Counted from the stretch's first letter, positions 1-64,000 are shown. The stretch: 64,000 nt of DNA from Thermodesulfobacteriota bacterium (GCA_049320885.1 JBMORA010000048.1:11396-75395), one strand, 5' to 3'. The notes: a model not told the origin generated them from the letters alone. Numbers and translations are program-made.

Positions 1-1084
1 TCAGTTTGCCGCCGGTAACGGTGATCAGACCTTTATCCACCCAGACGACATTCTCCCGCGATTCCTTGGACGGGGCCAGTTTGCCCTCGCTGAGCACCGG
101 CCGGACACCGGCAAGGCAGGCGATGGCTTGTTCCAGGCCGACCCGGAAGGATGGAAAAAACCAGTGCAGCCCTTCCATGAGATACCGGGCCTCGCTCATG
201 GTGGTGGCCGGTTCCTGGTCCAGATCGCTGTCGTGGTCGATATCCGTTGTTCCCAATAGTACCACGCCCTCCCAGGGGGAAATGAAAACCGGCCGCTTGT
301 CCGCCGGATGGAAAAAACTGACCGTATGGGCCACCGGCAAAGCGGAATAGGGAAAAATCAGATGACTGCCCCGCAGGGGTCGCAGATGGAGGTGCTCCCG
401 GGGCGATGGGTGAAGCTTCTCGGCCCAGACTCCGGTGGCATTGACCACCGCGCTGGTGTTGATTTCCACGGAGACACCGGTTTCCGTGTCCTTGAGGGCC
501 AAGCCGGCGACCGCTCCCGCAGCGTTTCGCAGCACCGCCTCTACGGACATATAGTTGACCGCCGTTCCGCCCCGGGCGACGCCTTCCTCGATGAGTCGCA
601 AAACCAGTCGGGCGTCGTCCACCTTGGCGTCCCAGAACCGGAACCCGCCCACCAGATGCTCCTCCTTGATATCAGGGAGCAAGGAACGGAACAATTTGGG
701 ATTCAGATAACTGTGCTGCTTTTCGCTGGCCATCAACCCATAGATGGACAGGCCGATTTCCAGGGAGCGCTTGCCGGGTCCGTGATCGCTGTATACCGGC
801 ACCAGGATTTCCAGCGGCTCCACCAGTCCGGGTGCCTCGTTGAGCAGGCGTTCGCGTTCCCTTACCGAGGTCCGGGTCAACAAAAATTTACCTTCCTTCA
901 AATACCGCAAGCCGCCGTGTACCATCTTCGATGACCGGCTGGAAGTGCCCCAGGCAAAGTCTTTTTTCTCCACCAGCAGCACTTTCAGGCCGCTGCGGAC
1001 CGCTTCCCGGAAAACACCGGCGCCGGTGACGCCGCCGCCGATGATCACCAGATCCCAGTTTGTTTCCATTTGAATGAGTTCCAT
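1..1084 (-). CDS. FAD-dependent glycerol-3-phosphate dehydrogenase/oxidase family protein (runs off the left edge)
   Basis: Absent from ORF track; manual translation from ATG at 1084 gives MELIQMETNWDLVIIGGGVTGAGVFREAVRSGLKVLLVEKKDFAWGTSSRSSKMVHGGLRYL, i.e. Rossmann GxGxxG plus the GlpD/GlpA GTSSRS.K..HGGLRYL motif. Confidence 0.88.
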   Translation of the reverse strand, partial: MELIQMETNWDLVIIGGGVTGAGVFREAVRSGLKVLLVEKKDFAWGTSSRSSKMVHGGLRYLKEGKFLLTRTSVRERERLLNEAPGLVEPLEILVPVYSDHGPGKRSLEIGLSIYGLMASEKQHSYLNPKLFRSLLPDIKEEHLVGGFRFWDAKVDDARLVLRLIEEGVARGGTAVNYMSVEAVLRNAAGAVAGLALKDTETGVSVEINTSAVVNATGVWAEKLHPSPREHLHLRPLRGSHLIFPYSALPVAHTVSFFHPADKRPVFISPWEGVVLLGTTDIDHDSDLDQEPATTMSEARYLMEGLHWFFPSFRVGLEQAIACLAGVRPVLSEGKLAPSKESRENVVWVDKGLITVTGGKL

Positions 1085-1101
1085 ACCCGTTTTCCTTCTT
1101 T

Positions 1102-1806
1102 TTACAATGCCGGTGAGGGCTGGAGATTCAGCCAGATCTCGATGCTTTTTTTCATGACGTCCCGCACCACTGTTTCCACCCGGTCCAGGTCATCCGGCAA
1201 GGCGGCCAGCAAACCGCGATAATAATCGCCGGAGCTCTCCCGGGCGATTTCCAGGCTGAAATATCCGGCGGCCAGACGTTTGTAGATCTGTTCGAAGTCG
1301 TTCAAAATCAGCGGATATACCCGGTTGCGGCACTCCCGAACGAACAGTTCCTGCAGCCGCCAGTCGAACCGCACGAAAGTTCCCGCATCCGCCCGGGGCT
1401 CCGGAGCTTCCCGCAAGTGCTCCATGAGTCTGGCGGCGGCATGTTCGGCCGCCCCCCTGGCGCAGACCGGCAGGATGGTCAACCGTACTTCCAGCAGATT
1501 GGTGATGAAACCATCCGGTATCTGCTCCGCATACCGCGACATGGTGGCCAGCATCCCCAGCCCACCCTGGTTCCAATAGTCGTTCACCAGGGTGGGCTTG
1601 CCGTGCCGAATGGTGATCCAGCCTTCCCGGGCCAGACGCTGCAGGGTTTCCCGCAGGGTAGGCCGGGTAACGCCCAGTTGCCGGGCCAGATCCCGCTCGT
1701 TCGGCAAGGCGGACCCCACCGGAAGGCTCTCGGTCAATATGGCCGTTATCAGGCGATTTTCGGCGAACTGGGTCGGCCTCAGGGGTTGCCCATCGGTCTG
1801 ATTCAT
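1102..1806 (-). CDS. fadR: GntR-family fatty acid metabolism regulator, FadR-like
   Basis: LPNERDLARQLGVTRPTLRETLQRLAREGWITIRHGKPTLVNDYW closely parallels the E. coli FadR wHTH ([31 protein letters not shown]); C-terminal similarity (YPLILN, SIEIW). Confidence 0.8.
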   Translation of the reverse strand: MNQTDGQPLRPTQFAENRLITAILTESLPVGSALPNERDLARQLGVTRPTLRETLQRLAREGWITIRHGKPTLVNDYWNQGGLGMLATMSRYAEQIPDGFITNLLEVRLTILPVCARGAAEHAAARLMEHLREAPEPRADAGTFVRFDWRLQELFVRECRNRVYPLILNDFEQIYKRLAAGYFSLEIARESSGDYYRGLLAALPDDLDRVETVVRDVMKKSIEIWLNLQPSPAL

Positions 1807-1825
1807 GGCATGCGTTTCCTTTCTT

Positions 1826-1847
1826 CTGGTATGAGGTCATACCAGTT
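1826..1847. promoter_or_regulatory. Palindromic FadR/GntR-type operator upstream of fadR
   Basis: Perfect inverted repeat CTGGTATGA-GG-TCATACCAG (1826-1845); 1831-1847 ATGAGGTCATACCAGTT resembles FadR consensus AACTGGTCNGACCAGTT; 20 bp upstream of the fadR start. Confidence 0.65.
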
Positions 1848-1971
1848 GCCATTTTACTTGTCAAATGGAATTTTTTATGGATTCTTTATGCAGTAAACCC
1901 GGATGATCCTGTTGTAAATTCTGGCGAATGGATGTAAAAGAAAACCAAACATTTCGGAATACGGGGGGGCC

Positions 1972-2934
1972 ATGAATCCAAGAATACCATCACACTGCCT
2001 GTTCCTGCTGTCCCTGATCGCCCTGTCAGCCGTGACGATCCCGCCGGGCCGCTCCGACGCCGCCGACCCGCCTCAGTACCAGGAAAAACGCTCCTGCATC
2101 CAGGCCGTGGACGGCTACGCCTATCTTTCGGAAAACATGACCCTGGCGGAAACACGTTCGGCAGCCTTCGCCAATGCCAGACGCCAGGCCCTGGAGGCGG
2201 CCAAAACCTTCATCCGCTCCAAGACCAAGGTGACCAACTTCATGCTGGATTACGACACCATCTGGTCCGACAGCGAAGGCGCGGTGACTGTCATCGAACA
2301 GAAGGACATTGGTATCGAGGACAACAAACGCTACCATGTCTGGATCAAGGCGGATGTGGAGTACGCCCTGAAACCCAAGCAAGGGGCAACCCCGGCCGCG
2401 GCGGCCGAAGGAGACCGGAACGCTCCCCTGACCGTCAAACTCTGGACTCCGGAAAAAAACTACCGGGAAGGCCAGAAAATCGAAATCTTCCTCCAGGGAA
2501 ACCGGGATTTCTACGCCAAGATCGTCGACATCACCTCCAGCGGTGAGATTATTCAACTGCTGCCCAACAATTTTCGCAAAACCAATTTTTTCAAGGCCAA
2601 TGAAATCTATAAAATCCCCAACGAGGAGGATCAGTTCGACATGACCGTGGCCCCACCCTTCGGTCAGGACAAGATCATCGCCTATGTCAGTGAACTACCC
2701 CTGGGTGACGTGGCCATGGAACCCATGGCCCAGGGCGGACTGAACCAGTACCGGGGAACCGAGGAAAGCCTCGGGGTCCAGACCAGGGGCATTTTCCTGG
2801 GCGCCAAAAACGCCTCTCCCGTGAAGCCCGGATCGCCGGCCGGAAAACAATCACCGCCCGACAAACCCGGACAGCAGGAGGTTTCCGGAGTGGAATTTTT
2901 CGAAGCCACCTGGATCGTCAGCACCGGCGAATGA
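1972..2934 (+). CDS. Exported DUF4384-domain protein with N-terminal LPP20/FlgT-N-like region
   Basis: Signal peptide; AFANARRQALEAA N-terminal motif; YREGQKIEIFL...IIQLLPN...YKIP...VAPPFGQDKI is DUF4384-like. Confidence 0.65.
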   Translation: MNPRIPSHCLFLLSLIALSAVTIPPGRSDAADPPQYQEKRSCIQAVDGYAYLSENMTLAETRSAAFANARRQALEAAKTFIRSKTKVTNFMLDYDTIWSDSEGAVTVIEQKDIGIEDNKRYHVWIKADVEYALKPKQGATPAAAAEGDRNAPLTVKLWTPEKNYREGQKIEIFLQGNRDFYAKIVDITSSGEIIQLLPNNFRKTNFFKANEIYKIPNEEDQFDMTVAPPFGQDKIIAYVSELPLGDVAMEPMAQGGLNQYRGTEESLGVQTRGIFLGAKNASPVKPGSPAGKQSPPDKPGQQEVSGVEFFEATWIVSTGE

Positions 2935-3003
2935 GCTTTCCTACCGGGACAGTTCAATATAGGTGGGCGCCAAGATGGAGCTTTTTAGAAAATGATACGA
3001 ACC

Positions 3004-4941
3004 ATGAAAACATCAACCCTGCCGTTCTTCCTCGTCCTGCTTGTCGGACTGTCCGGTTGCTACTACAACGTCAAAATGCCGCCCGTAGCCGATATCCAGA
3101 TTCAACCCCCGGGAACCCCCCTTCCCTCCCGGATGAGCCTGTATCTGTCGCCCCAGCTTAAATCCCATGTCTGGGTGGGCCGGGCCATGAACTTCGAGAC
3201 CAAGGCCTATCGCTTCGAAATTCCCCTTGGGCCCTCCCTGGCCAATGCCTCCCGGGATACCTTTGAAAGCCTGTTCACCCACGTCAGCCTGGTGGACAAA
3301 CCGGAAATCCAGCCCGGCACCGTGGGCCTGATCATCCCCAGCCTCAATTCCTACTACTTCGGCGTTTACGACCGCATCAAGTCCGCCGGCACCCTGCGGT
3401 CCTTCGTTTCCATGAACTGCAAGATCATCGACGGACAGGGGAAAACCGTCTGGGAAGGCAATGTGGAAGGCAGTGGCGAGAGACAAATGACCAACTATTT
3501 CAAACGACCGGCCGAATGGAATGACAACCTGCCCCTGACGAGCCGGGACGCCATCGAGGACTGTTTCCGGAAGCTGGCCGGCCTGGTGGCCGACTCTCCG
3601 CAGGTCAAGGAATATGCAGCCAATCCGCCGCCGGTGGTCAAGCCCGTTGTCCCCCCGCCCCCGCCGCCTCCGCCGCCGCCGGTCATCGAAAAACCCAAGG
3701 AAGCCAGGCTGTATGTCAAGTCCGATCCAGAGGACGCCCGAATCCGCATTCTGAACATCCGGCCGGTGTATCGTCCCGGCATGGAGTTGCCCGGCGGCAG
3801 CTACCACCTGGAAGTATCGAAGCCGGGGTATCAGACCAGAACCGAGTGGATCCGGCTGACGCCGGATGAGGAACGCCATGTGGAGATGGCCCTGGCCAAA
3901 CTCGATTCCCCTCCGGCCGCAGAGCAGGAAGAAGCTCTCCCGGCTCCGAAAGCCCCGGTCAGCGAGCCGGTCAAGACGGCGGCCCCCGCAACGGTGAAAG
4001 CCGAATCTCCGCCCCTGAAAAAAAATCCGCTGCCTGAGACGAAACCGGAGGCACCGCCGCCGGAAACCGCCAAAAACCAACCTCGGGAAGAGGAAAGCAG
4101 CCTGTTTTCATTTCTATCGCCATCGGAAACAAAAGAGGAAGCGCCCCCGCCCCTGCCGGCGCGACAATACTGGGCGGTGGTCATCGGGATTTCCGCTTAC
4201 TCCGACACCCGCATCCCCTCGTTGCGCTATGCCACTGCCGACGCCAGATCGCTCTACAACTGGCTGGTTTCGCCCAAGGGCGGCAAATATCCGCCGCGCA
4301 ACGTGACCCTGCTTCTGGACAGGCAGGCCACCGGACGCAACATCAAAAATGCTCTCTTCAACTGGCTTCGCCAGGCCCTGGAAGAGGATGTGGTGATCAT
4401 TTATTTCGCCGGACACGGGTCGCCGGACACCCCGGACACCCCGGACAACCTCTATCTGCTGCCCTATGACACCCAGTACGACAATATCGCCGCCACCGGC
4501 TTTCCCATGTGGGATATCGAAACCGCCCTGAAACGCTTCATCCACGCCAAAACCGTGGTGGTCGTCGCCGACGCCTGCCACAGTGGCGGTGTGGGCCAGT
4601 CCTTTGATGTGGCCCGGCGGTCGATTCGAGCGCTGGATGTCAACCCCATCGCCGCCCGCCTGGAGCAGTTGTCCGAAATCTCCGGCGGTGTGGCGGTCAT
4701 CAGCGCTTCCGGCGACCGCCAGACTTCCCAGGAGGGCAAACAGTGGGGCGGCGGCCACGGCGTCTTCACCCACTTTTTCATGCAGGGCCTCAACGGCGAT
4801 GCGGACTACAACAACGATCAACGAGTGACCCTGGGGGAACTGATTCCCTATCTCTCGGAGCAGGTACGGCGAGCCACCCGGAGCGCCCAGAGCCCGACGG
4901 TTGCGGGAAAATTCGATCCGGCCTTGTCCATCGGAAGGTGA
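3004..4941 (+). CDS. Lipoprotein with PEGA-like domain, Pro-rich linkers and C-terminal caspase (peptidase C14) domain
   Basis: Lipobox LVGLSGC; LYVKSDPEDARI...GSYHLEVSKPGY (PEGA-like); WAVVIGISAY, YFAGHG (catalytic His), ADACHSG (catalytic Cys), GHGVFTHFF; alternative start at 2992. Confidence 0.85.
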   Translation: MKTSTLPFFLVLLVGLSGCYYNVKMPPVADIQIQPPGTPLPSRMSLYLSPQLKSHVWVGRAMNFETKAYRFEIPLGPSLANASRDTFESLFTHVSLVDKPEIQPGTVGLIIPSLNSYYFGVYDRIKSAGTLRSFVSMNCKIIDGQGKTVWEGNVEGSGERQMTNYFKRPAEWNDNLPLTSRDAIEDCFRKLAGLVADSPQVKEYAANPPPVVKPVVPPPPPPPPPPVIEKPKEARLYVKSDPEDARIRILNIRPVYRPGMELPGGSYHLEVSKPGYQTRTEWIRLTPDEERHVEMALAKLDSPPAAEQEEALPAPKAPVSEPVKTAAPATVKAESPPLKKNPLPETKPEAPPPETAKNQPREEESSLFSFLSPSETKEEAPPPLPARQYWAVVIGISAYSDTRIPSLRYATADARSLYNWLVSPKGGKYPPRNVTLLLDRQATGRNIKNALFNWLRQALEEDVVIIYFAGHGSPDTPDTPDNLYLLPYDTQYDNIAATGFPMWDIETALKRFIHAKTVVVVADACHSGGVGQSFDVARRSIRALDVNPIAARLEQLSEISGGVAVISASGDRQTSQEGKQWGGGHGVFTHFFMQGLNGDADYNNDQRVTLGELIPYLSEQVRRATRSAQSPTVAGKFDPALSIGR

Positions 4942-4950
4942 AAGAAACAA

Positions 4951-4985
4951 CTACGAATTACGAATGTTGAATTACGAATTGAGGA
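4951..4985 (+). repeat. Degenerate heptamer tandem repeat (ttacgaa x5)
   Basis: ctacgaa ttacgaa tgttgaa ttacgaa ttgagga between convergent stop codons. Confidence 0.7.
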
Positions 4986-4998
4986 TAAAAGCCTTTAC

Positions 4999-6543
4999 CT
5001 ATCCGTTTCCGCCCGTCTCCGTCTCATCCAGGTTATTCGCGGCATCGATCTCACTATGTGTCAGGGATAGAACCGCCCGGGCTTGATCCGTGGGCAGCTG
5101 CTCCACGTCCCGCAGCCTTCGTTCCATGGCCCGGGTGCGGCGCGAGGAATCGTCCAGGGTATTGGCCATGGTGTGAATCTGCTTTTTCATTTTTTCCAGC
5201 ACATCCCCAAATTTGGCGAACTCCGTCTTGACCGCCCCCAGGACTGTCCAGACCTCGCCGGCCCTTTTTTCAATGGCCAGGGTCTGAAATCCCACCCGCA
5301 GGCTGTTGAGTACGGCGGAAAGGGTCGTGGGACCCGCCGCCAGTACCCGATATTTCTGCTGCAGCTCGTCATGCAGCCCTGTCTGGCGAAGAATCTCGGC
5401 GTACAGGCCCTCCGTGGGCAAAAAAAGGATACCGAAATCCGTAGTGCGGGGTGGGTTGATGTATTTTTCCTGGATATCCCGGGCCATCCGGGTGACGGCG
5501 CGGCGCAGCTCGGCGGAGGCAGCCTCCACTCCCCCGGCGTCGGCAATCCGCGAGGCTTCCACCAGACGCTCATAGGCTTCCCTGGGAAACTTGGAGTCGA
5601 TGGGCAGCCATACCGGCCGCCCCTGATCCCGCTCCCTTCCCGGCAGTTTGATGGCGAATTCCACGCTCTCCCGGCCCTCCCGGGTATGGACATTGCGTTC
5701 ATACTGGTCGCTGGTAAGGATTTCCGAAAGAATGGCGCCCAGCTGGTACTCGCCCCAGGTGCCACGTTCCTTGACATTGCCCAGCAAGCGTTTCAGGTCC
5801 CCCACACCGGTGGCCAAAGTATGCATTTCCCCCAGCCCCCGCTGCACCGCCTCCAGGCGCTCGCTCACCAGCTTGAAGGACTCGCCGATCCGTTTCTCCA
5901 GGGTGTCGTGCAGCTTCTCGTCCACGGTCCGGCGCATTTCCTCCAGCTTTTTCTCGTTGCTTTCCTGGATCCGGCGGAACTGCTGGTCCAGGATCTCCCG
6001 GGCTTTTTGCTGTTCCTGGTGCTGAACCGTCTCCAGCCCCTTGAGGGCCGCGATCACATCCGATAGATGCCGACGCTGGTCTTCCATGACCTGCCGCAGT
6101 TTCTCGTCCACCGCCTGCCGGACCTTGTCGAAACGCTCCTCGGTAACGGCCCGCATTGCTTCGAGTTTGGTCTCCGTGCCGGACCGGATCTCCCGCAGCT
6201 CCGATTTGGCGCCTTCCGTCAGTTTTTCGATCTCGGCCCGGGTGGCGGCAGCGGCCTCCCTCGTGGCCAGGATCAACCGGTCCATGGTGTCTTTCTGATG
6301 CTGACCCAGGGTGTCGATGGTTCTCACCAGCACCTCATTGGCCCGGGCCTGGACCGAGGCCACCTCCTCCCGCAGCCCCCGGCCCTGTTTTTCCCCGTCC
6401 TCCCGGGCCAGGCGCAGTTCCTCCCGCAGGGTCTTTTCCAGATCCCGGGCAGCCAGCAGCCGAATTTTCATCATGATAAACAGCAGCAGAAACAACACCA
6501 GGGCCACGGCCGCAAGCAGCACCGTTTCAACAATGGTCGGCAT
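4999..6543 (-). CDS. rmuC: DNA recombination protein RmuC
   Basis: N-terminal TM, long coiled coil, NVKERGTWGE, WLPIDSKFP, FLPTEGLYAE, AGPTTL motifs. Confidence 0.92.
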   Translation of the reverse strand: MPTIVETVLLAAVALVLFLLLFIMMKIRLLAARDLEKTLREELRLAREDGEKQGRGLREEVASVQARANEVLVRTIDTLGQHQKDTMDRLILATREAAAATRAEIEKLTEGAKSELREIRSGTETKLEAMRAVTEERFDKVRQAVDEKLRQVMEDQRRHLSDVIAALKGLETVQHQEQQKAREILDQQFRRIQESNEKKLEEMRRTVDEKLHDTLEKRIGESFKLVSERLEAVQRGLGEMHTLATGVGDLKRLLGNVKERGTWGEYQLGAILSEILTSDQYERNVHTREGRESVEFAIKLPGRERDQGRPVWLPIDSKFPREAYERLVEASRIADAGGVEAASAELRRAVTRMARDIQEKYINPPRTTDFGILFLPTEGLYAEILRQTGLHDELQQKYRVLAAGPTTLSAVLNSLRVGFQTLAIEKRAGEVWTVLGAVKTEFAKFGDVLEKMKKQIHTMANTLDDSSRRTRAMERRLRDVEQLPTDQARAVLSLTHSEIDAANNLDETETGGNG

Positions 6544-6614
6544 GTATTCCTCCGGATATATGTTGTACCACAGCCGGTCCGGGCACCATTTTCGGCAAGG
6601 TCTATGGATCCCGT

Positions 6615-7355
6615 CTATGCAAGCGCCGCGGCAACGACGGCTCCGGTCACAGCCGAGTTGAAGTACGGCTCGGGGTCATGCGCGCGGTGTCCGTTGTCGA
6701 TGAGCATTTCCTCGACCCGGGGTCCGAACTTCTCCCGCAGGGAAACCGCTGCGGCTTTGTCGCCGACGGCGCGAATGTTCACCCACCGTTCGACGGCTCC
6801 CGGCCATCGTCCTTTTCCTTCGATCGGGGGGGGATCGAGGTGTTTGAAAATCATCGGCGCTGCAAGCGGCGACCCAAGGGTCACAAACGTGTGTACCCGC
6901 CAGCTCGGATGATTGCACAATGCCATGTAAGAAAGCAGCGTCCCCAATGAATGGGCCACGAGCACACGGGTGTCGTCACCGACCATGGCTTCGGCCCGGG
7001 CGCGCATCCGGACGCGAAGATCGGGTCTGGTGGCCATGATCGTCACCATATCCACAATACGGTCAAAGGCGGCGTCGCTCAGCGCCGTTTCAAGCGCGGC
7101 GATCATGTTGCCGCCCGCGAGGTTCGCCAGGGATTCGGCGATGCCCGCCCGTGATTTCTGGAGCTGGAGATCGGCTTCCGTTTCGGGCTGCCGCCGAAAA
7201 AGATCGCCATAGAAACAGACATCGACATCCCCGTCGGCGATCTCGACATCGTGGTGCCACAGCCCGTCGCGCAGCGCCGGCAGCCAGCGCGCCTTCAATT
7301 CGTGCGGCCCCCAGAACTCATTGAACGCCCCGTGAACCAAAAGGATTCGTGCCAT
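6615..7355 (-). CDS. Putative alpha/beta-fold hydrolase
   Basis: ILLVHG, nucleophile elbow VAHSLG, FVTLGSPL, C-terminal His (AHDP); RBS GGAGG. Confidence 0.65.
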   Translation of the reverse strand: MARILLVHGAFNEFWGPHELKARWLPALRDGLWHHDVEIADGDVDVCFYGDLFRRQPETEADLQLQKSRAGIAESLANLAGGNMIAALETALSDAAFDRIVDMVTIMATRPDLRVRMRARAEAMVGDDTRVLVAHSLGTLLSYMALCNHPSWRVHTFVTLGSPLAAPMIFKHLDPPPIEGKGRWPGAVERWVNIRAVGDKAAAVSLREKFGPRVEEMLIDNGHRAHDPEPYFNSAVTGAVVAAALA

Positions 7356-7572
7356 CATCCCTCCTTTGCATCAACCTTGTTATACGCTACCGCGGACATA
7401 GTATAATTTCCCGGAAACGTAAAGATGTTTCACCAGATGCGCCGGGGAGAACATTTGGTGGTGAAGCCTTGTGGGGCTATGGTGAAATGATCTTGTAAAT
7501 CCTCATCAAATGATGGTAACTAGATAAAGTCGAAAACCCGCCAGCAGATGGAGTTGTATTCGTGGAAGCAGC

Positions 7573-8241
7573 ATGAGACCTATTTTTTTTGTTATGATAT
7601 TATTTGGTTGTACTTTGACTGCTTGTGCCGGCTGGTATAGCAGCAAAGTGGTAGAAATGCGTTTGAAGGCCGAGGCCGGTGATGTGTCATCTCAATTTTA
7701 CCTGGGATTGATGTATGCGGAAGGCCAGGAAGACCTGGAACAGGATTATGCGGAAGCCTTCAAATGGTGGTCCAAGGCCGCCGATCAAGGTGATGAAAAG
7801 GCCCTGTTCAACATCGGGTTGATGTACGACACCGGCAAGGGCATGCCCCAGGATGATTCCAAAGCCGCAGAGTGGTGGCAGCGGTCAGCTGACAAAGGGC
7901 TGGCGGAAGCGCAATACCGTCTCGGACTGCTGTATACCGACGGCAGGGGAGTTCCCCGGGATGAGGAACAGGCCGTTCTGTGGATAACCAAAGCGGCCTC
8001 ACAAGGCCATGCCGCGGCCCAATTCAATCTAGGGCTGAAATACTATGAAGGCAAGGGAGTGGTCCAGGATGATGCCGAAGCCGTCAAATGGTGGACCAAG
8101 GCGGCTGAACACGGAGATGCCAAGGCCCAATTCAGGCTTGGATTCATGTATGATACCGGTAAGGGCGTACCCCAGCAAGATCCGAAGGAGGCCTCCAGGT
8201 GGTACCAAAGGGCTTCAAAAAATGTATTCAGAGCCAGATAA
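7573..8241 (+). CDS. Sel1-like repeat lipoprotein
   Basis: Lipobox LTAC; five repeats of AQFNLGLMY..G.GV.QD..EA.KWW.KAA.QG. Confidence 0.9.
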   Translation: MRPIFFVMILFGCTLTACAGWYSSKVVEMRLKAEAGDVSSQFYLGLMYAEGQEDLEQDYAEAFKWWSKAADQGDEKALFNIGLMYDTGKGMPQDDSKAAEWWQRSADKGLAEAQYRLGLLYTDGRGVPRDEEQAVLWITKAASQGHAAAQFNLGLKYYEGKGVVQDDAEAVKWWTKAAEHGDAKAQFRLGFMYDTGKGVPQQDPKEASRWYQRASKNVFRAR

Positions 8242-8398
8242 CGCCTTGTAGGGCCGGCATTCCCCCGATGGTTGATCCTCGCGTCCGCCCCTTCCCTGAC
8301 ATCTAATTCCATGAACATCGAACGTAAACGCTCCGCCACGCATCGGTCCTGCCTATCTTGACTTCCCGTTTCCGGGGGTTCTCTTTTTCTTTAAATTC

Positions 8399-8427
8399 TT
8401 GACATTTAATTAATATTAATATAAATT
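8399..8427 (+). promoter_or_regulatory. Probable sigma70 promoter
   Basis: TTGACA-17 bp-TAAATT in an AT-rich stretch containing palindrome ATTAATATTAAT. Confidence 0.5.
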
Positions 8428-8622
8428 TCAAATAGTAAAAAGGCTTCCAAATCTCTTTTGACGAAAATTCGTCCGTTCACACTTGCTCTTTTCTTCTCTG
8501 ACCCGGGCTCCGGACAAAACGATATGGCGCTTATCGCACCTTTACCCCGGCGATTCGCGCCTTGGTTTATAAAGTAATGAAACGCTGTCCCATTCCACCT
8601 CATTTTGAAAGGAGGCGTCACC

Positions 8623-9924
8623 ATGCAGGCTCATTTTTTCACGCGGATACAGAAAAAATGCTTTTTTATGGTAATGATGACCGCCCTGCTCGGCCTATTA
8701 TCCGTGCAAGGCGCAACCGCGGAGATCGCCAAAATCGGATTGAACTACCCGAAAACCGGGCCTTACTCGGTGGAGGGCCTGGATCAATTCCGCGCCGCGG
8801 AGCTGGCTGCCGAGGAAATCAATGCCGCCGGAGGAATTCTCGGCCAACAAATTGAAATCGTATGGCGCGATTCCCAGTCGAAACCCGATGTCACAACAAC
8901 CAATGTAACCGAACTGATCGATAAGGAAGGCGTCAAGATGGTTTTCGGTGGTTCCGCCAGCAGCGTAGCCATCGCCGCCGGCAAGGTCTGCCGGGAAAAA
9001 GGCCGCATTTTTTTTGGGACCCTGACCTATTCCACGGAAACCACCGGCGAGGAAGGCCACCGCTACATTTTCCGCGAGTGCTACGATGCCTGGATGGGCG
9101 CCAAAGCCCTTTCTTCCTATATGAAAGAACAATTTGCGGGTAAAAAGTATTTCTATATAACGGCGGATTACACCTGGGGATGGACCACCGAGGCGGCGGT
9201 CCGGAAATTCAGCAACACCGAAGACAAATCCATGCACAAAGGAATGTTGACGCCGTTTCCCACCGCCACGGAAGAGGATTTCAAAAAAGCCATCGCCTTC
9301 GCGAAAATGGTCAAGCCGGATGTGCTGGTACTGGTGCTTTTCGGAAAGGACATGACCACGGCGGTGAGGATCGCGACGACCATGGGGTTGAAAAAGGACA
9401 TGCAGATCATCGTACCGAATATCACGCTGGGAATGGCCGAAGGGGGCGGCGCCAAGGTGATGGAGGGCGTTATCGGCGCCCTGCCCTGGGACTGGAAAGT
9501 TCCGTATCAGTACAATTACACCCGGGGCATTCAATTCGTCGAGAAATTCGCCGCCAAATACAACCGCTACCCCAGTACTTCCGGTGCTTCGGCCTACACC
9601 ATCCTCTACGAATACAAGGCCGCCGTTGAACGGGCAGGCACCTTCGACACGCCCGCCGTGATCAAGGCCCTGGAAGGACATGAATATACCTTGCTGAAGG
9701 ACAAGCAGATCTGGCGTGATTTCGATCACCAGTCCGTCCAGACGGTTTATGCCGTGCGCTGCAATCCGGAAGAGATTGTCAACAAGGATAAGTTCAAACT
9801 GGACTATTTCGAAATCCTGAGTTCCATGCCCGGGTCCGAAGCGGTAAAAACCCGTGAAGAATGGAATGCAGCGCGCATTGCAGCCGGCAAGCCCACAACC
9901 CTGGAAAAGCTTCCGGGAGAATGA
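8623..9924 (+). CDS. Periplasmic substrate-binding protein, branched-chain amino acid/amide (LivJ/AmiC-like) family
   Basis: RBS GGAGG at 8611; signal peptide; [13 protein letters not shown]...[13 protein letters not shown]...[14 protein letters not shown]. Confidence 0.85.
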
Positions 9925-10028
9925 ACGAAACACCGTCTCGACGGTCCTTGACCGCCGGGGAACCGGTATTGAATTCGCCGACTAACCGGCGGTTCGCGAA
10001 ACCTAAACCGCAAAATGGGAGAAATCCG

Positions 10029-12197
10029 ATGAACTGGCTGATCAGATTGGTATCCGGCAGTTTGGGACGCAAAATTCTCTTCGGGTTTTTATCGTCGCTT
10101 TTCCCCATGCTGGCCATCGTCGGGGCCACCTATTTTCCTGTCCGGGCCAGAACGGTCGAAAACAATGCACGGATTATGAAACTGATCATCAAAGGCAGCG
10201 CCGATGAAATGAATGGATTCATCGAAGCCCAGGAAAACCAGTTTGCTAAATGGACAGCCGAGGATATTTACGGGATGGCCATCGAATTCAATACGGTTAT
10301 GGAAATCAGCAGCCATTTCCAAACCATGCTGGACGGTCAAACCGGATTTGTATTGATGCTGCTTGCCGACAAGGACGGCAAGGTCATCGAGGCCGTCTCC
10401 GGCGGGTCCGCCAAGGGACAAAAAACCGAGGGGATCAAGGGCCAAACCATTGAGGGCCTGGCCGTTCAGACAGACATGCCCGACCGCAGCGCCGTGGCGG
10501 TGGCCACCGATTTCATGCGCCGGATCGGCCGGCGGTCTGATTTTACCTATGTTTTCAGACTCAAAACCAAGGATTCGAGCGGCAAGCCCAATGGCTTTTT
10601 CCTGGCGTATATGGACTGGTCGAATCTGTATCAATTCACCAGAACGGTTACGCTTGCGATGCAGGCAAACGGTTTTTCCAATGCCCGCGTGGCGGTCCTG
10701 GATGTGGTTTCCGGAACCGCTGTTGCCCATTCAAATGAGGATTGGATTGACAAGCGCCTGGAACTCGGTTCCGAGCTGAACGCCTGGCTGAATGCGAATC
10801 AAAGCGGCGATTTCCGGGTAATCAATACCGACGCCGGGGATGAATTTGTCGGCGGCATACCCCTGCGGAGAGCGGGGAGCCTCTTTCAAGAAAAAACGGT
10901 TGCCAAGGAACAAGCTCGTTTGATGGTATCCGCTTTCGTGCCGGTGGCCGATGTTGTCAGCGTTCTGAACAGAATTCTGTGGGCGTCCATCGGCATTGCC
11001 ATTGCGGGCTGCCTGTTGGTCATTCTGATCGGTTATTTCATCGCGCGTTCCATCACCAGGCCCATCGGTAAAGCACTGGCATTGGCTCAGGGCATCAGCA
11101 CCGGCGACCTTTCCCAGCGGCTCGGCATGAAACAGGCGGATGAAATCGGTCATCTGGCCCGTGCGTTGGACATCATGGCCGACGGCCTGGAAGAAAAAGC
11201 GAAACTGGCCGATCAAATCGCTTCCGGCGATCTGACGCGCGATGTGACCATTCTGTCCGACAAGGATACCCTCGGTCAGGCCCTGCATACCATGATGCGC
11301 AACGTAAGCGGGATCGTCGCGGAACTGCAGGCCGCCGGCGACCAGGTGGATACCGGCGCCCGGCAAGTGGCGACTTCCAGTCAATCCCTGTCTCAAGGAG
11401 CCACCGAGCAGGCATCGGCCATCGAGGAAATCACCAGCACCATGACGGAAATCGGCTCCCAGACCAAAACCAATGCCGAAAACGCCACCCAGGCCGATCG
11501 GTTGGCCGCGGATGTCAAAAACACCGGCAATCACGGCGCTGAACAAATGACCGAAATGATCAAGGCCATGGCTGCCATCAGCGATTCCAGCTCGCAAATT
11601 TCGAAGATCATCAAAACCATCGACGGCATTGCTTTCCAGACCAATCTGCTGGCCTTGAACGCCGCCGTGGAAGCCGCACGGGCCGGAAAGCACGGCAAGG
11701 GGTTCGCGGTTGTGGCCCAGGAAGTCCGCTCGCTGGCCTCCCGCAGCGCCAAAGCCGCCCAGGAGACCGCCGAATTGATCGAAGGCTCCATGCAACGAGT
11801 AGCCAACGGCAGCGCCATAGCCGAACGAACGGCAAAAGCGCTGGAGGAAATGAACCGCGGCATCGGCAAGGTGGCGGATCTCATCGCTGAGATCACCACC
11901 GCCAGCAATGAACAGGCCCAGGGAATTTCCCAGATTTCTCATGGATTGAACCAGGTTGACGGCGTCACCCAGCAGAATACCGCCAATGCCGAAGAGACCT
12001 CCTCGGCCGCCGAAGAGCTTTCGTCACAAGCCGAGTCCATGCGTCGGCTGCTGGTTCGATTCAAACTGAAGACGGGAACCGGGGCCACCGCATCCGCCGA
12101 GCCTTCACCCCAAGCATGGGCCGGTAGGACCGGATCGCGGCTCCTGCATATCAGCGGTCCCCAAAAACGGATTGCCATGGATGGCATCGAAAAATGA
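10029..12197 (+). CDS. Methyl-accepting chemotaxis protein (periplasmic sensor, HAMP, MCP signal domain)
   Basis: Two TMs, HAMP (GDLSQRL...DEIGHLARA), [40 protein letters not shown]. Confidence 0.93.
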
Positions 12198-12500
12198 TAC
12201 GTGTCATGAACAGAACAGCAACAATGCCTGGATCACCCCGTAACCCGAGAAATCCGATCCTGAATAAAAAACTCCCGCCGGTTTCGCTACGAACAGCGCT
12301 GGCGAAACATTGGTTCTGAGCCCTTTCGCAAAGGTCCGTCCTGGACATTGGACGTTATGTCGCTGGCGCATTCCTTCGTATTACCTGCAGATTATTTCCT
12401 GGCCAAAACCTGTAAATGCCGATACAATATTGATTCTGCGCAACGAATCAGGAGCGGGTCGGCGGCGTTGCGTATCACCGGCTTAAGATCAGGAGGTATT

Positions 12501-13151
12501 TTGTCTTCGTTGCGCGTTCGTTATCAAACCATCGAGTTCGGTGAGGTCGACATTCATGTCCGGACATTGAGAGATCGATATCAATATCTGGATGTTGACG
12601 GTATCGCCGAAAAAGCTGGCATTTTTTCCGCATCATGGCCGCTGTTCGGGGTCGTCTGGGCTTCGGGAAAGATCCTGGCCCACCTCATGCTGGATTATGA
12701 GATTGCCGGCAGGCGAATCCTGGAAGTCGGCTGCGGCATCGCATTGGCAAGCCTGGTGTTGAACCACCGGCGGGCGGATATCACCGCCACGGACCACCAC
12801 CCTGAGGCGGAACGTTTTCTGCTGGAAAATGTCAAGCTCAACCAGGGGAATACAATACCCTTCGTCCGCACAGGATGGGGAGATGCGGTCAGCAGCCTGA
12901 GTGATTTCGATCTCATTATCGGAAGCGATTTGCTGTATGAGAGGGGTCATGCTGACATGCTCGCGGGCTTTATCGACCAGCATGCCAGGCCGCATTGCGA
13001 AGTAATCCTCGTCGATCCGGGACGGGGCCAGCAAGCGCGCTTCACCAAAAAAATGACGGGCCTCGGCTATTCCTACTACCAGCAAAAACCTGCCGCAACA
13101 AACCTTTCGGCAGAGCCGTTTTTAGGTCGGATTTTGCGCTACACCCGATAG
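12501..13151 (+). CDS. SAM-dependent methyltransferase, lysine-methyltransferase-like (METTL21/Methyltransf_16)
   Basis: TTG start after AGGAGG; WPLFGVVWASGKILA, ILEVGCGIAL, FDLIIGSDLLYE. Confidence 0.8.
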   Translation: MSSLRVRYQTIEFGEVDIHVRTLRDRYQYLDVDGIAEKAGIFSASWPLFGVVWASGKILAHLMLDYEIAGRRILEVGCGIALASLVLNHRRADITATDHHPEAERFLLENVKLNQGNTIPFVRTGWGDAVSSLSDFDLIIGSDLLYERGHADMLAGFIDQHARPHCEVILVDPGRGQQARFTKKMTGLGYSYYQQKPAATNLSAEPFLGRILRYTR

Positions 13152-13215
13152 AGAAACGTCAGCTGGATTTATCACATTTTTTTCATAGTTCGACTAGGTA
13201 GATTCCCTCCCAAGT

Positions 13216-13348
13216 TGTGAAAAAAAATTAACAATTATCAGCCAATTGTCTAGAAAACAACAGGTCGGATATCATGTTTATATAATTGTATTTCATATAG
13301 TTGCCATGCTTATATCCCTCGCATCACATTTTTAGCATAATTTTTGCT
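13216..13348 (+). promoter_or_regulatory. Possible bEBP enhancer plus sigma54-like promoter of the PEP-CTERM gene
   Basis: TGT-N12-ACA at 13216-13233; TAGCAT-AATTT-TTGCT at 13333-13348 has -24/-12 spacing but one -24 G is replaced by A. Confidence 0.4.
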
Positions 13349-13416
13349 TAATGATAGCCCATATCGTCTCGCCCATTTTTCGCCAAAACCCTAAAAATTA
13401 TGGAGGAGGAAAGCCA

Positions 13417-14049
13417 ATGAGAACTATTGCCATTTTCTTTTGCAGCTTCCTGCTGGTTTTTGGTTTGACCGGCACAGCAGCCGCCTACCCGATCAACTCA
13501 GCCGCCGATGCGGCCCTGGCTGGCTCAACCGTCATTGATTTTGAAGACCAAATTTTAGGAACATACGCGTCCATCACCATCGGCAATGTGAGCTTCACAG
13601 CGGTCAATAACCATCTAAACATCGATAATGTTTATCAGATGTATAACCAATCCGGAATATATCTGGACAATGGAACCTATTCCAACGAAGGTTTTGGTGT
13701 CTTGCGCATGGACTTCGCTTCCGCGACAAACGCTTTTGGTTTCACATGGGGCATGGCCGAACCCTTTGCAACCTGGGTCCTCACTGCCTATGATGCCGGA
13801 AACAACATTCTGGAAAGCCGAAATCTGCCGTCAACTGGCGCTTCCTCAGCCGGCGAGTTCTTCGGATTGGCCGCCAATAACATCTCATACGCAACATTGG
13901 CCTGGAACGGCAGTTATGACTGGGTGGCAATAGACAATTTCACCTTTACCGAAACCGCCGCCGCCGTCCCTGAACCGGCGACCATGCTCCTTTTCGGCGC
14001 GGGAATGATCGGTCTCGTCACGACATCGCGAAAAAAATGTAAAAAATAG
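13417..14049 (+). CDS. PEP-CTERM sorting-domain surface protein
   Basis: RBS GGAGGAGG; signal peptide; C-terminal VPEPATMLLFGAGMIGLVTTSRKK. Confidence 0.93.
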   Translation: MRTIAIFFCSFLLVFGLTGTAAAYPINSAADAALAGSTVIDFEDQILGTYASITIGNVSFTAVNNHLNIDNVYQMYNQSGIYLDNGTYSNEGFGVLRMDFASATNAFGFTWGMAEPFATWVLTAYDAGNNILESRNLPSTGASSAGEFFGLAANNISYATLAWNGSYDWVAIDNFTFTETAAAVPEPATMLLFGAGMIGLVTTSRKKCKK

Positions 14050-14099
14050 TGCTAAAAAATGGGCGGGCCCGGATGCGTCCGGCAATTTATGGTGCCATC

Positions 14100-14129
14100 A
14101 AAAAAGGCCCGGCGGTATCCGCCGGGCCT
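14100..14129 (-). terminator. Rho-independent terminator
   Basis: Stem AGGCCCGGCGG-TAT-CCGCCGGGCCT followed on the minus strand by a T run. Confidence 0.75.
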
Positions 14130-14155
14130 GAAAGCCGGACCATTCGGCGGCGATG

Positions 14156-14304
14156 TCATCCACAGAGGCTGCATGCTGCAGACATTTTTCGCAGCGTTCA
14201 TTGCGGTCCTTGATCTCCACCTCTTCCTCAATATTCCAGAATTTCTGAATACAGCTGCTGATGCAGAACTGCTCTTGGGAAGTAATGGGTTTTTTCTTCG
14301 CGGA
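14156..14304 (-). pseudogene. Possible remnant of a small Cys-rich protein
   Basis: Start-less frame SAKKKPITSQEQFCISSCIQKFWNIEEEVEIKDRNERCEKCLQ, with CSLCG* continuing after a 1-nt frameshift. Confidence 0.3.
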
Positions 14305-15150
14305 TTACTCCGTCCGACGCGCGCTGACCAGGGAAGCCGCGGTCACCGCCAGCACAATGATGCCGCCGCCGATGAGTGAATGAGCCCCCGGCGTTTCGCC
14401 GATGGCGAGAAACACCCACACAGGATTGAACACCGGCTCGATAACGGCGATGAGATTCGCCGAAACCGCGGAAACCCGCTTGATCGCAATGGAAAAGAGA
14501 ATCGCGGACAGACCGATCTGTATAACGCCCAGCACCGCGATGGCGGAGAGGGACTGCAGGGTCAGTTGCGGCACCGGCAGAAACAACGATATGATCAGGC
14601 ATATTCCCGCCGTGAGCCAATGGGACAGCAGGATGGATTCCAGCGGTGAACCGTCCTTCTGCAGACGCATGAACACGAAGTAAAAACTGAAGGTGATCGC
14701 CGATAGGATTCCGAGCACATTGCCGAACCATTTTCCACCGCCCAGTTCGTCAAAAAACATGACGATCATACCGACCAAAATGATTGGAAACGCGACGAAA
14801 TGTTCAATCCTCGTGCGTTCCTTCAATACCACGGCGCTAATCAGGGCGGTCATCACCGGCGCGATATATTGAAGAAGGATCGCATTGGCCGCGGTGGTGG
14901 TCTTATTGGCCGAGACGAACAGCAGCATGGTGGCGGCATTGGCCATGGCCGCAGCCGTCTGGGGAAAAGAAAAATGGATATGGGGCCGCCTCAGATAACC
15001 AAGGATCACCATGGACGCAATGAGACTGCGCATTCCTGCTATCGCTATGGGGTTCCAGTCGATGATCTTGATGAACAACCCGGCGATGCTCCAGAGAAAC
15101 GCCGTGGCCGCCATGGCCAGAACGCCGGCTTTTTTATTCAGATGTTTCAT
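14305..15150 (-). CDS. DMT/EamA-family transporter
   Basis: About 10 TMs; FLWSIAGLFIK, ANKTTTAANAILLQY, IEPVFNPVWVFL; start could be 15162. Confidence 0.9.
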   Translation of the reverse strand: MKHLNKKAGVLAMAATAFLWSIAGLFIKIIDWNPIAIAGMRSLIASMVILGYLRRPHIHFSFPQTAAAMANAATMLLFVSANKTTTAANAILLQYIAPVMTALISAVVLKERTRIEHFVAFPIILVGMIVMFFDELGGGKWFGNVLGILSAITFSFYFVFMRLQKDGSPLESILLSHWLTAGICLIISLFLPVPQLTLQSLSAIAVLGVIQIGLSAILFSIAIKRVSAVSANLIAVIEPVFNPVWVFLAIGETPGAHSLIGGGIIVLAVTAASLVSARRTE

Positions 15151-15377
15151 TTTCCGAACCAAATCCTTCCCGCTTAACTATCCTGGGTGATTCATAAGCA
15201 TAAATAGGAAACAAGAACAATAGGTCATTCGATTTTTTACTATTGATCTTTTCCACCGGGTTCATTACTCTCGGTCCGGACAACGATTTGTTCGAGCCGG
15301 AATATTGTTCCGTTCCATTCCCGAAGCGGCAATGTCGCCGATTGGGAAAAATTCCAACCACTTCATCAGGAACCGAC

Positions 15378-15983
15378 ATGAAACTTCTCACGTTCAGCGA
15401 CGTCCATTGCAGCGAGAAACACTGCACCGAATTGGTGAAGATGTCCGTTTCCGTGGACATGGTTATCGCCGCCGGCGATCTTGCTCTGGTTCGAAAAAAC
15501 CTGGGGGAGACGATCCGCATACTGGCGGCCATTCAAAAACCCACGGTTCTGGTTCCCGGAAACAGTGAAAGCCTGGAAGAACTTCTGGAAGCCTGCAGCG
15601 GCTGGACCAATGCGCACGTGCTGCACGGCAGCGGCATCGAGTTGATGGGGCGCTCGTTTTTCGGGATCGGCGGCGGCATTCCCGTCACCCCGTTCGGGTC
15701 ATGGAGTTATGACTTCACCGAAGACGAAGCGACACAACTGCTTTCCACCTGCCCCCGCAACGCCATTCTGGTGACCCATTCACCGCCCAAGGGAGTGGTG
15801 GATGTCTCTTCCGGGGGGCAGCATTTCGGAAGTCTTGCCATCCGGCAGGCGATCCTGGACAAGAGCCCGCTTCTGTGTGTGTGCGGTCATATTCATGAAA
15901 GCGCCGGCAAGTGTGAACGGCTAGGAGATACGCCGGTGATCAACGCCGGTCCCAAGGGCTTCATCCATGAAATCCCGGACTGA
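15378..15983 (+). CDS. Metallophosphoesterase (calcineurin-like)
   Basis: FSDVH, AAGDL, VPGNSE, VTHSPP, CGHIHE motifs. Confidence 0.88.
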   Translation: MKLLTFSDVHCSEKHCTELVKMSVSVDMVIAAGDLALVRKNLGETIRILAAIQKPTVLVPGNSESLEELLEACSGWTNAHVLHGSGIELMGRSFFGIGGGIPVTPFGSWSYDFTEDEATQLLSTCPRNAILVTHSPPKGVVDVSSGGQHFGSLAIRQAILDKSPLLCVCGHIHESAGKCERLGDTPVINAGPKGFIHEIPD

Positions 15984-16034
15984 ATCCGGGATCCCTGACA
16001 GGTCAGGGCCGGCGCCGGACGGTAACCGGACAAG

Positions 16035-16454
16035 TTACGGCGCGGTGGCATCCTTCTCCTCGATCCGGTAGGTATGGCCGACGGTGGCGTTCAGGGAGGC
16101 CACGGCGCTGCAGTACTTCGTGGCCGACAGGGAAATGGCTTGTTCCACGGCCTTGGGCTTCACTCCCCTGCCGGTGATCACGTATTCGATATCCACGTGA
16201 CGGAAGCGTTTGGGATAGTCTCCGGCCTGTTCCCCTTGGATATTGACCCGGACGGAGGTGAAGACGGCTCGTTTTTTCTTGAGAATGGAAACGATATCCA
16301 TGGCCGTGCAGCCTGCCACGGCCATCAACATCAGTTCCATGGGCGAAGGGCCGCTGCCGCCTTCATGATCGTCCAGGATCACGGCGGGTCCGGTACCGGA
16401 CCGGCCGACAAACTGCATGGCCGACACCCAGTTCACTTGGGCTTGAATGGTCAT
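16035..16454 (-). CDS. OsmC/YhfA-family protein
   Basis: GPSPMELMLMAVAGCTAMD...KYCSAVASL. Confidence 0.9.
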   Translation of the reverse strand: MTIQAQVNWVSAMQFVGRSGTGPAVILDDHEGGSGPSPMELMLMAVAGCTAMDIVSILKKKRAVFTSVRVNIQGEQAGDYPKRFRHVDIEYVITGRGVKPKAVEQAISLSATKYCSAVASLNATVGHTYRIEEKDATAP

Positions 16455-17116
16455 TACGACAATTCCTTTCTGAAGTCATCATCCTTCCGGCAAAGCCGGA
16501 GGCTTGGAATGGTTTCTTCCGGATCAGCCGGCGAACCGGAATTTTGGCTGCTGGTGAATTCGTCATACAATTCCCGCAATCCAAGCCGGATATTGCCATT
16601 GTACTTCCGATACAACCGCCGGATTCTTTCCGCCGGCAGAGCACCGGAAACGCCCAGCAGGCGGTCCACCAGCAAGGACAGCAACTCCGGCGATGTCCGC
16701 GTGAAAACCAGAACCGGAAGCCAACCAAGACCATGCGAGGTAACCACCACCGCTCCGGCACGGCGGAGATGAAACCTCAGGCGCATCCGGGAAAACCGGG
16801 AAAGCTGTTCCACGCCGTCGATCAGAAAAGCGGCTGCCGTCGGCTTCTCCCGCCTGATCTTCCGGATCATCTTCCCTGTGAGGCTCCGGCGCTGCCGATC
16901 AAAGCGCAGGTTCACGACCCGATAGCCGGCCTTTTCCAATTGACGGCCCAACTCCGCCAGCAAGGTGGTTTTTCCACTGCCTTCAGGCCCGACAATGGCG
17001 GCACGGCAATTCAAGGCGGCAAGGCGCAGCAGCAGTTCCTCCCGATTCGTATCCATGAAATGATACGGCAGGCTGTCGATACATCCGCTGGAAAAAGGGT
17101 TATTGCGGGCGTTCAT
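16454..17116 (-). CDS. Small P-loop ATPase
   Basis: NPF N-terminal motif, Walker A GPEGSGKTT, Walker B FLIDGVEQL, GNIRLGLRELYD. Confidence 0.75.
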   Translation of the reverse strand: MNARNNPFSSGCIDSLPYHFMDTNREELLLRLAALNCRAAIVGPEGSGKTTLLAELGRQLEKAGYRVVNLRFDRQRRSLTGKMIRKIRREKPTAAAFLIDGVEQLSRFSRMRLRFHLRRAGAVVVTSHGLGWLPVLVFTRTSPELLSLLVDRLLGVSGALPAERIRRLYRKYNGNIRLGLRELYDEFTSSQNSGSPADPEETIPSLRLCRKDDDFRKELS

Positions 17117-17495
17117 GTTCGGGAAGCGGATCACCGGCAAGCCGGACAGCAGAATCATGGGGCGAGACGACGATTTCCTGTTGAACAGCCTGCTGGATTC
17201 CCTCACCTCCCAATTCAAGCGCCCAAATCAATGCGATCAGGTTTCCGGTGAAGCTGTAGGGCCTTTCCGGCAGACGCAACCGGAAAGGCCGCCGTTCCCG
17301 GGCACGGGGTGCATCAAAAAGGAGTTCCTCCACCACGGCCAGATCCTGGGTGCCCTTTCCCCGGGTATACCAGAACAAACGCAGAAACATGTTTTTCGGC
17401 GTCTCGGCCAGATCCCAGGAAACATGTCCCGTCATCGTCTCCCCGGGCCGATAAACCGTTTTCCCGTCAGCGGGTTCTATGGATAATGGATTCAT
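17100..17495 (-). CDS. Hypothetical protein, arrestin/SpoOM-like beta-sandwich
   Basis: VYRPGETMTGHVSW...LRLFWYTRGKG...FRLRLPERPYSFTG...IWALEL pattern; overlaps downstream ATPase. Confidence 0.55.
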   Translation of the reverse strand: MNPLSIEPADGKTVYRPGETMTGHVSWDLAETPKNMFLRLFWYTRGKGTQDLAVVEELLFDAPRARERRPFRLRLPERPYSFTGNLIALIWALELGGEGIQQAVQQEIVVSPHDSAVRLAGDPLPEHERPQ

Positions 17496-17499
17496 GGAA

Positions 17500-19197
17500 T
17501 CACCGTCCGATCTCCATGGGTTGAACCTCCATTTCAAAATCCTCCTGGGTGTCCGGCCATCTGGGGATATCGTAATGCAGGCTGATTTTCCAGATGATGG
17601 CGTTGTGCTCGCTCTTGAAGGAATGCATGCTGTCGGCTGGAATGACAAAAGACAGCTCCCCGCTCCGAATGGTCGCCGGATTTTCGGAGGCGATCAAATC
17701 CTGCCGATAAAACTCGCGCTTATCCGTGCAGGAATCGGTCCCGCGGCGATAGGTGGCGGATTCCTCACCGGTCAGCACGAGACGGAACCGATGGATTGCT
17801 GTCACACGGCCTTCCGTCCGCCATCGCAGACCGATACGCTCGCCAAGGCGTACTCCGTCGTCGAGGAGCATGATCTGGGGCCGCGGATTGAAGAATGCCA
17901 GCAGATAATAGAAAACGCTGAAAAACAGAACCGCGCCGATGAGAACAAACGGAATCAAAAAAAGGCTTAAAAACAGATCCGGGTTTCCCGAGCGCCAACC
18001 CTGGATTGCCTGGAAGACAAAAACGGATACGATCCCGTTCCAGAAGAGAGCAATGAAGAGGGTGACAAGGATTTTTCCGGCTGGAGACGTGCGAGGTCTG
18101 AGGACCAGGGGACCTGATTTCAGCCCCCATTTCCCGTTGGTATTGCCGGCTGAGTCCTGGGCCGTGTTCCGCCGGCCGGGTTCCGAATCCGCGGGTCTGC
18201 GGATGAAATATAACGTGCCGAACAGCCCCACGGCCATGAAAACAACCGGCACTAGTACCAACAGGGCTTCAAGCCCGAGTTCTCTTTTCAGGACCGCTTC
18301 GGCCGGATTGCCCGGATTCACGTAACAGACGGCGGCGCTACCCGGCGGATAGCGTCTCACCACCTCGGCTTTGGAGTCGTATCCACCGGATGACCCGCCG
18401 ATGAATTTATACCGGCTCGAACGGTATGCCTTTCCTTGATAAGAGTAGGAATAGACGATATCCACGCTGTAGGTGGTGCCGTCATCGCTGTCATGGCTTC
18501 TGACCCGGCTGGACTGAATCGTGCAATCCGTCGCCGGCCAGTCTTCGGAATCAATGGATTGAATCACGGCCGGCAGAAAAACGAAATACCCCAAGGCAGC
18601 CCCGGCTGCGAAAAAAACAAGGAAAAACGCCGTCGTGACCGGACGGGTAAAACGGTTTTTCCGCGATGCGGTTGTCAGGGAATACGTCTTTGTCCTGGGG
18701 CCGGAAAACCGCCAGGTCGAATAGATGATCCCTCCCCCGACAATGACAAAAATCAGGGGCAGTAAAACCAGCAGGCCGGTGAGCAGACTTTTCTGTTCCA
18801 GCGCGGACTGGGACGGATCCAACGGATCGACGTAGCACTCCGCCTCCTGCCCCACGGGATATCGCCCGGCGAAGGCGTCGGCCTCGTCAACGGTATTTTC
18901 CGTCACAGCCCCGGCTCCTGGATTGATCCGGTCCGAATGATACGTGATTCCCCGGTGGATATACCGGTAAGCGATCCGGGCCGCGTAGCCTTCGTCATCG
19001 GCGTTGACACTGCTTTCCGTGATGACGCAGGGCGTCCGGGTCCAGCTGCCGGCCTGAAACGAACGGTAGGTGTCGAACAACACTATCCCGCTGAATATCA
19101 GCCCCATTATCAGAAAAACCAGTCCGAACAAGGTGAGACCGATTTTCCCGGTTACCGTACCGGAAGTTCCGGAAGAAGAAAACGTGAATCTGGACAT
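17500..19197 (-). CDS. Membrane protein with two DUF3592 domains and a C-terminal soluble arrestin-like domain
   Basis: Two repeats of W..T.C.I..S...Y...I.Y.Y...G..Y.S...YP.G....CYV.P..P..(A/S)(A/V)L flanked by TMs; FWNGIVSVF. Confidence 0.75.
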   Translation of the reverse strand: MSRFTFSSSGTSGTVTGKIGLTLFGLVFLIMGLIFSGIVLFDTYRSFQAGSWTRTPCVITESSVNADDEGYAARIAYRYIHRGITYHSDRINPGAGAVTENTVDEADAFAGRYPVGQEAECYVDPLDPSQSALEQKSLLTGLLVLLPLIFVIVGGGIIYSTWRFSGPRTKTYSLTTASRKNRFTRPVTTAFFLVFFAAGAALGYFVFLPAVIQSIDSEDWPATDCTIQSSRVRSHDSDDGTTYSVDIVYSYSYQGKAYRSSRYKFIGGSSGGYDSKAEVVRRYPPGSAAVCYVNPGNPAEAVLKRELGLEALLVLVPVVFMAVGLFGTLYFIRRPADSEPGRRNTAQDSAGNTNGKWGLKSGPLVLRPRTSPAGKILVTLFIALFWNGIVSVFVFQAIQGWRSGNPDLFLSLFLIPFVLIGAVLFFSVFYYLLAFFNPRPQIMLLDDGVRLGERIGLRWRTEGRVTAIHRFRLVLTGEESATYRRGTDSCTDKREFYRQDLIASENPATIRSGELSFVIPADSMHSFKSEHNAIIWKISLHYDIPRWPDTQEDFEMEVQPMEIGR

Positions 19198-19401
19198 GAC
19201 GTTCAGCCGCCCGCATGGGGTAACGATAATGGTTCGGATGCTTCCACAGCGGACCTCACCATACCATCAATTCCGGCGATACTCAAGTTCCTGGCGATAA
19301 TGATTCCTGGCGATAATGATTGCGTCCGCGCCTGTTTGCTTATATAGATACATGGCATCCCATTCCCGATCCGAAACCATATAACGAGAAAGCTGGCGCA
19401 G

Positions 19402-21888
19402 ATGAAAAAAGAACCGAAAAACACCATTGCACCGGACCCTCCGGAGAATGTCAGAACCGGACACGATCTCGAGAGCATCAAGCAGGATCTCCTGGAAAAC
19501 CTCCAGTATGTCCTGGCCAAACCAGCCGCCATGAGAACCCTGAACGACCATTATCTGGCCGTGGCCTACAGTGTCCGCAACCGGATGATCAAACGCTGGA
19601 GCGACACGGTTGAAAAATTCTTTGCCTCCAACTCCAAGGCAGTCTGCTATTTCTCGGCTGAATTCCTCATTGGCCCCCAGCTGAGGCGGAACCTGATCAG
19701 TCTGGATATCTACGACACCATGAACCGGGCCACCGCCGAGCTGGGGATGAACCTGAACGGCATCATCGAACACGAACCGGAGCCGGGCCTGGGCAATGGC
19801 GGTCTGGGCCGTCTGGCCGCCTGCTACATGGAGTCCTTCGCCACCCTGGGCGTACCCGCCATCGGGTATGGAATCCGGTATGAGCACGGCATGTTTCATC
19901 AGACCTTCCGGGACGGCTGGCAGGTGGAACTTACCGACAACTGGCTGCAACTGGGAAACCCCTGGGAAATTCCTCGTCCCGAACGGGTATATGACGTGTA
20001 TTTCGGCGGCCGGACGGAACATGTCGCCGGCCCCGACGGTAAAAAAAGGGTTGTCTGGCACCCGGCCAAAATCGTCCGCGGCATGGCCTACGACACCCCC
20101 ATACTGGGATATCAGGTTGAATCCGCCGGCATGCTGCGCCTTTGGAAAGCCGAGGCCCACGAGTCCTTCGATTTTCAGGACTTCAATACCGGCGATTACT
20201 ACGGCGCCGTGGAAATGAAAATTACCGCCGAAAACATCACCAAGGTGCTCTATCCCAATGACGAGCAGATGCAGGGCAAACAGCTGCGCCTGGAACAGCA
20301 ATTCTTTTTCGTGACCTGCTCCCTGCAGAACCTGATCGAGATGCACCTCTTGAGGGAAAGGACCCTGGACAATTTCCCCCAAACCTTCGCCGTGCAGTTG
20401 AACGACACCCACCCTTCCATCGCCGTGGCGGAATTGATGCGCCTGTTGGTGGACGAGCATGGATTGGAATGGGAGTGGGCCTGGCGCATCACGGAAAACA
20501 CCTTCGGCTACACGAATCACACCCTGCTGCCCGAGGCCCTGGAAAAATGGCCCCTGCCGCTGTTCGCCGCCCTGCTCCCCCGCCACCTGGAAATCATTTA
20601 CGAGATCAACCGGCGCTTCCTGGACCATGTCCTGCTCAATTGCGCCCATCTGAACGTGCGCCCGGATGCGGTGTCCCTCATCGACGAGACCGACCAGAAA
20701 TACGTCCGCATGGCCAACCTGGCCTGTGTCGGCAGTCACGCCATCAACGGTGTTGCCGAACTGCACACGGAACTGTTGAAATCCCATACGCTCAAGGAGT
20801 TCCACACCTTGATGCCTGAAAAATTCAGCAACAAAACCAATGGGGTAACCCCGCGTCGCTGGATCGTCCTGTGCAATCCGCGGCTGGCCGGCTTGATAAC
20901 GGAGAAAATCGGCGATGGCTGGATCAGAGACCTGGAACGGCTGCGCGAATTGGAGAATTTCGCCGACAACCAGGGCTTCCTGGCCAAATGGTGGCTGGTG
21001 AAACAAAACAACAAACGGGAACAGGCGGAATATGTACTGAAAAAAACCGGCGTGGTATTGAATACGGATTCCCTTTTCGATGTCCAGGTGAAACGCATCC
21101 ACGAATACAAACGCCAGCACCTGAATGTTCTGCATATCATCAGCCTGTACAACCGCATCAAAAAAAATCCGGGTGCCGATATAACCCCGCGCACGTTTGT
21201 CTTCGGCGGCAAGGCGGCGCCGGGTTATTACATGGCCAAGCTGATCATCAAACTCATCAATTCCGTGGCGGATGTCGTCAACCGGGACCCGGATGTGGGC
21301 GGCAGGTTGAAAATCGTGTTCATCCGCAACTTCAATGTCAAACTGGGGCATCGGATATATCCACCGGCGGACCTGTCCGAACAAATCTCCACTGCCGGGA
21401 AAGAGGCCTCGGGCACTGGCAACATGAAATTTTCCATGAACGGCGCCCTGACCATCGGTACTCTGGACGGCGCGAACGTCGAAATCCGGCAGGAAGTCGG
21501 CGCAGAAAACTTTTTTCTGTTCGGCCTGAACGCCCATGAGGTGCAGGAACTGAAGGCAAGCGGTTATCGCCCCCTGGACTATTACCATGCCAATCCGGAT
21601 CTCCGGGAGGTCATCGACCTCATCCGTTCCGGCGTTTTCTCAAATGGAAACGAAGAGTTGTTCAAACCGCTGGTGGACTCACTGCTCTACGAGGACAAAT
21701 ACATGCTCCTGGCCGATTATTCATCCTACCTGGATTGTCAGGCGAAAGTGGACCGGCTCTGGAAAAACCAGGAAATGTGGACCCGCATGTCGCTGCTCAA
21801 CGTCGCCCGGATGGGAAAATTTTCCTCGGACCGCGCCATCCGGGAATATTGCCGGGATATATGGAAGGTGGCGGTGCACGACCGATAA
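19402..21888 (+). CDS. glgP: Glycogen/starch/alpha-glucan phosphorylase
   Basis: GLGNGGLGRLAAC, QLNDTHP, VKRIHEYKRQ, EASGTGNMK (PLP lysine). Confidence 0.97.
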   Translation: MKKEPKNTIAPDPPENVRTGHDLESIKQDLLENLQYVLAKPAAMRTLNDHYLAVAYSVRNRMIKRWSDTVEKFFASNSKAVCYFSAEFLIGPQLRRNLISLDIYDTMNRATAELGMNLNGIIEHEPEPGLGNGGLGRLAACYMESFATLGVPAIGYGIRYEHGMFHQTFRDGWQVELTDNWLQLGNPWEIPRPERVYDVYFGGRTEHVAGPDGKKRVVWHPAKIVRGMAYDTPILGYQVESAGMLRLWKAEAHESFDFQDFNTGDYYGAVEMKITAENITKVLYPNDEQMQGKQLRLEQQFFFVTCSLQNLIEMHLLRERTLDNFPQTFAVQLNDTHPSIAVAELMRLLVDEHGLEWEWAWRITENTFGYTNHTLLPEALEKWPLPLFAALLPRHLEIIYEINRRFLDHVLLNCAHLNVRPDAVSLIDETDQKYVRMANLACVGSHAINGVAELHTELLKSHTLKEFHTLMPEKFSNKTNGVTPRRWIVLCNPRLAGLITEKIGDGWIRDLERLRELENFADNQGFLAKWWLVKQNNKREQAEYVLKKTGVVLNTDSLFDVQVKRIHEYKRQHLNVLHIISLYNRIKKNPGADITPRTFVFGGKAAPGYYMAKLIIKLINSVADVVNRDPDVGGRLKIVFIRNFNVKLGHRIYPPADLSEQISTAGKEASGTGNMKFSMNGALTIGTLDGANVEIRQEVGAENFFLFGLNAHEVQELKASGYRPLDYYHANPDLREVIDLIRSGVFSNGNEELFKPLVDSLLYEDKYMLLADYSSYLDCQAKVDRLWKNQEMWTRMSLLNVARMGKFSSDRAIREYCRDIWKVAVHDR

Positions 21889-21966
21889 ATTTATTGGTAC
21901 TATACTTGCATAATTTTCTCCGTAATAAGGCCGCAACCCTACTGTTACCTTAAAGGAGAAGAGCGC

Positions 21967-22329
21967 ATGCTTTCCAGTATCCGGCAACGCCAGGAATCCA
22001 ACAGCCACCATGTATCGGTTCTCCAGACGGAATATCACAGCGTGGAGATCGCCCTGGACGATTTCGCGCTGTTGTACCAGTTCCGGCTGCGAAAAACAGA
22101 ATCCTGCCCCATGTGTTTCATCGTCCGCAAGGATTCCCAGCTGCTCCAGCAACTGGAGGTGGGCCGGGTTTTCCAGATGAAATTCCATGCCAGCGGCGCA
22201 CCGGGATCAACCCCGTATATGAATACGAGAATCGAAACAATTTCAATTGATTCCAGCGGATGTTTCAAGGATCACTGTATTGTTGGGCTGGCGGTCGTCG
22301 AGTCGCCCCCCCCTGTTTCCATGCACTGA
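21967..22329 (+). CDS. Hypothetical protein (possibly degenerate PilZ-like)
   Basis: RBS AAGGAG; 120 aa beta-rich ORF (LYQFRLR...MCFIVRKDS...IVGLAV). Confidence 0.6.
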   Translation: MLSSIRQRQESNSHHVSVLQTEYHSVEIALDDFALLYQFRLRKTESCPMCFIVRKDSQLLQQLEVGRVFQMKFHASGAPGSTPYMNTRIETISIDSSGCFKDHCIVGLAVVESPPPVSMH

Positions 22330-22835
22330 TGGATACAGCTGCCGCGTACGGGCCTCAGCCTATTGAAAATTAATAAGGATATCGAAATGCCATCGCCAAA
22401 TATGGATTCGGACGGTATTGATTTTCCACGCATGAATCAGTTTTTTCGTTTTCAGCAATTCTATTTCTGGGAATTATCCCTGCCCTGGGTTCAGGCTCCC
22501 CCGAAAGCCTCCCGCCGATTGATGGCGCATTCGATGGGACACCTGCCCGGCGATCCGTCTGGACCATCGGATTACCCCAGGGACGATTTCCAAGGCATCC
22601 GGCAACCGTTGCCCGTTGCGGCCAACCAGTTACCCTGGTGAAACCGGTCCGGCTCTGAATACAAAAAAACATCTTCCGTATCTTTTTTTATACTTTCATC
22701 CATCTGCCCCAGCCGAGCTCTTGACGCCCCTCCATGATTGCGGTTATGGAATTCATCCATTACGATGAGGTCATCCGGAAAGCCCATTACGGAAGCCGTT
22801 TCAGAAATCCGCGGTTCCATCTTCGGGAGAACGAT

Positions 22836-24380
22836 ATGAAGACCCTGAAAAAATCGATCATTCATCTGGTCCTGGCCTTGATATTCCTTGCCGCCGCCAG
22901 CCATGCCGCGGATCCTTCGGCAACGGATTTCACGGTTTTGTTTTTCAACGATCTGCACGGCCACCTGCAACCATTTACCGTGAAAACCGAAAACGGCACC
23001 GGGGAAGTGGGCGGCATCGCCCGGATGGCCGCCCTGGTGAAATCCATCCGCGCCGACAACGACCGCAAGGGGGCCAAAACTTTCCTGGTGGTGGCCGGGG
23101 ACATCCTCCAGGGCACCCCCCTGTCCACCCTGTTCCGCGGCGAACCCGACATCGAATGTTTCAACCGCATGGGCGTGGATGTCGTCACCATCGGCAATCA
23201 TGAATTCGATTTCGGCCTGGACAACCTGGGGCGATTGCGGCAACAGGCCGCATTCCCCTTCATCAGCGCCAACATCGTCCGGCAAGACGGCGGCCGACCC
23301 CTGGCGGATTCAGCGGCATTTCTCGAGCTGGGCGGGGGGAGGCGCCTCCTGGTCATCGGGGTCACCACTCCGGATCTGATGACCACCACCAATCCGGATC
23401 ATGTCGCGGAACTCCAGGTGACGGATCCGGTCTCGGCGGTCGTGGACGTTTTCAATCGTTACGGACGCCCTGGTCCGGCGATCCTCTTGTCCCACTGCCG
23501 CCACCGGACCGACCGGGAAATTGCCGAAGCCCTGCCGGAGCTGGCGGCCATCATCGGCGGCCATGATCAGATTCTGCTCTCCCCCCGCCGTCTGGTGAAC
23601 GGTGTACCGATTTTTCAGGCCTTTGAAAAAGGCCGTTACCTGGGCCGGTTGGATTTTCAAATCCAAGAAAAAACCGGCAAGGCCGTCCTGATCGCCGACA
23701 CCTATCTGCCGGTCACCGCCGCCATTGCCCCTGATCCGGAAATGGAGGCCCTTGTGAAGTCCTATAGCGACCGGATGGATGCCCGCTTCAGCCAAGTCAT
23801 CGGCACCGCGGCGGTGTTCCTGGACGGCGAACGCGAGCACATCCGCTGGGAGGAAACCACCCTGGGCAATTTCGTCACCGACACCATGCGCCGCCACACC
23901 GGTACCCGCATCTCCCTGCTCAACGCCGGCAGTCTCAGGGCCAGTATCAACACCGGCGCCATTACCGTGGCGGATGTATTCCGGGCCATGCCCTATGCCA
24001 ACGAACTCGTCACCCTCGAACTCTCCGGCCGGGAGCTCCTTCGGGTTCTGGAGCGCGCAGTGCAGGGACAACGCGAAGAAGAGGACGGCGGATTCCTGCA
24101 TGTATCCGGCTTGCGCCTCACCATTGAGGGGAACAGGCCGGTGCGGGTCCTCGTGGACCCGGAAGGCGGCCCGCTGCTGCCGGAGGCTGTCTATTCCGTG
24201 ACCATTACCGATTTCCTGCATGCCGGCGGAGACGGTTACCGGATTTTCTCTGGCAAACCGGCCGTCCGCACCGGGCTGCCCTTGCGGGAACTGCTCGTGG
24301 ACCAGATCCGGTCCCTGAAAACGGTTTCGTCCGCCCTGGACGGCCGCATCAACCGCCTTGAAGGCGGCAAAACCCCATGA
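22836..24380 (+). CDS. Periplasmic 5'-nucleotidase (UshA family)
   Basis: Signal peptide; FNDLHGHL, AGDILQGT, GNHEFD, GGHDQ, NAGSLR, GGDGY. Confidence 0.92.
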   Translation: MKTLKKSIIHLVLALIFLAAASHAADPSATDFTVLFFNDLHGHLQPFTVKTENGTGEVGGIARMAALVKSIRADNDRKGAKTFLVVAGDILQGTPLSTLFRGEPDIECFNRMGVDVVTIGNHEFDFGLDNLGRLRQQAAFPFISANIVRQDGGRPLADSAAFLELGGGRRLLVIGVTTPDLMTTTNPDHVAELQVTDPVSAVVDVFNRYGRPGPAILLSHCRHRTDREIAEALPELAAIIGGHDQILLSPRRLVNGVPIFQAFEKGRYLGRLDFQIQEKTGKAVLIADTYLPVTAAIAPDPEMEALVKSYSDRMDARFSQVIGTAAVFLDGEREHIRWEETTLGNFVTDTMRRHTGTRISLLNAGSLRASINTGAITVADVFRAMPYANELVTLELSGRELLRVLERAVQGQREEEDGGFLHVSGLRLTIEGNRPVRVLVDPEGGPLLPEAVYSVTITDFLHAGGDGYRIFSGKPAVRTGLPLRELLVDQIRSLKTVSSALDGRINRLEGGKTP

Positions 24381-25387
24381 AAGCGACAACGTCATGCCCT
24401 CCGGCGACACCGACAGCCGCCGGAATTCCGTTCCAGTTGATTCTGGCCCCCATCCGCGGCATCACCGACTGGGTCTATCGCTCCGTTTTCCAGCGCCATT
24501 TTCAAGGCTTCGATCTGGCCGTTGCGCCTTTCATCGCCACGGTTCCATCCTCCCGGTTCGCGCCCAGGCTCCTCAAGGACGTGCTGCCGGAAAACAACAG
24601 GGGGATGCGGATCATCCCCCAGCTCTTGGGCAAAACGCCCGCGGATTTCATCCGCATGGCCCGCTGTCTCCATGACCTGGGGCATGAAACCGTCAACTGG
24701 AATCTCGGCTGCCCCTATCCCATGGTGGCCCGCAAAGGCAGGGGTTCCGGGCTCCTGCCGTTTCCGGAAAAAATTCAGGTCTTCCTGGACCATGTCGTTC
24801 CCGCCATTCCCAACCGCCTGTCCGTCAAAACCCGCCTCGGCCGGGAGGAACCCGGCGAAATCCGGCAGGTGCTGGGGGTCCTGAACCAGTTCCCCCTGAC
24901 CGACCTGATCGTTCATCCCCGCACCGGCATCCAGATGTACACCGGGACCATCCACCGGGACATGTTCCGCTGGTGCCTGGAGAACAGCCGCCATCCGGTG
25001 ATATATAACGGCGATATCACCGACACCCGGACATTCGGCGAGCTGCGGCGGCTGTTTCCCGATGTCGGGACCTTTATGATCGGCAGGGGGGCGCTGGCGG
25101 ATCCATTTCTGCCCGCCGAATTGCGGGGTCTGAAACCGCCAACGCCACCGGAAAAAGTCGCCGCCCTGAAGCGCTTCCATGATGACCTGCTGGCGGCCTA
25201 CACCCCCCTGTTCAGCGGGCCGGCTCACCTGACGGACCGCATGAAAGCCCACTGGCAATACTGGGCCGCCTCTTTTGCGGACGGCGCGAAATTGCTGAAA
25301 GCCGTCCGCAAAACCCGCCATGTCGATGCCTACCGCATCACCATCGAACAGCTTTTCTCCCGGGGACTCACCTGGAAATCCGGCTAA
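24377..25387 (+). CDS. tRNA-dihydrouridine synthase family protein
   Basis: ILAPIRGITD, NWNLGCPYPMV, SVKTRLG, VHPRT, YNGDI, MIGRGAL; ATGA overlap with upstream gene. Confidence 0.9.
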   Translation: MKATTSCPPATPTAAGIPFQLILAPIRGITDWVYRSVFQRHFQGFDLAVAPFIATVPSSRFAPRLLKDVLPENNRGMRIIPQLLGKTPADFIRMARCLHDLGHETVNWNLGCPYPMVARKGRGSGLLPFPEKIQVFLDHVVPAIPNRLSVKTRLGREEPGEIRQVLGVLNQFPLTDLIVHPRTGIQMYTGTIHRDMFRWCLENSRHPVIYNGDITDTRTFGELRRLFPDVGTFMIGRGALADPFLPAELRGLKPPTPPEKVAALKRFHDDLLAAYTPLFSGPAHLTDRMKAHWQYWAASFADGAKLLKAVRKTRHVDAYRITIEQLFSRGLTWKSG

Positions 25388-25405
25388 GCAGATCAGGGGG
25401 GAATT

Positions 25406-27682
25406 TCATTCCAATATGGAACGGATTTTTGTTGAAAGTTCCAAGATGTTGGAAGGTTTTTGGATGAATCCGTTGCACCCCTTGTTCATGATTTCGTTGG
25501 CTTGACCGTTGATGGAATAGCCGCTTGAAAGCAACACCGGGATCCCCGGTTGAATTTCTCTGATGAGATTGAAGGCGGTGCCGCCGTCCATGCCCGGCAT
25601 GATCATGTCGAGTATGACCAGATCGATTTTGGTGTCTTTCATCCTCAATCGTTCGCAGGCCTCTTTGCCGCTTTTTGCCGCGATGACATGGTATCCCAAG
25701 GTTTCCAGAATGGCCCGGGTCACCTCGATGATCATTTCCTCGTCATCAACCAGAAGAATGGTCTCGGAGCCCTTGACCAATGTGTTTTCAATACCGGGTT
25801 CGGACAGCGGCTTTTTTTTCGAAATCGGTAAATAGATATGGAAGGTGCTGCCAAAGCTTATTTCGCTCCTTACCGTTATCATGCCATTGTGATTGCGGAT
25901 AATGCCATAGGCAGAGGCCAGTCCCAGGCCGGTTCCGCGGCCTTTTTCCTTGGTCGTAAAAAACGGATCGAAAATTTTTTGCCTTGTTTCTTCGTCCATG
26001 CCGATGCCCGTGTCGGAAATTGAAATTCTGGAGTACCAGCCGGGCCTGGTCTCGTAGTATCGGCAGAATTCCTCGCTGAGCAAAATGCCGCCGGTTTCGA
26101 TAAACAGATCGCCTCCGTTCGGCATCGCCTGCCATGCGTTTACAAACATGTTCAGAAGTACCTGCTTGATCTGCTCCCGGTCAACCTCAACCACCAACGG
26201 TTCCTGAAACTTGGCATGAATTCTGATTTCCTTTTTCGTCCTTCCGAACATGTTCGCGCTTTCTTGAACAATTTCATTTAACTCCGCCGGTTTTGTTTCA
26301 TATTTTCCGCCCCGGGCAAGTCCTAGAAGTTGTCCCGTCAGATCGCTAGCGCTTTTCACATACGACTCTATCCCGCGCAGATGTTCGAGATGCGGGTGAG
26401 GCGTTTGCGGATCGATCGACAGGAGGGACGCCCGGCCCTGGATTCCCATCAATATGTTATTGAAATCATGGGCGATTCCTCCAGCAAGCGTCCCGATCGC
26501 TTCCAGCTTCTGCGATTGGATCAGTTGCATCCGCAAATTCTCTCTTTCCGCTTCGGCATGTTTCCGTTCCGTGATGTCGGTGAAAATACCTTCGACCCCC
26601 AGTAAATTCCCTTCCTTGTCGTAATAGAAATGACTGTTGGTGGAGACGATGACCGGTGAGCCGTCCTTTCGCTTCAGCGTTACCTCATAGTCTTTTACCC
26701 GACCGTATTTTTTCAGTTGATGAAGAAACAGCAACCGATCCTCCGGATTGCAATAGAATTCCCGGGCGATGTTTCTGCCGATCAATTCATCCGCAGTGGG
26801 GATTCCCAGCAGACGGGCGCCGGATGGGCTTACGAAGGTGATATTCCCGCTGGTGTCGGCGCGGTACAAAGTATCCGTCATGTTTTCCACCAGATTCCGG
26901 TACTGCTCCTCGCTGACCTTCAGCGATTCTTCACTTCTTTTTTGTTCCGTTATATCGAACAGCGACAGAAGGCGGAGATCGGTTCCGGGTATGCCGCTCA
27001 TCCAGAGGATGACATCCCGGCGCTCGGCGGCTTTCGTTCGCATGGATGTTTCCAGTTTCAGGGAATGATGGGAAGGCAGGGGGCGGCAGTTGTTTTGATA
27101 CCCGGCCAAGATGTCGGCCGTTGTTTCTTCAGCGAACAAACTTGTCCAGTTTTTCTTGCCTTCCAGTTCTTCCTTGCGGTATCCGCTCAGCTTTTCAAAC
27201 TCATGGTTGACCAACAGAATCGTATGATCTCGCTTTACAAACAGTATGCCGGCGCCGACATTTTCAAAGAGCGCTTTGTAAAAGGGTTCCGATATCTGAC
27301 AGTCATGGGTTTCATTCAATCGGCCGCTGACCTCGCTCCCCTGCGCGATAATGGCCTGGAGCCGTGAATCTTGGTCACTGTATACATGGAAAGTACTCCA
27401 GAGGAAGGTGCGGATGTTACCTTCCTTGGTTATGATCGGCAGAACGGCGGAATCCCAATGAACTCCCGACGAAGCCTGTTCGATTCGGATCTTATTCAGC
27501 TCATGTTCCGGGAAGGCGAACAAAGAATCCACGCCGACACCGCGAATCTCATCGGACCGATAACCGGTTTTTTTCTCGAAGGCCTTGTTGACGAAGAGTA
27601 TTTTCGAATCCTGATCCCAGGCGATGACCGACGCTTCGGAGGTGTTCAAAAAATGTCGCAACTGTTCAGGCATGGTAGTCAT
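25406..27682 (-). CDS. Cytoplasmic PAS-domain hybrid sensor histidine kinase/response regulator
   Basis: Three PAS domains; [11 protein letters not shown]-box; [19 protein letters not shown]; receiver LLVDDE...[11 protein letters not shown]. Confidence 0.95.
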
Positions 27683-27931
27683 GAAGCGAATTTCGCGTCT
27701 TTGGGATGTTTTCAGATAATTATATGATTCTTATCGGAATTATATAAACCATGCTGGTTATCAAGTCAATAACCGTATGGGGTACTCCTCTTGACCGTCC
27801 GGATCAGGACGAATGCGCCGATACTGCCACCACAGGATCGGGTCGAAGAAACCCCCTTGCCTGAAACGGCGAGGACATGATACAGGTCATTTTCAATGCA
27901 ATTTCATCCCCCCTTCCTGAAAGGAACTTTG

Positions 27932-28783
27932 ATGCTGAACCGAATCGCCGCCGCTTTGCTGGTTTTTCTTTTCATTCCCGTCCAATCACAGGCCCTGGCG
28001 GCCGGAGATCCCAATGACGCCGAAGGCGGCAAGGATCCGGCCCTGTTCAGCCGCATGCCGGGCTTCCACATCTACCAGTACCAGGAAATCGATTTCGACC
28101 GCTTTGATTTTCCGGTGGGACCCGATAAAAATCAAGCGGTGGAGGGAAGGCATTTCAGCATCGATTACTACGCCAATGAAGGCATCCAGATTCCCAGCGG
28201 CCTTCAAATCTCGCGCAATTATGCCAATGCCGCCAAATCCGTCGGCGGTGAAACCGTTTACGAATACGAAGACGGCGGCATCCAGTACACCACCCTGAAG
28301 GTCGCCCAGAAGGACGCCGAGGTCTGGGCCCTGGTTTCGGGAGCCAGCAACGGCATGTACAAGGTGCATATCGTTGCAAGGCAGGCCATGAAGCAGGAAG
28401 TGACGGCCAACGCCGAAAACCTGGCCGGCAGCATCACCGCCACCGGAAAAGCCGCGATCTACGGCATTTATTTCGATACCGGCAAAGCCGAGATCAAGCC
28501 CGCGTCGGAACCGGCTGTCACTGAAATTGCCAAGCTGCTCAAGGCCGATCCGAAACTCAAGATTTTCGTGGTGGGACATACCGACAATGTCGGGGCCTTC
28601 GATTCCAACCTGCAACTCTCCCGGAACCGCGCCGCGGCGGTGGTCGCCGCGTTGGTCGGCAAACACGCCGTCGCCGCTTCCCGCCTGACGCCCTTCGGAG
28701 CCGGCCCCACCGCCCCGGTGGCTGCCAATACCAGCGAGGAAGGCCGGGCCAAAAACCGCCGGGTGGAATTGGTTGCCCAGTGA
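27932..28783 (+). CDS. Exported OmpA-family peptidoglycan-binding protein with DUF4892-like N-terminus
   Basis: Signal peptide; DAEGGKDPALFSRMPG; IYFDTGKA...VGHTD...NLQLSRNRA...GRAKNRRVE. Confidence 0.88.
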   Translation: MLNRIAAALLVFLFIPVQSQALAAGDPNDAEGGKDPALFSRMPGFHIYQYQEIDFDRFDFPVGPDKNQAVEGRHFSIDYYANEGIQIPSGLQISRNYANAAKSVGGETVYEYEDGGIQYTTLKVAQKDAEVWALVSGASNGMYKVHIVARQAMKQEVTANAENLAGSITATGKAAIYGIYFDTGKAEIKPASEPAVTEIAKLLKADPKLKIFVVGHTDNVGAFDSNLQLSRNRAAAVVAALVGKHAVAASRLTPFGAGPTAPVAANTSEEGRAKNRRVELVAQ

Positions 28784-28946
28784 CCTTCATGGAAAAACAA
28801 AGGCGGGATCGTCCATCTCCAAAACGGGGCTTGAATGATCCCGCCATTTGTAGTATTTTCTTTCATCCTAAGATAGTCGACGGTATCCGGAACAACGGCA
28901 TCGAGCGTCGGACCCCGATACGGTTCACCCTGACCCTCAACCGCTC

Positions 28947-29393
28947 ATGGAATATGAAGGAATGGATGTGGCCACCCAAGCAGCCCCCGACTCCGTCCTC
29001 TGGCCCCTGGCCCTGTACTGCGCCGTCGTAATTTTTCTGGCCGCCGTCATCGTGGGTCTTTCGGCTTTGCTGGGTCAGCGTCATTCGGAAAGGACCACGG
29101 GTGAGCCTTATGAGTCCGGCATCGCCCCCACCGGATCGGCGCGGATCCGGTTCGATATCAAATTTTATCTTTCGGCCATGTTTTTCGTCCTGTTCGACCT
29201 GGAGGCGGTGTTCATTTTTGCCTGGGCCATCGCGGCCCGCCCCCTGGGATGGACCGGTTATCTGGAGATTCTGATTTTCATCATCGTTCTCGTACTGGCC
29301 CTTTTTTATCTCTGGCGCGTGGGTGCCCTGGATTGGAGAACGGCCAAGCACCGGATCTGCTTGATTCAGGACGAGAAACCGCCGTCGGGATGA
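28947..29393 (+). CDS. nuoA: NADH:quinone oxidoreductase subunit A
   Basis: PYESGI, FYLSAMFFVLFDLE, GALDW; start may be 28962. Confidence 0.95.
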   Translation: MEYEGMDVATQAAPDSVLWPLALYCAVVIFLAAVIVGLSALLGQRHSERTTGEPYESGIAPTGSARIRFDIKFYLSAMFFVLFDLEAVFIFAWAIAARPLGWTGYLEILIFIIVLVLALFYLWRVGALDWRTAKHRICLIQDEKPPSG

Positions 29394-29524
29394 CAATGGA
29401 CCGGCGGTCGAAGTGAATCCAATTCAAGGCGCCCGCGGGAAGAACGGTTTCACCGTTTGGCCTTTACGAGGGTTTCCCGGGTTTCGCTTCGTTCGTCAAC
29501 CTTAACCGAAACAGAAGCCGTGCC

Positions 29525-29959
29525 ATGAAAAATGTAAGAGATTTGTTGCTGGAAAAAGGCGGGCAGGTGCATACCGTATCTCCGGACGCGACGGTTTACG
29601 AAGCGCTCCAGTTAATGGCCGACCGGAACATCGGCGCTCTGGTGGTTTGTGACGGGAAAGACATGAAAGGACTTTTTTCCGAGCGCGACTACGCCCGCAA
29701 GATCGTCCTGAAAGGCAAGCTCTCCAAGGAAATCCGGGTCCGGGAGATCATGACCACGGAAATCATTCATGTCACTCCGGACCAGGACATCGAGACCTGC
29801 ATGGAATTGATGAGCCATCATCATATCCGCCATCTGCCGGTTCTGGAACAGGGCCGCTTAAGCGGCCTCGTCTCCATCGGCGATGTGGTCAAGGCGATCA
29901 TCGAACACAAGGAAGAAATCATCGAGCAGCTGGAAAGTTATATCAAGGGGAAACGATAA
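29525..29959 (+). CDS. Stand-alone tandem CBS-domain protein
   Basis: [24 protein letters not shown]...[11 protein letters not shown]...IRHLPV...SIGDVVK; TAATG overlap with nuoB. Confidence 0.92.
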
Positions 29960-30582
29960 TGCGATTACAGGATGCATTTTCCAGGATCACGGGCCTGCCG
30001 GACACCGGGGATGAGCTGGGAGGCAACATCGTGTTCACCCGGCTGCAACAGCTGGCGGCCTGGGGCCGCAAGCATTCCATCTGGCCTTTCGGTTTCGGTC
30101 TCTCCTGCTGCTTTGTGGAACTGGCCACCAGTCTCACCAGCCGGTACGACATCGCCCGTTTCGGCGCGGAAGTCATCCGGGGAACCCCCCGGGAGGCGGA
30201 CCTGATGATCATCGCCGGCACCCCGTTCATCAAGATGGCGCCCATCATCCAGCGGCTGTATGAACAGATGATGGAACCCCGCTGGGTCATTTCCATGGGT
30301 TCCTGCGCCAATTCCGGCGGCATGTACGATGTCTACAGCGTGATCCAGGGTGTGGACAAGATTCTGCCGGTGGATGTCTATATACCGGGTTGCCCGCCCA
30401 ATCCGGCCGCCTTCATCCACGGCGTGATGCTGCTTCAGGAAAAAATCGGTGCTGAAAAACGTCCCCTGAGCTGGGTTGTCGGCCCGCAACAAGTGGAAAG
30501 CGCCCCGCTCCCCTCCATGCGGGATCGCAGACGCGAAGAAAGAAAGCGCATGACGGAACTGCGTTCCCCGGACGGGGTTTGA
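29959..30582 (+). CDS. nuoB: NADH:quinone oxidoreductase subunit B
   Basis: [26 protein letters not shown] (N2 ligands). Confidence 0.96.
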
Positions 30583-30585
30583 GCA

Positions 30586-32373
30586 ATGAAGCCGAATGAT
30601 GAACGGACTCCGGAGAACGAACGGATGAATCCGCCAAGGGATATCGTCGATGATCTCAAAAGCCGCTTCGGCGAGGACTTTCTCGGGCAGCAACCCAGCA
30701 TGGACGACATTCCGACCGTCTGGTGCCACCGGGACAGAATCGCGGACATGCTGCGCTTCCTGAAGGATCGGAGCGGAGGGGCCTATCCCATGCTGTATGA
30801 CCTCACCGCCGTGGACGAACGCCGGCGGCAAGCCAGGGACGGCCAGCCTCCAGGCGACTTCACCGTCGTTTATCACCTGGCCTCGTTTGACGGCAACGGG
30901 GATATCCGCATCAAGACGCCCCTTGCGGGGGATCATCCTTCCATTCCCTCCGTCATCCCCATCTGGCAGGCGGCCGCCTGGTATGAACGGGAAATCTTCG
31001 ACATGTTCGGCATCGGTTTTACCGGTCACCCGTTCCTCCGCCGCATCCTGTTGCCATCCACCTGGGAAGGGCATCCCCTGCGCAAGGAGCATCCCTGCCG
31101 GGCGACGGAAATGGGACCTTTTCAATTGCCCGTGGAAAAGCAGCAACGCGAGGAGGAAGGCCTGCGCTTCCGGCCCGAGGAGTGGGGTTTGAACCGCCGC
31201 CGGGGGGAAACGGACTACATGTTCCTCAATTTAGGACCCCAACATCCCGGCACCCACGGCCTTTTCCGGATGATCCTGCAATTGGACGGCGAGGAAATCG
31301 TGGATGCGATTCCGGAAATCGGCTTCCATCATCGCGGGGCGGAGAAAATGGGGGAGCGCCAGACCTGGCATACCTATATCCCCTACACCGACCGCGTCGA
31401 CTACCTCGGCGGGGTCATGAACAACCTTGCCTATGTACTCGGGGTGGAGCAGCTGGCGGGCATCCGGGCGCCCGATCGGGCCGCCGTCATCCGGGTCCTC
31501 CTTGCGGAACTCTTCCGGACAGCCAATCACCTGATCTGGCTGGGCACCTTCGTCCAGGACGTGGGGGCCATGTCGCCGGTTTTTTTCACGTTCAATGACC
31601 GGGAGCACATCTTCGAAATCATCACGGCCATCACCGGCGGCAGGATGCACCCGAGCTGGTTCCGCATCGGCGGCGTGGCCCAGGACCTGCCCAACGGCTG
31701 GGATTCGCTGGTGCGCCGCTTCCTAGAGTACCTCCCGCCCAGGCTCACGGAATATCATCAGCTGGTCATGGCCAACCGCATCTTCCAGGCCCGCACCCGG
31801 GGAGTCGGCTGCTATACCGTCCGGGAAGCCCTGGATTGGGGTGTCACCGGACCGGGTTTGCGGGCCTGCGGTCTTGAATGGGATCTGCGGAAAAAACGCC
31901 CTTATTCCGGTTACGACCGCTTCGATTTCGACATCCCCACCGCCGTGAACGGGGATTGCTACGACCGGGCCGTCGTCCGCCTGGAGGAAATCAGGCAGAG
32001 CCTGCGCATCATCGCCCAGTGTCTGAACAACATGCCGGAAGGCCCCTGCAAGGCCGATCACCCCCTGACAACCCCTCCCCCCAGGGAAAGGACCCTGCGG
32101 GATATCGACACCCTCATCCCCCATTTTCTGGGAGTCGGCTGGGGGCCGGTGATTCCGGCCGGCGAGGCCTGTGTGCGCATCGAGGCCGCCAAGGGAATCA
32201 ACAGCTATTATCTGATCAGCGACGGCGACATCCGGGCCTACCGAATCCGGATCCGGGCGCCCTCTTTTCCGCATTTGCAGATGGTTCCGGCCATCAGTCG
32301 CGGTATGCTGGTGCCGGATCTGCTCGCCATCCTGGGCAGCATCGATTATGTCATGGCCGATGTGGATCGCTGA
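30586..32373 (+). CDS. nuoCD: NADH:quinone oxidoreductase fused subunit C/D
   Basis: [10 protein letters not shown]...GHPLRK (C part) followed by [11 protein letters not shown]...HHRGAEK...DRVDY...ADVDR (D part). Confidence 0.96.
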
Positions 32374-32415
32374 GGAATCGGATATGAAGGAGAACCGCTG
32401 GAAGGATATCGCCCC

Positions 32416-32880
32416 ATGCTGAGTGAAGAGGAAATTCGGGAAATCCGGGCCGTCCTCGGCCACAGTGAGAGCAAACCGGCCGCCGGCCTGGATGCCCTGA
32501 AAATCGTCCAGCGCCGGCGGGGCTGGATTTCGGACGAGGCCTTGGGGAATGTGGCGGATCTTCTGGGCATGAGCCCCGCGGAACTGGATTCCGTGGCCAC
32601 TTTCTACAGCCTGATCTTCCGGCGGCAGGTCGGGCGGCACGTGATTCTGATCTGCGACAGCGTCAGCTGCTGGGTCATGGGGTACGAATCCCTGCTGGAA
32701 GTGCTGCGAAAACGGCTGGGAATCGGGTTCGGCGAAACCAGTGCCGACGGACGCTTCACCCTGTTGCCCCATCCCTGCCTGGGGGTTTGTGAACGGGCCC
32801 CGGCCATGATGATCGACGATGATCTGTACGGCCCGCTGGAAGCCGGACAAATCGAATCCATATTGGCGACATACGATTGA
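32416..32880 (+). CDS. nuoE: NADH:quinone oxidoreductase subunit E
   Basis: VATFY, CDSVSC, CLGVC. Confidence 0.95.
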   Translation: MLSEEEIREIRAVLGHSESKPAAGLDALKIVQRRRGWISDEALGNVADLLGMSPAELDSVATFYSLIFRRQVGRHVILICDSVSCWVMGYESLLEVLRKRLGIGFGETSADGRFTLLPHPCLGVCERAPAMMIDDDLYGPLEAGQIESILATYD

Positions 32881-34187
32881 CGGATAAAACGAGACATGAG
32901 GCAGCGCTTCCATTGAAACATCCCCTCACCCAGCATTTTCAAACCGGCAGGCCGCCCCTGGAACTTTCGGAGTACGAGCGGGCCGGCGGCTATCAGGCCA
33001 TGCGCCGGGTTCTCACTTCCATGGAGCCCGGACAGGTGACGGCCCTGGTGAACGAAGCCAATCTCCGCGGCCGGGGCGGGGCCGGTTTTCCCACGGCCCG
33101 CAAATGGAGTTTCGTGCCCATGGGCAAGGACGCGCCCAGGCCCAAATACCTGGTGGTCAACGCCGATGAAATGGAGCCGGCCACGTTCAAGGACCGGGTG
33201 CTCCTGGAGGGGGATCCCCACCAGCTCATCGAAGGAATCATCATCGCCGCCTACGCCATCCAGGCCGATATGGCCTATATTTTCATCCGCCAGTGCTATG
33301 CCGAGGCCTTCCGGGGGCTGACAAAGGCCATTTCCGAAGCGTATTCCAAGGGCTATCTCGGGAACAATATTCTCGGGACGGGTTTCCATCTGGAACTTCG
33401 GCTGCATGAAAGCGCCGGCCGGTATATCTGCGGAGAGGAAACCGCCCTGCTGAACGCCCTGGAAGGCAAACGTCCGGTTCCCAGGGCCAAGCCGCCTTTT
33501 CCACCGGTCATCGGTCTCTGGGGCAAGCCCACCGTGACCAACAATGTGGAAACCATCTGCAACCTCCCCCATATCGTTCGGCACGGGGCGGCCTGGTTCC
33601 GATCCATCAGCCTGGTCCCGGACGGCGGCACCAAGATTTACGGAGTCAGTGGCAAGGTGCGGAAACCGGGGGCCTGGGAACTGCCCCTGGGGGTCACCAT
33701 CCGCGAAGTCATCGAGGAACACGCCGGCGGCATGCGGCCGGGGGAAAAACTGCGCGCCGTTCTGCCCGGAGGCGCTTCCACGGATTTTCTGACCGTGGAT
33801 CACCTGGATGTCAAAATGGATTTCAGCTCCATGCAGGCCGCGGGCAGCCGCCTGGGAACCGGGACCATGGTGGTGGTGGATGAGAAGACCTGCATGGTGG
33901 GGTTGGTGCTCAACCTCATCCGGTTTTTCGCAAGGGAGTCCTGCGGCTGGTGCACCCCCTGCCGGGAAGGCCTGCCCTGGATCGTGAAACTCCTGACCGC
34001 CATCGAAGAGGGCCGCGGGCTGCCGGAAGACCTGGAACGGCTGAAACAACAGCCGGATCTCCTGGGGCCGGGTCACACCTTCTGTCCCCTGGCTCCGGGC
34101 GCCATGGAGCCGCTGCAGAGCGCCCTCACGTATTTCGAGGACGATTTCAAACGCCATATTCGGGAAAAACGATGCCCATGGAAATAA
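32877..34187 (+). CDS. nuoF: NADH:quinone oxidoreductase subunit F
   Basis: LRGRGGAGF, NADEMEP, YICGEET, ESCGWCTPCREG; exact start uncertain. Confidence 0.95.
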   Translation: MTDKTRHEAALPLKHPLTQHFQTGRPPLELSEYERAGGYQAMRRVLTSMEPGQVTALVNEANLRGRGGAGFPTARKWSFVPMGKDAPRPKYLVVNADEMEPATFKDRVLLEGDPHQLIEGIIIAAYAIQADMAYIFIRQCYAEAFRGLTKAISEAYSKGYLGNNILGTGFHLELRLHESAGRYICGEETALLNALEGKRPVPRAKPPFPPVIGLWGKPTVTNNVETICNLPHIVRHGAAWFRSISLVPDGGTKIYGVSGKVRKPGAWELPLGVTIREVIEEHAGGMRPGEKLRAVLPGGASTDFLTVDHLDVKMDFSSMQAAGSRLGTGTMVVVDEKTCMVGLVLNLIRFFARESCGWCTPCREGLPWIVKLLTAIEEGRGLPEDLERLKQQPDLLGPGHTFCPLAPGAMEPLQSALTYFEDDFKRHIREKRCPWK

Positions 34188-36910
34188 AGGAAGCGGTGAC
34201 CATCTATATCGAAGGCAGACCTTACCGGGTGGATACCGGCCGGAACCTGCTCCAGACCTGCCTGTCCCTCGGCTTCGACATACCGCATTTCTGCTGGCAC
34301 CCGGCCCTGGGTTCCGTGGGCGCCTGCCGCCTGTGCGCCGTCAAACGCTTCCGGGATGAAAAGGACGACCGGGGCGAACTCGTCATGTCCTGCATGACCC
34401 CGGTGAGCGAGGGCCTGCGCATTTCCATCGCCGACCCGGAAGCGGTCCGCTTCCGGGCTGCCGTGATCGAGTGGCTGATGATCAACCATCCCCACGACTG
34501 CCCGGTGTGCGACGAAGGCGGCGAATGTCACCTCCAGGACATGACGGTGATGACCGGCCATGTCCGCCGGGAATACCGTTTCCGGAAACGGACCCATCAC
34601 AACCAGGATCTCGGTCCGTTCATTCATCATGAGATGAACCGCTGCATCCAATGCTACCGCTGTGTGCGTTTCTATCGCCAGATAGCCGGGGGCCGCGACC
34701 TGAATGTGTTCGGGGCCCACGATCATGTCTATTTCGGACGCCACCGGGACGGCGCATTGGAAAGCGAGTTCAGCGGCAATCTGGTGGAGATCTGCCCCAC
34801 CGGCACCTTCACCGATAAAACCCAGAAAGCGCACAACACCAGGAGTTGGGATCTCCAGACGGCCCCTTCCATTTGCGTGCACTGCGGCCTGGGCTGCAAC
34901 ACCCTTCCGGGGGAGCGGTACGGCCTGCTGCGCCGCGTGCGCAACCGCTATCATCACGAGATCAATGGATATTTTCTTTGCGACCGCGGCCGTTTCGGTT
35001 ATGAGTTCGTCAACAGCGGCAGGCGTCTGCGCAGCCCCCTGGTACGCATAAACAGGAAATCCCCCCGGACCGTCGTCTCCTTGGAGGAATGGTTACAAAG
35101 GGCCGCAGAACGGCTGGCAACTCCGGAACGAGTCCTCGGCATCGGTTCCCCCCGGGCTTCCCTGGAAGCCAATTTCACCCTGCGGTCCCTGGTGGGCCCC
35201 GAACGCTTTCACGCCGGATTGTCCGCCGCCGATTTTCGTCTGCTCAACCTCGGCCGGAGCATCCTCACCCGAAGTACCGCCCCACCGGCTTCGGTTCAGG
35301 ACGCCGCCCGGGCCGACGCCGTTCTGGTCCTGGGGGAGGACCTTACCCAGACCGCCCCGATCCTGGCCCTGGCCCTGCGGCGCATGGAATACCGGCAGGC
35401 CGCCGAGGCCGCCCGCGAGATGCAGCTCCCGGAATGGGATGAGGCGGCCGTGCGGGAATTCTCCCAGCAACAAAAACCCGCCCTGTACATTGTCACCCCC
35501 CAACCCACCCGGCTGGACGACGCGGCTTGCGCAACTTTCCGCTTACCTCCGGACCTCATCGCGGACCTGGGTTTCGCCGTGGGGCGGGCCCTCGCCCAGC
35601 CCTTGACGGAAGCCCGGAAACCGAAGGAGATATCGGTCGAGCCCGCCGCCGAAATCGCCCGGGCACTGATCAACGCCCGGCGTCCCCTGGTGGTGACCGG
35701 CGCTTCCCTGGGCAGCGAGGCGGCGGTGCAGGCCGCCGCCAATATCGCCTGGACCCTGGGCCGCCTGGGAAAACCGGCCGCTTTTCTCTTTTGCCCGCCG
35801 GAATGCAATAGCCTGGGATTGAGTCTCCTGGAAGGCCGGGAGCTTTCCGCCGCCTTTCAATCCCTTGAAAACGGCCAGGCCGATACGGTGATCATCCTGG
35901 AAAACGATCTCTATCGGCGGGCGCCGGCACCGGTCGTGGACGCCTTCCTTAAGCGGGCGCGCACGGTCATCGTCCTGGATCACCTGGACACGCCCACGGC
36001 TGAAAAAGCCGACCTGGTTTTTCCAGTGGCGACCGTTGCCGAAAGCAGCGGCATCCTGGTGAATCATGAGGGCCGGGCCCAACGGTTCCATGCCGTCCTG
36101 CCGCCGGACGAAACCGTCCGGGAGTCTTCCCGCCTGCTGGCCGGACTGGCGGCGAAGGTCACCGCGGAATCTTCCGGCCGTAAGTTCCGCAGGGAAGAAA
36201 TACTGGCGGAGCTGGCGGAGGCGTTTCCGGTCTTTTCCGGCTTGGCCGGACCGGTCCCCCCCCTGCCCTGGCCGGCCCCGGGAGGCAAGGTTCCCCGCCA
36301 GTCCATCGGCTACAGCGGCCGGACCGCCATGAACGCGCATATCGATCCGCACGAGCCCAAACCGCCGGAAGATCCGGACTCCCCGTTGGCCTTTTCCATG
36401 GAAGGATATGAGGGGCGGCCGCGGCCGGATCTCATCACCCGCTACTGGGCTCCGGGCTGGAATTCGGTTCAGTCCCTGAACAAATATCAAGCTGTCGTGG
36501 GCGGCCCCCTCAAGGGCGGAAGTTCCGGACTGCGCCTGTTCCCAACCACTTCCACGGAGGAAGCGGAGCTTTTTCCACCCCCGCCAGTGCCGCCCGAACC
36601 GGAACTGCGGGAGGACGAACGGATCCTGATCCCCCTGTATCACCTGTTCGGTTCGGAAGAGCTGAGCATGTCGTCCCCGGCCGTGGCCGGACAGGCCCCC
36701 GCGCCCTACCTGGCCCTGGGTCCGGATGACCCGCTGGCCGAACCGGGCATGAACGTCGGTCTGGTCTTCGGCGGCGCCTTGTTGACATTGCCGGTTGCCG
36801 TTCTGCCGGGTCTGTGCAGGGGAGTCGCGGGCCTGCCCGCCGGGCTGCCCGGCATTCCCGTGGATTCACTGCCCGCGCGGGTCCGGCTTTCCAAGGAGAC
36901 GCATCGATGA
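34178..36910 (+). CDS. nuoG: NADH:quinone oxidoreductase subunit G (long, E. coli type)
   Basis: PHFCWH...[39 protein letters not shown]...LCDRGR (N7). Confidence 0.95.
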
Positions 36911-37860
36911 TCCTGATCCTGAAACACCTGCTGGTGGTCTTCGGCGTGCTGGCGGCGGCTCTCTCCGCCAGCGCCGGTCTGGTCTGGCTGGAACGGCGCT
37001 TGCTGGCGTTGTGGCAGGACCGCTACGGACCCAACCGGGTAGGTCCCTTCGGGCTGCTCCAGGTGGCGGCCGACGGCTTGAAAATGTTTCTCAAGGAGGA
37101 CTGGGTCCCCCCCTTTGCCGACAAGCCCGTTTTCATTCTCGCTCCGATGCTGGCCCTGGTGGTCGCCCTGCTGGCCTTCGCCGTGGTGCCGTTCACTTCG
37201 GAAATCATGGTGGCGGATCTCAATATCGGGCTGCTGTTCTTTCTGGCCCTGGTTTCCCTGGGCGTCTACGGCGTGGCCCTGGGGGGCTGGTCCTCCAACA
37301 ACAAATACGCCTTGCTGGGCGCCGTCCGCGGCGTGGCCCAGATGCTGAGCTACGAAGTCTTCATGGGCCTCTCCCTGATGGGCGTGGTGCTGCTTGCCGG
37401 CACCTTCAACCTGCGGGAAATCGTTCTGGCCCAGGAAAACATGTGGTATTGCATCCCCCAGTTTCCGGGCCTGTTGATTTTCACCATTGCGGGTTTTGCC
37501 GAAACCCACCGGATGCCCTTTGACCTGCCGGAAGCGGAAAGCGAGCTGGTGGCCGGCTATCATACGGAATATTCCGGGATGAAATTCGGTTTGTTTTTCG
37601 TGGGCGAATACCTGGGCGTCACCATGACTTCCGCCATGATCGTCACCCTGTTTTTCGGCGGCTGGCTGGGTCCCGTGCTTCCGCCCATCGTCTGGTTCGC
37701 CGGCAAAACCTTCGTGTTCATCTGTCTTTTCATTCTGGTGCGCTCGGCCCTGCCGAGACCGCGCTATGATCAACTCATGGCCTTTGCCTGGAAAGTCCTC
37801 CTGCCGCTGTCGCTTCTGAATCTGGTGGTCACGGGGGCCGTGGTGGTGGCCGGCGCTTGA
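36907..37860 (+). CDS. nuoH: NADH:quinone oxidoreductase subunit H
   Basis: [34 protein letters not shown] overlap with nuoG. Confidence 0.96.
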
Positions 37861-37897
37861 ACACGGGAAGGGCGAAGGAAGAAAGGAACCGCGAATC

Positions 37898-38413
37898 GTG
37901 CTGAGTCTGTTGCAGGGTCTCTGGGTCATGTTGCGGCACACCTTCCGGAAACGGGAAACCGTTCAGTATCCGGAAGAACAGCTCTATCTGCCTCCGCGCT
38001 TCCGGGGCCGGATCATTCTATCCCGTGACCCCGATGGTGGCGAGCGCTGCGTGGCCTGTCATTTGTGCTCCGCCGTATGTCCCGTGGATTGCATCGCCCT
38101 TCAGGCCGGGGAGGATGAAACCGGCCGGCGGTATCCGGCCTTTTTCCGGATCAATTTTTCCCGCTGCATCCTCTGCGGATTCTGCGAGGAGGCCTGCCCC
38201 ACGGCGGCCATCCAGCTGACTCCGGATTTTGAAATGGCCGAATACGACAGACGCAATCTGATCTACGAAAAAGAAGATCTGCTGATCAGCGGACCAGGGA
38301 AATATCCCGGTTACAACTTCTACAGGGCCGCCGGAACGGCCGTCGGCGTAAAGGGCAAGGGCGAAGGGGAAAACGAAAATCCGCCCGTGGATGTAAAGGG
38401 CCTCCTGCCCTAG
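37898..38413 (+). CDS. nuoI: NADH:quinone oxidoreductase subunit I
   Basis: [12 protein letters not shown] and [12 protein letters not shown]. Confidence 0.96.
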
Positions 38414-38460
38414 TCGGAAATACGGATGATCACGAGTGTAAACGGAGGAAGGAGCAAAAG

Positions 38461-39006
38461 TTGACGAACATCATGTTTTATCTGGCGGCAGCGGTGGCGA
38501 TCCTGTCGACACTGATGGTGATCACCCGGCTCAACGCGGTGCATGCACTGCTGTACCTGATCGTCTCCCTTCTTTCCGTGGCCCTGATCTTTTTCATGCT
38601 GGGAGCCCCTTTCGCCGCGGCCCTGGAGGTCATCATCTATGCAGGGGCCATCATGATCCTGTTTGTGTTCGTGATCATGATGCTCAACCTGGGACCGACG
38701 GCCATCGAAAAGGAACGCCTGCTGCTGGCGCCCGGGATGTGGCCAGGACCGGCCCTGCTGACGGGGGTCCTGCTGGCTGAACTGTTTTATATTCTGGCCG
38801 GAAATCCGCTCGGACCGGCGAGCGGGACGGAAGTAACCTCCCTTTCGGTGGGACTTTCCCTGTTCGGTCCTTACATGCTGGGAGTGGAACTGGCATCCAT
38901 TCTGCTGCTGGCCGGACTGGTGGGCGCCTTTCACTTGGCCCGGCAAGGCACGGAAATGGAGGGAACCGTCAACCGGGCAAACACCGGCCGTCAACCGACG
39001 GGGTAA
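38461..39006 (+). CDS. nuoJ: NADH:quinone oxidoreductase subunit J
   Basis: NAVHALLYL, EVIIYAGAIMILFVF; TTG start after GGAG. Confidence 0.94.
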   Translation: MTNIMFYLAAAVAILSTLMVITRLNAVHALLYLIVSLLSVALIFFMLGAPFAAALEVIIYAGAIMILFVFVIMMLNLGPTAIEKERLLLAPGMWPGPALLTGVLLAELFYILAGNPLGPASGTEVTSLSVGLSLFGPYMLGVELASILLLAGLVGAFHLARQGTEMEGTVNRANTGRQPTG

Positions 39007-39059
39007 CCGCAAACGGTCCCTGACAGGATAATCAATCGAATTCACTGGAGACGAAGAAC

Positions 39060-39368
39060 ATGCTCACCATCCCGACTTCCCACGGCCTGATGCTGGCCGG
39101 GGTTCTCTTCCTGATGGGATTCACCTGCGTGCTGGTGCGCCGCAACATCATCTTCATCCTGCTCGGTCTTGAAATCATGTTCAACGCCGCGGGGCTGGCT
39201 TTCGTCACGGCCGGCGCCCGCTGGGGCCAGCCCGACGGGCAGATCATGTTCCTGTTCATCCTGGCCACGGCCGCGGCGGAGGTCTCCATCGGGCTGGCCC
39301 TGGTGTTCCAGCTGGTCCGGCGCCTGCACACCCTGGACATGGATCAAGCCGACGGAATGAAAGGGTAA
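39060..39368 (+). CDS. nuoK: NADH:quinone oxidoreductase subunit K
   Basis: [27 protein letters not shown]. Confidence 0.95.
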
Positions 39369-39372
39369 CGCA

Positions 39373-41265
39373 ATGGAACTGCTGTGGTTGATACCCGCCC
39401 TGCCCCTGACCGGTTTCATCCTCCTGCTCCTTCTTTCCTCGCGTCTTCCGCGGGTTCTTACCGGCGCCCTGGGGACGGCCAGCGTGGGTCTCGCCGCCCT
39501 GACCACGTTCTGGGTGGCCGCGGACTTTCTGTTCGCCAGGCCCCGGCCAGCCGTTTTCACCCAGCGGCTCTGGACCTGGATGGCGGTGGACCGCCTGCAC
39601 CTCGAGATCGCTTTTCATCTGGACGCCCTGACCCTGATCATGATGCTGGTGATCACCGGCGTCGGCTTCTTGATCCATCTGTACTCCGTGGGATACATGG
39701 CCGGAGACAAGGGGTATGCCCGCTTTTTCGCCTACATGAACCTGTTCGTGGCCGCCATGCTGGTGCTGGTGCTGGCCGACAGCCTGCCCCTGCTCTATTT
39801 GGGCTGGGAGGGAGTCGGTCTGTGCAGCTATCTCTTAATCGGTTTCTGGTACGAAAATCCAGCCAACGGTTACGCCGCCAGAAAAGCCTTCGTGGTCACC
39901 CGGGTGGGGGATACGGCCATGGCCGTCGGCCTCTTCGTTCTGTATGACTGCTTCGGCGTCCTGGGGATTCAGGACGTCATGAACCATGCCGCCGCCGCCT
40001 GGCCGACGGGATCGGTCACGGCCGTGGCAGTGGCTCTGCTGCTGCTGGGAGGAGCGGTGGGAAAATCCGCCCAACTCCCCTTACAGACCTGGCTGCCGGA
40101 CGCCATGGCCGGCCCCACGCCCGTCAGCGCCCTCATCCACGCCGCCACCATGGTGACCGCGGGCGTCTATCTCCTTGCCAGGACCCATGTGATCTTCCTG
40201 CTGGCGCCGGCGGTCCTGAACCTGACGGCCTGGATCGGCGCAGCCACCCTGCTGCTGGCCGGGTTCAGCGGACTGGTTCAGAGGGATATCAAGCGCGTCC
40301 TGGCCTACTCCACCATCAGCCAGCTCGGCTACATGTTCCTGGCCCTGGGGATCGGCGCCTGGTCCGCGGCGATTTTCCACCTGATGACCCACGCATTTTT
40401 CAAGGCCCTGCTCTTTCTGTGCGCCGGAGCGGTGATCCACGCCCTGGGCGGTGAACAGGACATGTACCGCATGGGCGGTCTGAAAGCAAAGCTGCCGCTG
40501 ACGTTCTGGACCTTCCTCGTCGGCGCGGCCTCCCTTTCTGCCCTGCCGCTGATCACGGCCGGCTTTTACAGCAAGGACATGATCATCTGGGAGTCTTATG
40601 CTTCCCCCATGGGCGGTCCGGGCTTGTGGACGGCCGCTGTCGCGGGCGCCCTGCTCACCTCTCTTTACACCTTCCGCATGGTATGGCTCACCTTCGCGGG
40701 ACCGGTCCGCACACCGGTGCATCATCCCCCGGGTACCGCCATGACCCTGCCCCTGCTGGCCCTGGCGGCCCTGTCCCTGTTTTCCGGATTTCTGGAAGTT
40801 CCCAAAACCCTGGGAGGCCCGCACCTGCTCTCCGGTTTCCTGCACGCCTGTCTGCCGCCGACCCTCCTGGCCCCGCAGCGGGAAAGCCAGGAAGCCCTGT
40901 TTGAACTGATTTCCGCGGGTGTTGCGCTGCTGGGCATCCTGTGGGCCTGGCGACTCTACCGGCCCGCTTCCAGGGCCCTTCCCGAGAATCCGCCGGTATC
41001 CCCCCTGCCCGTGTTCCTGCGTAATTTCTGGTTCGGCGGCTGGGGTTTCGATCGCCTGTATGACTTTTTGCTGGTAACGCCTTATCTGACCCTGGCCCGG
41101 ATCAACCGAAACGACGTCATCGACGGCGCGTTTACGGCTCTTTCCCGGCTCGGCAAAACCGGGCACCGGAACCTTGCCCGGACCCAGAACGGACGCCTGC
41201 GCACCTATGCATGGGGCATCGGCATGGGCGCAGCGGCCGTCATCGCAATGGTGGTGCTCTTATGA
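39373..41265 (+). CDS. nuoL: NADH:quinone oxidoreductase subunit L
   Basis: GWEGVGLCSYLLIGFW, GKSAQLPLQTWLPDAMAGPTPVSALIHAATMV. Confidence 0.96.
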   Translation: MELLWLIPALPLTGFILLLLLSSRLPRVLTGALGTASVGLAALTTFWVAADFLFARPRPAVFTQRLWTWMAVDRLHLEIAFHLDALTLIMMLVITGVGFLIHLYSVGYMAGDKGYARFFAYMNLFVAAMLVLVLADSLPLLYLGWEGVGLCSYLLIGFWYENPANGYAARKAFVVTRVGDTAMAVGLFVLYDCFGVLGIQDVMNHAAAAWPTGSVTAVAVALLLLGGAVGKSAQLPLQTWLPDAMAGPTPVSALIHAATMVTAGVYLLARTHVIFLLAPAVLNLTAWIGAATLLLAGFSGLVQRDIKRVLAYSTISQLGYMFLALGIGAWSAAIFHLMTHAFFKALLFLCAGAVIHALGGEQDMYRMGGLKAKLPLTFWTFLVGAASLSALPLITAGFYSKDMIIWESYASPMGGPGLWTAAVAGALLTSLYTFRMVWLTFAGPVRTPVHHPPGTAMTLPLLALAALSLFSGFLEVPKTLGGPHLLSGFLHACLPPTLLAPQRESQEALFELISAGVALLGILWAWRLYRPASRALPENPPVSPLPVFLRNFWFGGWGFDRLYDFLLVTPYLTLARINRNDVIDGAFTALSRLGKTGHRNLARTQNGRLRTYAWGIGMGAAAVIAMVVLL

Positions 41266-42833
41266 TGCTTGCATGGCTCGTCCTGATACCGGTATGCGGC
41301 GGCATCCTGGCCTGGACCCTGGACCGCCGGTTTCCGGGATCGGCCCGCTGGATATCGCTGATCACAATGCTGATGGACCTTGTGCTGTCGGTTTCCCTCC
41401 TGCCCGCCCGGCCGGCTGTCGACGCCGTGGCCGGCCCCTTTCTGACCTCCGTGGATTATCCCTGGATTCCGGCCCTCGGTATCCGCTTCCATCTCGCCAT
41501 GGACGGACTCAGTCTGGTGCTGGTGCTGCTCACTCATTTTCTGGGGATCGTGGCCATCGCCTCCTCCTGGACCGAAATTGAACACCGGGCCGGCTTTTTC
41601 TTTTTCAATCTGTTGTGGGTCCTGGCCGGGATCATCGGTGTCTTTTTGGCCCTGGATCTGTTCCTCTTCTACTTTTTCTGGGAAATGATGCTGATTCCCA
41701 TGTTTTTCCTGATCAGCGTTTTCGGGCATGAAAACCGGGTTTACGCCGCCGTCAAGTTTTTCCTTTTCACCCAGATCAGCGGCCTCCTCATGCTGCTCGC
41801 CATCCTGGGATTGTATTTCATCCACGGCCGCCATACCGGGCATTATACCTTCAACTATACGGAACTCCTCGGCACTCCGGTTGCCGGCATCACGGGGATC
41901 CTGCTCATGCTGGGATTCTTCACGGCCTTCGCGGTCAAGCTTCCGGCCGTTCCGGTCCACACCTGGCTTCCGGACGCTCATACCGAGGCGCCCACCGCCG
42001 GCAGCATCATCCTGGCGGGTCTCCTGCTGAAGACCGGAGCCTATGGCATGATCCGCTTCGTGATCCCCCTGTTTCCGGAAGCCGCGGCTTTTCTGGCGCC
42101 CGCGGTTATGACCCTGGCCGTGATCGCCATCCTGTACGGCGCCTTGCTGGCTCTGTCCCAGACGGATTTCAAGCGGCTGGTGGCCTACACCAGCGTCAGT
42201 CACATGGGGTTTGTCATGCTGGGGATTTTCGCCTGGAATCCCCTTGCCCTCCAGGGCGCCGTCATGCAGATCATCTGCCACGGACTTTCCACCGGCGCGC
42301 TTTTCTTCCTGGCAGGGGCCCTCCAGGAACGCCTTCTCAGCCGGGACATGGGTCGCATGGGCGGTTTGTGGAACTCCGTCCCGCGCATGGCCGGAATGGC
42401 GCTGTTTTTCTCCCTGGCCTCGCTGGGTCTGCCCGGACTGGGGAATTTCGTGGCCGAATTCACGGTGCTGATCGGCGTCTACCAGGTGAACGGTGTCATG
42501 GCCGTTTTCGCCTCCCTCGGCCTGATCGGCGCCGCCGTGTATTCCCTCTGGATCATCCAGGCCGTTTTTCACGGTCCTTCCCCGCGGGAACGCGTCCTTG
42601 CGGACCTCTCGCTTCGCGAAACCGCGGCCCTCGGCGTCATGCTGGCTGCCCTGGTCATTCTGGGACTCTATCCCCAGCCGGTTTTCCGGACCTCCCAGCC
42701 GGCCCTGGACCATATGTCCCGATTTGTTTCCAGCGCCGGAAAAACCGGCCGGGGAATCTCTCCGGCCGCGTTCCATCGTGCCGTCAACCCTCCGCCCGCG
42801 GACCATGGAGGCTTTCGCCATGCATCGCCCTGA
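41262..42833 (+). CDS. nuoM: NADH:quinone oxidoreductase subunit M
   Basis: FWEMMLIPMF, HTWLPDAHTEAP, LLKTGAYG, GLPGLGNFVAEF. Confidence 0.96.
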   Translation: MMLAWLVLIPVCGGILAWTLDRRFPGSARWISLITMLMDLVLSVSLLPARPAVDAVAGPFLTSVDYPWIPALGIRFHLAMDGLSLVLVLLTHFLGIVAIASSWTEIEHRAGFFFFNLLWVLAGIIGVFLALDLFLFYFFWEMMLIPMFFLISVFGHENRVYAAVKFFLFTQISGLLMLLAILGLYFIHGRHTGHYTFNYTELLGTPVAGITGILLMLGFFTAFAVKLPAVPVHTWLPDAHTEAPTAGSIILAGLLLKTGAYGMIRFVIPLFPEAAAFLAPAVMTLAVIAILYGALLALSQTDFKRLVAYTSVSHMGFVMLGIFAWNPLALQGAVMQIICHGLSTGALFFLAGALQERLLSRDMGRMGGLWNSVPRMAGMALFFSLASLGLPGLGNFVAEFTVLIGVYQVNGVMAVFASLGLIGAAVYSLWIIQAVFHGPSPRERVLADLSLRETAALGVMLAALVILGLYPQPVFRTSQPALDHMSRFVSSAGKTGRGISPAAFHRAVNPPPADHGGFRHASP

Positions 42834-44262
42834 TTTCATCGCCGTCGCCCCGCTGCTGATTCTCGCTTTTTTTGCCGTCGCCGTCATGCTGGCCATCGCT
42901 CTGCGCCGGAATCATGCCGTCGCCGTGTCTCTCAGCCTGACGGGCCTTGCCGCAGCCCTGGGAGTTCTGCCCTTTTCGGCGCCCCTGACTCCGCGCCCCG
43001 TGACCCCCCTGTTGGTCGTGGACGGCTTCGCCCTGTTTTACCTGGGCCTGATTCTTTCGGCCGCCGCCGCCGTGGTTGTCTTTGCCTGGGATTATCTCCG
43101 CCGTCTGGACGACCTGCCGGAGGAGTTCTATTTCCTGCTGCTGGTTGCAACGCTGGGCGCCGGCATTCTGGCAGTCTGCCGGCATTTCGCCTCCCTGTTT
43201 CTGGGGCTGGAAATCCTCAGCGTTTCCCTCTATGGCTTGATCGCCTACACCCGCGACCGGAATGTCAGCATCGAGGCCGGGTTCAAATACCTGGTGCTGG
43301 CGGCCGTTTCCGCCGCCTTTCTGCTGTTCGGCGCGGCCCTGATCTATTCGGAAACCGGCGCCCTGGATTTCGGCAGCCTGCTGCCCCTGTTTCAAGCCGG
43401 ACCGGCAGGACGGCAATCCCTGATGCTCCTCAGCGGCCTGGGGCTGGTGATCACGGCCGTCGGTTTCAAGCTGGCCCTGACGCCGTTTCACATGTGGACC
43501 CCGGACATTTATCAAGGGGCCCCGGCGCCGGTGACGGCCTTCGTGGCCGCCGTCTCCAAGGGCGCCGTGGCGGCCCTGCTGGTGCGCCTGTTTGCACCCG
43601 TGGATCTGCATCAATGGGGCTCCCTGTTCGTTGTTTTCGCCGTCATGGCCGGGGCCTCCATGATTGCCGGCAACCTGCTGGCCCTCATGCAGGACAACAT
43701 CAAACGCATCCTGGCCTATTCCTCCATCGCCCACATGGGGTATCTCCTCACCGCCTTCCTTTCCGGCGGGCGGGAAGCCGTTCTGGTGGTGACTTTCTAC
43801 CTCACGGCCTACATCATCAGCATCCTGGGGTGCTTCGGGGTGATCGCGGCCCTGTCTTCCAGGGAAGGGGACGTTGAAACCGTCGGGGATATCCGGGGGC
43901 TTTTCCTTCGCCGCCCATGGCTGACCGGCGTATTCACGGCCATGCTGCTGTCCCTGGCCGGCATTCCGCTCACCGCCGGATTTATCGGCAAGTTTTTCGT
44001 GGTGACCGTCGGCATTCAAGCCGCCCACTGGGTACTGGTCGTCATCCTGGCCCTCACCAGCGGCGTGGGCCTGTTCTACTACCTGAAGATCATCATCGCC
44101 ATGTTTTCACCGGCGCCGGAGGAAGCAGTAGGCGTTTTTTTGAATCGGCCCGCGGCATCGTCCATGGTTGCCCTGACCTTTGCCGTTCTTTCCGCGCTGC
44201 TGCTCTGGCTGGGCGTCGGACCGTCCTGGCTCATGCGGATGATCGGGAAAATGGTGGGATAA
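42820..44262 (+). CDS. nuoN: NADH:quinone oxidoreductase subunit N
   Basis: EAGFKY, GFKLALTPFHMWTPDIYQGAP, AGIPLTAGFIGKF; RBS GGAGG. Confidence 0.96.
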   Translation: MHRPDFIAVAPLLILAFFAVAVMLAIALRRNHAVAVSLSLTGLAAALGVLPFSAPLTPRPVTPLLVVDGFALFYLGLILSAAAAVVVFAWDYLRRLDDLPEEFYFLLLVATLGAGILAVCRHFASLFLGLEILSVSLYGLIAYTRDRNVSIEAGFKYLVLAAVSAAFLLFGAALIYSETGALDFGSLLPLFQAGPAGRQSLMLLSGLGLVITAVGFKLALTPFHMWTPDIYQGAPAPVTAFVAAVSKGAVAALLVRLFAPVDLHQWGSLFVVFAVMAGASMIAGNLLALMQDNIKRILAYSSIAHMGYLLTAFLSGGREAVLVVTFYLTAYIISILGCFGVIAALSSREGDVETVGDIRGLFLRRPWLTGVFTAMLLSLAGIPLTAGFIGKFFVVTVGIQAAHWVLVVILALTSGVGLFYYLKIIIAMFSPAPEEAVGVFLNRPAASSMVALTFAVLSALLLWLGVGPSWLMRMIGKMVG

Positions 44263-44316
44263 CAGCCCCACCCTTCCCGGTTTCCGCCGGACTCGTTCAG
44301 AAACGGAGAATCGATC

Positions 44317-45825
44317 ATGCAGAAAAAACATATACCGGTCATCGTGGGAATTTCCCAGTACACTCAGCCGAAGGATGCGGCCTGTCCGCTGGATCCACTG
44401 GGATTGATGGCCAGAACCGGCCGGGAGGCCTTTGAGGAAGCCGGCGGCGGCAACCTGTTGCGGCAGTGCGACACCATCCGGGTGATCAATCTGGTCTCCT
44501 ACCCCTATGCCGACGCCTGCGGCGAACTGGGAAGAACCCTCGGGATCAATCCTGGAAAAACCGTATACGGCGGCATCGGCGGCAACAGTCCTCAAATGTT
44601 CGTCAACCAGGCAGCCGCGGAGATCGCCGCAGGCAACAGCCGCGTGACCCTCATCGCCGGCGCCGAGGCAGCGGCTTCCGTACGCCGCTTTCAGAAATCG
44701 AACACCGCTCCCGACTGGCCGGCGGGCGGGATCCCCCAACGGATCGACACGGACAACCGGGAAGGATTTTCCCCTTTGGAAAGCCGGCACAATTTTCTGA
44801 TCCCGGCTTTTGCCTATGCCATGCTGGAAAATGCCCTGAGACATGCCCTGGGGCGCGACCTGGAAGATCACCGCCTTGCCATGGGCCGCCTCTTTGAACG
44901 CTTCGCCCGCGCGGCCTCCCGCAACCCCCGGGCCTGGGTCCGGGAAGCATATACAGCGGACGCCATCACCCTGACCGGTCCCGACAACCGGATGGTCTGT
45001 TTCCCCTACACCATGCGCATGATCGCCAACTACTTCGTGGATCAATCCGCGGCCATCGTCATGACCAGCGAGGAAACGGCCGATGAGATCGGCATCCATC
45101 CGTCCCGGCGCATATACCCCATGGGCGGAGCCGGCCTCTGCAACATCTGGAATATGTCACGGCGGGCGGATCTGACCGATTCCCCGGCCTTGCGCGAGGC
45201 CATCTGGCTGGCCCTGGATCAGGCCGGAATCCGGACCGAGGACATCGATTTCTTCGATCTGTACAGCTGTTTTCCCTCGGCGGTGGAGATCGCCTGCCGG
45301 GAGCTCGGCATCCCGGAAAACGACCCCCGGGACCTGACGGTCACCGGCGGTCTGCCCTATTTCGGGGGGCCGGGAAACAACTACTCCCTGCACGCCATCG
45401 CCGGAGTCGTGGAAAGGCTTCGCGCCAACCCGGGACAGAAGGCTTTGGTCACCGCCCTGGGCTGGTACAACACCAAATGGGCCGTCGGTATTTATGGCAG
45501 TCTGCCCGGTGCCCATCCATGGGAGGAATCCGATTATTCCGCCATTCAGGAACGCATCGACGCGGAAGCCCTGCCGGAACCGCTGGAAGCGGCCGAGGGG
45601 AATCTATGTATCGAAACCTATGTCATCGGCCACGGCCGCGCCGGCGAACCGGACCACGGAATTGTCCTGGGCCGTCTGGAAAACGGCCGGCGGGCCTTCG
45701 CCAGGATCGACGCAGCCCCCCGAATTCTGGAAGAAATGGAAAAAACCGAGCTGATCGGATTGTCCGGCAGGGTCCGGCATGACGGCGACAGCGGATACAA
45801 TTACGTCACCATCGAAGGGTTTTGA
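44317..45825 (+). CDS. Thiolase-like protein (acetyl-CoA acetyltransferase superfamily, TLP type) with C-terminal extra domain
   Basis: IPVIVGISQ, GGNSPQ, VDQSAAIV, FDLYSCFPSAV, TGGLPYFGGPGNNYSLHA. Confidence 0.8.
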   Translation: MQKKHIPVIVGISQYTQPKDAACPLDPLGLMARTGREAFEEAGGGNLLRQCDTIRVINLVSYPYADACGELGRTLGINPGKTVYGGIGGNSPQMFVNQAAAEIAAGNSRVTLIAGAEAAASVRRFQKSNTAPDWPAGGIPQRIDTDNREGFSPLESRHNFLIPAFAYAMLENALRHALGRDLEDHRLAMGRLFERFARAASRNPRAWVREAYTADAITLTGPDNRMVCFPYTMRMIANYFVDQSAAIVMTSEETADEIGIHPSRRIYPMGGAGLCNIWNMSRRADLTDSPALREAIWLALDQAGIRTEDIDFFDLYSCFPSAVEIACRELGIPENDPRDLTVTGGLPYFGGPGNNYSLHAIAGVVERLRANPGQKALVTALGWYNTKWAVGIYGSLPGAHPWEESDYSAIQERIDAEALPEPLEAAEGNLCIETYVIGHGRAGEPDHGIVLGRLENGRRAFARIDAAPRILEEMEKTELIGLSGRVRHDGDSGYNYVTIEGF

Positions 45826-45836
45826 TCCCTACCGCA

Positions 45837-45866
45837 GCGGGAAAGGCGGGCCGGCGCCTTTCCCGC
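45837..45866. terminator. Hairpin between convergent genes, probable terminator
   Basis: Perfect 12-bp stem GCGGGAAAGGCG / CGCCTTTCCCGC, 6-nt loop; no long U tract. Confidence 0.6.
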
Positions 45867-45873
45867 CACTCCT

Positions 45874-46362
45874 CTAGATAAACTTCAGGTATTTGCTCTT
45901 CACGCTGATCAGTTCTTCACTGGTCAGTTTCAGGCGGCCCGCCAGGGTCTGCGCGAAAATCCGGTACAGGATGTAATACAGGGAGGCTTTCTCGGATTCG
46001 CTCAAGCGGTGCATGCTGGTATTGTCGATGGCCAGGCAGACGACATCCTCTTCCGCATATACGCTGGCGGTTCTGGAAAACTCGCCCAACAGGCTCATCT
46101 CGCCGAAAATATCTCCCCGTTTATCCAGTACGCACAACGGCCTGCCCTTCTTGGTGACGCGGATTCGGCCGAAAATCAGGATATACAGGTTGCCGTCATA
46201 TGTGCCTTCCGTGATGATCTCTTCACCGGTTTTGTATTTGCGAATTTTGCTGAAGGCCAGCAAACGCTGGAGATCATGATCGCTGAAAGGACTGAGCGTC
46301 GGGATACGCTTCAAATCCGGAATGATTTTCTGGTTTGTTCCCAATGAAATGGATTCTAGCAT
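45874..46362 (-). CDS. Cyclic nucleotide-binding domain protein (no HTH)
   Basis: IITEGTYDGNLYILIFGRIRV...GDIFGEMSLL...RTASVYA. Confidence 0.88.
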   Translation of the reverse strand: MLESISLGTNQKIIPDLKRIPTLSPFSDHDLQRLLAFSKIRKYKTGEEIITEGTYDGNLYILIFGRIRVTKKGRPLCVLDKRGDIFGEMSLLGEFSRTASVYAEEDVVCLAIDNTSMHRLSESEKASLYYILYRIFAQTLAGRLKLTSEELISVKSKYLKFI

Positions 46363-46420
46363 GACGGCACCTCACTTGGTTTTGTATTCAATGCATGCCT
46401 TGCATGTCGATTATTTCTTT

Positions 46421-46437
46421 ATCAAGTACTGTGCCAA
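46421..46437 (-). promoter_or_regulatory. Probable sigma54 promoter for the cNMP-binding gene
   Basis: Minus strand TTGGCAC-AGTAC-TTGAT; perfect -24 element, GA instead of GC at -12. Confidence 0.5.
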
Positions 46438-46996
46438 CTCGAAGGGTCTGATTGAATCATATGTGATAACAGGCAACTTTCAGCGGTTGGCCCGTACGGA
46501 AGACGGGAAAGACCTGTTCACAAAAAAAGACAGCTACGGACGTGGACTTTATCTTTTTGTCAGCGATGTCGACTTGCATGAAAGTGAATCGAAAAAACTG
46601 TGCGCGGAATGCAAGCATTAAACACTCGTCGGTGTGCTATCATTTTTAGCTGTTAAAAATAAAAATGAGCCGGAAAGTTCTTGGGGATTCGACGGCCATC
46701 ACGACTGGCCGTGGTGGTACCGGCAGAGGATCTATTTCCTCGGCCATCTGTACGGGCCGGCCTGATTCGGCCCCGGAACGAATCATTCATACTAATTCCA
46801 TCCGAAAATTTTTAGTTCAATGCCCCACCCCCGAGCTAACCGGCTGATCGCGACGGCTGATTATACAATATTATATAATTTTTTAGAGATTTATATTGTA
46901 AATGGAATTATTCCGGCGGGCCGCCGTTATTAGCTGAAATGAACTATTTCATCCATGGTTAATTTTTGCTAACTTATTGTTTTTTTTATGAATATC

Positions 46997-47025
46997 TTGA
47001 CAAACCTCCGCTTTGTCATTATAAA
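46997..47025 (+). promoter_or_regulatory. Near-consensus sigma70 promoter of the Glt/Hdr/Met operon with overlapping inverted repeat
   Basis: TTGACA-17 bp-TATAAA; TGACAAA-N7-TTTGTCA at 46998-47018. Confidence 0.7.
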
Positions 47026-47073
47026 GCAACTCCTTTCAACAAATCGTTAAAAAAAGGGTAGAGCCGATAACGC

Positions 47074-49734
47074 ATGAACAGAATCCGACAACTATTACAT
47101 TCGAAAAAACGGTTGGTTGACGGCCTTGAGTTCCCGGACATCACCAAAGCCTCGGAAGAAGGCGGCTGCGGTGTTGTCGGCTTTTGCTGCACCAAGCCGG
47201 TTCCCGGACGTCATATCTATGAACCGTCGAGATTGATGCACAATCGCGGCAACGGCAAGGGCGGAGGGATCGCCGCGGTGGGACTCGTTCCGGAACAACT
47301 CGGCGTCGACCGCCGCGTTCTGGATGATTGTTATATGATCCATGTCGCCTTTTTGGATGCCGGCGTGCGCCCCGAATTGGAAAAAAAGTATCTTACACCG
47401 TACTTTGATGTGGAAACATCCCGCAAACTCGACACGGTGGATGACTGGACGGCCATCGCCGGACTGGAAGTGCGACCGCCGGATGTCTGGCGCTATTTTA
47501 CCCGCGTCAAGCCGCCGGTTCTGGACGCCTTCATCCAGGAAAACCGGCTTGAAACCATCTCCCGGCGCGAAGCCGAGGAAGAATTCGTCAGTCAAAACAG
47601 TTTCAAGCTGAATCAGGAATATTACGCCTCGCTGAAGAATCAAAAAGCCTTCGTGCTGTCCCACGGCCGGGATATCATGATCCTGAAGGTGGTCGGCTAT
47701 GCCGAGGCCATCGTCAAATATTATAAAATCGAGGAACTCGCCGCGCATGCCTGGATCGCGCACCAGCGTTTTCCCACCAAGGGCCGCGTATGGCACCCGG
47801 GTGGCGCCCATCCGTTTACGGCCATGAATATGGCCCTGGTCCATAACGGCGACTTTGCCAATTACCACTCCGTCACCGAATACCTGCTCCAGCGTCATAT
47901 CTATCCGCAGTTCATCACGGATACCGAAGTGTCGGCCCTGATGTTCGATCTGCTCAACCGCACCTATAAATATCCGCTTGAATACATCATCGAGGCCCTG
48001 GCGCCCACCACCGAATTGGATTTCGACCACCTGCCCCTTGAAAAGCAGCGGGTATACCGGGCGATCCAGGCCACCCATATCCACGGATCGCCCGATGGGC
48101 CCTGGTTTTTCATCATCACCCGCAATCTTCCCGAAGAGAAAAAATTCCAACTGATCGGCATCACCGACACGTCCATGTTGCGGCCCCAGGTATTCGCCTT
48201 TTGCGACGGCGACGTGCAGGTCGGGCTGATCGCCTCGGAAAAGCAGGCCATCGACGCCACCCTGCTCAGTCTGGCCCGGGATGACAGACGCATCTGCCCG
48301 GTTGCCGACCGGTATTGGAACGCCCGCGGCGGCAGCCACACGGACGGCGGCACCTTCATGTTCAATCTGGAGCCGGATGCCTCCGGCCAGATCCGGATGA
48401 CCTGCACGGATAAGTTCGGGAGCCCGGTGCTGCTGCCGAAACCGTCGGCGCCCTTTGACTTTACGAGAGAGGATGTTTTCGAGCCGGATGCGGCGATTGC
48501 CGACGAGATCAAGCGCGGCTTTGATACGGGTTCGGCGGAAACCGTCTTCGCTTATGTCCGCGACCATATGGCCGCCTGGCGTTTCGAGGATGTCAAGGCC
48601 GTATGCCGGGCCATCCGCAGACAGGCCATGGATCGCAACCATACGGCGACCGCCATCCAGGCCCTGACCCTGCTCAACGATCGGCGCTATCCCACCGGCC
48701 CCAAGAAACGGAGCCATCTCCTGCATATGATCCGCACGGAGCTGAATCGATTGTTTGACGACCTGCCGGCCATTGCGAAGAACGACAGGGATGGCGGCGC
48801 CTATCGTCGGATCGATTATCAAACCCGCCATGCCCTGCGGCCGCCCATGGGTGACGAGACCACCCTCGTCATCCATGCGGACGTCTTCCCCGCCGAAGGC
48901 GCCGAGTGTGACGCGGCGCTGCTGGTGGATGCCTATAACAAAGGCTGGCGGAGATTTATCAGCTACAATTGTTCCGGACAGCGCTATGTCGGTTGCGGAC
49001 TGGGACCGGAAACGGACGGCGTCGTCATCGACGTATACGGCAGTTCGGGCGATTATCTGGGCTCCGGCATCGACGGTTTGACCATCACGGTGCACGACAA
49101 CGCCCAGGACCAGCTGGGGCAGATCATCAAGCGCGGTAAACTGGTGGTGTACGGCGATGTTGGCCAGACCTTCCTCTACGGCGCCAAGGGCGGTGAAGTG
49201 TATGTCATGGGGAACGCGGCGGGCCGACCGCTGATCAATTCCGTGGGCCGGCCCCGGGTGGTGATCAACGGCACCTCCCTCGATTTTCTGGCCGAATCCT
49301 TCATGGCCGGCGATCCGCATCAAAACGGCGGCTTTGTGGTGTTGAACGGCATCCGGTTCGATGACGACGGCCGCATTGTTCCCCTGGACGAACCCTATCC
49401 CGGCAGCAATCTGTTCTCCCTGGCTTCCGGCGGCGCGATCTATATCCGCGATCCCCGGCAGGTATCCGTTGCCGGTCAATTGAACGGCGGCGTATTCCTG
49501 CCGTTGACCGAAAAGGATTGGGAATTGATCTTGCCCTATCTGGAAGAGAATGAACGTTTGTTCGGTATCCGGATTACGGACCTGCTGACCGTGGACGGAA
49601 AATTGTCCGCCCCGGAAAACGTGTACCGGAAGGTCGTGCCCGTTGCGGTGGCCGCGAAAATGCCCCGGCAACCGCAACCGCCGGTGAGGGCGGAGGAAAC
49701 CGAACAGGAAACCGTGGGTGATCTTTCAAATTAG
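47074..49734 (+). CDS. Glutamate synthase-like protein: class II glutamine amidotransferase domain fused to GXGXG (GltB C-terminal) domain
   Basis: EEGGCGVVG (Ntn Cys after short leader), AHQRFPT, AHPF, VHNGDFAN, DTEV; C-terminal GQRYVGCGLG...GDYLGSG...GQTFLYGAKGG beta-helix. Confidence 0.82.
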   Translation: MNRIRQLLHSKKRLVDGLEFPDITKASEEGGCGVVGFCCTKPVPGRHIYEPSRLMHNRGNGKGGGIAAVGLVPEQLGVDRRVLDDCYMIHVAFLDAGVRPELEKKYLTPYFDVETSRKLDTVDDWTAIAGLEVRPPDVWRYFTRVKPPVLDAFIQENRLETISRREAEEEFVSQNSFKLNQEYYASLKNQKAFVLSHGRDIMILKVVGYAEAIVKYYKIEELAAHAWIAHQRFPTKGRVWHPGGAHPFTAMNMALVHNGDFANYHSVTEYLLQRHIYPQFITDTEVSALMFDLLNRTYKYPLEYIIEALAPTTELDFDHLPLEKQRVYRAIQATHIHGSPDGPWFFIITRNLPEEKKFQLIGITDTSMLRPQVFAFCDGDVQVGLIASEKQAIDATLLSLARDDRRICPVADRYWNARGGSHTDGGTFMFNLEPDASGQIRMTCTDKFGSPVLLPKPSAPFDFTREDVFEPDAAIADEIKRGFDTGSAETVFAYVRDHMAAWRFEDVKAVCRAIRRQAMDRNHTATAIQALTLLNDRRYPTGPKKRSHLLHMIRTELNRLFDDLPAIAKNDRDGGAYRRIDYQTRHALRPPMGDETTLVIHADVFPAEGAECDAALLVDAYNKGWRRFISYNCSGQRYVGCGLGPETDGVVIDVYGSSGDYLGSGIDGLTITVHDNAQDQLGQIIKRGKLVVYGDVGQTFLYGAKGGEVYVMGNAAGRPLINSVGRPRVVINGTSLDFLAESFMAGDPHQNGGFVVLNGIRFDDDGRIVPLDEPYPGSNLFSLASGGAIYIRDPRQVSVAGQLNGGVFLPLTEKDWELILPYLEENERLFGIRITDLLTVDGKLSAPENVYRKVVPVAVAAKMPRQPQPPVRAEETEQETVGDLSN

Positions 49735-49761
49735 CATGGGTCAAACACGCATAGGATTGAT

Positions 49762-50331
49762 ATGACCATCAGAATCAAAAGAGGCCGATCCGCTCCGTCC
49801 CTGACAGATTCGGTCCGGGAGATCTCGGGCGTGGATCTCGGGGCCTGCTACCAGTGCCGGAAATGCTCCTGCGGTTGCACCGTAACCGGGCATGCCCAAT
49901 CCCCCCCTGCTGAAATCATCAGACGTCTGCAACTGGGCGCAGGGCATGAACTGCTCCGTAACGATCTGATCTGGACCTGCGTTTCCTGCGAAACCTGTTC
50001 TGCCCGCTGTCCCATGGGGGTCGACCTGGTGGCCGTCATGGACGCCCTGCGCGCCCTGGCCGTCGCGCAGCAAGCACCCGTCCCGGAAGGCAACGTCCCG
50101 CTGTTCAACAAGGCGTTTCTCAAGACGGTGGCCCTCTTCGGCCGGACATACGATCTGGGTCTGATGGCGGCTTATAAGATCGGCACCGCCTCCTATGGCC
50201 GGGATGCGGATAAAATCCCCCTGCTGCTCCGGAAAAAAAAAATTGCGCTGCTGCCGTCGCTGAGCCCCGGACGCCGGGCGGTAAAAAGAATTTTTCAACA
50301 AACCGGACAAAACAAGGGAAATATCAAATGA
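49762..50331 (+). CDS. hdrC: Heterodisulfide reductase subunit C-like 2x[4Fe-4S] protein
   Basis: CYQCRKCSCGC and IWTCVSCETCSARCP. Confidence 0.88.
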   Translation: MTIRIKRGRSAPSLTDSVREISGVDLGACYQCRKCSCGCTVTGHAQSPPAEIIRRLQLGAGHELLRNDLIWTCVSCETCSARCPMGVDLVAVMDALRALAVAQQAPVPEGNVPLFNKAFLKTVALFGRTYDLGLMAAYKIGTASYGRDADKIPLLLRKKKIALLPSLSPGRRAVKRIFQQTGQNKGNIK

Positions 50332-51206
50332 GATATGCCTATTATCCCGGATGTTCAGCGGAATCCTCGGCCCGGGACCTGCACGCTTCCAGTCTGGCCG
50401 TAACCCGCAAGCTGGGCATCGAGCTGAAGGAGATCCCGGGCTGGTCCTGCTGCGGCGCCACACCCGCCCACCAGACCGATCGCATCCTGGCGGCATCCCT
50501 GCCGGCCGCCAATCTGGCCAAGGCCCGGGACATGGGCCTGGACATCGTGGTGAACTGCGCCGCCTGTTACAACCGGTTGAAAATGGCCAATCACGAAATC
50601 CGGAACCATTCGGACATGCGGAAAAAAGTGGGGAAGGCCCTGGGCCGGGATTACGACGGTTCGGTCAAGGTCCGGCACCTGATGGAAGTGCTCCTCGAGG
50701 ATGTCGGCCTGCCGGAACTTGCGGGAGCGCTGCCCCATTCCCTGGGCGGGCTGAAAGTCGCCTCGTATTACGGCTGCCTGCTGGTTCGTCCCCATGAAGT
50801 CACCCGTTTCGACGATCCTGAAAATCCCCAGGCAATGGACCGGCTGGTAACGGCCATGGGCGGAGAAAGCCTGGACTGGCCTGCCAAGGTCGACTGCTGC
50901 GGCAACAGTCTGTCGCTGACGACCCAATCGAATCTGGTGGTGGATTTTTCCGACAAGATCATCCAGATGGCCAAGGCCGCGGGAGCCGAATGTATCGCCA
51001 CCGCCTGTCCCCTGTGCCAGGTCAACCTGGACCTCCGGCAGAGCGACATCCAAAAGCAAACCGGGCGGAAATACAACCTGCCTGTTTTTTACATCACCCA
51101 ACTGCTGGGGTTATGCCTGGGTCTTTCCCGGGCGGAACTCGGTCTGAACAAGCTGGTGGTTTCTTCATCACGGATTGAAAAAGCCGTGCAAGCGGCTGCG
51201 GTATAA
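50328..51206 (+). CDS. hdrB: Heterodisulfide reductase subunit B
   Basis: YAYYPGC, WSCCG, CAAC, YYGC, DCCG, ACPLC (two CCG domains). Confidence 0.92.
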   Translation: MRYAYYPGCSAESSARDLHASSLAVTRKLGIELKEIPGWSCCGATPAHQTDRILAASLPAANLAKARDMGLDIVVNCAACYNRLKMANHEIRNHSDMRKKVGKALGRDYDGSVKVRHLMEVLLEDVGLPELAGALPHSLGGLKVASYYGCLLVRPHEVTRFDDPENPQAMDRLVTAMGGESLDWPAKVDCCGNSLSLTTQSNLVVDFSDKIIQMAKAAGAECIATACPLCQVNLDLRQSDIQKQTGRKYNLPVFYITQLLGLCLGLSRAELGLNKLVVSSSRIEKAVQAAAV

Positions 51207-51227
51207 ATGGTAAGGGGCGTTGACATT

Positions 51228-54200
51228 ATGGCAAATACGGAAATGAAGAAAACCGGCGCGGTGCTGGTGCAGGGCGGCGGAATCGCGGGGGTTCAGGCCT
51301 CCCTCGATCTCGCCAATTCCGGTTTCAAGGTGTATCTCATCGAACGTTCCGCCGCCATCGGCGGCATGATGTCCCATCTGGACAAGACCTTTCCCACCGG
51401 AGATTGCGCCACGTGTATTGTTTCCCCCAAGCTGGTGGAATGCGCCCGGAATTTGAACATCGAAATCCTGACCCACGCGGAACTGGTCGGCATCGAGGGC
51501 GAGCCCGGTCATTTCACCGCCGCCGTGAGGCAGTCTCCGCGGTATGTCCGTGAAACCATCTGCAATGACTGCGGCGACTGCTATTCCGTCTGCCCGGTGG
51601 ATATCCGGGACCGGTTCAATCGGGACCTGGGAACACGCAAGGCCATCGCCAAATACTCCCCCCAGGCCGTGCCGAATATAGCCGGAATTCTCAAGCTGGG
51701 CCATGCGCCCTGTAAAACCGGATGCCCCGCCAATATCAACGTGCAGGGCTATGTCCAGCTGATCAAGAAAAAGGAATACGTCAAGGCCGTCAACCTGATC
51801 CGGGAAAGAAACCCCCTGTCCGCCATCTGCGGCCGGGTCTGCACCCATCCCTGCGAAAGCGCCTGCCGCCGCGGCAAGGTGGATGCGCCGGTGGCCATCC
51901 GGCAGTTGAAACGGTTTGCCTCGGACAAGGAAATGGAACTGCTGGCCGAAGGCAAGATCTCCCTGCCGCCGGAACAATTTCCGGCAGCGGACGCCCCGAA
52001 AATCGCGGTGATCGGCGCCGGCCCTTCCGGCCTCACGGCCGCCCAGGATCTGGCCGATCGCGGCTACGCCGTAACCATCTATGAATCATCGCCTGCGGCC
52101 GGCGGGATGCTGCGCTGGGGCATCCCGGCCTATCGGCTTCCGGTGAACGTGCTGGATCATGAGGTCGAACTGATCCGGCGCAAAGGCGTCGCCTTTGTTT
52201 ACAACTGCAAGATCGGGAAGGACATCACTTTTGATCAACTTCGCCGCGACCATGCCGCGGTCTTTGTCGGCGTCGGCGCCCAGAAAGGCGCCCCCATGAA
52301 TGTCAAGGGCGAAGACCTGGACGGAGTTGTCCAGGGGTTGGATTTCCTGCACCGGTCCGGAACGGAAGCCGACAAGCCGGCGCTTACGGGTCATGTGGTC
52401 GTTGTCGGCGGCGGGGATGTGGCCATGGATGCCGCCTGTTCCGCCAGACGGCTCGGCGCCCGAACCGTCAGCATCCTCTACCGCCGGACGGAAACGGAAT
52501 TGCCGGCCATTCAGGAAGAAATCAACCATGCCCGGGAAGAAGGCGTTCGGTTTGAATTCCTCACGACGCCGGTGGAATTCATCGGCGATGGCCAGGGCCG
52601 GCTGCAAAAAGTCAAATGCATCCGCATGCAACTGGCCGAGCCCGATGAATCCGGAAGGCGCCTGCCGGTTCCCGTGGAAGGCTCCGCGTTTGAGATGGCG
52701 GCCGATACGGTGGTCATCGCCATCGGCAGCCGGCCGGATCCGGCCCTGGCGACCATGGCGCCGGATCTGCCCTTTGACCGCCAGGGTACTATCGTTGCGG
52801 ATGAGCATTGCCTTACGGCCCTGCCGGGTGTTTTTGCCGGCGGGGATATCGTCACCGGCCCGGCCACCGTCATCCAGGCGGTTGCCGCGGGCAAACGCGC
52901 GGCCGAATCCATTGACCGCTATGTCCGCGGGGTGGCTGCCGCGACACCGCGTTTCCAGGACAGTCTGAACCCGGTTCCGGAGGAACTCCTGCCCACCGGC
53001 AAGGGCATCGAGAAAAAAGCCCGCGTCCTGGCAAGGGAACTGCCGGTTGCCCGGCGGATTACCAATTTTGCGGAAATCGAAGCCAGTTTTTCCGAGGAGC
53101 AAGCCATTGCGGAAACGGAACGCTGCCTGAATTGCGCCCTTTGCTCCGAATGCGGCGAATGTGTGGAGGCCTGCGAGAAAAAGGCCATCGACCATGCCAT
53201 GGCGGAGAAAACCATCGAGCTGGCCGTGGGTGCGGTGATTCTGGCCCCCGGTTTTCAGGAGTTCGACGCGGCAACCAAAGGGGAATATGGCTTCGGCCGC
53301 CATGCCAACGTGCTCACCAGTGTGCAGTTCGAGCGCATGCTGTCGGCGGCCGGTCCGTTTCACGGCCATGTGGTGCGCCGTTCCGACGGCCGGGAAGCCA
53401 GGCGCATTGCTTTTATCCAGTGCGTGGGGTCGCGGGACGAAAGCTGCGGCAACGGGTATTGCTCGTCCATCTGCTGCATGGCCGCCACCAAACAGGCCCT
53501 GATCGCCAGCGAGCATGTCGGCGGGCTTACCGCGAAAATCTTTTATATGGATATCCGCGCTTTTGGCAAAGGGTTTGACCAGTATTACGAACGCGCCAGA
53601 AGTCAGGAAGGCATCCAATATATCAAGAGCATGCCCTCCCGGGTGGTGGAGCTGCCCGGCACCAAAGATCTGCTGCTGCGGTATATCAACGAACACCAGG
53701 AAACCATCGAAGAGACCTTCGACCTGGTGGTGTTGTCCGTGGGGCTGGAGCCCAAGAAATCGGTCTCCGGCGCCATGGCGGCCCTGGGCATCGATTTGAA
53801 TGAATACGGCTTCTGCGCCACGAGCCGTCTTTCCCCGCTTTCCACGTCGCGGCCGGGCGTATTCGTGGCCGGCGCCTTCCAGGAGCCCAAGGATATTCCC
53901 GAAACCGTGACCCAGGCCGGCGCCGCGGCCTCCATGGCCATGGAGCTGCTCTCCGGTTCCCGCAATACGCTGGTTGCCAGAAAAGACTACCCGCTGGAGC
54001 ATGACACCACGGATGAGGAGCCGCGCATCGGCGTGTTTGTCTGCCATTGCGGCACCAACATCGCCGCCACCATCGATGTGGAACAGGTAACCCGGGCCGT
54101 AACCCATGACCCCCAGGTGATTCTGGCCACCCATTCCATGTACGCCTGTTCGGACGCCAGCCTGTCTGAAATCAAGGCGGCCATTGCACGGCACCGGCTG

Positions 54201-55697
54201 AACCGCGTCGTGGTGGCCTCGTGCACCCCCAGGACCCACGAACCGCTCTTCCGGGAAACCCTGCGCGAGGCCGGACTGAATCCGTATCTCTTTGACCTGT
54301 CGAATATCCGGGATCAATGTTCCTGGGTGCACTCCGCCGAGCCCGAGGCGGCAACGAAAAAAGCCATCGAACTGGTGCGCATGTCCATTGCCCGGGCGCG
54401 GCTGCTGGCTCCCCTCTCGAATGAGGCCCTGGCCATCAACCAGGACGGCCTGGTAATGGGGGGCGGCCTGAGCGGCATGACCGCCGCGCTCTCCCTGGCG
54501 GACCAGGGGTTCAAGGTGCATCTGGTCGAGCGCGAAGGAGAGCTCGGCGGGCATCTCCGTGAAATCCACGGCACGCTTGAACAGGATGATGTCGCCGCTT
54601 TTCTGGGAGACCTCGTGAAACGGGTGAAGACGCATCCCCGCATTCAGCTCCATCTGCAATCCAGGGTTACCGGGATTGCCGGCCATGTCGGGAAATTCGA
54701 TATCGCGTTTGCAACAAACGAGCAAACGGTTCACGTCCCCTGCGGTGCGGTGGTGGTCGCCACGGGCGCCGACCGGGCGGAGACATCCGAATTTCTCCAC
54801 CGGGAATCCGACCAGGTGATCACCCAGGATGAACTTGAAAAACGACTGCACGACAATACGTTCGACGGCGCCGGCAGGAATATCGTCATGATCCAATGCG
54901 TGGGGTCGCGCAATAAAACCCGACCCTACTGCAGCCGGCTCTGCTGCTCCATGGCCATCAAGAACGCCCTGGCTGTCAAAAGAAAATACCCGGACGCCGC
55001 CGTCTTTGTGCTGTACCGCGATATCCGCACCTATGGATTCCGGGAAAAATTCTACAAGGAAGCCCGACTGGCCGGTGTTGTGTTCATCCGCTACCATGAA
55101 GACCATCCGCCGGCGGTATCCCGGGAGAACGGTCTTCTGGTGACCATCGACAGCCCGGATTTTCCCGAATCCATCGAAATCGAGGCGGACCAGGTTGTCT
55201 TGAGCACCGGCATCACCCCTGCCGAGGACAACCGGCGGATTGCGGATATGCTGAAAGTGCCGCTGAACACCAATGGATTTTACGTGGAAGCGCATTTGAA
55301 ACTGCGGCCGGTGGATTTCGCCAACGAAGGCATCTTCCTGTGCGGCCTGGCCCATTCGCCCAAATTCATGGATGAGAATATCTCCCAGGCACGAGCCGCG
55401 GCGGCCAGGGCCGCCACGGTGCTGTCCAAGACCCATCTCGAACTGGGCGCCCAGGTTTCCCGGGTGGATCAGAACAAGTGCATCTCATGCATGACCTGCG
55501 TGCATTCCTGTCCCTACGGCGCGCCGTTCGTGAACAAGGACCGCAAGGCCGAGATAGCGGCCGCCAAATGCATGGGCTGCGGCATCTGCGCTTCGGAATG
55601 TCCGGCCCGGGCCATCCAGTTGGCTCATTTTGAAGCGAAGCAATTCACGATCATGCTGGATGATCTGTTTCAATGCATGGAAGCCATGGTCAATTAA
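51228..55697 (+). CDS. hdrA: Large HdrA-like flavoprotein with inserted GltD-like NAD(P)H oxidoreductase module (HdrL-type)
   Basis: GGGIAG...LDKTFPTGDCATC; insert APCKTGCP...ICGRVCTHPCESAC...GAGPSG...GGGDVAMD...FAGGD; IQCVGSR...CSSICC; second module RIGVFVCHCG...ASCTPRTHE...IQCVGSR...CSRLCC; C-terminal ferredoxin. Confidence 0.88.
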   Translation: MANTEMKKTGAVLVQGGGIAGVQASLDLANSGFKVYLIERSAAIGGMMSHLDKTFPTGDCATCIVSPKLVECARNLNIEILTHAELVGIEGEPGHFTAAVRQSPRYVRETICNDCGDCYSVCPVDIRDRFNRDLGTRKAIAKYSPQAVPNIAGILKLGHAPCKTGCPANINVQGYVQLIKKKEYVKAVNLIRERNPLSAICGRVCTHPCESACRRGKVDAPVAIRQLKRFASDKEMELLAEGKISLPPEQFPAADAPKIAVIGAGPSGLTAAQDLADRGYAVTIYESSPAAGGMLRWGIPAYRLPVNVLDHEVELIRRKGVAFVYNCKIGKDITFDQLRRDHAAVFVGVGAQKGAPMNVKGEDLDGVVQGLDFLHRSGTEADKPALTGHVVVVGGGDVAMDAACSARRLGARTVSILYRRTETELPAIQEEINHAREEGVRFEFLTTPVEFIGDGQGRLQKVKCIRMQLAEPDESGRRLPVPVEGSAFEMAADTVVIAIGSRPDPALATMAPDLPFDRQGTIVADEHCLTALPGVFAGGDIVTGPATVIQAVAAGKRAAESIDRYVRGVAAATPRFQDSLNPVPEELLPTGKGIEKKARVLARELPVARRITNFAEIEASFSEEQAIAETERCLNCALCSECGECVEACEKKAIDHAMAEKTIELAVGAVILAPGFQEFDAATKGEYGFGRHANVLTSVQFERMLSAAGPFHGHVVRRSDGREARRIAFIQCVGSRDESCGNGYCSSICCMAATKQALIASEHVGGLTAKIFYMDIRAFGKGFDQYYERARSQEGIQYIKSMPSRVVELPGTKDLLLRYINEHQETIEETFDLVVLSVGLEPKKSVSGAMAALGIDLNEYGFCATSRLSPLSTSRPGVFVAGAFQEPKDIPETVTQAGAAASMAMELLSGSRNTLVARKDYPLEHDTTDEEPRIGVFVCHCGTNIAATIDVEQVTRAVTHDPQVILATHSMYACSDASLSEIKAAIARHRLNRVVVASCTPRTHEPLFRETLREAGLNPYLFDLSNIRDQCSWVHSAEPEAATKKAIELVRMSIARARLLAPLSNEALAINQDGLVMGGGLSGMTAALSLADQGFKVHLVEREGELGGHLREIHGTLEQDDVAAFLGDLVKRVKTHPRIQLHLQSRVTGIAGHVGKFDIAFATNEQTVHVPCGAVVVATGADRAETSEFLHRESDQVITQDELEKRLHDNTFDGAGRNIVMIQCVGSRNKTRPYCSRLCCSMAIKNALAVKRKYPDAAVFVLYRDIRTYGFREKFYKEARLAGVVFIRYHEDHPPAVSRENGLLVTIDSPDFPESIEIEADQVVLSTGITPAEDNRRIADMLKVPLNTNGFYVEAHLKLRPVDFANEGIFLCGLAHSPKFMDENISQARAAAARAATVLSKTHLELGAQVSRVDQNKCISCMTCVHSCPYGAPFVNKDRKAEIAAAKCMGCGICASECPARAIQLAHFEAKQFTIMLDDLFQCMEAMVN

Positions 55698-55744
55698 CGG
55701 GTCGAACATGATGATTGCGAAATTTACGTCGAATTAAAGAGAAA

Positions 55745-56197
55745 ATGATGAACACCAACAATTTTGAACCCAAGATCGTCGCCTTCTGCTGCCATTATTG
55801 AGCGTATTCATCCGCGGACCTGTCAGGTTCCATGCGACTTCAGTACCCAACCAATATCCGCATCATCCGCACGCCCTGCACCGGCAAGCTGGAGGTCGAA
55901 TACTTTCTGCGGGCCTTTGAAAACGGCGCCGACGCCGTGCTGGTGGCCGGATGCGAGGAAGGCAGCTGCCATTTCAGCGAAGGCAACCTTATGGCGAAGC
56001 GCCGGGTGAACCATACCCGACGACTTCTGTCGGAAGCCGGGTTTGACCAGGAGCGGCTGCGCATGGTCAATATCGGCGCAGCAGACGCCACCATTTTTGT
56101 CGGGATGGTCAAGGACATGATCGAATCCGTCCGCGCCCTCGGCCCCAATCCCATACGCCGCACCAAGCCATCACCGAAACAGGAGATCCATCCATGA
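55745..56197 (+). CDS. mvhD: MvhD [2Fe-2S] subunit, selenocysteine-containing
   Basis: Reading through TGA at 55799-55801 gives MMNTNNFEPKIVAFCCHYUAYSSADLSGSMRLQYPTNIRIIRTPCTGK...GADAVLVAGCEEGSCHF; ORF track only shows the part after the TGA. Confidence 0.88.
55802..55836 (+). promoter_or_regulatory. Putative bacterial SECIS element
   Basis: Lower stem CGTAT(55803-07)/ATGCG(55832-36); upper stem GGACCT/AGGTTC with loop GTC whose G lies 21 nt after the UGA. Confidence 0.6.
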
Positions 56198-56862
56198 TCG
56201 TAGCGGAAAGAAAAAGCATTCCCGAACTTGTCGACATCCTGAAAGGCCATCATAAAATCCTGGTGCTGGGCTGCGGCACCTGCGTTACGGTTTGTCTTGC
56301 CGGCGGCGAACGGGAAGTCAGCATCATTTCCTCGACCCTGCGCATCGCCTCGAATCTCGGGAATCACGGTTTCGAGATTTCAGAACTCACCATCGAGCGC
56401 CAGTGCGACAATGTATTTATCGAGGCCGCCGCGGACGTCATTGCCGAATGCGATGCCGTTCTCTCGCTGGGTTGCGGCGCCGGGGTTCAGGCCATCGCGG
56501 AACGGTATCGTGAAAAGCCCGTCTACGCCGGCCTCAACACGGCTTTTATCGGCATTCTGGAAGAAAGAGGTCTCTGGACCGAGAAATGCGCCGCCTGCGG
56601 GTCCTGCGTATTGCACCAGTACGGCGGCATCTGCCCGATCACGCGCTGCGCCAAGCATATGCTGAACGGACCCTGCGGCGGTTCCCGGGAGGATCGTTGC
56701 GAGGTCCGGCCGGACCGGCCCTGCGGCTGGCAGCTGATCTACCGGCGGTTGAAAGGCATCGGACAGCTCGACCGGCTGAAAACCATCGCGCCGCCCAAGA
56801 ACTGGGAGCCGAGCCTGGACGGCGGATGCCGGGTAATCGTCCGGGAGGACCATCGAATTTGA
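56194..56862 (+). CDS. metV: Methylenetetrahydrofolate reductase small subunit MetV (Cys-rich)
   Basis: GCGTCVTVCLAGG, ERQCD, GCGAGVQ, CAACGSC...GICPITRCAKHMLNGPCGG...CEV...CGW. Confidence 0.88.
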   Translation: MIVAERKSIPELVDILKGHHKILVLGCGTCVTVCLAGGEREVSIISSTLRIASNLGNHGFEISELTIERQCDNVFIEAAADVIAECDAVLSLGCGAGVQAIAERYREKPVYAGLNTAFIGILEERGLWTEKCAACGSCVLHQYGGICPITRCAKHMLNGPCGGSREDRCEVRPDRPCGWQLIYRRLKGIGQLDRLKTIAPPKNWEPSLDGGCRVIVREDHRI

Positions 56863-56894
56863 CAACGGTATGCACCAACGCCGAGGCGGATGTG

Positions 56895-57293
56895 ATGAAC
56901 CATGATCCATTGAAAATATATGTATTTTACTGCGCCAACAGCCTGGATGCCCGGGCTTTGAGACAAGGCGGCGGCGCCATGCGGCAGGAAGAAGTGAAGA
57001 CCATCAGCCTGCCGTGTTCCGGAAAGGTGAACCTGCTCTATCTGCTGAAGGCCTTTGAAAAAGGCGCCGACGGCGTACTGCTGGTAACCTGCAAACCGGG
57101 TGATTGCCAGTTCCTGGAAGGCAACCTGCGCGCGCGGAAACGTTCCGAGGCAGTGGACGCCATGCTTGCCGAAATAGGTTTCGGCAAAGGCCGGATGCGG
57201 ATCGTCCATCCGGACGGCCTGGATGATATAACTCGGATAATGGCTGAAATCGACAGTCTCAGCCGATTCATACGGGATTCGTCAGTTCGGTAA
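56895..57293 (+). CDS. Second MvhD-like [2Fe-2S] protein
   Basis: VFYCANS, LPCSGKV, AFEKGADGVLLVTCKPGDCQFLEGN. Confidence 0.82.
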   Translation: MNHDPLKIYVFYCANSLDARALRQGGGAMRQEEVKTISLPCSGKVNLLYLLKAFEKGADGVLLVTCKPGDCQFLEGNLRARKRSEAVDAMLAEIGFGKGRMRIVHPDGLDDITRIMAEIDSLSRFIRDSSVR

Positions 57294-57332
57294 TTCCCGA
57301 ATTGCGCTTTAGCCCTGGTGGGAGAGGATGAA

Positions 57333-58238
57333 ATGCGATCAGAGAGTACCCTTGCAAACAAGATAAAAGCCGGAGAATTCATCGTTACGGCCGAGTTGCT
57401 GCCCCGGGCCAGCGCGGACGGCAAAACCGTGGAGGAGTCGACCGGTTTTTTCGACAGCCGGCTGACGGCGGTGAATGTGGCGGACAATCCCCATGGACCG
57501 GTCATGTCGAGCCTTGCGGCATCCGTGATCCTGAGCCGGGCCGGCCGGGAGCCGATCTATCAGGTGGTCACCCGGGACCGCAACCGCATCGCCTTGCAGT
57601 CCGATCTGTTGGGGGCGGCCGCGCTGGGCATTCGCAATATTCTATGTCTTTCGGGCCATCATCAGGCCCTGACGGACAGCCGTGAATCCGCCAACGTCTA
57701 TGATATCGACTCGATTCAGCTGGTCGCCGCCGTCCGGAAGATGTGCGCCGACGGCATCCTGCTGGACGGAACCAGGCTCCAGGGCGAATTCAGCGCCCTG
57801 GTGGGCGCCGTGGTCAGTCCCGATATGAAGCCCATGGAACTCAATCTCATCCGCTTGGCCAAAAAGGTGGAAGCCGGGGCCCGGTTCATTCAAACCCAGG
57901 CCGTATTCGACCTGGAACAATTCGATCAATGGCTCTCGGCCGCCCGGGACCTGGGGATCACGCGACAAACCGCCATCCTGGCGGGCGTATTCCCAATTTC
58001 CAGCGCCGAGGAAGCGGAACATCTGCGCGCCAAATATATGGACCTGTCCATTCCAGACAGCGTCATCGCCCGACTGAAAGCCGCGGGGGATGAGGCGGCC
58101 CAGAAAAAGGAAGGCCTTTCGATCTGCGTGGAGACAATCCAAAAAATCAAAACCGCGGACGGCGTAAGAGGAATCCATCTTCTTTCCGGCGGCCGGGAAA
58201 ATCGTGTGCCGGAAATCATGGCCGCGGCCGGATTATAA
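57333..58238 (+). CDS. metF: Methylenetetrahydrofolate reductase MetF
   Basis: FIVTAELLP, AVNVADNP, RDRNRIALQSDLLGA, KKVEAGARFIQTQAVFD, GIHL. Confidence 0.9.
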   Translation: MRSESTLANKIKAGEFIVTAELLPRASADGKTVEESTGFFDSRLTAVNVADNPHGPVMSSLAASVILSRAGREPIYQVVTRDRNRIALQSDLLGAAALGIRNILCLSGHHQALTDSRESANVYDIDSIQLVAAVRKMCADGILLDGTRLQGEFSALVGAVVSPDMKPMELNLIRLAKKVEAGARFIQTQAVFDLEQFDQWLSAARDLGITRQTAILAGVFPISSAEEAEHLRAKYMDLSIPDSVIARLKAAGDEAAQKKEGLSICVETIQKIKTADGVRGIHLLSGGRENRVPEIMAAAGL

Positions 58239-58252
58239 GACAGGAAAAGAAC

Positions 58253-59674
58253 ATGCCGGAAAAATACCATATCAAAACGACCCCGGTTCCACCCCGCCTG
58301 CCGCGGATCGGGAAACACGGCATCGTGGATTGGCGGGAAGATTGCGCCAGATGCCATAACTGTGTCAAAAAGGCCTGCGTCTACGACCGCCACCGGCAGG
58401 AGGCGGAGTATATCCGGAATCTCAAATACGCGGATTTCCTTTTTTTCGAATGCATGGGCTGCTTTTCATGCGTGCAGAACTGCACCAAGGACCTGCTGTG
58501 CCTGACCGTTAATTCCGAATATGAAAAACTGGGCAACGCCTACTGGAAACCGGAAATCATTCATACCACCTGGCAGCAGGCGGAAACTGGGGCGGTGCCG
58601 GTTTCAGGAGCGGGGTACCGGGGAAAATTCGCCGGCCGCGGTTTTGACGCCATGTGGACGGACATGTCGGAAATCGTCCGGCCCACCCGCGACGGCATCC
58701 ATGGCCGCGAATATATCAGCACCTCCGTGGACATCGGCCGGAAACCGTCCTACCTGGAGTTTACGGAAAGTCTGGCCGCCGCCAATCCGCCGGCCATCGT
58801 GGACATCCCCATGCCGCTGATCATCGATATGAATCCCGCCGAGTACACCCTGCCCCGGCTTGAATCCTATATCCTGGAAGCCGTCCGGACCACGGAGCTG
58901 ATCGCCGTCATCGATTCCGCCAAATGGCCCGGCGCCCTGAACGTAGACCAGATGCGGAATGCCGGGCGATATCTGCGGCACATCTCCTTTTATCTGAATC
59001 CGGACGGGCCGGAAATACCGCAAGAGATATTACGTCAAACCAGGATTGTTGAAATACCGGCCGCGGACAACGCTCTTGAGCGCATGCAGGAACTGAAGGC
59101 CGCCCTTCCCGGAATCATCGTATCCATCCGGGTCAACCTGGACGCCGGGGGAGTGGATCGCGCCATCGGCCTGGGCGAAACCGGAGCGGAACTGCTGCAT
59201 GTGGTCGCGGATTTCAACGGCAATGAAATCGGCGTGAAACAGCCCCGTTTCATCAAGGATATGATCCGGGAAATCCATCGGGCCCTCATCCGGGGCGGCA
59301 AGCGGGATGAAGTCACCCTGATCGCCGGCTCCGGTATCGCCCTGCCGGAACATATGGCCAAGGCCCTGCTTTGCGGGGCTGATCTGGTGTCCACCTATCT
59401 GCCGTTGATGATCGCCCTGGAATGCCGTCTCTGCGAGGCGTGCCGACCCGGGCTGGTATGTCCCGCCCGGCTCGAAACCATTGATTTTGCTTACGGCGCC
59501 GGGCGCATGCGCAATCTGATCGCCGCCTGGCACTTGCAGTTGATTGAATTGATGGGCGCCATGGGCATGCGGGAAGCCCGCCGCCTGCGGGGCGATGTCG
59601 GGCGCGCCATGTTTTTTGAGGAGCTGGAGGAGGAGATTTTTGGAACGCTTTTCGGTTCAAGAAAAAGAGCTTAA
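58253..59674 (+). CDS. Ferredoxin-fused glutamate synthase FMN-domain paralog (divergent)
   Basis: CARCHNC...C and CMGCFSCVQNC; LIAGSGI...AKALLCGAD; ALECRLCEAC...VCP; ELMGAMG; lacks GMSFG and QGAKPG motifs. Confidence 0.7.
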   Translation: MPEKYHIKTTPVPPRLPRIGKHGIVDWREDCARCHNCVKKACVYDRHRQEAEYIRNLKYADFLFFECMGCFSCVQNCTKDLLCLTVNSEYEKLGNAYWKPEIIHTTWQQAETGAVPVSGAGYRGKFAGRGFDAMWTDMSEIVRPTRDGIHGREYISTSVDIGRKPSYLEFTESLAAANPPAIVDIPMPLIIDMNPAEYTLPRLESYILEAVRTTELIAVIDSAKWPGALNVDQMRNAGRYLRHISFYLNPDGPEIPQEILRQTRIVEIPAADNALERMQELKAALPGIIVSIRVNLDAGGVDRAIGLGETGAELLHVVADFNGNEIGVKQPRFIKDMIREIHRALIRGGKRDEVTLIAGSGIALPEHMAKALLCGADLVSTYLPLMIALECRLCEACRPGLVCPARLETIDFAYGAGRMRNLIAAWHLQLIELMGAMGMREARRLRGDVGRAMFFEELEEEIFGTLFGSRKRA

Positions 59675-59681
59675 GGATATC

Positions 59682-61229
59682 CTGCCGGAAAACACGCTGA
59701 AAACCCGCGTGCCGCAGGTTGACATCCGTCGCGAGATCAAACCGGCGCCTTCGCGCTACCGCAATGAGATTGCCAAATTCATCATCCATCGCAGCGAGGA
59801 TTGCATCCGCTGCGGCAAGTGCGCGGAGCTGTGCCCCCATGGGGTGCATGTGTTGAAGCCGGGCTACAAGTATTTCGCCAGACCCCAGAGCCATTTATGC
59901 ACGGGCCGGGCCTGTGAGAAGACCGATCATTTCTGCGTCGGCCAATGCCCGCAAAACGCCCTGCGCATGGTGGAAAACCCCATGATCAAGGCTCTGGGGG
60001 ATTACCGCTGGACGGCGGATATGCTGCTTTCCACCTGGAAAATGGCCGAAACCGGGGCCCCGCCCCCGGCAGAATATGAATATGATTACCTCGCGGGCCA
60101 ATCCGGCGGCGGTTTTGACCGGATCCGTTTTCGATTCCCCGAAAAACCGCCCGTGGAACTGCGGGACGACGAGATCGACACCAGCATCCCCCTGAACCGC
60201 CGCAACGACGGCCGCCCCCAGCTCCGGATCGACGTCCCCTGGTATGGCGGCGGCATGTCCTTCGGTTCGGTGAGCAACGCCACCCAGCTTTCCAAGGTGC
60301 GCGCCGCCGCGGCCTGGAACACCTTCTCCTGTTCCGGGGAAGGCGGCTACATGGAACGCATGCGGCCCTATGACGACCATATGATCACCCAGGTGGCCAC
60401 CGGCCTTTTCGGCGTGCGCGAGGAAACCATTCAGCGCGTGCCCATCATCGAATTCAAGTACGCCCAGGGCGCCAAACCCGGTCTCGGCGGGCATCTGCTG
60501 GGGGACAAGAACACCCCGGCCGTGGCCAAAATACGGGAAGCCGTGGTGGGCATCTCCCTCTTCTCCCCGTTTCCCTTCCACAGCGTGTATTCCATTGAAG
60601 ACCACATGAAGCACCTGGACTGGATCAAGCATGTCAACCGGCGCGCCCTGCTGTCCACCAAGGTTTCCACGCCCACGGACGTGGATATGGTGGCCGTGGG
60701 CAGTTATTCCGCCGGCACCCATATCATCCATCTGGACGGCGGCTACGGCGGCACGGGCGCGGCCCCGGACATCGCCAAAAAGAATATCGCCATGCCCATC
60801 GAGTACGCCATCGCCAAGGTCCACAAATTTCTGGTGGACGAGGGCGCCCGGGAAAAGGTCACCCTGATCGCGAGCGGCGGGATCCGCACGGCCCATGATA
60901 TCGGCAAGGCCATCGCCCTGGGCGCCGACGGCGTCGTGGTGGGAACATCCGAGCTGATCGCCCTCGGCTGCGTCCGCTGCTCGCGCTGCTCGGCCGGCCG
61001 CGGCTGCCCCCGGGGCATCGCCACCACCGATCCGGGGCTGGTCACCCAGATGGACCTCGAATGGGGTACCCAGCGGATCATCAATCTCTACAACGCCTGG
61101 CGCGTGGATTTGATCACCATCCTGAAACGCTTCGGCATGCGCAGCGTGCGCGAACTGGTGGGCCGTTCCGACCTGTTGATGCATCTTGATTTTACGAATG
61201 ACGTGAAAAAGAGGTCCGGGTCCGCTTAA
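59682..61229 (+). CDS. Ferredoxin-fused FMN-binding glutamate synthase domain protein (archaeal GltS-type)
   Basis: CIRCGKCAELCP; GGGMSFGS, SGEGG, QVATGLFGV, EFKYAQGAKPGLGGHL, DGGYGGTGAAP, ASGGIRT, ALGCVRCSRC...GCPRGIATTD; start uncertain (CTG 59682, GTG 59709, or overlapping ATG 59595). Confidence 0.87.
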   Translation: MPENTLKTRVPQVDIRREIKPAPSRYRNEIAKFIIHRSEDCIRCGKCAELCPHGVHVLKPGYKYFARPQSHLCTGRACEKTDHFCVGQCPQNALRMVENPMIKALGDYRWTADMLLSTWKMAETGAPPPAEYEYDYLAGQSGGGFDRIRFRFPEKPPVELRDDEIDTSIPLNRRNDGRPQLRIDVPWYGGGMSFGSVSNATQLSKVRAAAAWNTFSCSGEGGYMERMRPYDDHMITQVATGLFGVREETIQRVPIIEFKYAQGAKPGLGGHLLGDKNTPAVAKIREAVVGISLFSPFPFHSVYSIEDHMKHLDWIKHVNRRALLSTKVSTPTDVDMVAVGSYSAGTHIIHLDGGYGGTGAAPDIAKKNIAMPIEYAIAKVHKFLVDEGAREKVTLIASGGIRTAHDIGKAIALGADGVVVGTSELIALGCVRCSRCSAGRGCPRGIATTDPGLVTQMDLEWGTQRIINLYNAWRVDLITILKRFGMRSVRELVGRSDLLMHLDFTNDVKKRSGSA

Positions 61230-61297
61230 GCGCCAGGTTCACTTGAATCGTTTAATCGTACCGGGTGTGGAAATAATTCTTATGCTGTACCTATCCT

Positions 61298-61332
61298 GGA
61301 GTCAGTAACCAGAAGTCGGAATTCAGAATAAA
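61298..61332 (+). repeat. Degenerate heptamer tandem repeat
   Basis: ggagtca gtaacca gaagtcg gaattca gaataaa. Confidence 0.45.
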
Positions 61333-61536
61333 ATTAGGAATGACCCTTTACAAGTTAGTGTCCATCCAGAAATACTAGTTTTTAACCCTGGAGGCAGACC
61401 CAAAAAGCTACTCAATTGACATAGTGAAGATTTTTTCAGCATAAACCGATATCGGAAAAAGAAATTGCTTCAATTTGTCATCATACGGACGCACCTATCC
61501 CATGTATCGGTAGATTTTCCTTCGACCGGCCTGTTT

Positions 61537-62155
61537 TTAATGAGCCGGCAATTTGGCTCGCGCAAGGGTCAGAAGGTTTGCCGCCACAATAGAGGACCAG
61601 ACATACGATTTGAATGCTTCCCAACCTTTCCAATTGCAGCGTGTAAGTCCCATGCAACGTTTCAACCACGATATTCCGGATTCAATACCTGCGCGAAAAC
61701 AGCGCAACCGATGATACACATTCTCGCTGCGGCACATATCGGTTTCATTGAGACCACGTTTTTTGGCAAAACAAACATCCTTGATATTTCGATCCTTTGC
61801 AAGTTTCAGATTGTTTTTGGAGGCGAATCCGCCGTCGAAAGATACTTTGAGCGGATAGCGATTATAAATTTCTTTCTGGCGGTCGAGCATCGAAATCGCC
61901 AAATCCACATCGGCCGGATTGCCGCGCTCGATTACACAGTCCAGAATCAAGTTGGATGCCCCACCGGTAAGGCAAATCTTGTGGCCGTAAATCGTATCAC
62001 GCCGATCCTTGACAATGATGTCGGTATGCGGCTCAAAAATAGAGACAACTTTTTCCTAGGCAGGGACCTTCTCAGCCATTACCACCCGCCGATGTGTCTG
62101 ATTGACGACTCTTTCGGCAAGCAGGGCATACTGCTTGATTTGATTCAACAAGGCA
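61537..62155 (-). pseudogene. Truncated DDE transposase (ISNCY-like), C-terminal part with in-frame amber stop
   Basis: Manual extension gives ...RVVNQTHRRV...KVPA*EKVVSIFEPHTDIIVKDRRDTIYGHK...FDGGF...FRAGIESGISWLKR; TAG at 62056-62058; N-terminus missing; GTGTCCATCCAGAAAT near 61358 may be the terminal IR. Confidence 0.8.
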
Positions 62156-62160
62156 TATTT

Positions 62161-62439
62161 GCATTTGTTGCGGACATTATATCGCTGCGTGTACACACCA
62201 TCGATTTACCTCAAACATCGTGACAAATTCATTTTAGGCATTTTTGCGGGAATATGGTAAAGCGACGGCAGAAGGTAGAATGCGGCGATCCGGATCCCGA
62301 ACATATCCGTCGTTTTCGTGAGCAAATCCTGAAAGTCGACGCAATCCTTGTCATTCCTGAAAAGGATTTGCCCCCGCCTGGCTCGGCTCATTACTTGATG
62401 CCAAGCATCCGGATATTCAATTCGCAATGGTCTTGACGG
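62161..62439 (-). pseudogene. REP-associated tyrosine transposase (RAYT/Y1) N-terminal fragment
   Basis: SRPLRIEYPDAWHQVMSRARRG...IAAFYLLPSLYHI...NLSRCLR then frameshift to IDGVYTQRYNVRNK; start codon lost, HUH motif degenerate. Confidence 0.75.
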
Positions 62440-62477
62440 TTTCTGTCAGATACCCCCATTAAGGTCAAAAGGAGACT

Positions 62478-62499
62478 TGACCCCTCTCTGACCCCTCTC
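62478..62499 (+). repeat. Direct repeat TGACCCCTCTC x2
   Basis: Exact 11-bp tandem duplication next to the RAYT remnant. Confidence 0.7.
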
Positions 62500-62766
62500 C
62501 CATAAACCGCGCTTTTCACCCTCGAAAAGCGTTTCTAAGCATGAAAAACAGCCCCGTTTTTCCATTCATTTCATATTAAGTTTAGCAGTTATCTCGGTCC
62601 GACTATCCGGCGGACTGTCCGGCCTTCTCAACTGCCTGATAACATACTATTATCTCAGCAAAATAGGCTGCACGGATGGTTTTTCGTCACAAGCGATTGA
62701 TCTGGCAGCGCAAATGATATAAATAATATCTTGACTATACGAGGATCAAAGTCGAGGAGGGACCAT

Positions 62767-62988
62767 ATGACCGCAAGAGCCGAACAAGTGCTGGCCGAAG
62801 CGCTGATGCTGCCGCCTCATGAGAGGGCGCAGTTGGCGGAACAGCTTTTTACCAGCCTGGATATATCGGATGAAGAAATAGAGCGGTTGTGGGCCGAGGA
62901 AGCCGAAAGCCGCATTGATGCGTATGAACGAGGCGAGATAAAAACCGTATCCGCAGAGGACGTTTTCAACGATATCCGCCGCCGATGA
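62767..62988 (+). CDS. Addiction-module antitoxin (TIGR02574-like)
   Basis: RBS GAGGAGG; ALMLPPHERAQLAEQLFTSL...WAEEAESRIDAYERGE. Confidence 0.88.
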   Translation: MTARAEQVLAEALMLPPHERAQLAEQLFTSLDISDEEIERLWAEEAESRIDAYERGEIKTVSAEDVFNDIRRR

Positions 62989-63296
62989 AGGTTGAGTTCC
63001 TCATACCCGCCCGCACCGAGCTGTATGAAGCCGTTGTTTTTTACAATATCCAAAAACAAGGGCTGGGAGAAGAGTTCGCCGAAGAGGCGGAAGATACGAT
63101 AACGCGGATAAAAGAAAATCCGGAAGCTTGGCCCCGCCTTGCTTCATCAACGCGAACCCGCCGCTGTCTGACCAATCGATTTCCTTACGGGATCATTTAC
63201 CAAATCCGAAAAAACAGTATTTTGGTTGTCGCTGTCATGCATCAGCGTCGACACCCGCGAAGCTGGCGATCCCGACTACCGAAAAGCGAGCATTGA
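62985..63296 (+). CDS. RelE/ParE-family toxin
   Basis: ATGA overlap with antitoxin; ARTELYEAVVFY...GLGEEF...RRCLTNRFPYGIIY...VVAVMHQRRHP. Confidence 0.9.
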   Translation: MKVEFLIPARTELYEAVVFYNIQKQGLGEEFAEEAEDTITRIKENPEAWPRLASSTRTRRCLTNRFPYGIIYQIRKNSILVVAVMHQRRHPRSWRSRLPKSEH

Positions 63297-63536
63297 TACA
63301 GATCAAATCCTGAAGGCTTCTTGATAAAACAAGGAAGCCGCTTGTCTATTCCAACACCCGCCGCCTTGCCCCTGGCTTAACAGGCGTAGTCAGCGGCTAA
63401 GCTACAAGTGGGCAGGATTTCAAGATCTGCTGTAACAATTTCTGATACCAGCGCTAAAATTTACTGAAAAGCACCCAAGTAAGCAGCTATAACTTTTTGT
63501 ATAATGCTTGTCAGTGCATAAGTGAGCAGGTTCGAA

Positions 63537-63609
63537 GAGCCCGATGCGGCAATACCGCACGCCGGGATCTATGAGGGGGCGGTCGGGTTACTGGCCGCCC
63601 TACCTCTAT
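63537..63609 (+). ncRNA. Group II intron 3' end (domains V and VI), orphan fragment
   Basis: GAGCCCGATGCGGCAATACCGCACGCCGGGATC (AGC triad, AC bulge), then GAGGGGGCGGTCGGGTTACTGGCCGCCCTACCTC stem with bulged A, ending AT; no RT ORF upstream. Confidence 0.8.
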
Positions 63610-63972
63610 TCCCTTGCACCTTATCAGCCCCAAATCCGCCCTGGTTCAACCGGTTGTATTCACAATATCATGGACACACAAACACCGTTTGCATATAGTC
63701 CGATATCAAAAAAGCAAAGTCTTATCCCTTTATTCAGAACAATCTACATAGTAAACGCGTCGAGTAAGTGTAATCGTTGGATTGAAATATGTTCTATCGC
63801 AATTGCTATTTGCTCTTGGGTTAATGCGGAAATAAAATGACTCGGCAAAATGGCTTCCACAATTTATTTGTCTACACTGCTGTCCGGTTAACTGATTAAT
63901 GATTACTTATACTTATAAAATAACTACCCATTCAACTTGCAATTCTGGCAAAAAGCCTGTTTTTACAACCCC

Positions 63973-64000
63973 GTCAATCCCGATTGGGATTGATTGAAAT
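63973..64000 (+). CRISPR. Possible single CRISPR-like repeat at the window edge
   Basis: GTCAATCCCGATTGGGATTGATTGAAAT: 8-bp hairpin TCAATCCC/GGGATTGA and ATTGAAAN 3' end, after an AT-rich leader-like stretch; only one copy visible. Confidence 0.35.

Follow-up and report, generated by a model that had tools for sequence, protein, structure and literature searches.

A candidate electron-supply module encoded with a split-type glutamate synthase in anaerobic bacteria

The window, i.e. the whole 64,000-nucleotide stretch of DNA from a Thermodesulfobacteriota bacterium analysed here, carries between positions 47074 and 61229 ten open reading frames of one orientation, with every label in agreement with Pfam/NCBIfam. 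The features are the following.

46997..47025, + strand: sigma70-like promoter TTGACA-17-TATAAA, by consensus match only
47074..49734, + strand: GAT, glutamine amidotransferase of class II with a propeptide and catalytic Cys32, in fusion with a GXGXG beta-helix (PF13522, PF01493)
49762..50331, + strand: HdrC, 2x[4Fe-4S]
50328..51206, + strand: HdrB, two CCG domains, all cluster cysteines present
51207..55697 (alternative start 51228), + strand: HdrL, two HdrA FAD modules and an inserted GltD/NfnB-like NAD(P)H module
55748..56197, + strand: MvhD1, [2Fe-2S] adaptor with predicted selenocysteine (TGA at 55799-55801)
56194..56862, + strand: MetV, Fe-S/Zn partner of MetF (PF12225), highly conserved
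56895..57293, + strand: MvhD2, second [2Fe-2S] adaptor, proposed to connect with the Glt module
57333..58238, + strand: MetF-like flavoprotein without the folate-anchoring Asp120 (His109 instead); equivalents of Glu28 and Gln183 present
58253..59674, + strand: F1, GltB2 paralogue, predicted to be catalytically dead, having lost the FMN/2-oxoglutarate motifs but not the three Cys cluster motifs
59595..61229, + strand: F2, ferredoxin plus FMN subunit of the synthase, 2-oxoglutarate/FMN motifs intact; true start probably CTG 59682

The preliminary description of this DNA had reported ten co-oriented, closely packed genes behind a sigma70 promoter. The genes lie where it placed them, with concordant family models and, F1/F2 apart, intergenic gaps of -4 to 50 nt. 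The annotated F1 and F2 frames overlap by 80 nt; this overlap probably vanishes with an F2 start at CTG 59682, where the conserved sequence of orthologues opens with CTG or TTG. Co-transcription of all ten genes is inferred. As to the promoter, the predicted motif is present, and TTGACA recurs at the equivalent place in 5/6 relatives with gene order A; its absence from the list of the consensus scanner is explained by the final base A. A palindrome across the -35 box was not kept in relatives, an Rfam search of the window gave no match, and a terminator scan (15 against 22.6 in shuffled sequence) was not above chance.

The cassette was found in anaerobic bacteria of six or more phyla, with two gene orders (A and B) related by circular permutation. 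It combines a three-part glutamate synthase, the enzyme by which nitrogen is introduced into amino acids, with electron-transfer proteins familiar from methanogens and acetogens. Among 80 loci, 57 and 12 belonged to the two orders, 10 were too short to tell and one was rearranged; metV stood behind mvhD1 in all 15 extended order-B regions reaching that far. The linkage of the Glt-like trio (GAT, F1, F2) to hdr/met genes claimed in the preliminary description is strongly supported, and synteny across relatives revealed nothing against it. Equally, a literature search covering mainly freely available papers returned no description of the cassette, in line with the earlier statement that no system of such composition had been characterised. 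The module upstream of the trio differed in 80 metagenome loci, being an FAD-oxidase in 29, metV-metF in 18, mvhD-metF in 12, mvhD alone in 9, metF at a contig edge in 5, and none or a contig edge in 7, while the order of the trio remained constant. On the F2 tree these module types were intermixed, with 10 label changes where 3 would be the minimum. Since the trio occurs with other upstream modules, Hdr/MetVF is best understood as one of several interchangeable sources of electrons.

Judged from conserved residues, the GATase-GXGXG protein is the glutaminase subunit of a split glutamate synthase: C32, R58, R232, N258-G259 and D283, located by reference to E. coli GltB, were kept in 49/49 orthologues, the beta-helix matched PF01493 with E 8e-14, and Monoglobus GltB1/GltB3 was the best reference match. 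In F2, aligned to 2VDC/1EA0, each of the key elements (MSxG, GEGG-type loop, KxxQGAKPG, Arg, DGxxGGT and cluster cysteines) was present in 66/66 orthologues. Bit scores of F2 were 239 to clostridial GltB2, 171 to GltB and 149 to MgsC; in the F2 tree its family formed a separate clade (SH-aLRT 95). Where the canonical PGEGG loop has Glu, F2 has Leu (66/66) and clostridial GltB2 has Ile. This replacement was weighed against the GOGAT reading.

The two ferredoxin-FMN GltB-domain genes of the preliminary description are both of GltB2 type, with the FMN site confined to F2; F1 is, on its motifs, a dead copy of F2 that retained the Fe-S clusters. Orthology of F1 to the GltB central domain was considered and rejected (hhalign probability 0.4% vs 54% to the FMN domain), and the likeness of the two is regarded as analogy because the fold search gave generic FMN-type barrels only. 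Natural fusions elsewhere join F1-F2 and F1-F2-GAT in one chain, several with an N-terminal FAD-oxidase. The trio, as its motifs and tree indicate, makes up a single glutamate synthase that depends on glutamine, belongs to a distinct split family and very likely performs GOGAT chemistry.

Among its closest known counterparts is the split archaeal/clostridial GltB1/GltB2/GltB3 (the five-gene set of Monoglobus), which likewise has separate GATase, ferredoxin-FMN and GXGXG parts, the PG[IL]GGHL loop and the four-Cys motif, and provides the best match for GAT, GXGXG and F2. Unlike it, the cassette has GAT and GXGXG fused, an additional dead F1 and an F2 of its own clade, and electrons would enter from Hdr/MvhD/MetVF instead of a small ferredoxin and an FAD oxidoreductase. 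GltBD of Azospirillum brasilense (PDB 1EA0/2VDC/6S6S; PMC8097209) shares all catalytic motifs, a GltD-like module (inside HdrL in the cassette) and a dead barrel beside the FMN barrel (central domain in GltB, F1 here). In contrast, the cassette distributes four domains over three chains with Leu (PGLGG) for the Glu978-type loop residue, and it lacks the single alpha chain of ~1500 aa, the central domain, PGEGG and the separate GltD of canonical GltBD.

The large HdrA noted earlier was confirmed and corrected to the HdrL type. Its GltD-like NAD(P)H insert occupies about aa 160-575, with YRR, an NADP-type motif, in the window copy and the NAD(P)H motif in 48/48 full-length inserts. Both HdrA halves align a lysine (K762 in 48/48, K1252 in 46/48) to Lys409 of 5ODC, which forms a hydrogen bond to the bifurcating FAD (PMC6405883). 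The insert is not an adaptation to GOGAT, as it is a general HdrL feature, found in Glt-free paralogues of the same genome and absent from one cassette (L032). According to the available part of PMC2702500, HdrL of Desulfobacterium autotrophicum is also a fusion of HdrA and the glutamate synthase small subunit followed by mvhD, often with selenocysteine; there it is placed with dsr or other redox genes and not with large-subunit parts. In mvhD1 of the window, codon 18 is an in-frame TGA with a small hairpin behind. The selenocysteine proposed from the sequence is supported by the codons of 38 orthologues scored at this position (TGA 11, TGC 16, TGT 11), where TGA aligns with Cys codons, and by two tRNA-SeC calls in the genome. 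Cysteines C13, C41, C66 and C71 of MvhD2 were present in 50/50 orthologues, and 11 cysteines of HdrB were invariant in 57/57. DsrC was rejected as a general HdrBC partner, dsrA being found in only 14/51 carriers.

The preliminary description had identified the central genes with the proposed electron-bifurcating methylene-THF reductase of Moorella thermoacetica, MetFV-HdrABC-MvhD (Mock et al. 2014, as far as presented in PMC5861303, PMC5736913 and PMC6085437). The gene set (hdrC-hdrB-hdrA-mvhD-metV-metF), the two HdrA-type FAD modules and the Fe-S ligands bear this out. Unlike the Moorella system, the cassette has the GltD-like insert in HdrA, a second MvhD and three glutamate synthase genes, and the identification is weakened by MetF itself and by the lack of an acetyl-CoA synthase hit in half of the carriers tested. 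Asp120, a folate-binding and essential residue (PMC9900621, PMC11094777) whose change to Asn leaves 0.3% of kcat in E. coli MetF (PMC11094777), was found in 0/74 cassette orthologues and 0/119 top homologues as against 30/30 control MetFs, i.e. other MetFs of carrier genomes. The position holds Tyr (41), His (15) or Phe (14) in most of the 74, with Thr, Arg, Asn, Gln and Ala also tolerated; Glu28 is kept in 74/74, Gln183 is replaced in 26/74, and flavin-side residues stay fixed. These proteins form a long-branch clade of their own. Acetyl-CoA synthase, present in the host genome, was found in 25/50 carriers tested, all incomplete MAGs; the host genome also has other, Asp-containing MetVF loci. 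As Asp120 is missing, the MetF of the window probably does not work as a methylene-THF reductase of the Moorella type; the loss, as read from the alignments, is a new finding. Asp120 is present in 8/10 more distant Hdr-containing cassettes and, together with Gln183, in 9/9 hdr-free MvhD-MetVF-Glt loci spread over at least two MetF clades. Folate chemistry thus belongs to the family history, and MetV and the rest of MetF remain well conserved.

Nitrogen genes recur around the cassette: over 80 loci, amt was a neighbour in 11 and P-II in 7, and in extended regions metV was followed by glnA-carA-guaA-carB, amt-glnK-glnA-carA, glutamine-dependent nadE or directly gltB-gltD. ANTAR dual-hexaloop/terminator leaders (motif from PMC3369931) preceded 4/6 order-A relatives; the leader pattern search found none in the window or its closest relative, and NrpR and ANTAR patterns were found in 0/59 order-B leaders. 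Sigma54 patterns upstream of order-B cassettes numbered 0/59, or 2/59 vs 0.97 expected, i.e. they were not enriched; visual inspection gave one degenerate site, at locus L029. Rfam returned nothing reaching gathering score for six leaders. The nitrogen neighbours (amt, P-II, glnA, gltBD), the ANTAR leaders and the lack of GmaS favour GOGAT over methylamine chemistry. It should be mentioned that the host genome lacks nifH, for which reason a link to nitrogen fixation was rejected there, and gave no GATase_2 match in a profile search. The cassette was rejected as its only GOGAT, since contig C33 carries a further split GOGAT, of the ordinary kind and with a GltD fusion of its own. Given this enzyme, two glutamate dehydrogenases in the host and canonical GltB in 22/50 carriers, the cassette would not be needed as sole GOGAT.

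The cassette looks like an undescribed way to power nitrogen assimilation and not a one-carbon enzyme. The best explanation of the whole, which we hold to be narrowly probable, is an anaerobic split-type GOGAT operon with its own electron-supply module. Glutamine would be hydrolysed at GAT, with ammonia reaching 2-oxoglutarate at F2, and the imine would be reduced by electrons from MvhD2 via the ferredoxin domains of F1/F2. In the window lineage their source may be NAD(P)H, oxidised at the GltD-like module of HdrL, and their onward route would lead through HdrA-type FAD. MetV and MetF, derived from an HdrL-MvhD-MetVF module, would have lost folate catalysis wholly or mostly and persist as a flavin/Fe-S relay or scaffold. 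Functional coupling of the trio to the Hdr/Met module appears likely. Bifurcation, taken alone, has somewhat less than an even chance; electron transfer from NAD(P)H to 2-oxoglutarate/glutamine yields about 50 kJ/mol, which could pay for ferredoxin reduction. Tentatively, and with less than even probability, the cassette may represent a new class of flavin-based bifurcating enzyme with glutamate synthesis as its high-potential branch. A single multi-subunit complex would then divide electrons of NAD(P)H (or of methyl-THF in Asp120-bearing relatives) between 2-oxoglutarate/glutamine and ferredoxin or NAD(P)+, while MetF would be decaying into a pseudo-enzyme relay.

It is unlikely that the synthase is driven by methyl-THF, oxidised by MetVF with electrons passing via MvhD to F1/F2 directly or being split at HdrA with NAD(P)+ as the uphill acceptor. 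In that case the family would draw on weak donors whose oxidation is otherwise difficult for anaerobes. The hdr-free mvhD-metV-metF-F1-F2-GAT loci with both Asp120 and Gln183 fit this route, as do Glu28 in 74/74 and the FAD-oxidase variant, which points to another substrate-level donor. The computed energies, about -27 kJ/mol to 2-oxoglutarate/glutamine and about +23 kJ/mol to NAD(P)+, also speak for it; the 2-oxoglutarate/glutamine acceptor potential used was -60 mV. Potentials of -200 mV (methyl-THF) and -320 mV were taken from PMC5861303. However, Asp120 is absent and Gln183 often replaced in the window lineage, whereas an MTHFR operating in the oxidative direction still has Asp120 (PMC11868366); acetyl-CoA synthase is found in only half of the carriers, and hdr-free loci may draw on HdrA encoded elsewhere.

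It is improbable that one nitrogen-regulated operon houses two enzymes acting independently, an ordinary split GOGAT that depends on ferredoxin and a complex of HdrL, HdrBC, MvhD and MetVF that only supplies the cell pool with reduced ferredoxin or methyl groups. In favour of this reading, no fusion of a Glt part with an Hdr/Met part was seen in 150 representatives, the host genome holds HdrL-MvhD-MetVF modules without Glt genes, and the trio stands without hdr genes elsewhere. On the contrary, there are two MvhD copies, one staying upstream of the trio and adjoining F1 in MvhD-only, MetVF and Hdr architectures; the interleaved order survives permutation and spans phyla, and the long-branch MetF clade is expected of a specialised partner.

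Less probable again is a MetF with a new non-folate substrate, whose turnover, or an HdrB thiol/disulfide, would be coupled to glutamate synthesis or amination of another 2-oxoacid. The mostly aromatic residue in place of Asp120, the fixed Glu28 and flavin side, and the invariant HdrB cysteines despite the scarcity of dsrA agree with such a substrate, but the range of other residues tolerated resembles relaxed constraint, none of the recurrent neighbour genes is substrate-specific, and F2 residues fit 2-oxoglutarate binding.

Of the glutamate or methylamine/N-methylglutamate chemistry suggested earlier, glutamate synthase holds by all residues tested, while an MgsABC-like N-methylglutamate synthase passing methylamine carbon to folate is rejected as having next to no likelihood: the GATase, GXGXG and FMN domain types of MgsABC (Paracoccus yeei locus with GmaS; each on a separate gene) do stand beside a MetF-like gene, but the GmaS model scored above cut-off in 1/51 carrier genomes and not in the host, no NMG dehydrogenase recurs among the neighbours, F2 is nearer to GltB2 than to MgsC in a clade of its own, and it retains the lysine of KxxQGAKPG as well as the cluster cysteines, both of which are missing from MgsC, as is the ferredoxin domain.

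GOGAT on NAD(P)H normally wastes about 50 kJ/mol. If the proposed operon function is true, nitrogen assimilation would become one more process open to coupling with bifurcation or with the disposal of weak reductants, and would also conserve energy. One synthase would be plugged into different inputs (HdrL/HdrBC/MetVF, MetVF-MvhD, FAD-oxidase) across a widespread anaerobic family. The cassette further offers a testable partner for MetVF-Hdr modules, the second acceptor of which is unknown according to PMC5861303. Finally, hdrABC-mvhD-metVF in metagenomes is often taken as Moorella-type acetogenesis; for the cassette such a label is probably mistaken, and inspection of the Asp120 position provides a one-residue check on it.

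ORF calling in the window located all ten genes of the cassette, co-oriented as had been claimed and with domains as named (Pfam/NCBIfam). The region is organised as follows.

39373-46362: nuoL/M/N-like ORFs (recognised by eye), a thiolase-like protein, and a cNMP-binding protein on the opposite strand
46997-47025, + strand: sigma70-like site TTGACA-17-TATAAA, a consensus match only
47074-61229, + strand: ten ORFs, in order GAT (GATase plus GXGXG), hdrC, hdrB, hdrL (large hdrA), mvhD1, metV, mvhD2, metF, F1 (GltB2-related) and F2 (ferredoxin plus FMN synthase subunit)
61465-62427 and 62731-63296: DDE transposase remnant, a possible transposase-fragment short ORF, and a toxin/antitoxin pair (ParE-type toxin, addiction-module antitoxin)

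Intergenic gaps within the cassette range from -4 to 50 nt, with the exception of an apparent 80-nt overlap of F1 and F2. Since the conserved part of F2 begins in most orthologues with a Leu whose codon is CTG or TTG, and 20 or more of them have no ATG within 45 codons of that start, the annotated ATG is probably wrong and the catalytic FMN subunit would start at CTG 59682, seven bases past the F1 stop. Codon 18 of mvhD1 is an in-frame TGA with a small hairpin behind it; among the 38 orthologues scored, this position is TGA in 11 and a Cys codon in 27, and the host genome has two tRNA-SeC calls. This genome (5.6 Mb, 98% complete) has genes for acetyl-CoA synthase and dsrA; a search for nifH found none.

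Of 354 candidate stretches in a scan with F1, 282 were confirmed as relatives, and the 80 best of these were analysed; they were chosen by F1 similarity and are mutually related, and the counts from them are of non-independent samples. According to record titles, these 80 loci belong to Desulfobacterota, Planctomycetota, Verrucomicrobiota, Bacteroidota, Chloroflexota and Spirochaetota, the closest relatives of the window's cassette being Desulfobacterales. Linkage of the trio (F1, F2 and GAT) with hdr, mvhD and metVF was found in the window's order (order A) in 12/80 loci, and in 57/80 as a circular permutation, mvhD2-metF-F1-F2-GAT-hdrC-hdrB-hdrL-mvhD1-metV (order B); ten loci were too short for the order to be read and one was rearranged. 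Twenty longer regions were fetched, and in all 15 that extend past mvhD1 it is followed by metV. Because order B keeps the trio contiguous, the Glt genes wrapped around an Hdr/Met module in the preliminary description stand as a feature of the window's lineage, and not of the cassette elsewhere. Four cassettes (L025, L064, L065, L078) are broken or truncated, F2 being cut short or hdrL missing though the DNA continues, through decay or misassembly.

Within the host's family, F1 is present in 4/16 genomes and F2-type matches in 6/16. The transposase remnant and toxin/antitoxin genes downstream fit mobility of a cassette so patchily distributed; none of the upstream genes recurs beside it in relatives.

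Together, the Glt parts pass the sequence tests for one glutamate synthase. Every GAT orthologue scored (49/49) keeps the glutaminase residues C32, R58, R232, N258-G259 and D283. F2 was aligned to A. brasilense GltS, and its FMN/2-oxoglutarate motifs are present in 66/66 orthologues. Against annotated references, F2 scored 239 bits with the clostridial split GltB2, 171 with E. coli GltB and 149 with MgsC; the clostridial split set was also the best reference for the GAT and GXGXG parts. The F2 family formed a clade of its own (SH-aLRT 95, in a quick tree with long outgroup branches). By sequence, the cassette synthase is neither canonical GltBD nor MgsABC. The motifs for FMN and substrate are gone from F1, which keeps three cysteine cluster motifs in 75-76/76 orthologues; with a predicted FMN-type barrel fold (pLDDT 74.8), it is, on its motifs, a dead GltB2 paralogue. 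Profile comparison ruled out orthology of F1 with the GltB central domain, described as a truncated barrel lining the ammonia tunnel (PMC8097209); by analogy, F1 may play that domain's part. When sequences clustered at 50% were examined, the 150 best representatives included F1-F2 and F1-F2-GAT fusions.

The genes ahead of the synthase are more variable. A fusion-alignment scan of metagenomes confirmed at least 583 relatives, and in the 80 loci analysed F1 was preceded by an FAD-oxidase (29), metF after metV (18), metF after mvhD (12), mvhD alone (9), metF at a contig edge (5) or nothing/an edge (7). Where more than 2.5 kb followed GAT, hdrCB came next in 8/8 mvhD-metF, 2/6 mvhD-only, 0/6 metV-metF and 0/10 FAD-oxidase loci. 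On the F2 tree, the upstream-module labels change 10 times (minimum 3). The synthase is the constant part and the redox modules preceding it are exchangeable, which is the main reason for reading Hdr/MvhD/MetVF as its putative electron supply. In loci L163-L242 (e.g. L170, L182, L194) and proteins P0141, P0144, P0149, P0158 and P0179, the trio is preceded by or fused to a GlcD/LdhD-like FAD-linked oxidase with Fe-S domains, the fusion chains reaching 2500-3400 aa. Pfam found the FAD-oxidase domain in 6/7 long F1-F2-GAT fusions examined (the five proteins just named and P0161; not P0169).

The large HdrA of the cassette is of the HdrL type, known from D. autotrophicum as a fusion of heterodisulfide reductase and glutamate synthase (PMC2702500). 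Its insert matches E. coli GltD with 246 bits, and both HdrA halves keep the equivalent of Lys409 (5ODC), a residue reported to bond with the FAD at which bifurcation is proposed (PMC6405883). A dinucleotide motif is kept in 48/48 full-length inserts. It reads YRR in the window and other order-A cassettes and LE in most order-B ones, which we take to be NADP versus NAD preference. One cassette HdrL (L032) is missing the insert, and the host's Glt-free HdrL paralogues also have it. Many more hdrA/hdrL-mvhD loci occur in the host genome (contigs C1, C14, C16, C27, C28, C43, C63).

From these residues, fusions and gene contexts we infer, with little more than even confidence, an NAD(P)H-fed synthase. 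NAD(P)H would reduce the GltD-like FAD of HdrL; the HdrA FAD and then MvhD2 would pass electrons to the Fe-S chain of F1/F2, which would feed the FMN that reduces iminoglutarate, with the MetVF arm as relay or scaffold. The 2-oxoglutarate/glutamine couple has a potential of -60 mV. For the other couples PMC5861303 gives NAD(P)H -320 mV, methylene-THF -200 mV and ferredoxin -420 mV. Combining these with the -60 mV gives about -50 kJ/mol for NAD(P)H to 2-oxoglutarate/glutamine and +19 to +35 for ferredoxin reduction, so that the main step would yield enough energy for ferredoxin reduction, should the cassette bifurcate.

The Hdr-MvhD-MetVF middle had been taken for a Moorella-type methylene-THF reductase, a reading weakened by the failed test at position 120 (E. 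coli MetF numbering), where the window's cassette MetF has His. Asp120 is described as invariant and catalytically essential (PMC9900621), Asp120Asn as leaving 0.3% of kcat (PMC11094777), and the residue as retained even in an MTHFR oxidising methyl-THF (PMC11868366). None of 74 cassette orthologues has Asp (Tyr 41, His 15, Phe 14, Thr 2, Arg 1, Asn 1); Gln183 is kept in 48/74 and Glu28 in 74/74, and the best 119 database homologues have His or Tyr at position 120. Asp120 is present in 30/30 best-scoring other MetFs from carrier genomes and in 5/6 host paralogues aligned, the sixth having Glu. A quick tree unites the cassette MetFs with SH-aLRT 100; their branch is long and stands beside HdrL-MvhD-MetVF-type MetFs. 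At least six other metF-like genes occur in the host; two, C63c and C25, are very divergent and without Gln183, one of them with Glu at position 120. Because 30/34 MetFs of distant metagenome loci keep Asp (8/10 with hdr genes and 9/9 without them included), the loss is, by alignment, a trait of the branch to which the window belongs and of a small number of other branches, and the family as a whole is predicted to have recruited a working MetVF. A synthase driven by methyl-THF is accordingly unlikely for the window and more likely in Asp-bearing relatives, the best candidates being the hdr-free six-gene sets mvhD-metV-metF-F1-F2-GAT with Asp120 and Gln183 (L187, L190, L193, L195, L208, L213, L220, L223, L229).

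Two independent enzymes in one operon are an improbable explanation. It is favoured by the lack of any fusion of a Glt part to an Hdr or Met part among the 150 representatives; the linkage, which recurs in both gene orders, speaks against it. We are also very doubtful of a new substrate of MetF or HdrB, even though the MetF position is altered and HdrB cysteines are kept in 57/57 orthologues when dsrA is present in only 14/51 carriers. N-methylglutamate synthase, suggested beforehand, can practically be set aside, as F2 retains the lysine and cluster cysteines that MgsC lacks and the GmaS model exceeded its cut-off in 1/51 carriers.

In part of its loci the cassette lies among nitrogen genes. 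Neighbours that recur across the best 80 of 282 loci include a NifA-like regulator (14), amt (11), class I amidotransferase (9), P-II (7) and canonical gltD (4). After metV follow glnA-carA-guaA-carB in L146, a glutamine-dependent NAD synthase in L147, a two-component pair and amt-P-II-glnA-carA in L148, and gltB-gltD in L156; in many extended regions no nitrogen genes were seen, 90 of 155 neighbour ORFs having been scanned. Two hexaloop hairpins (A1/G4) overlap a terminator before the first gene in 4/6 distinct order-A relatives, and a fifth has a degenerate copy. These hairpins are the ANTAR motif, which is reported mostly ahead of nitrogen genes, glutamate synthases included (PMC3369931); no ANTAR leader was found before the cassette in the window or its closest relative. 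The host has an ANTAR protein and one ANTAR element elsewhere. At G000:C9:102245-104806 (L254; G000 is the host genome) a GAF-ANTAR regulator precedes an ANTAR leader, behind which lies the gene for a divergent FMN protein of 557 aa related to glutamate synthase; a similar gene adjoins the cassette in 4/80 loci.

In the literature searched, which covered few subscription papers, no paper on the ten-gene set was found and a mention may exist; four reports describe hdr-mvhD-metVF clusters, there without Glt genes (PMC5736913, PMC7325909, PMC9012536, PMC6085437). The cassette is real, widespread and apparently undescribed: a predicted glutamate synthase whose input module is of the Hdr type and whose MetF is degenerate. 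A second split GOGAT of the host (G000:C33:83533-88712, L253) comprises a GATase, a ferredoxin-FMN subunit with a PGDGG loop and a GXGXG-GltD fusion, and FMN genes similar to its own occur in most members of the host's family. Because canonical GltB is present in 22/50 carriers, and the host has this second synthase and two glutamate dehydrogenases, the cassette is an addition to nitrogen assimilation and no replacement.
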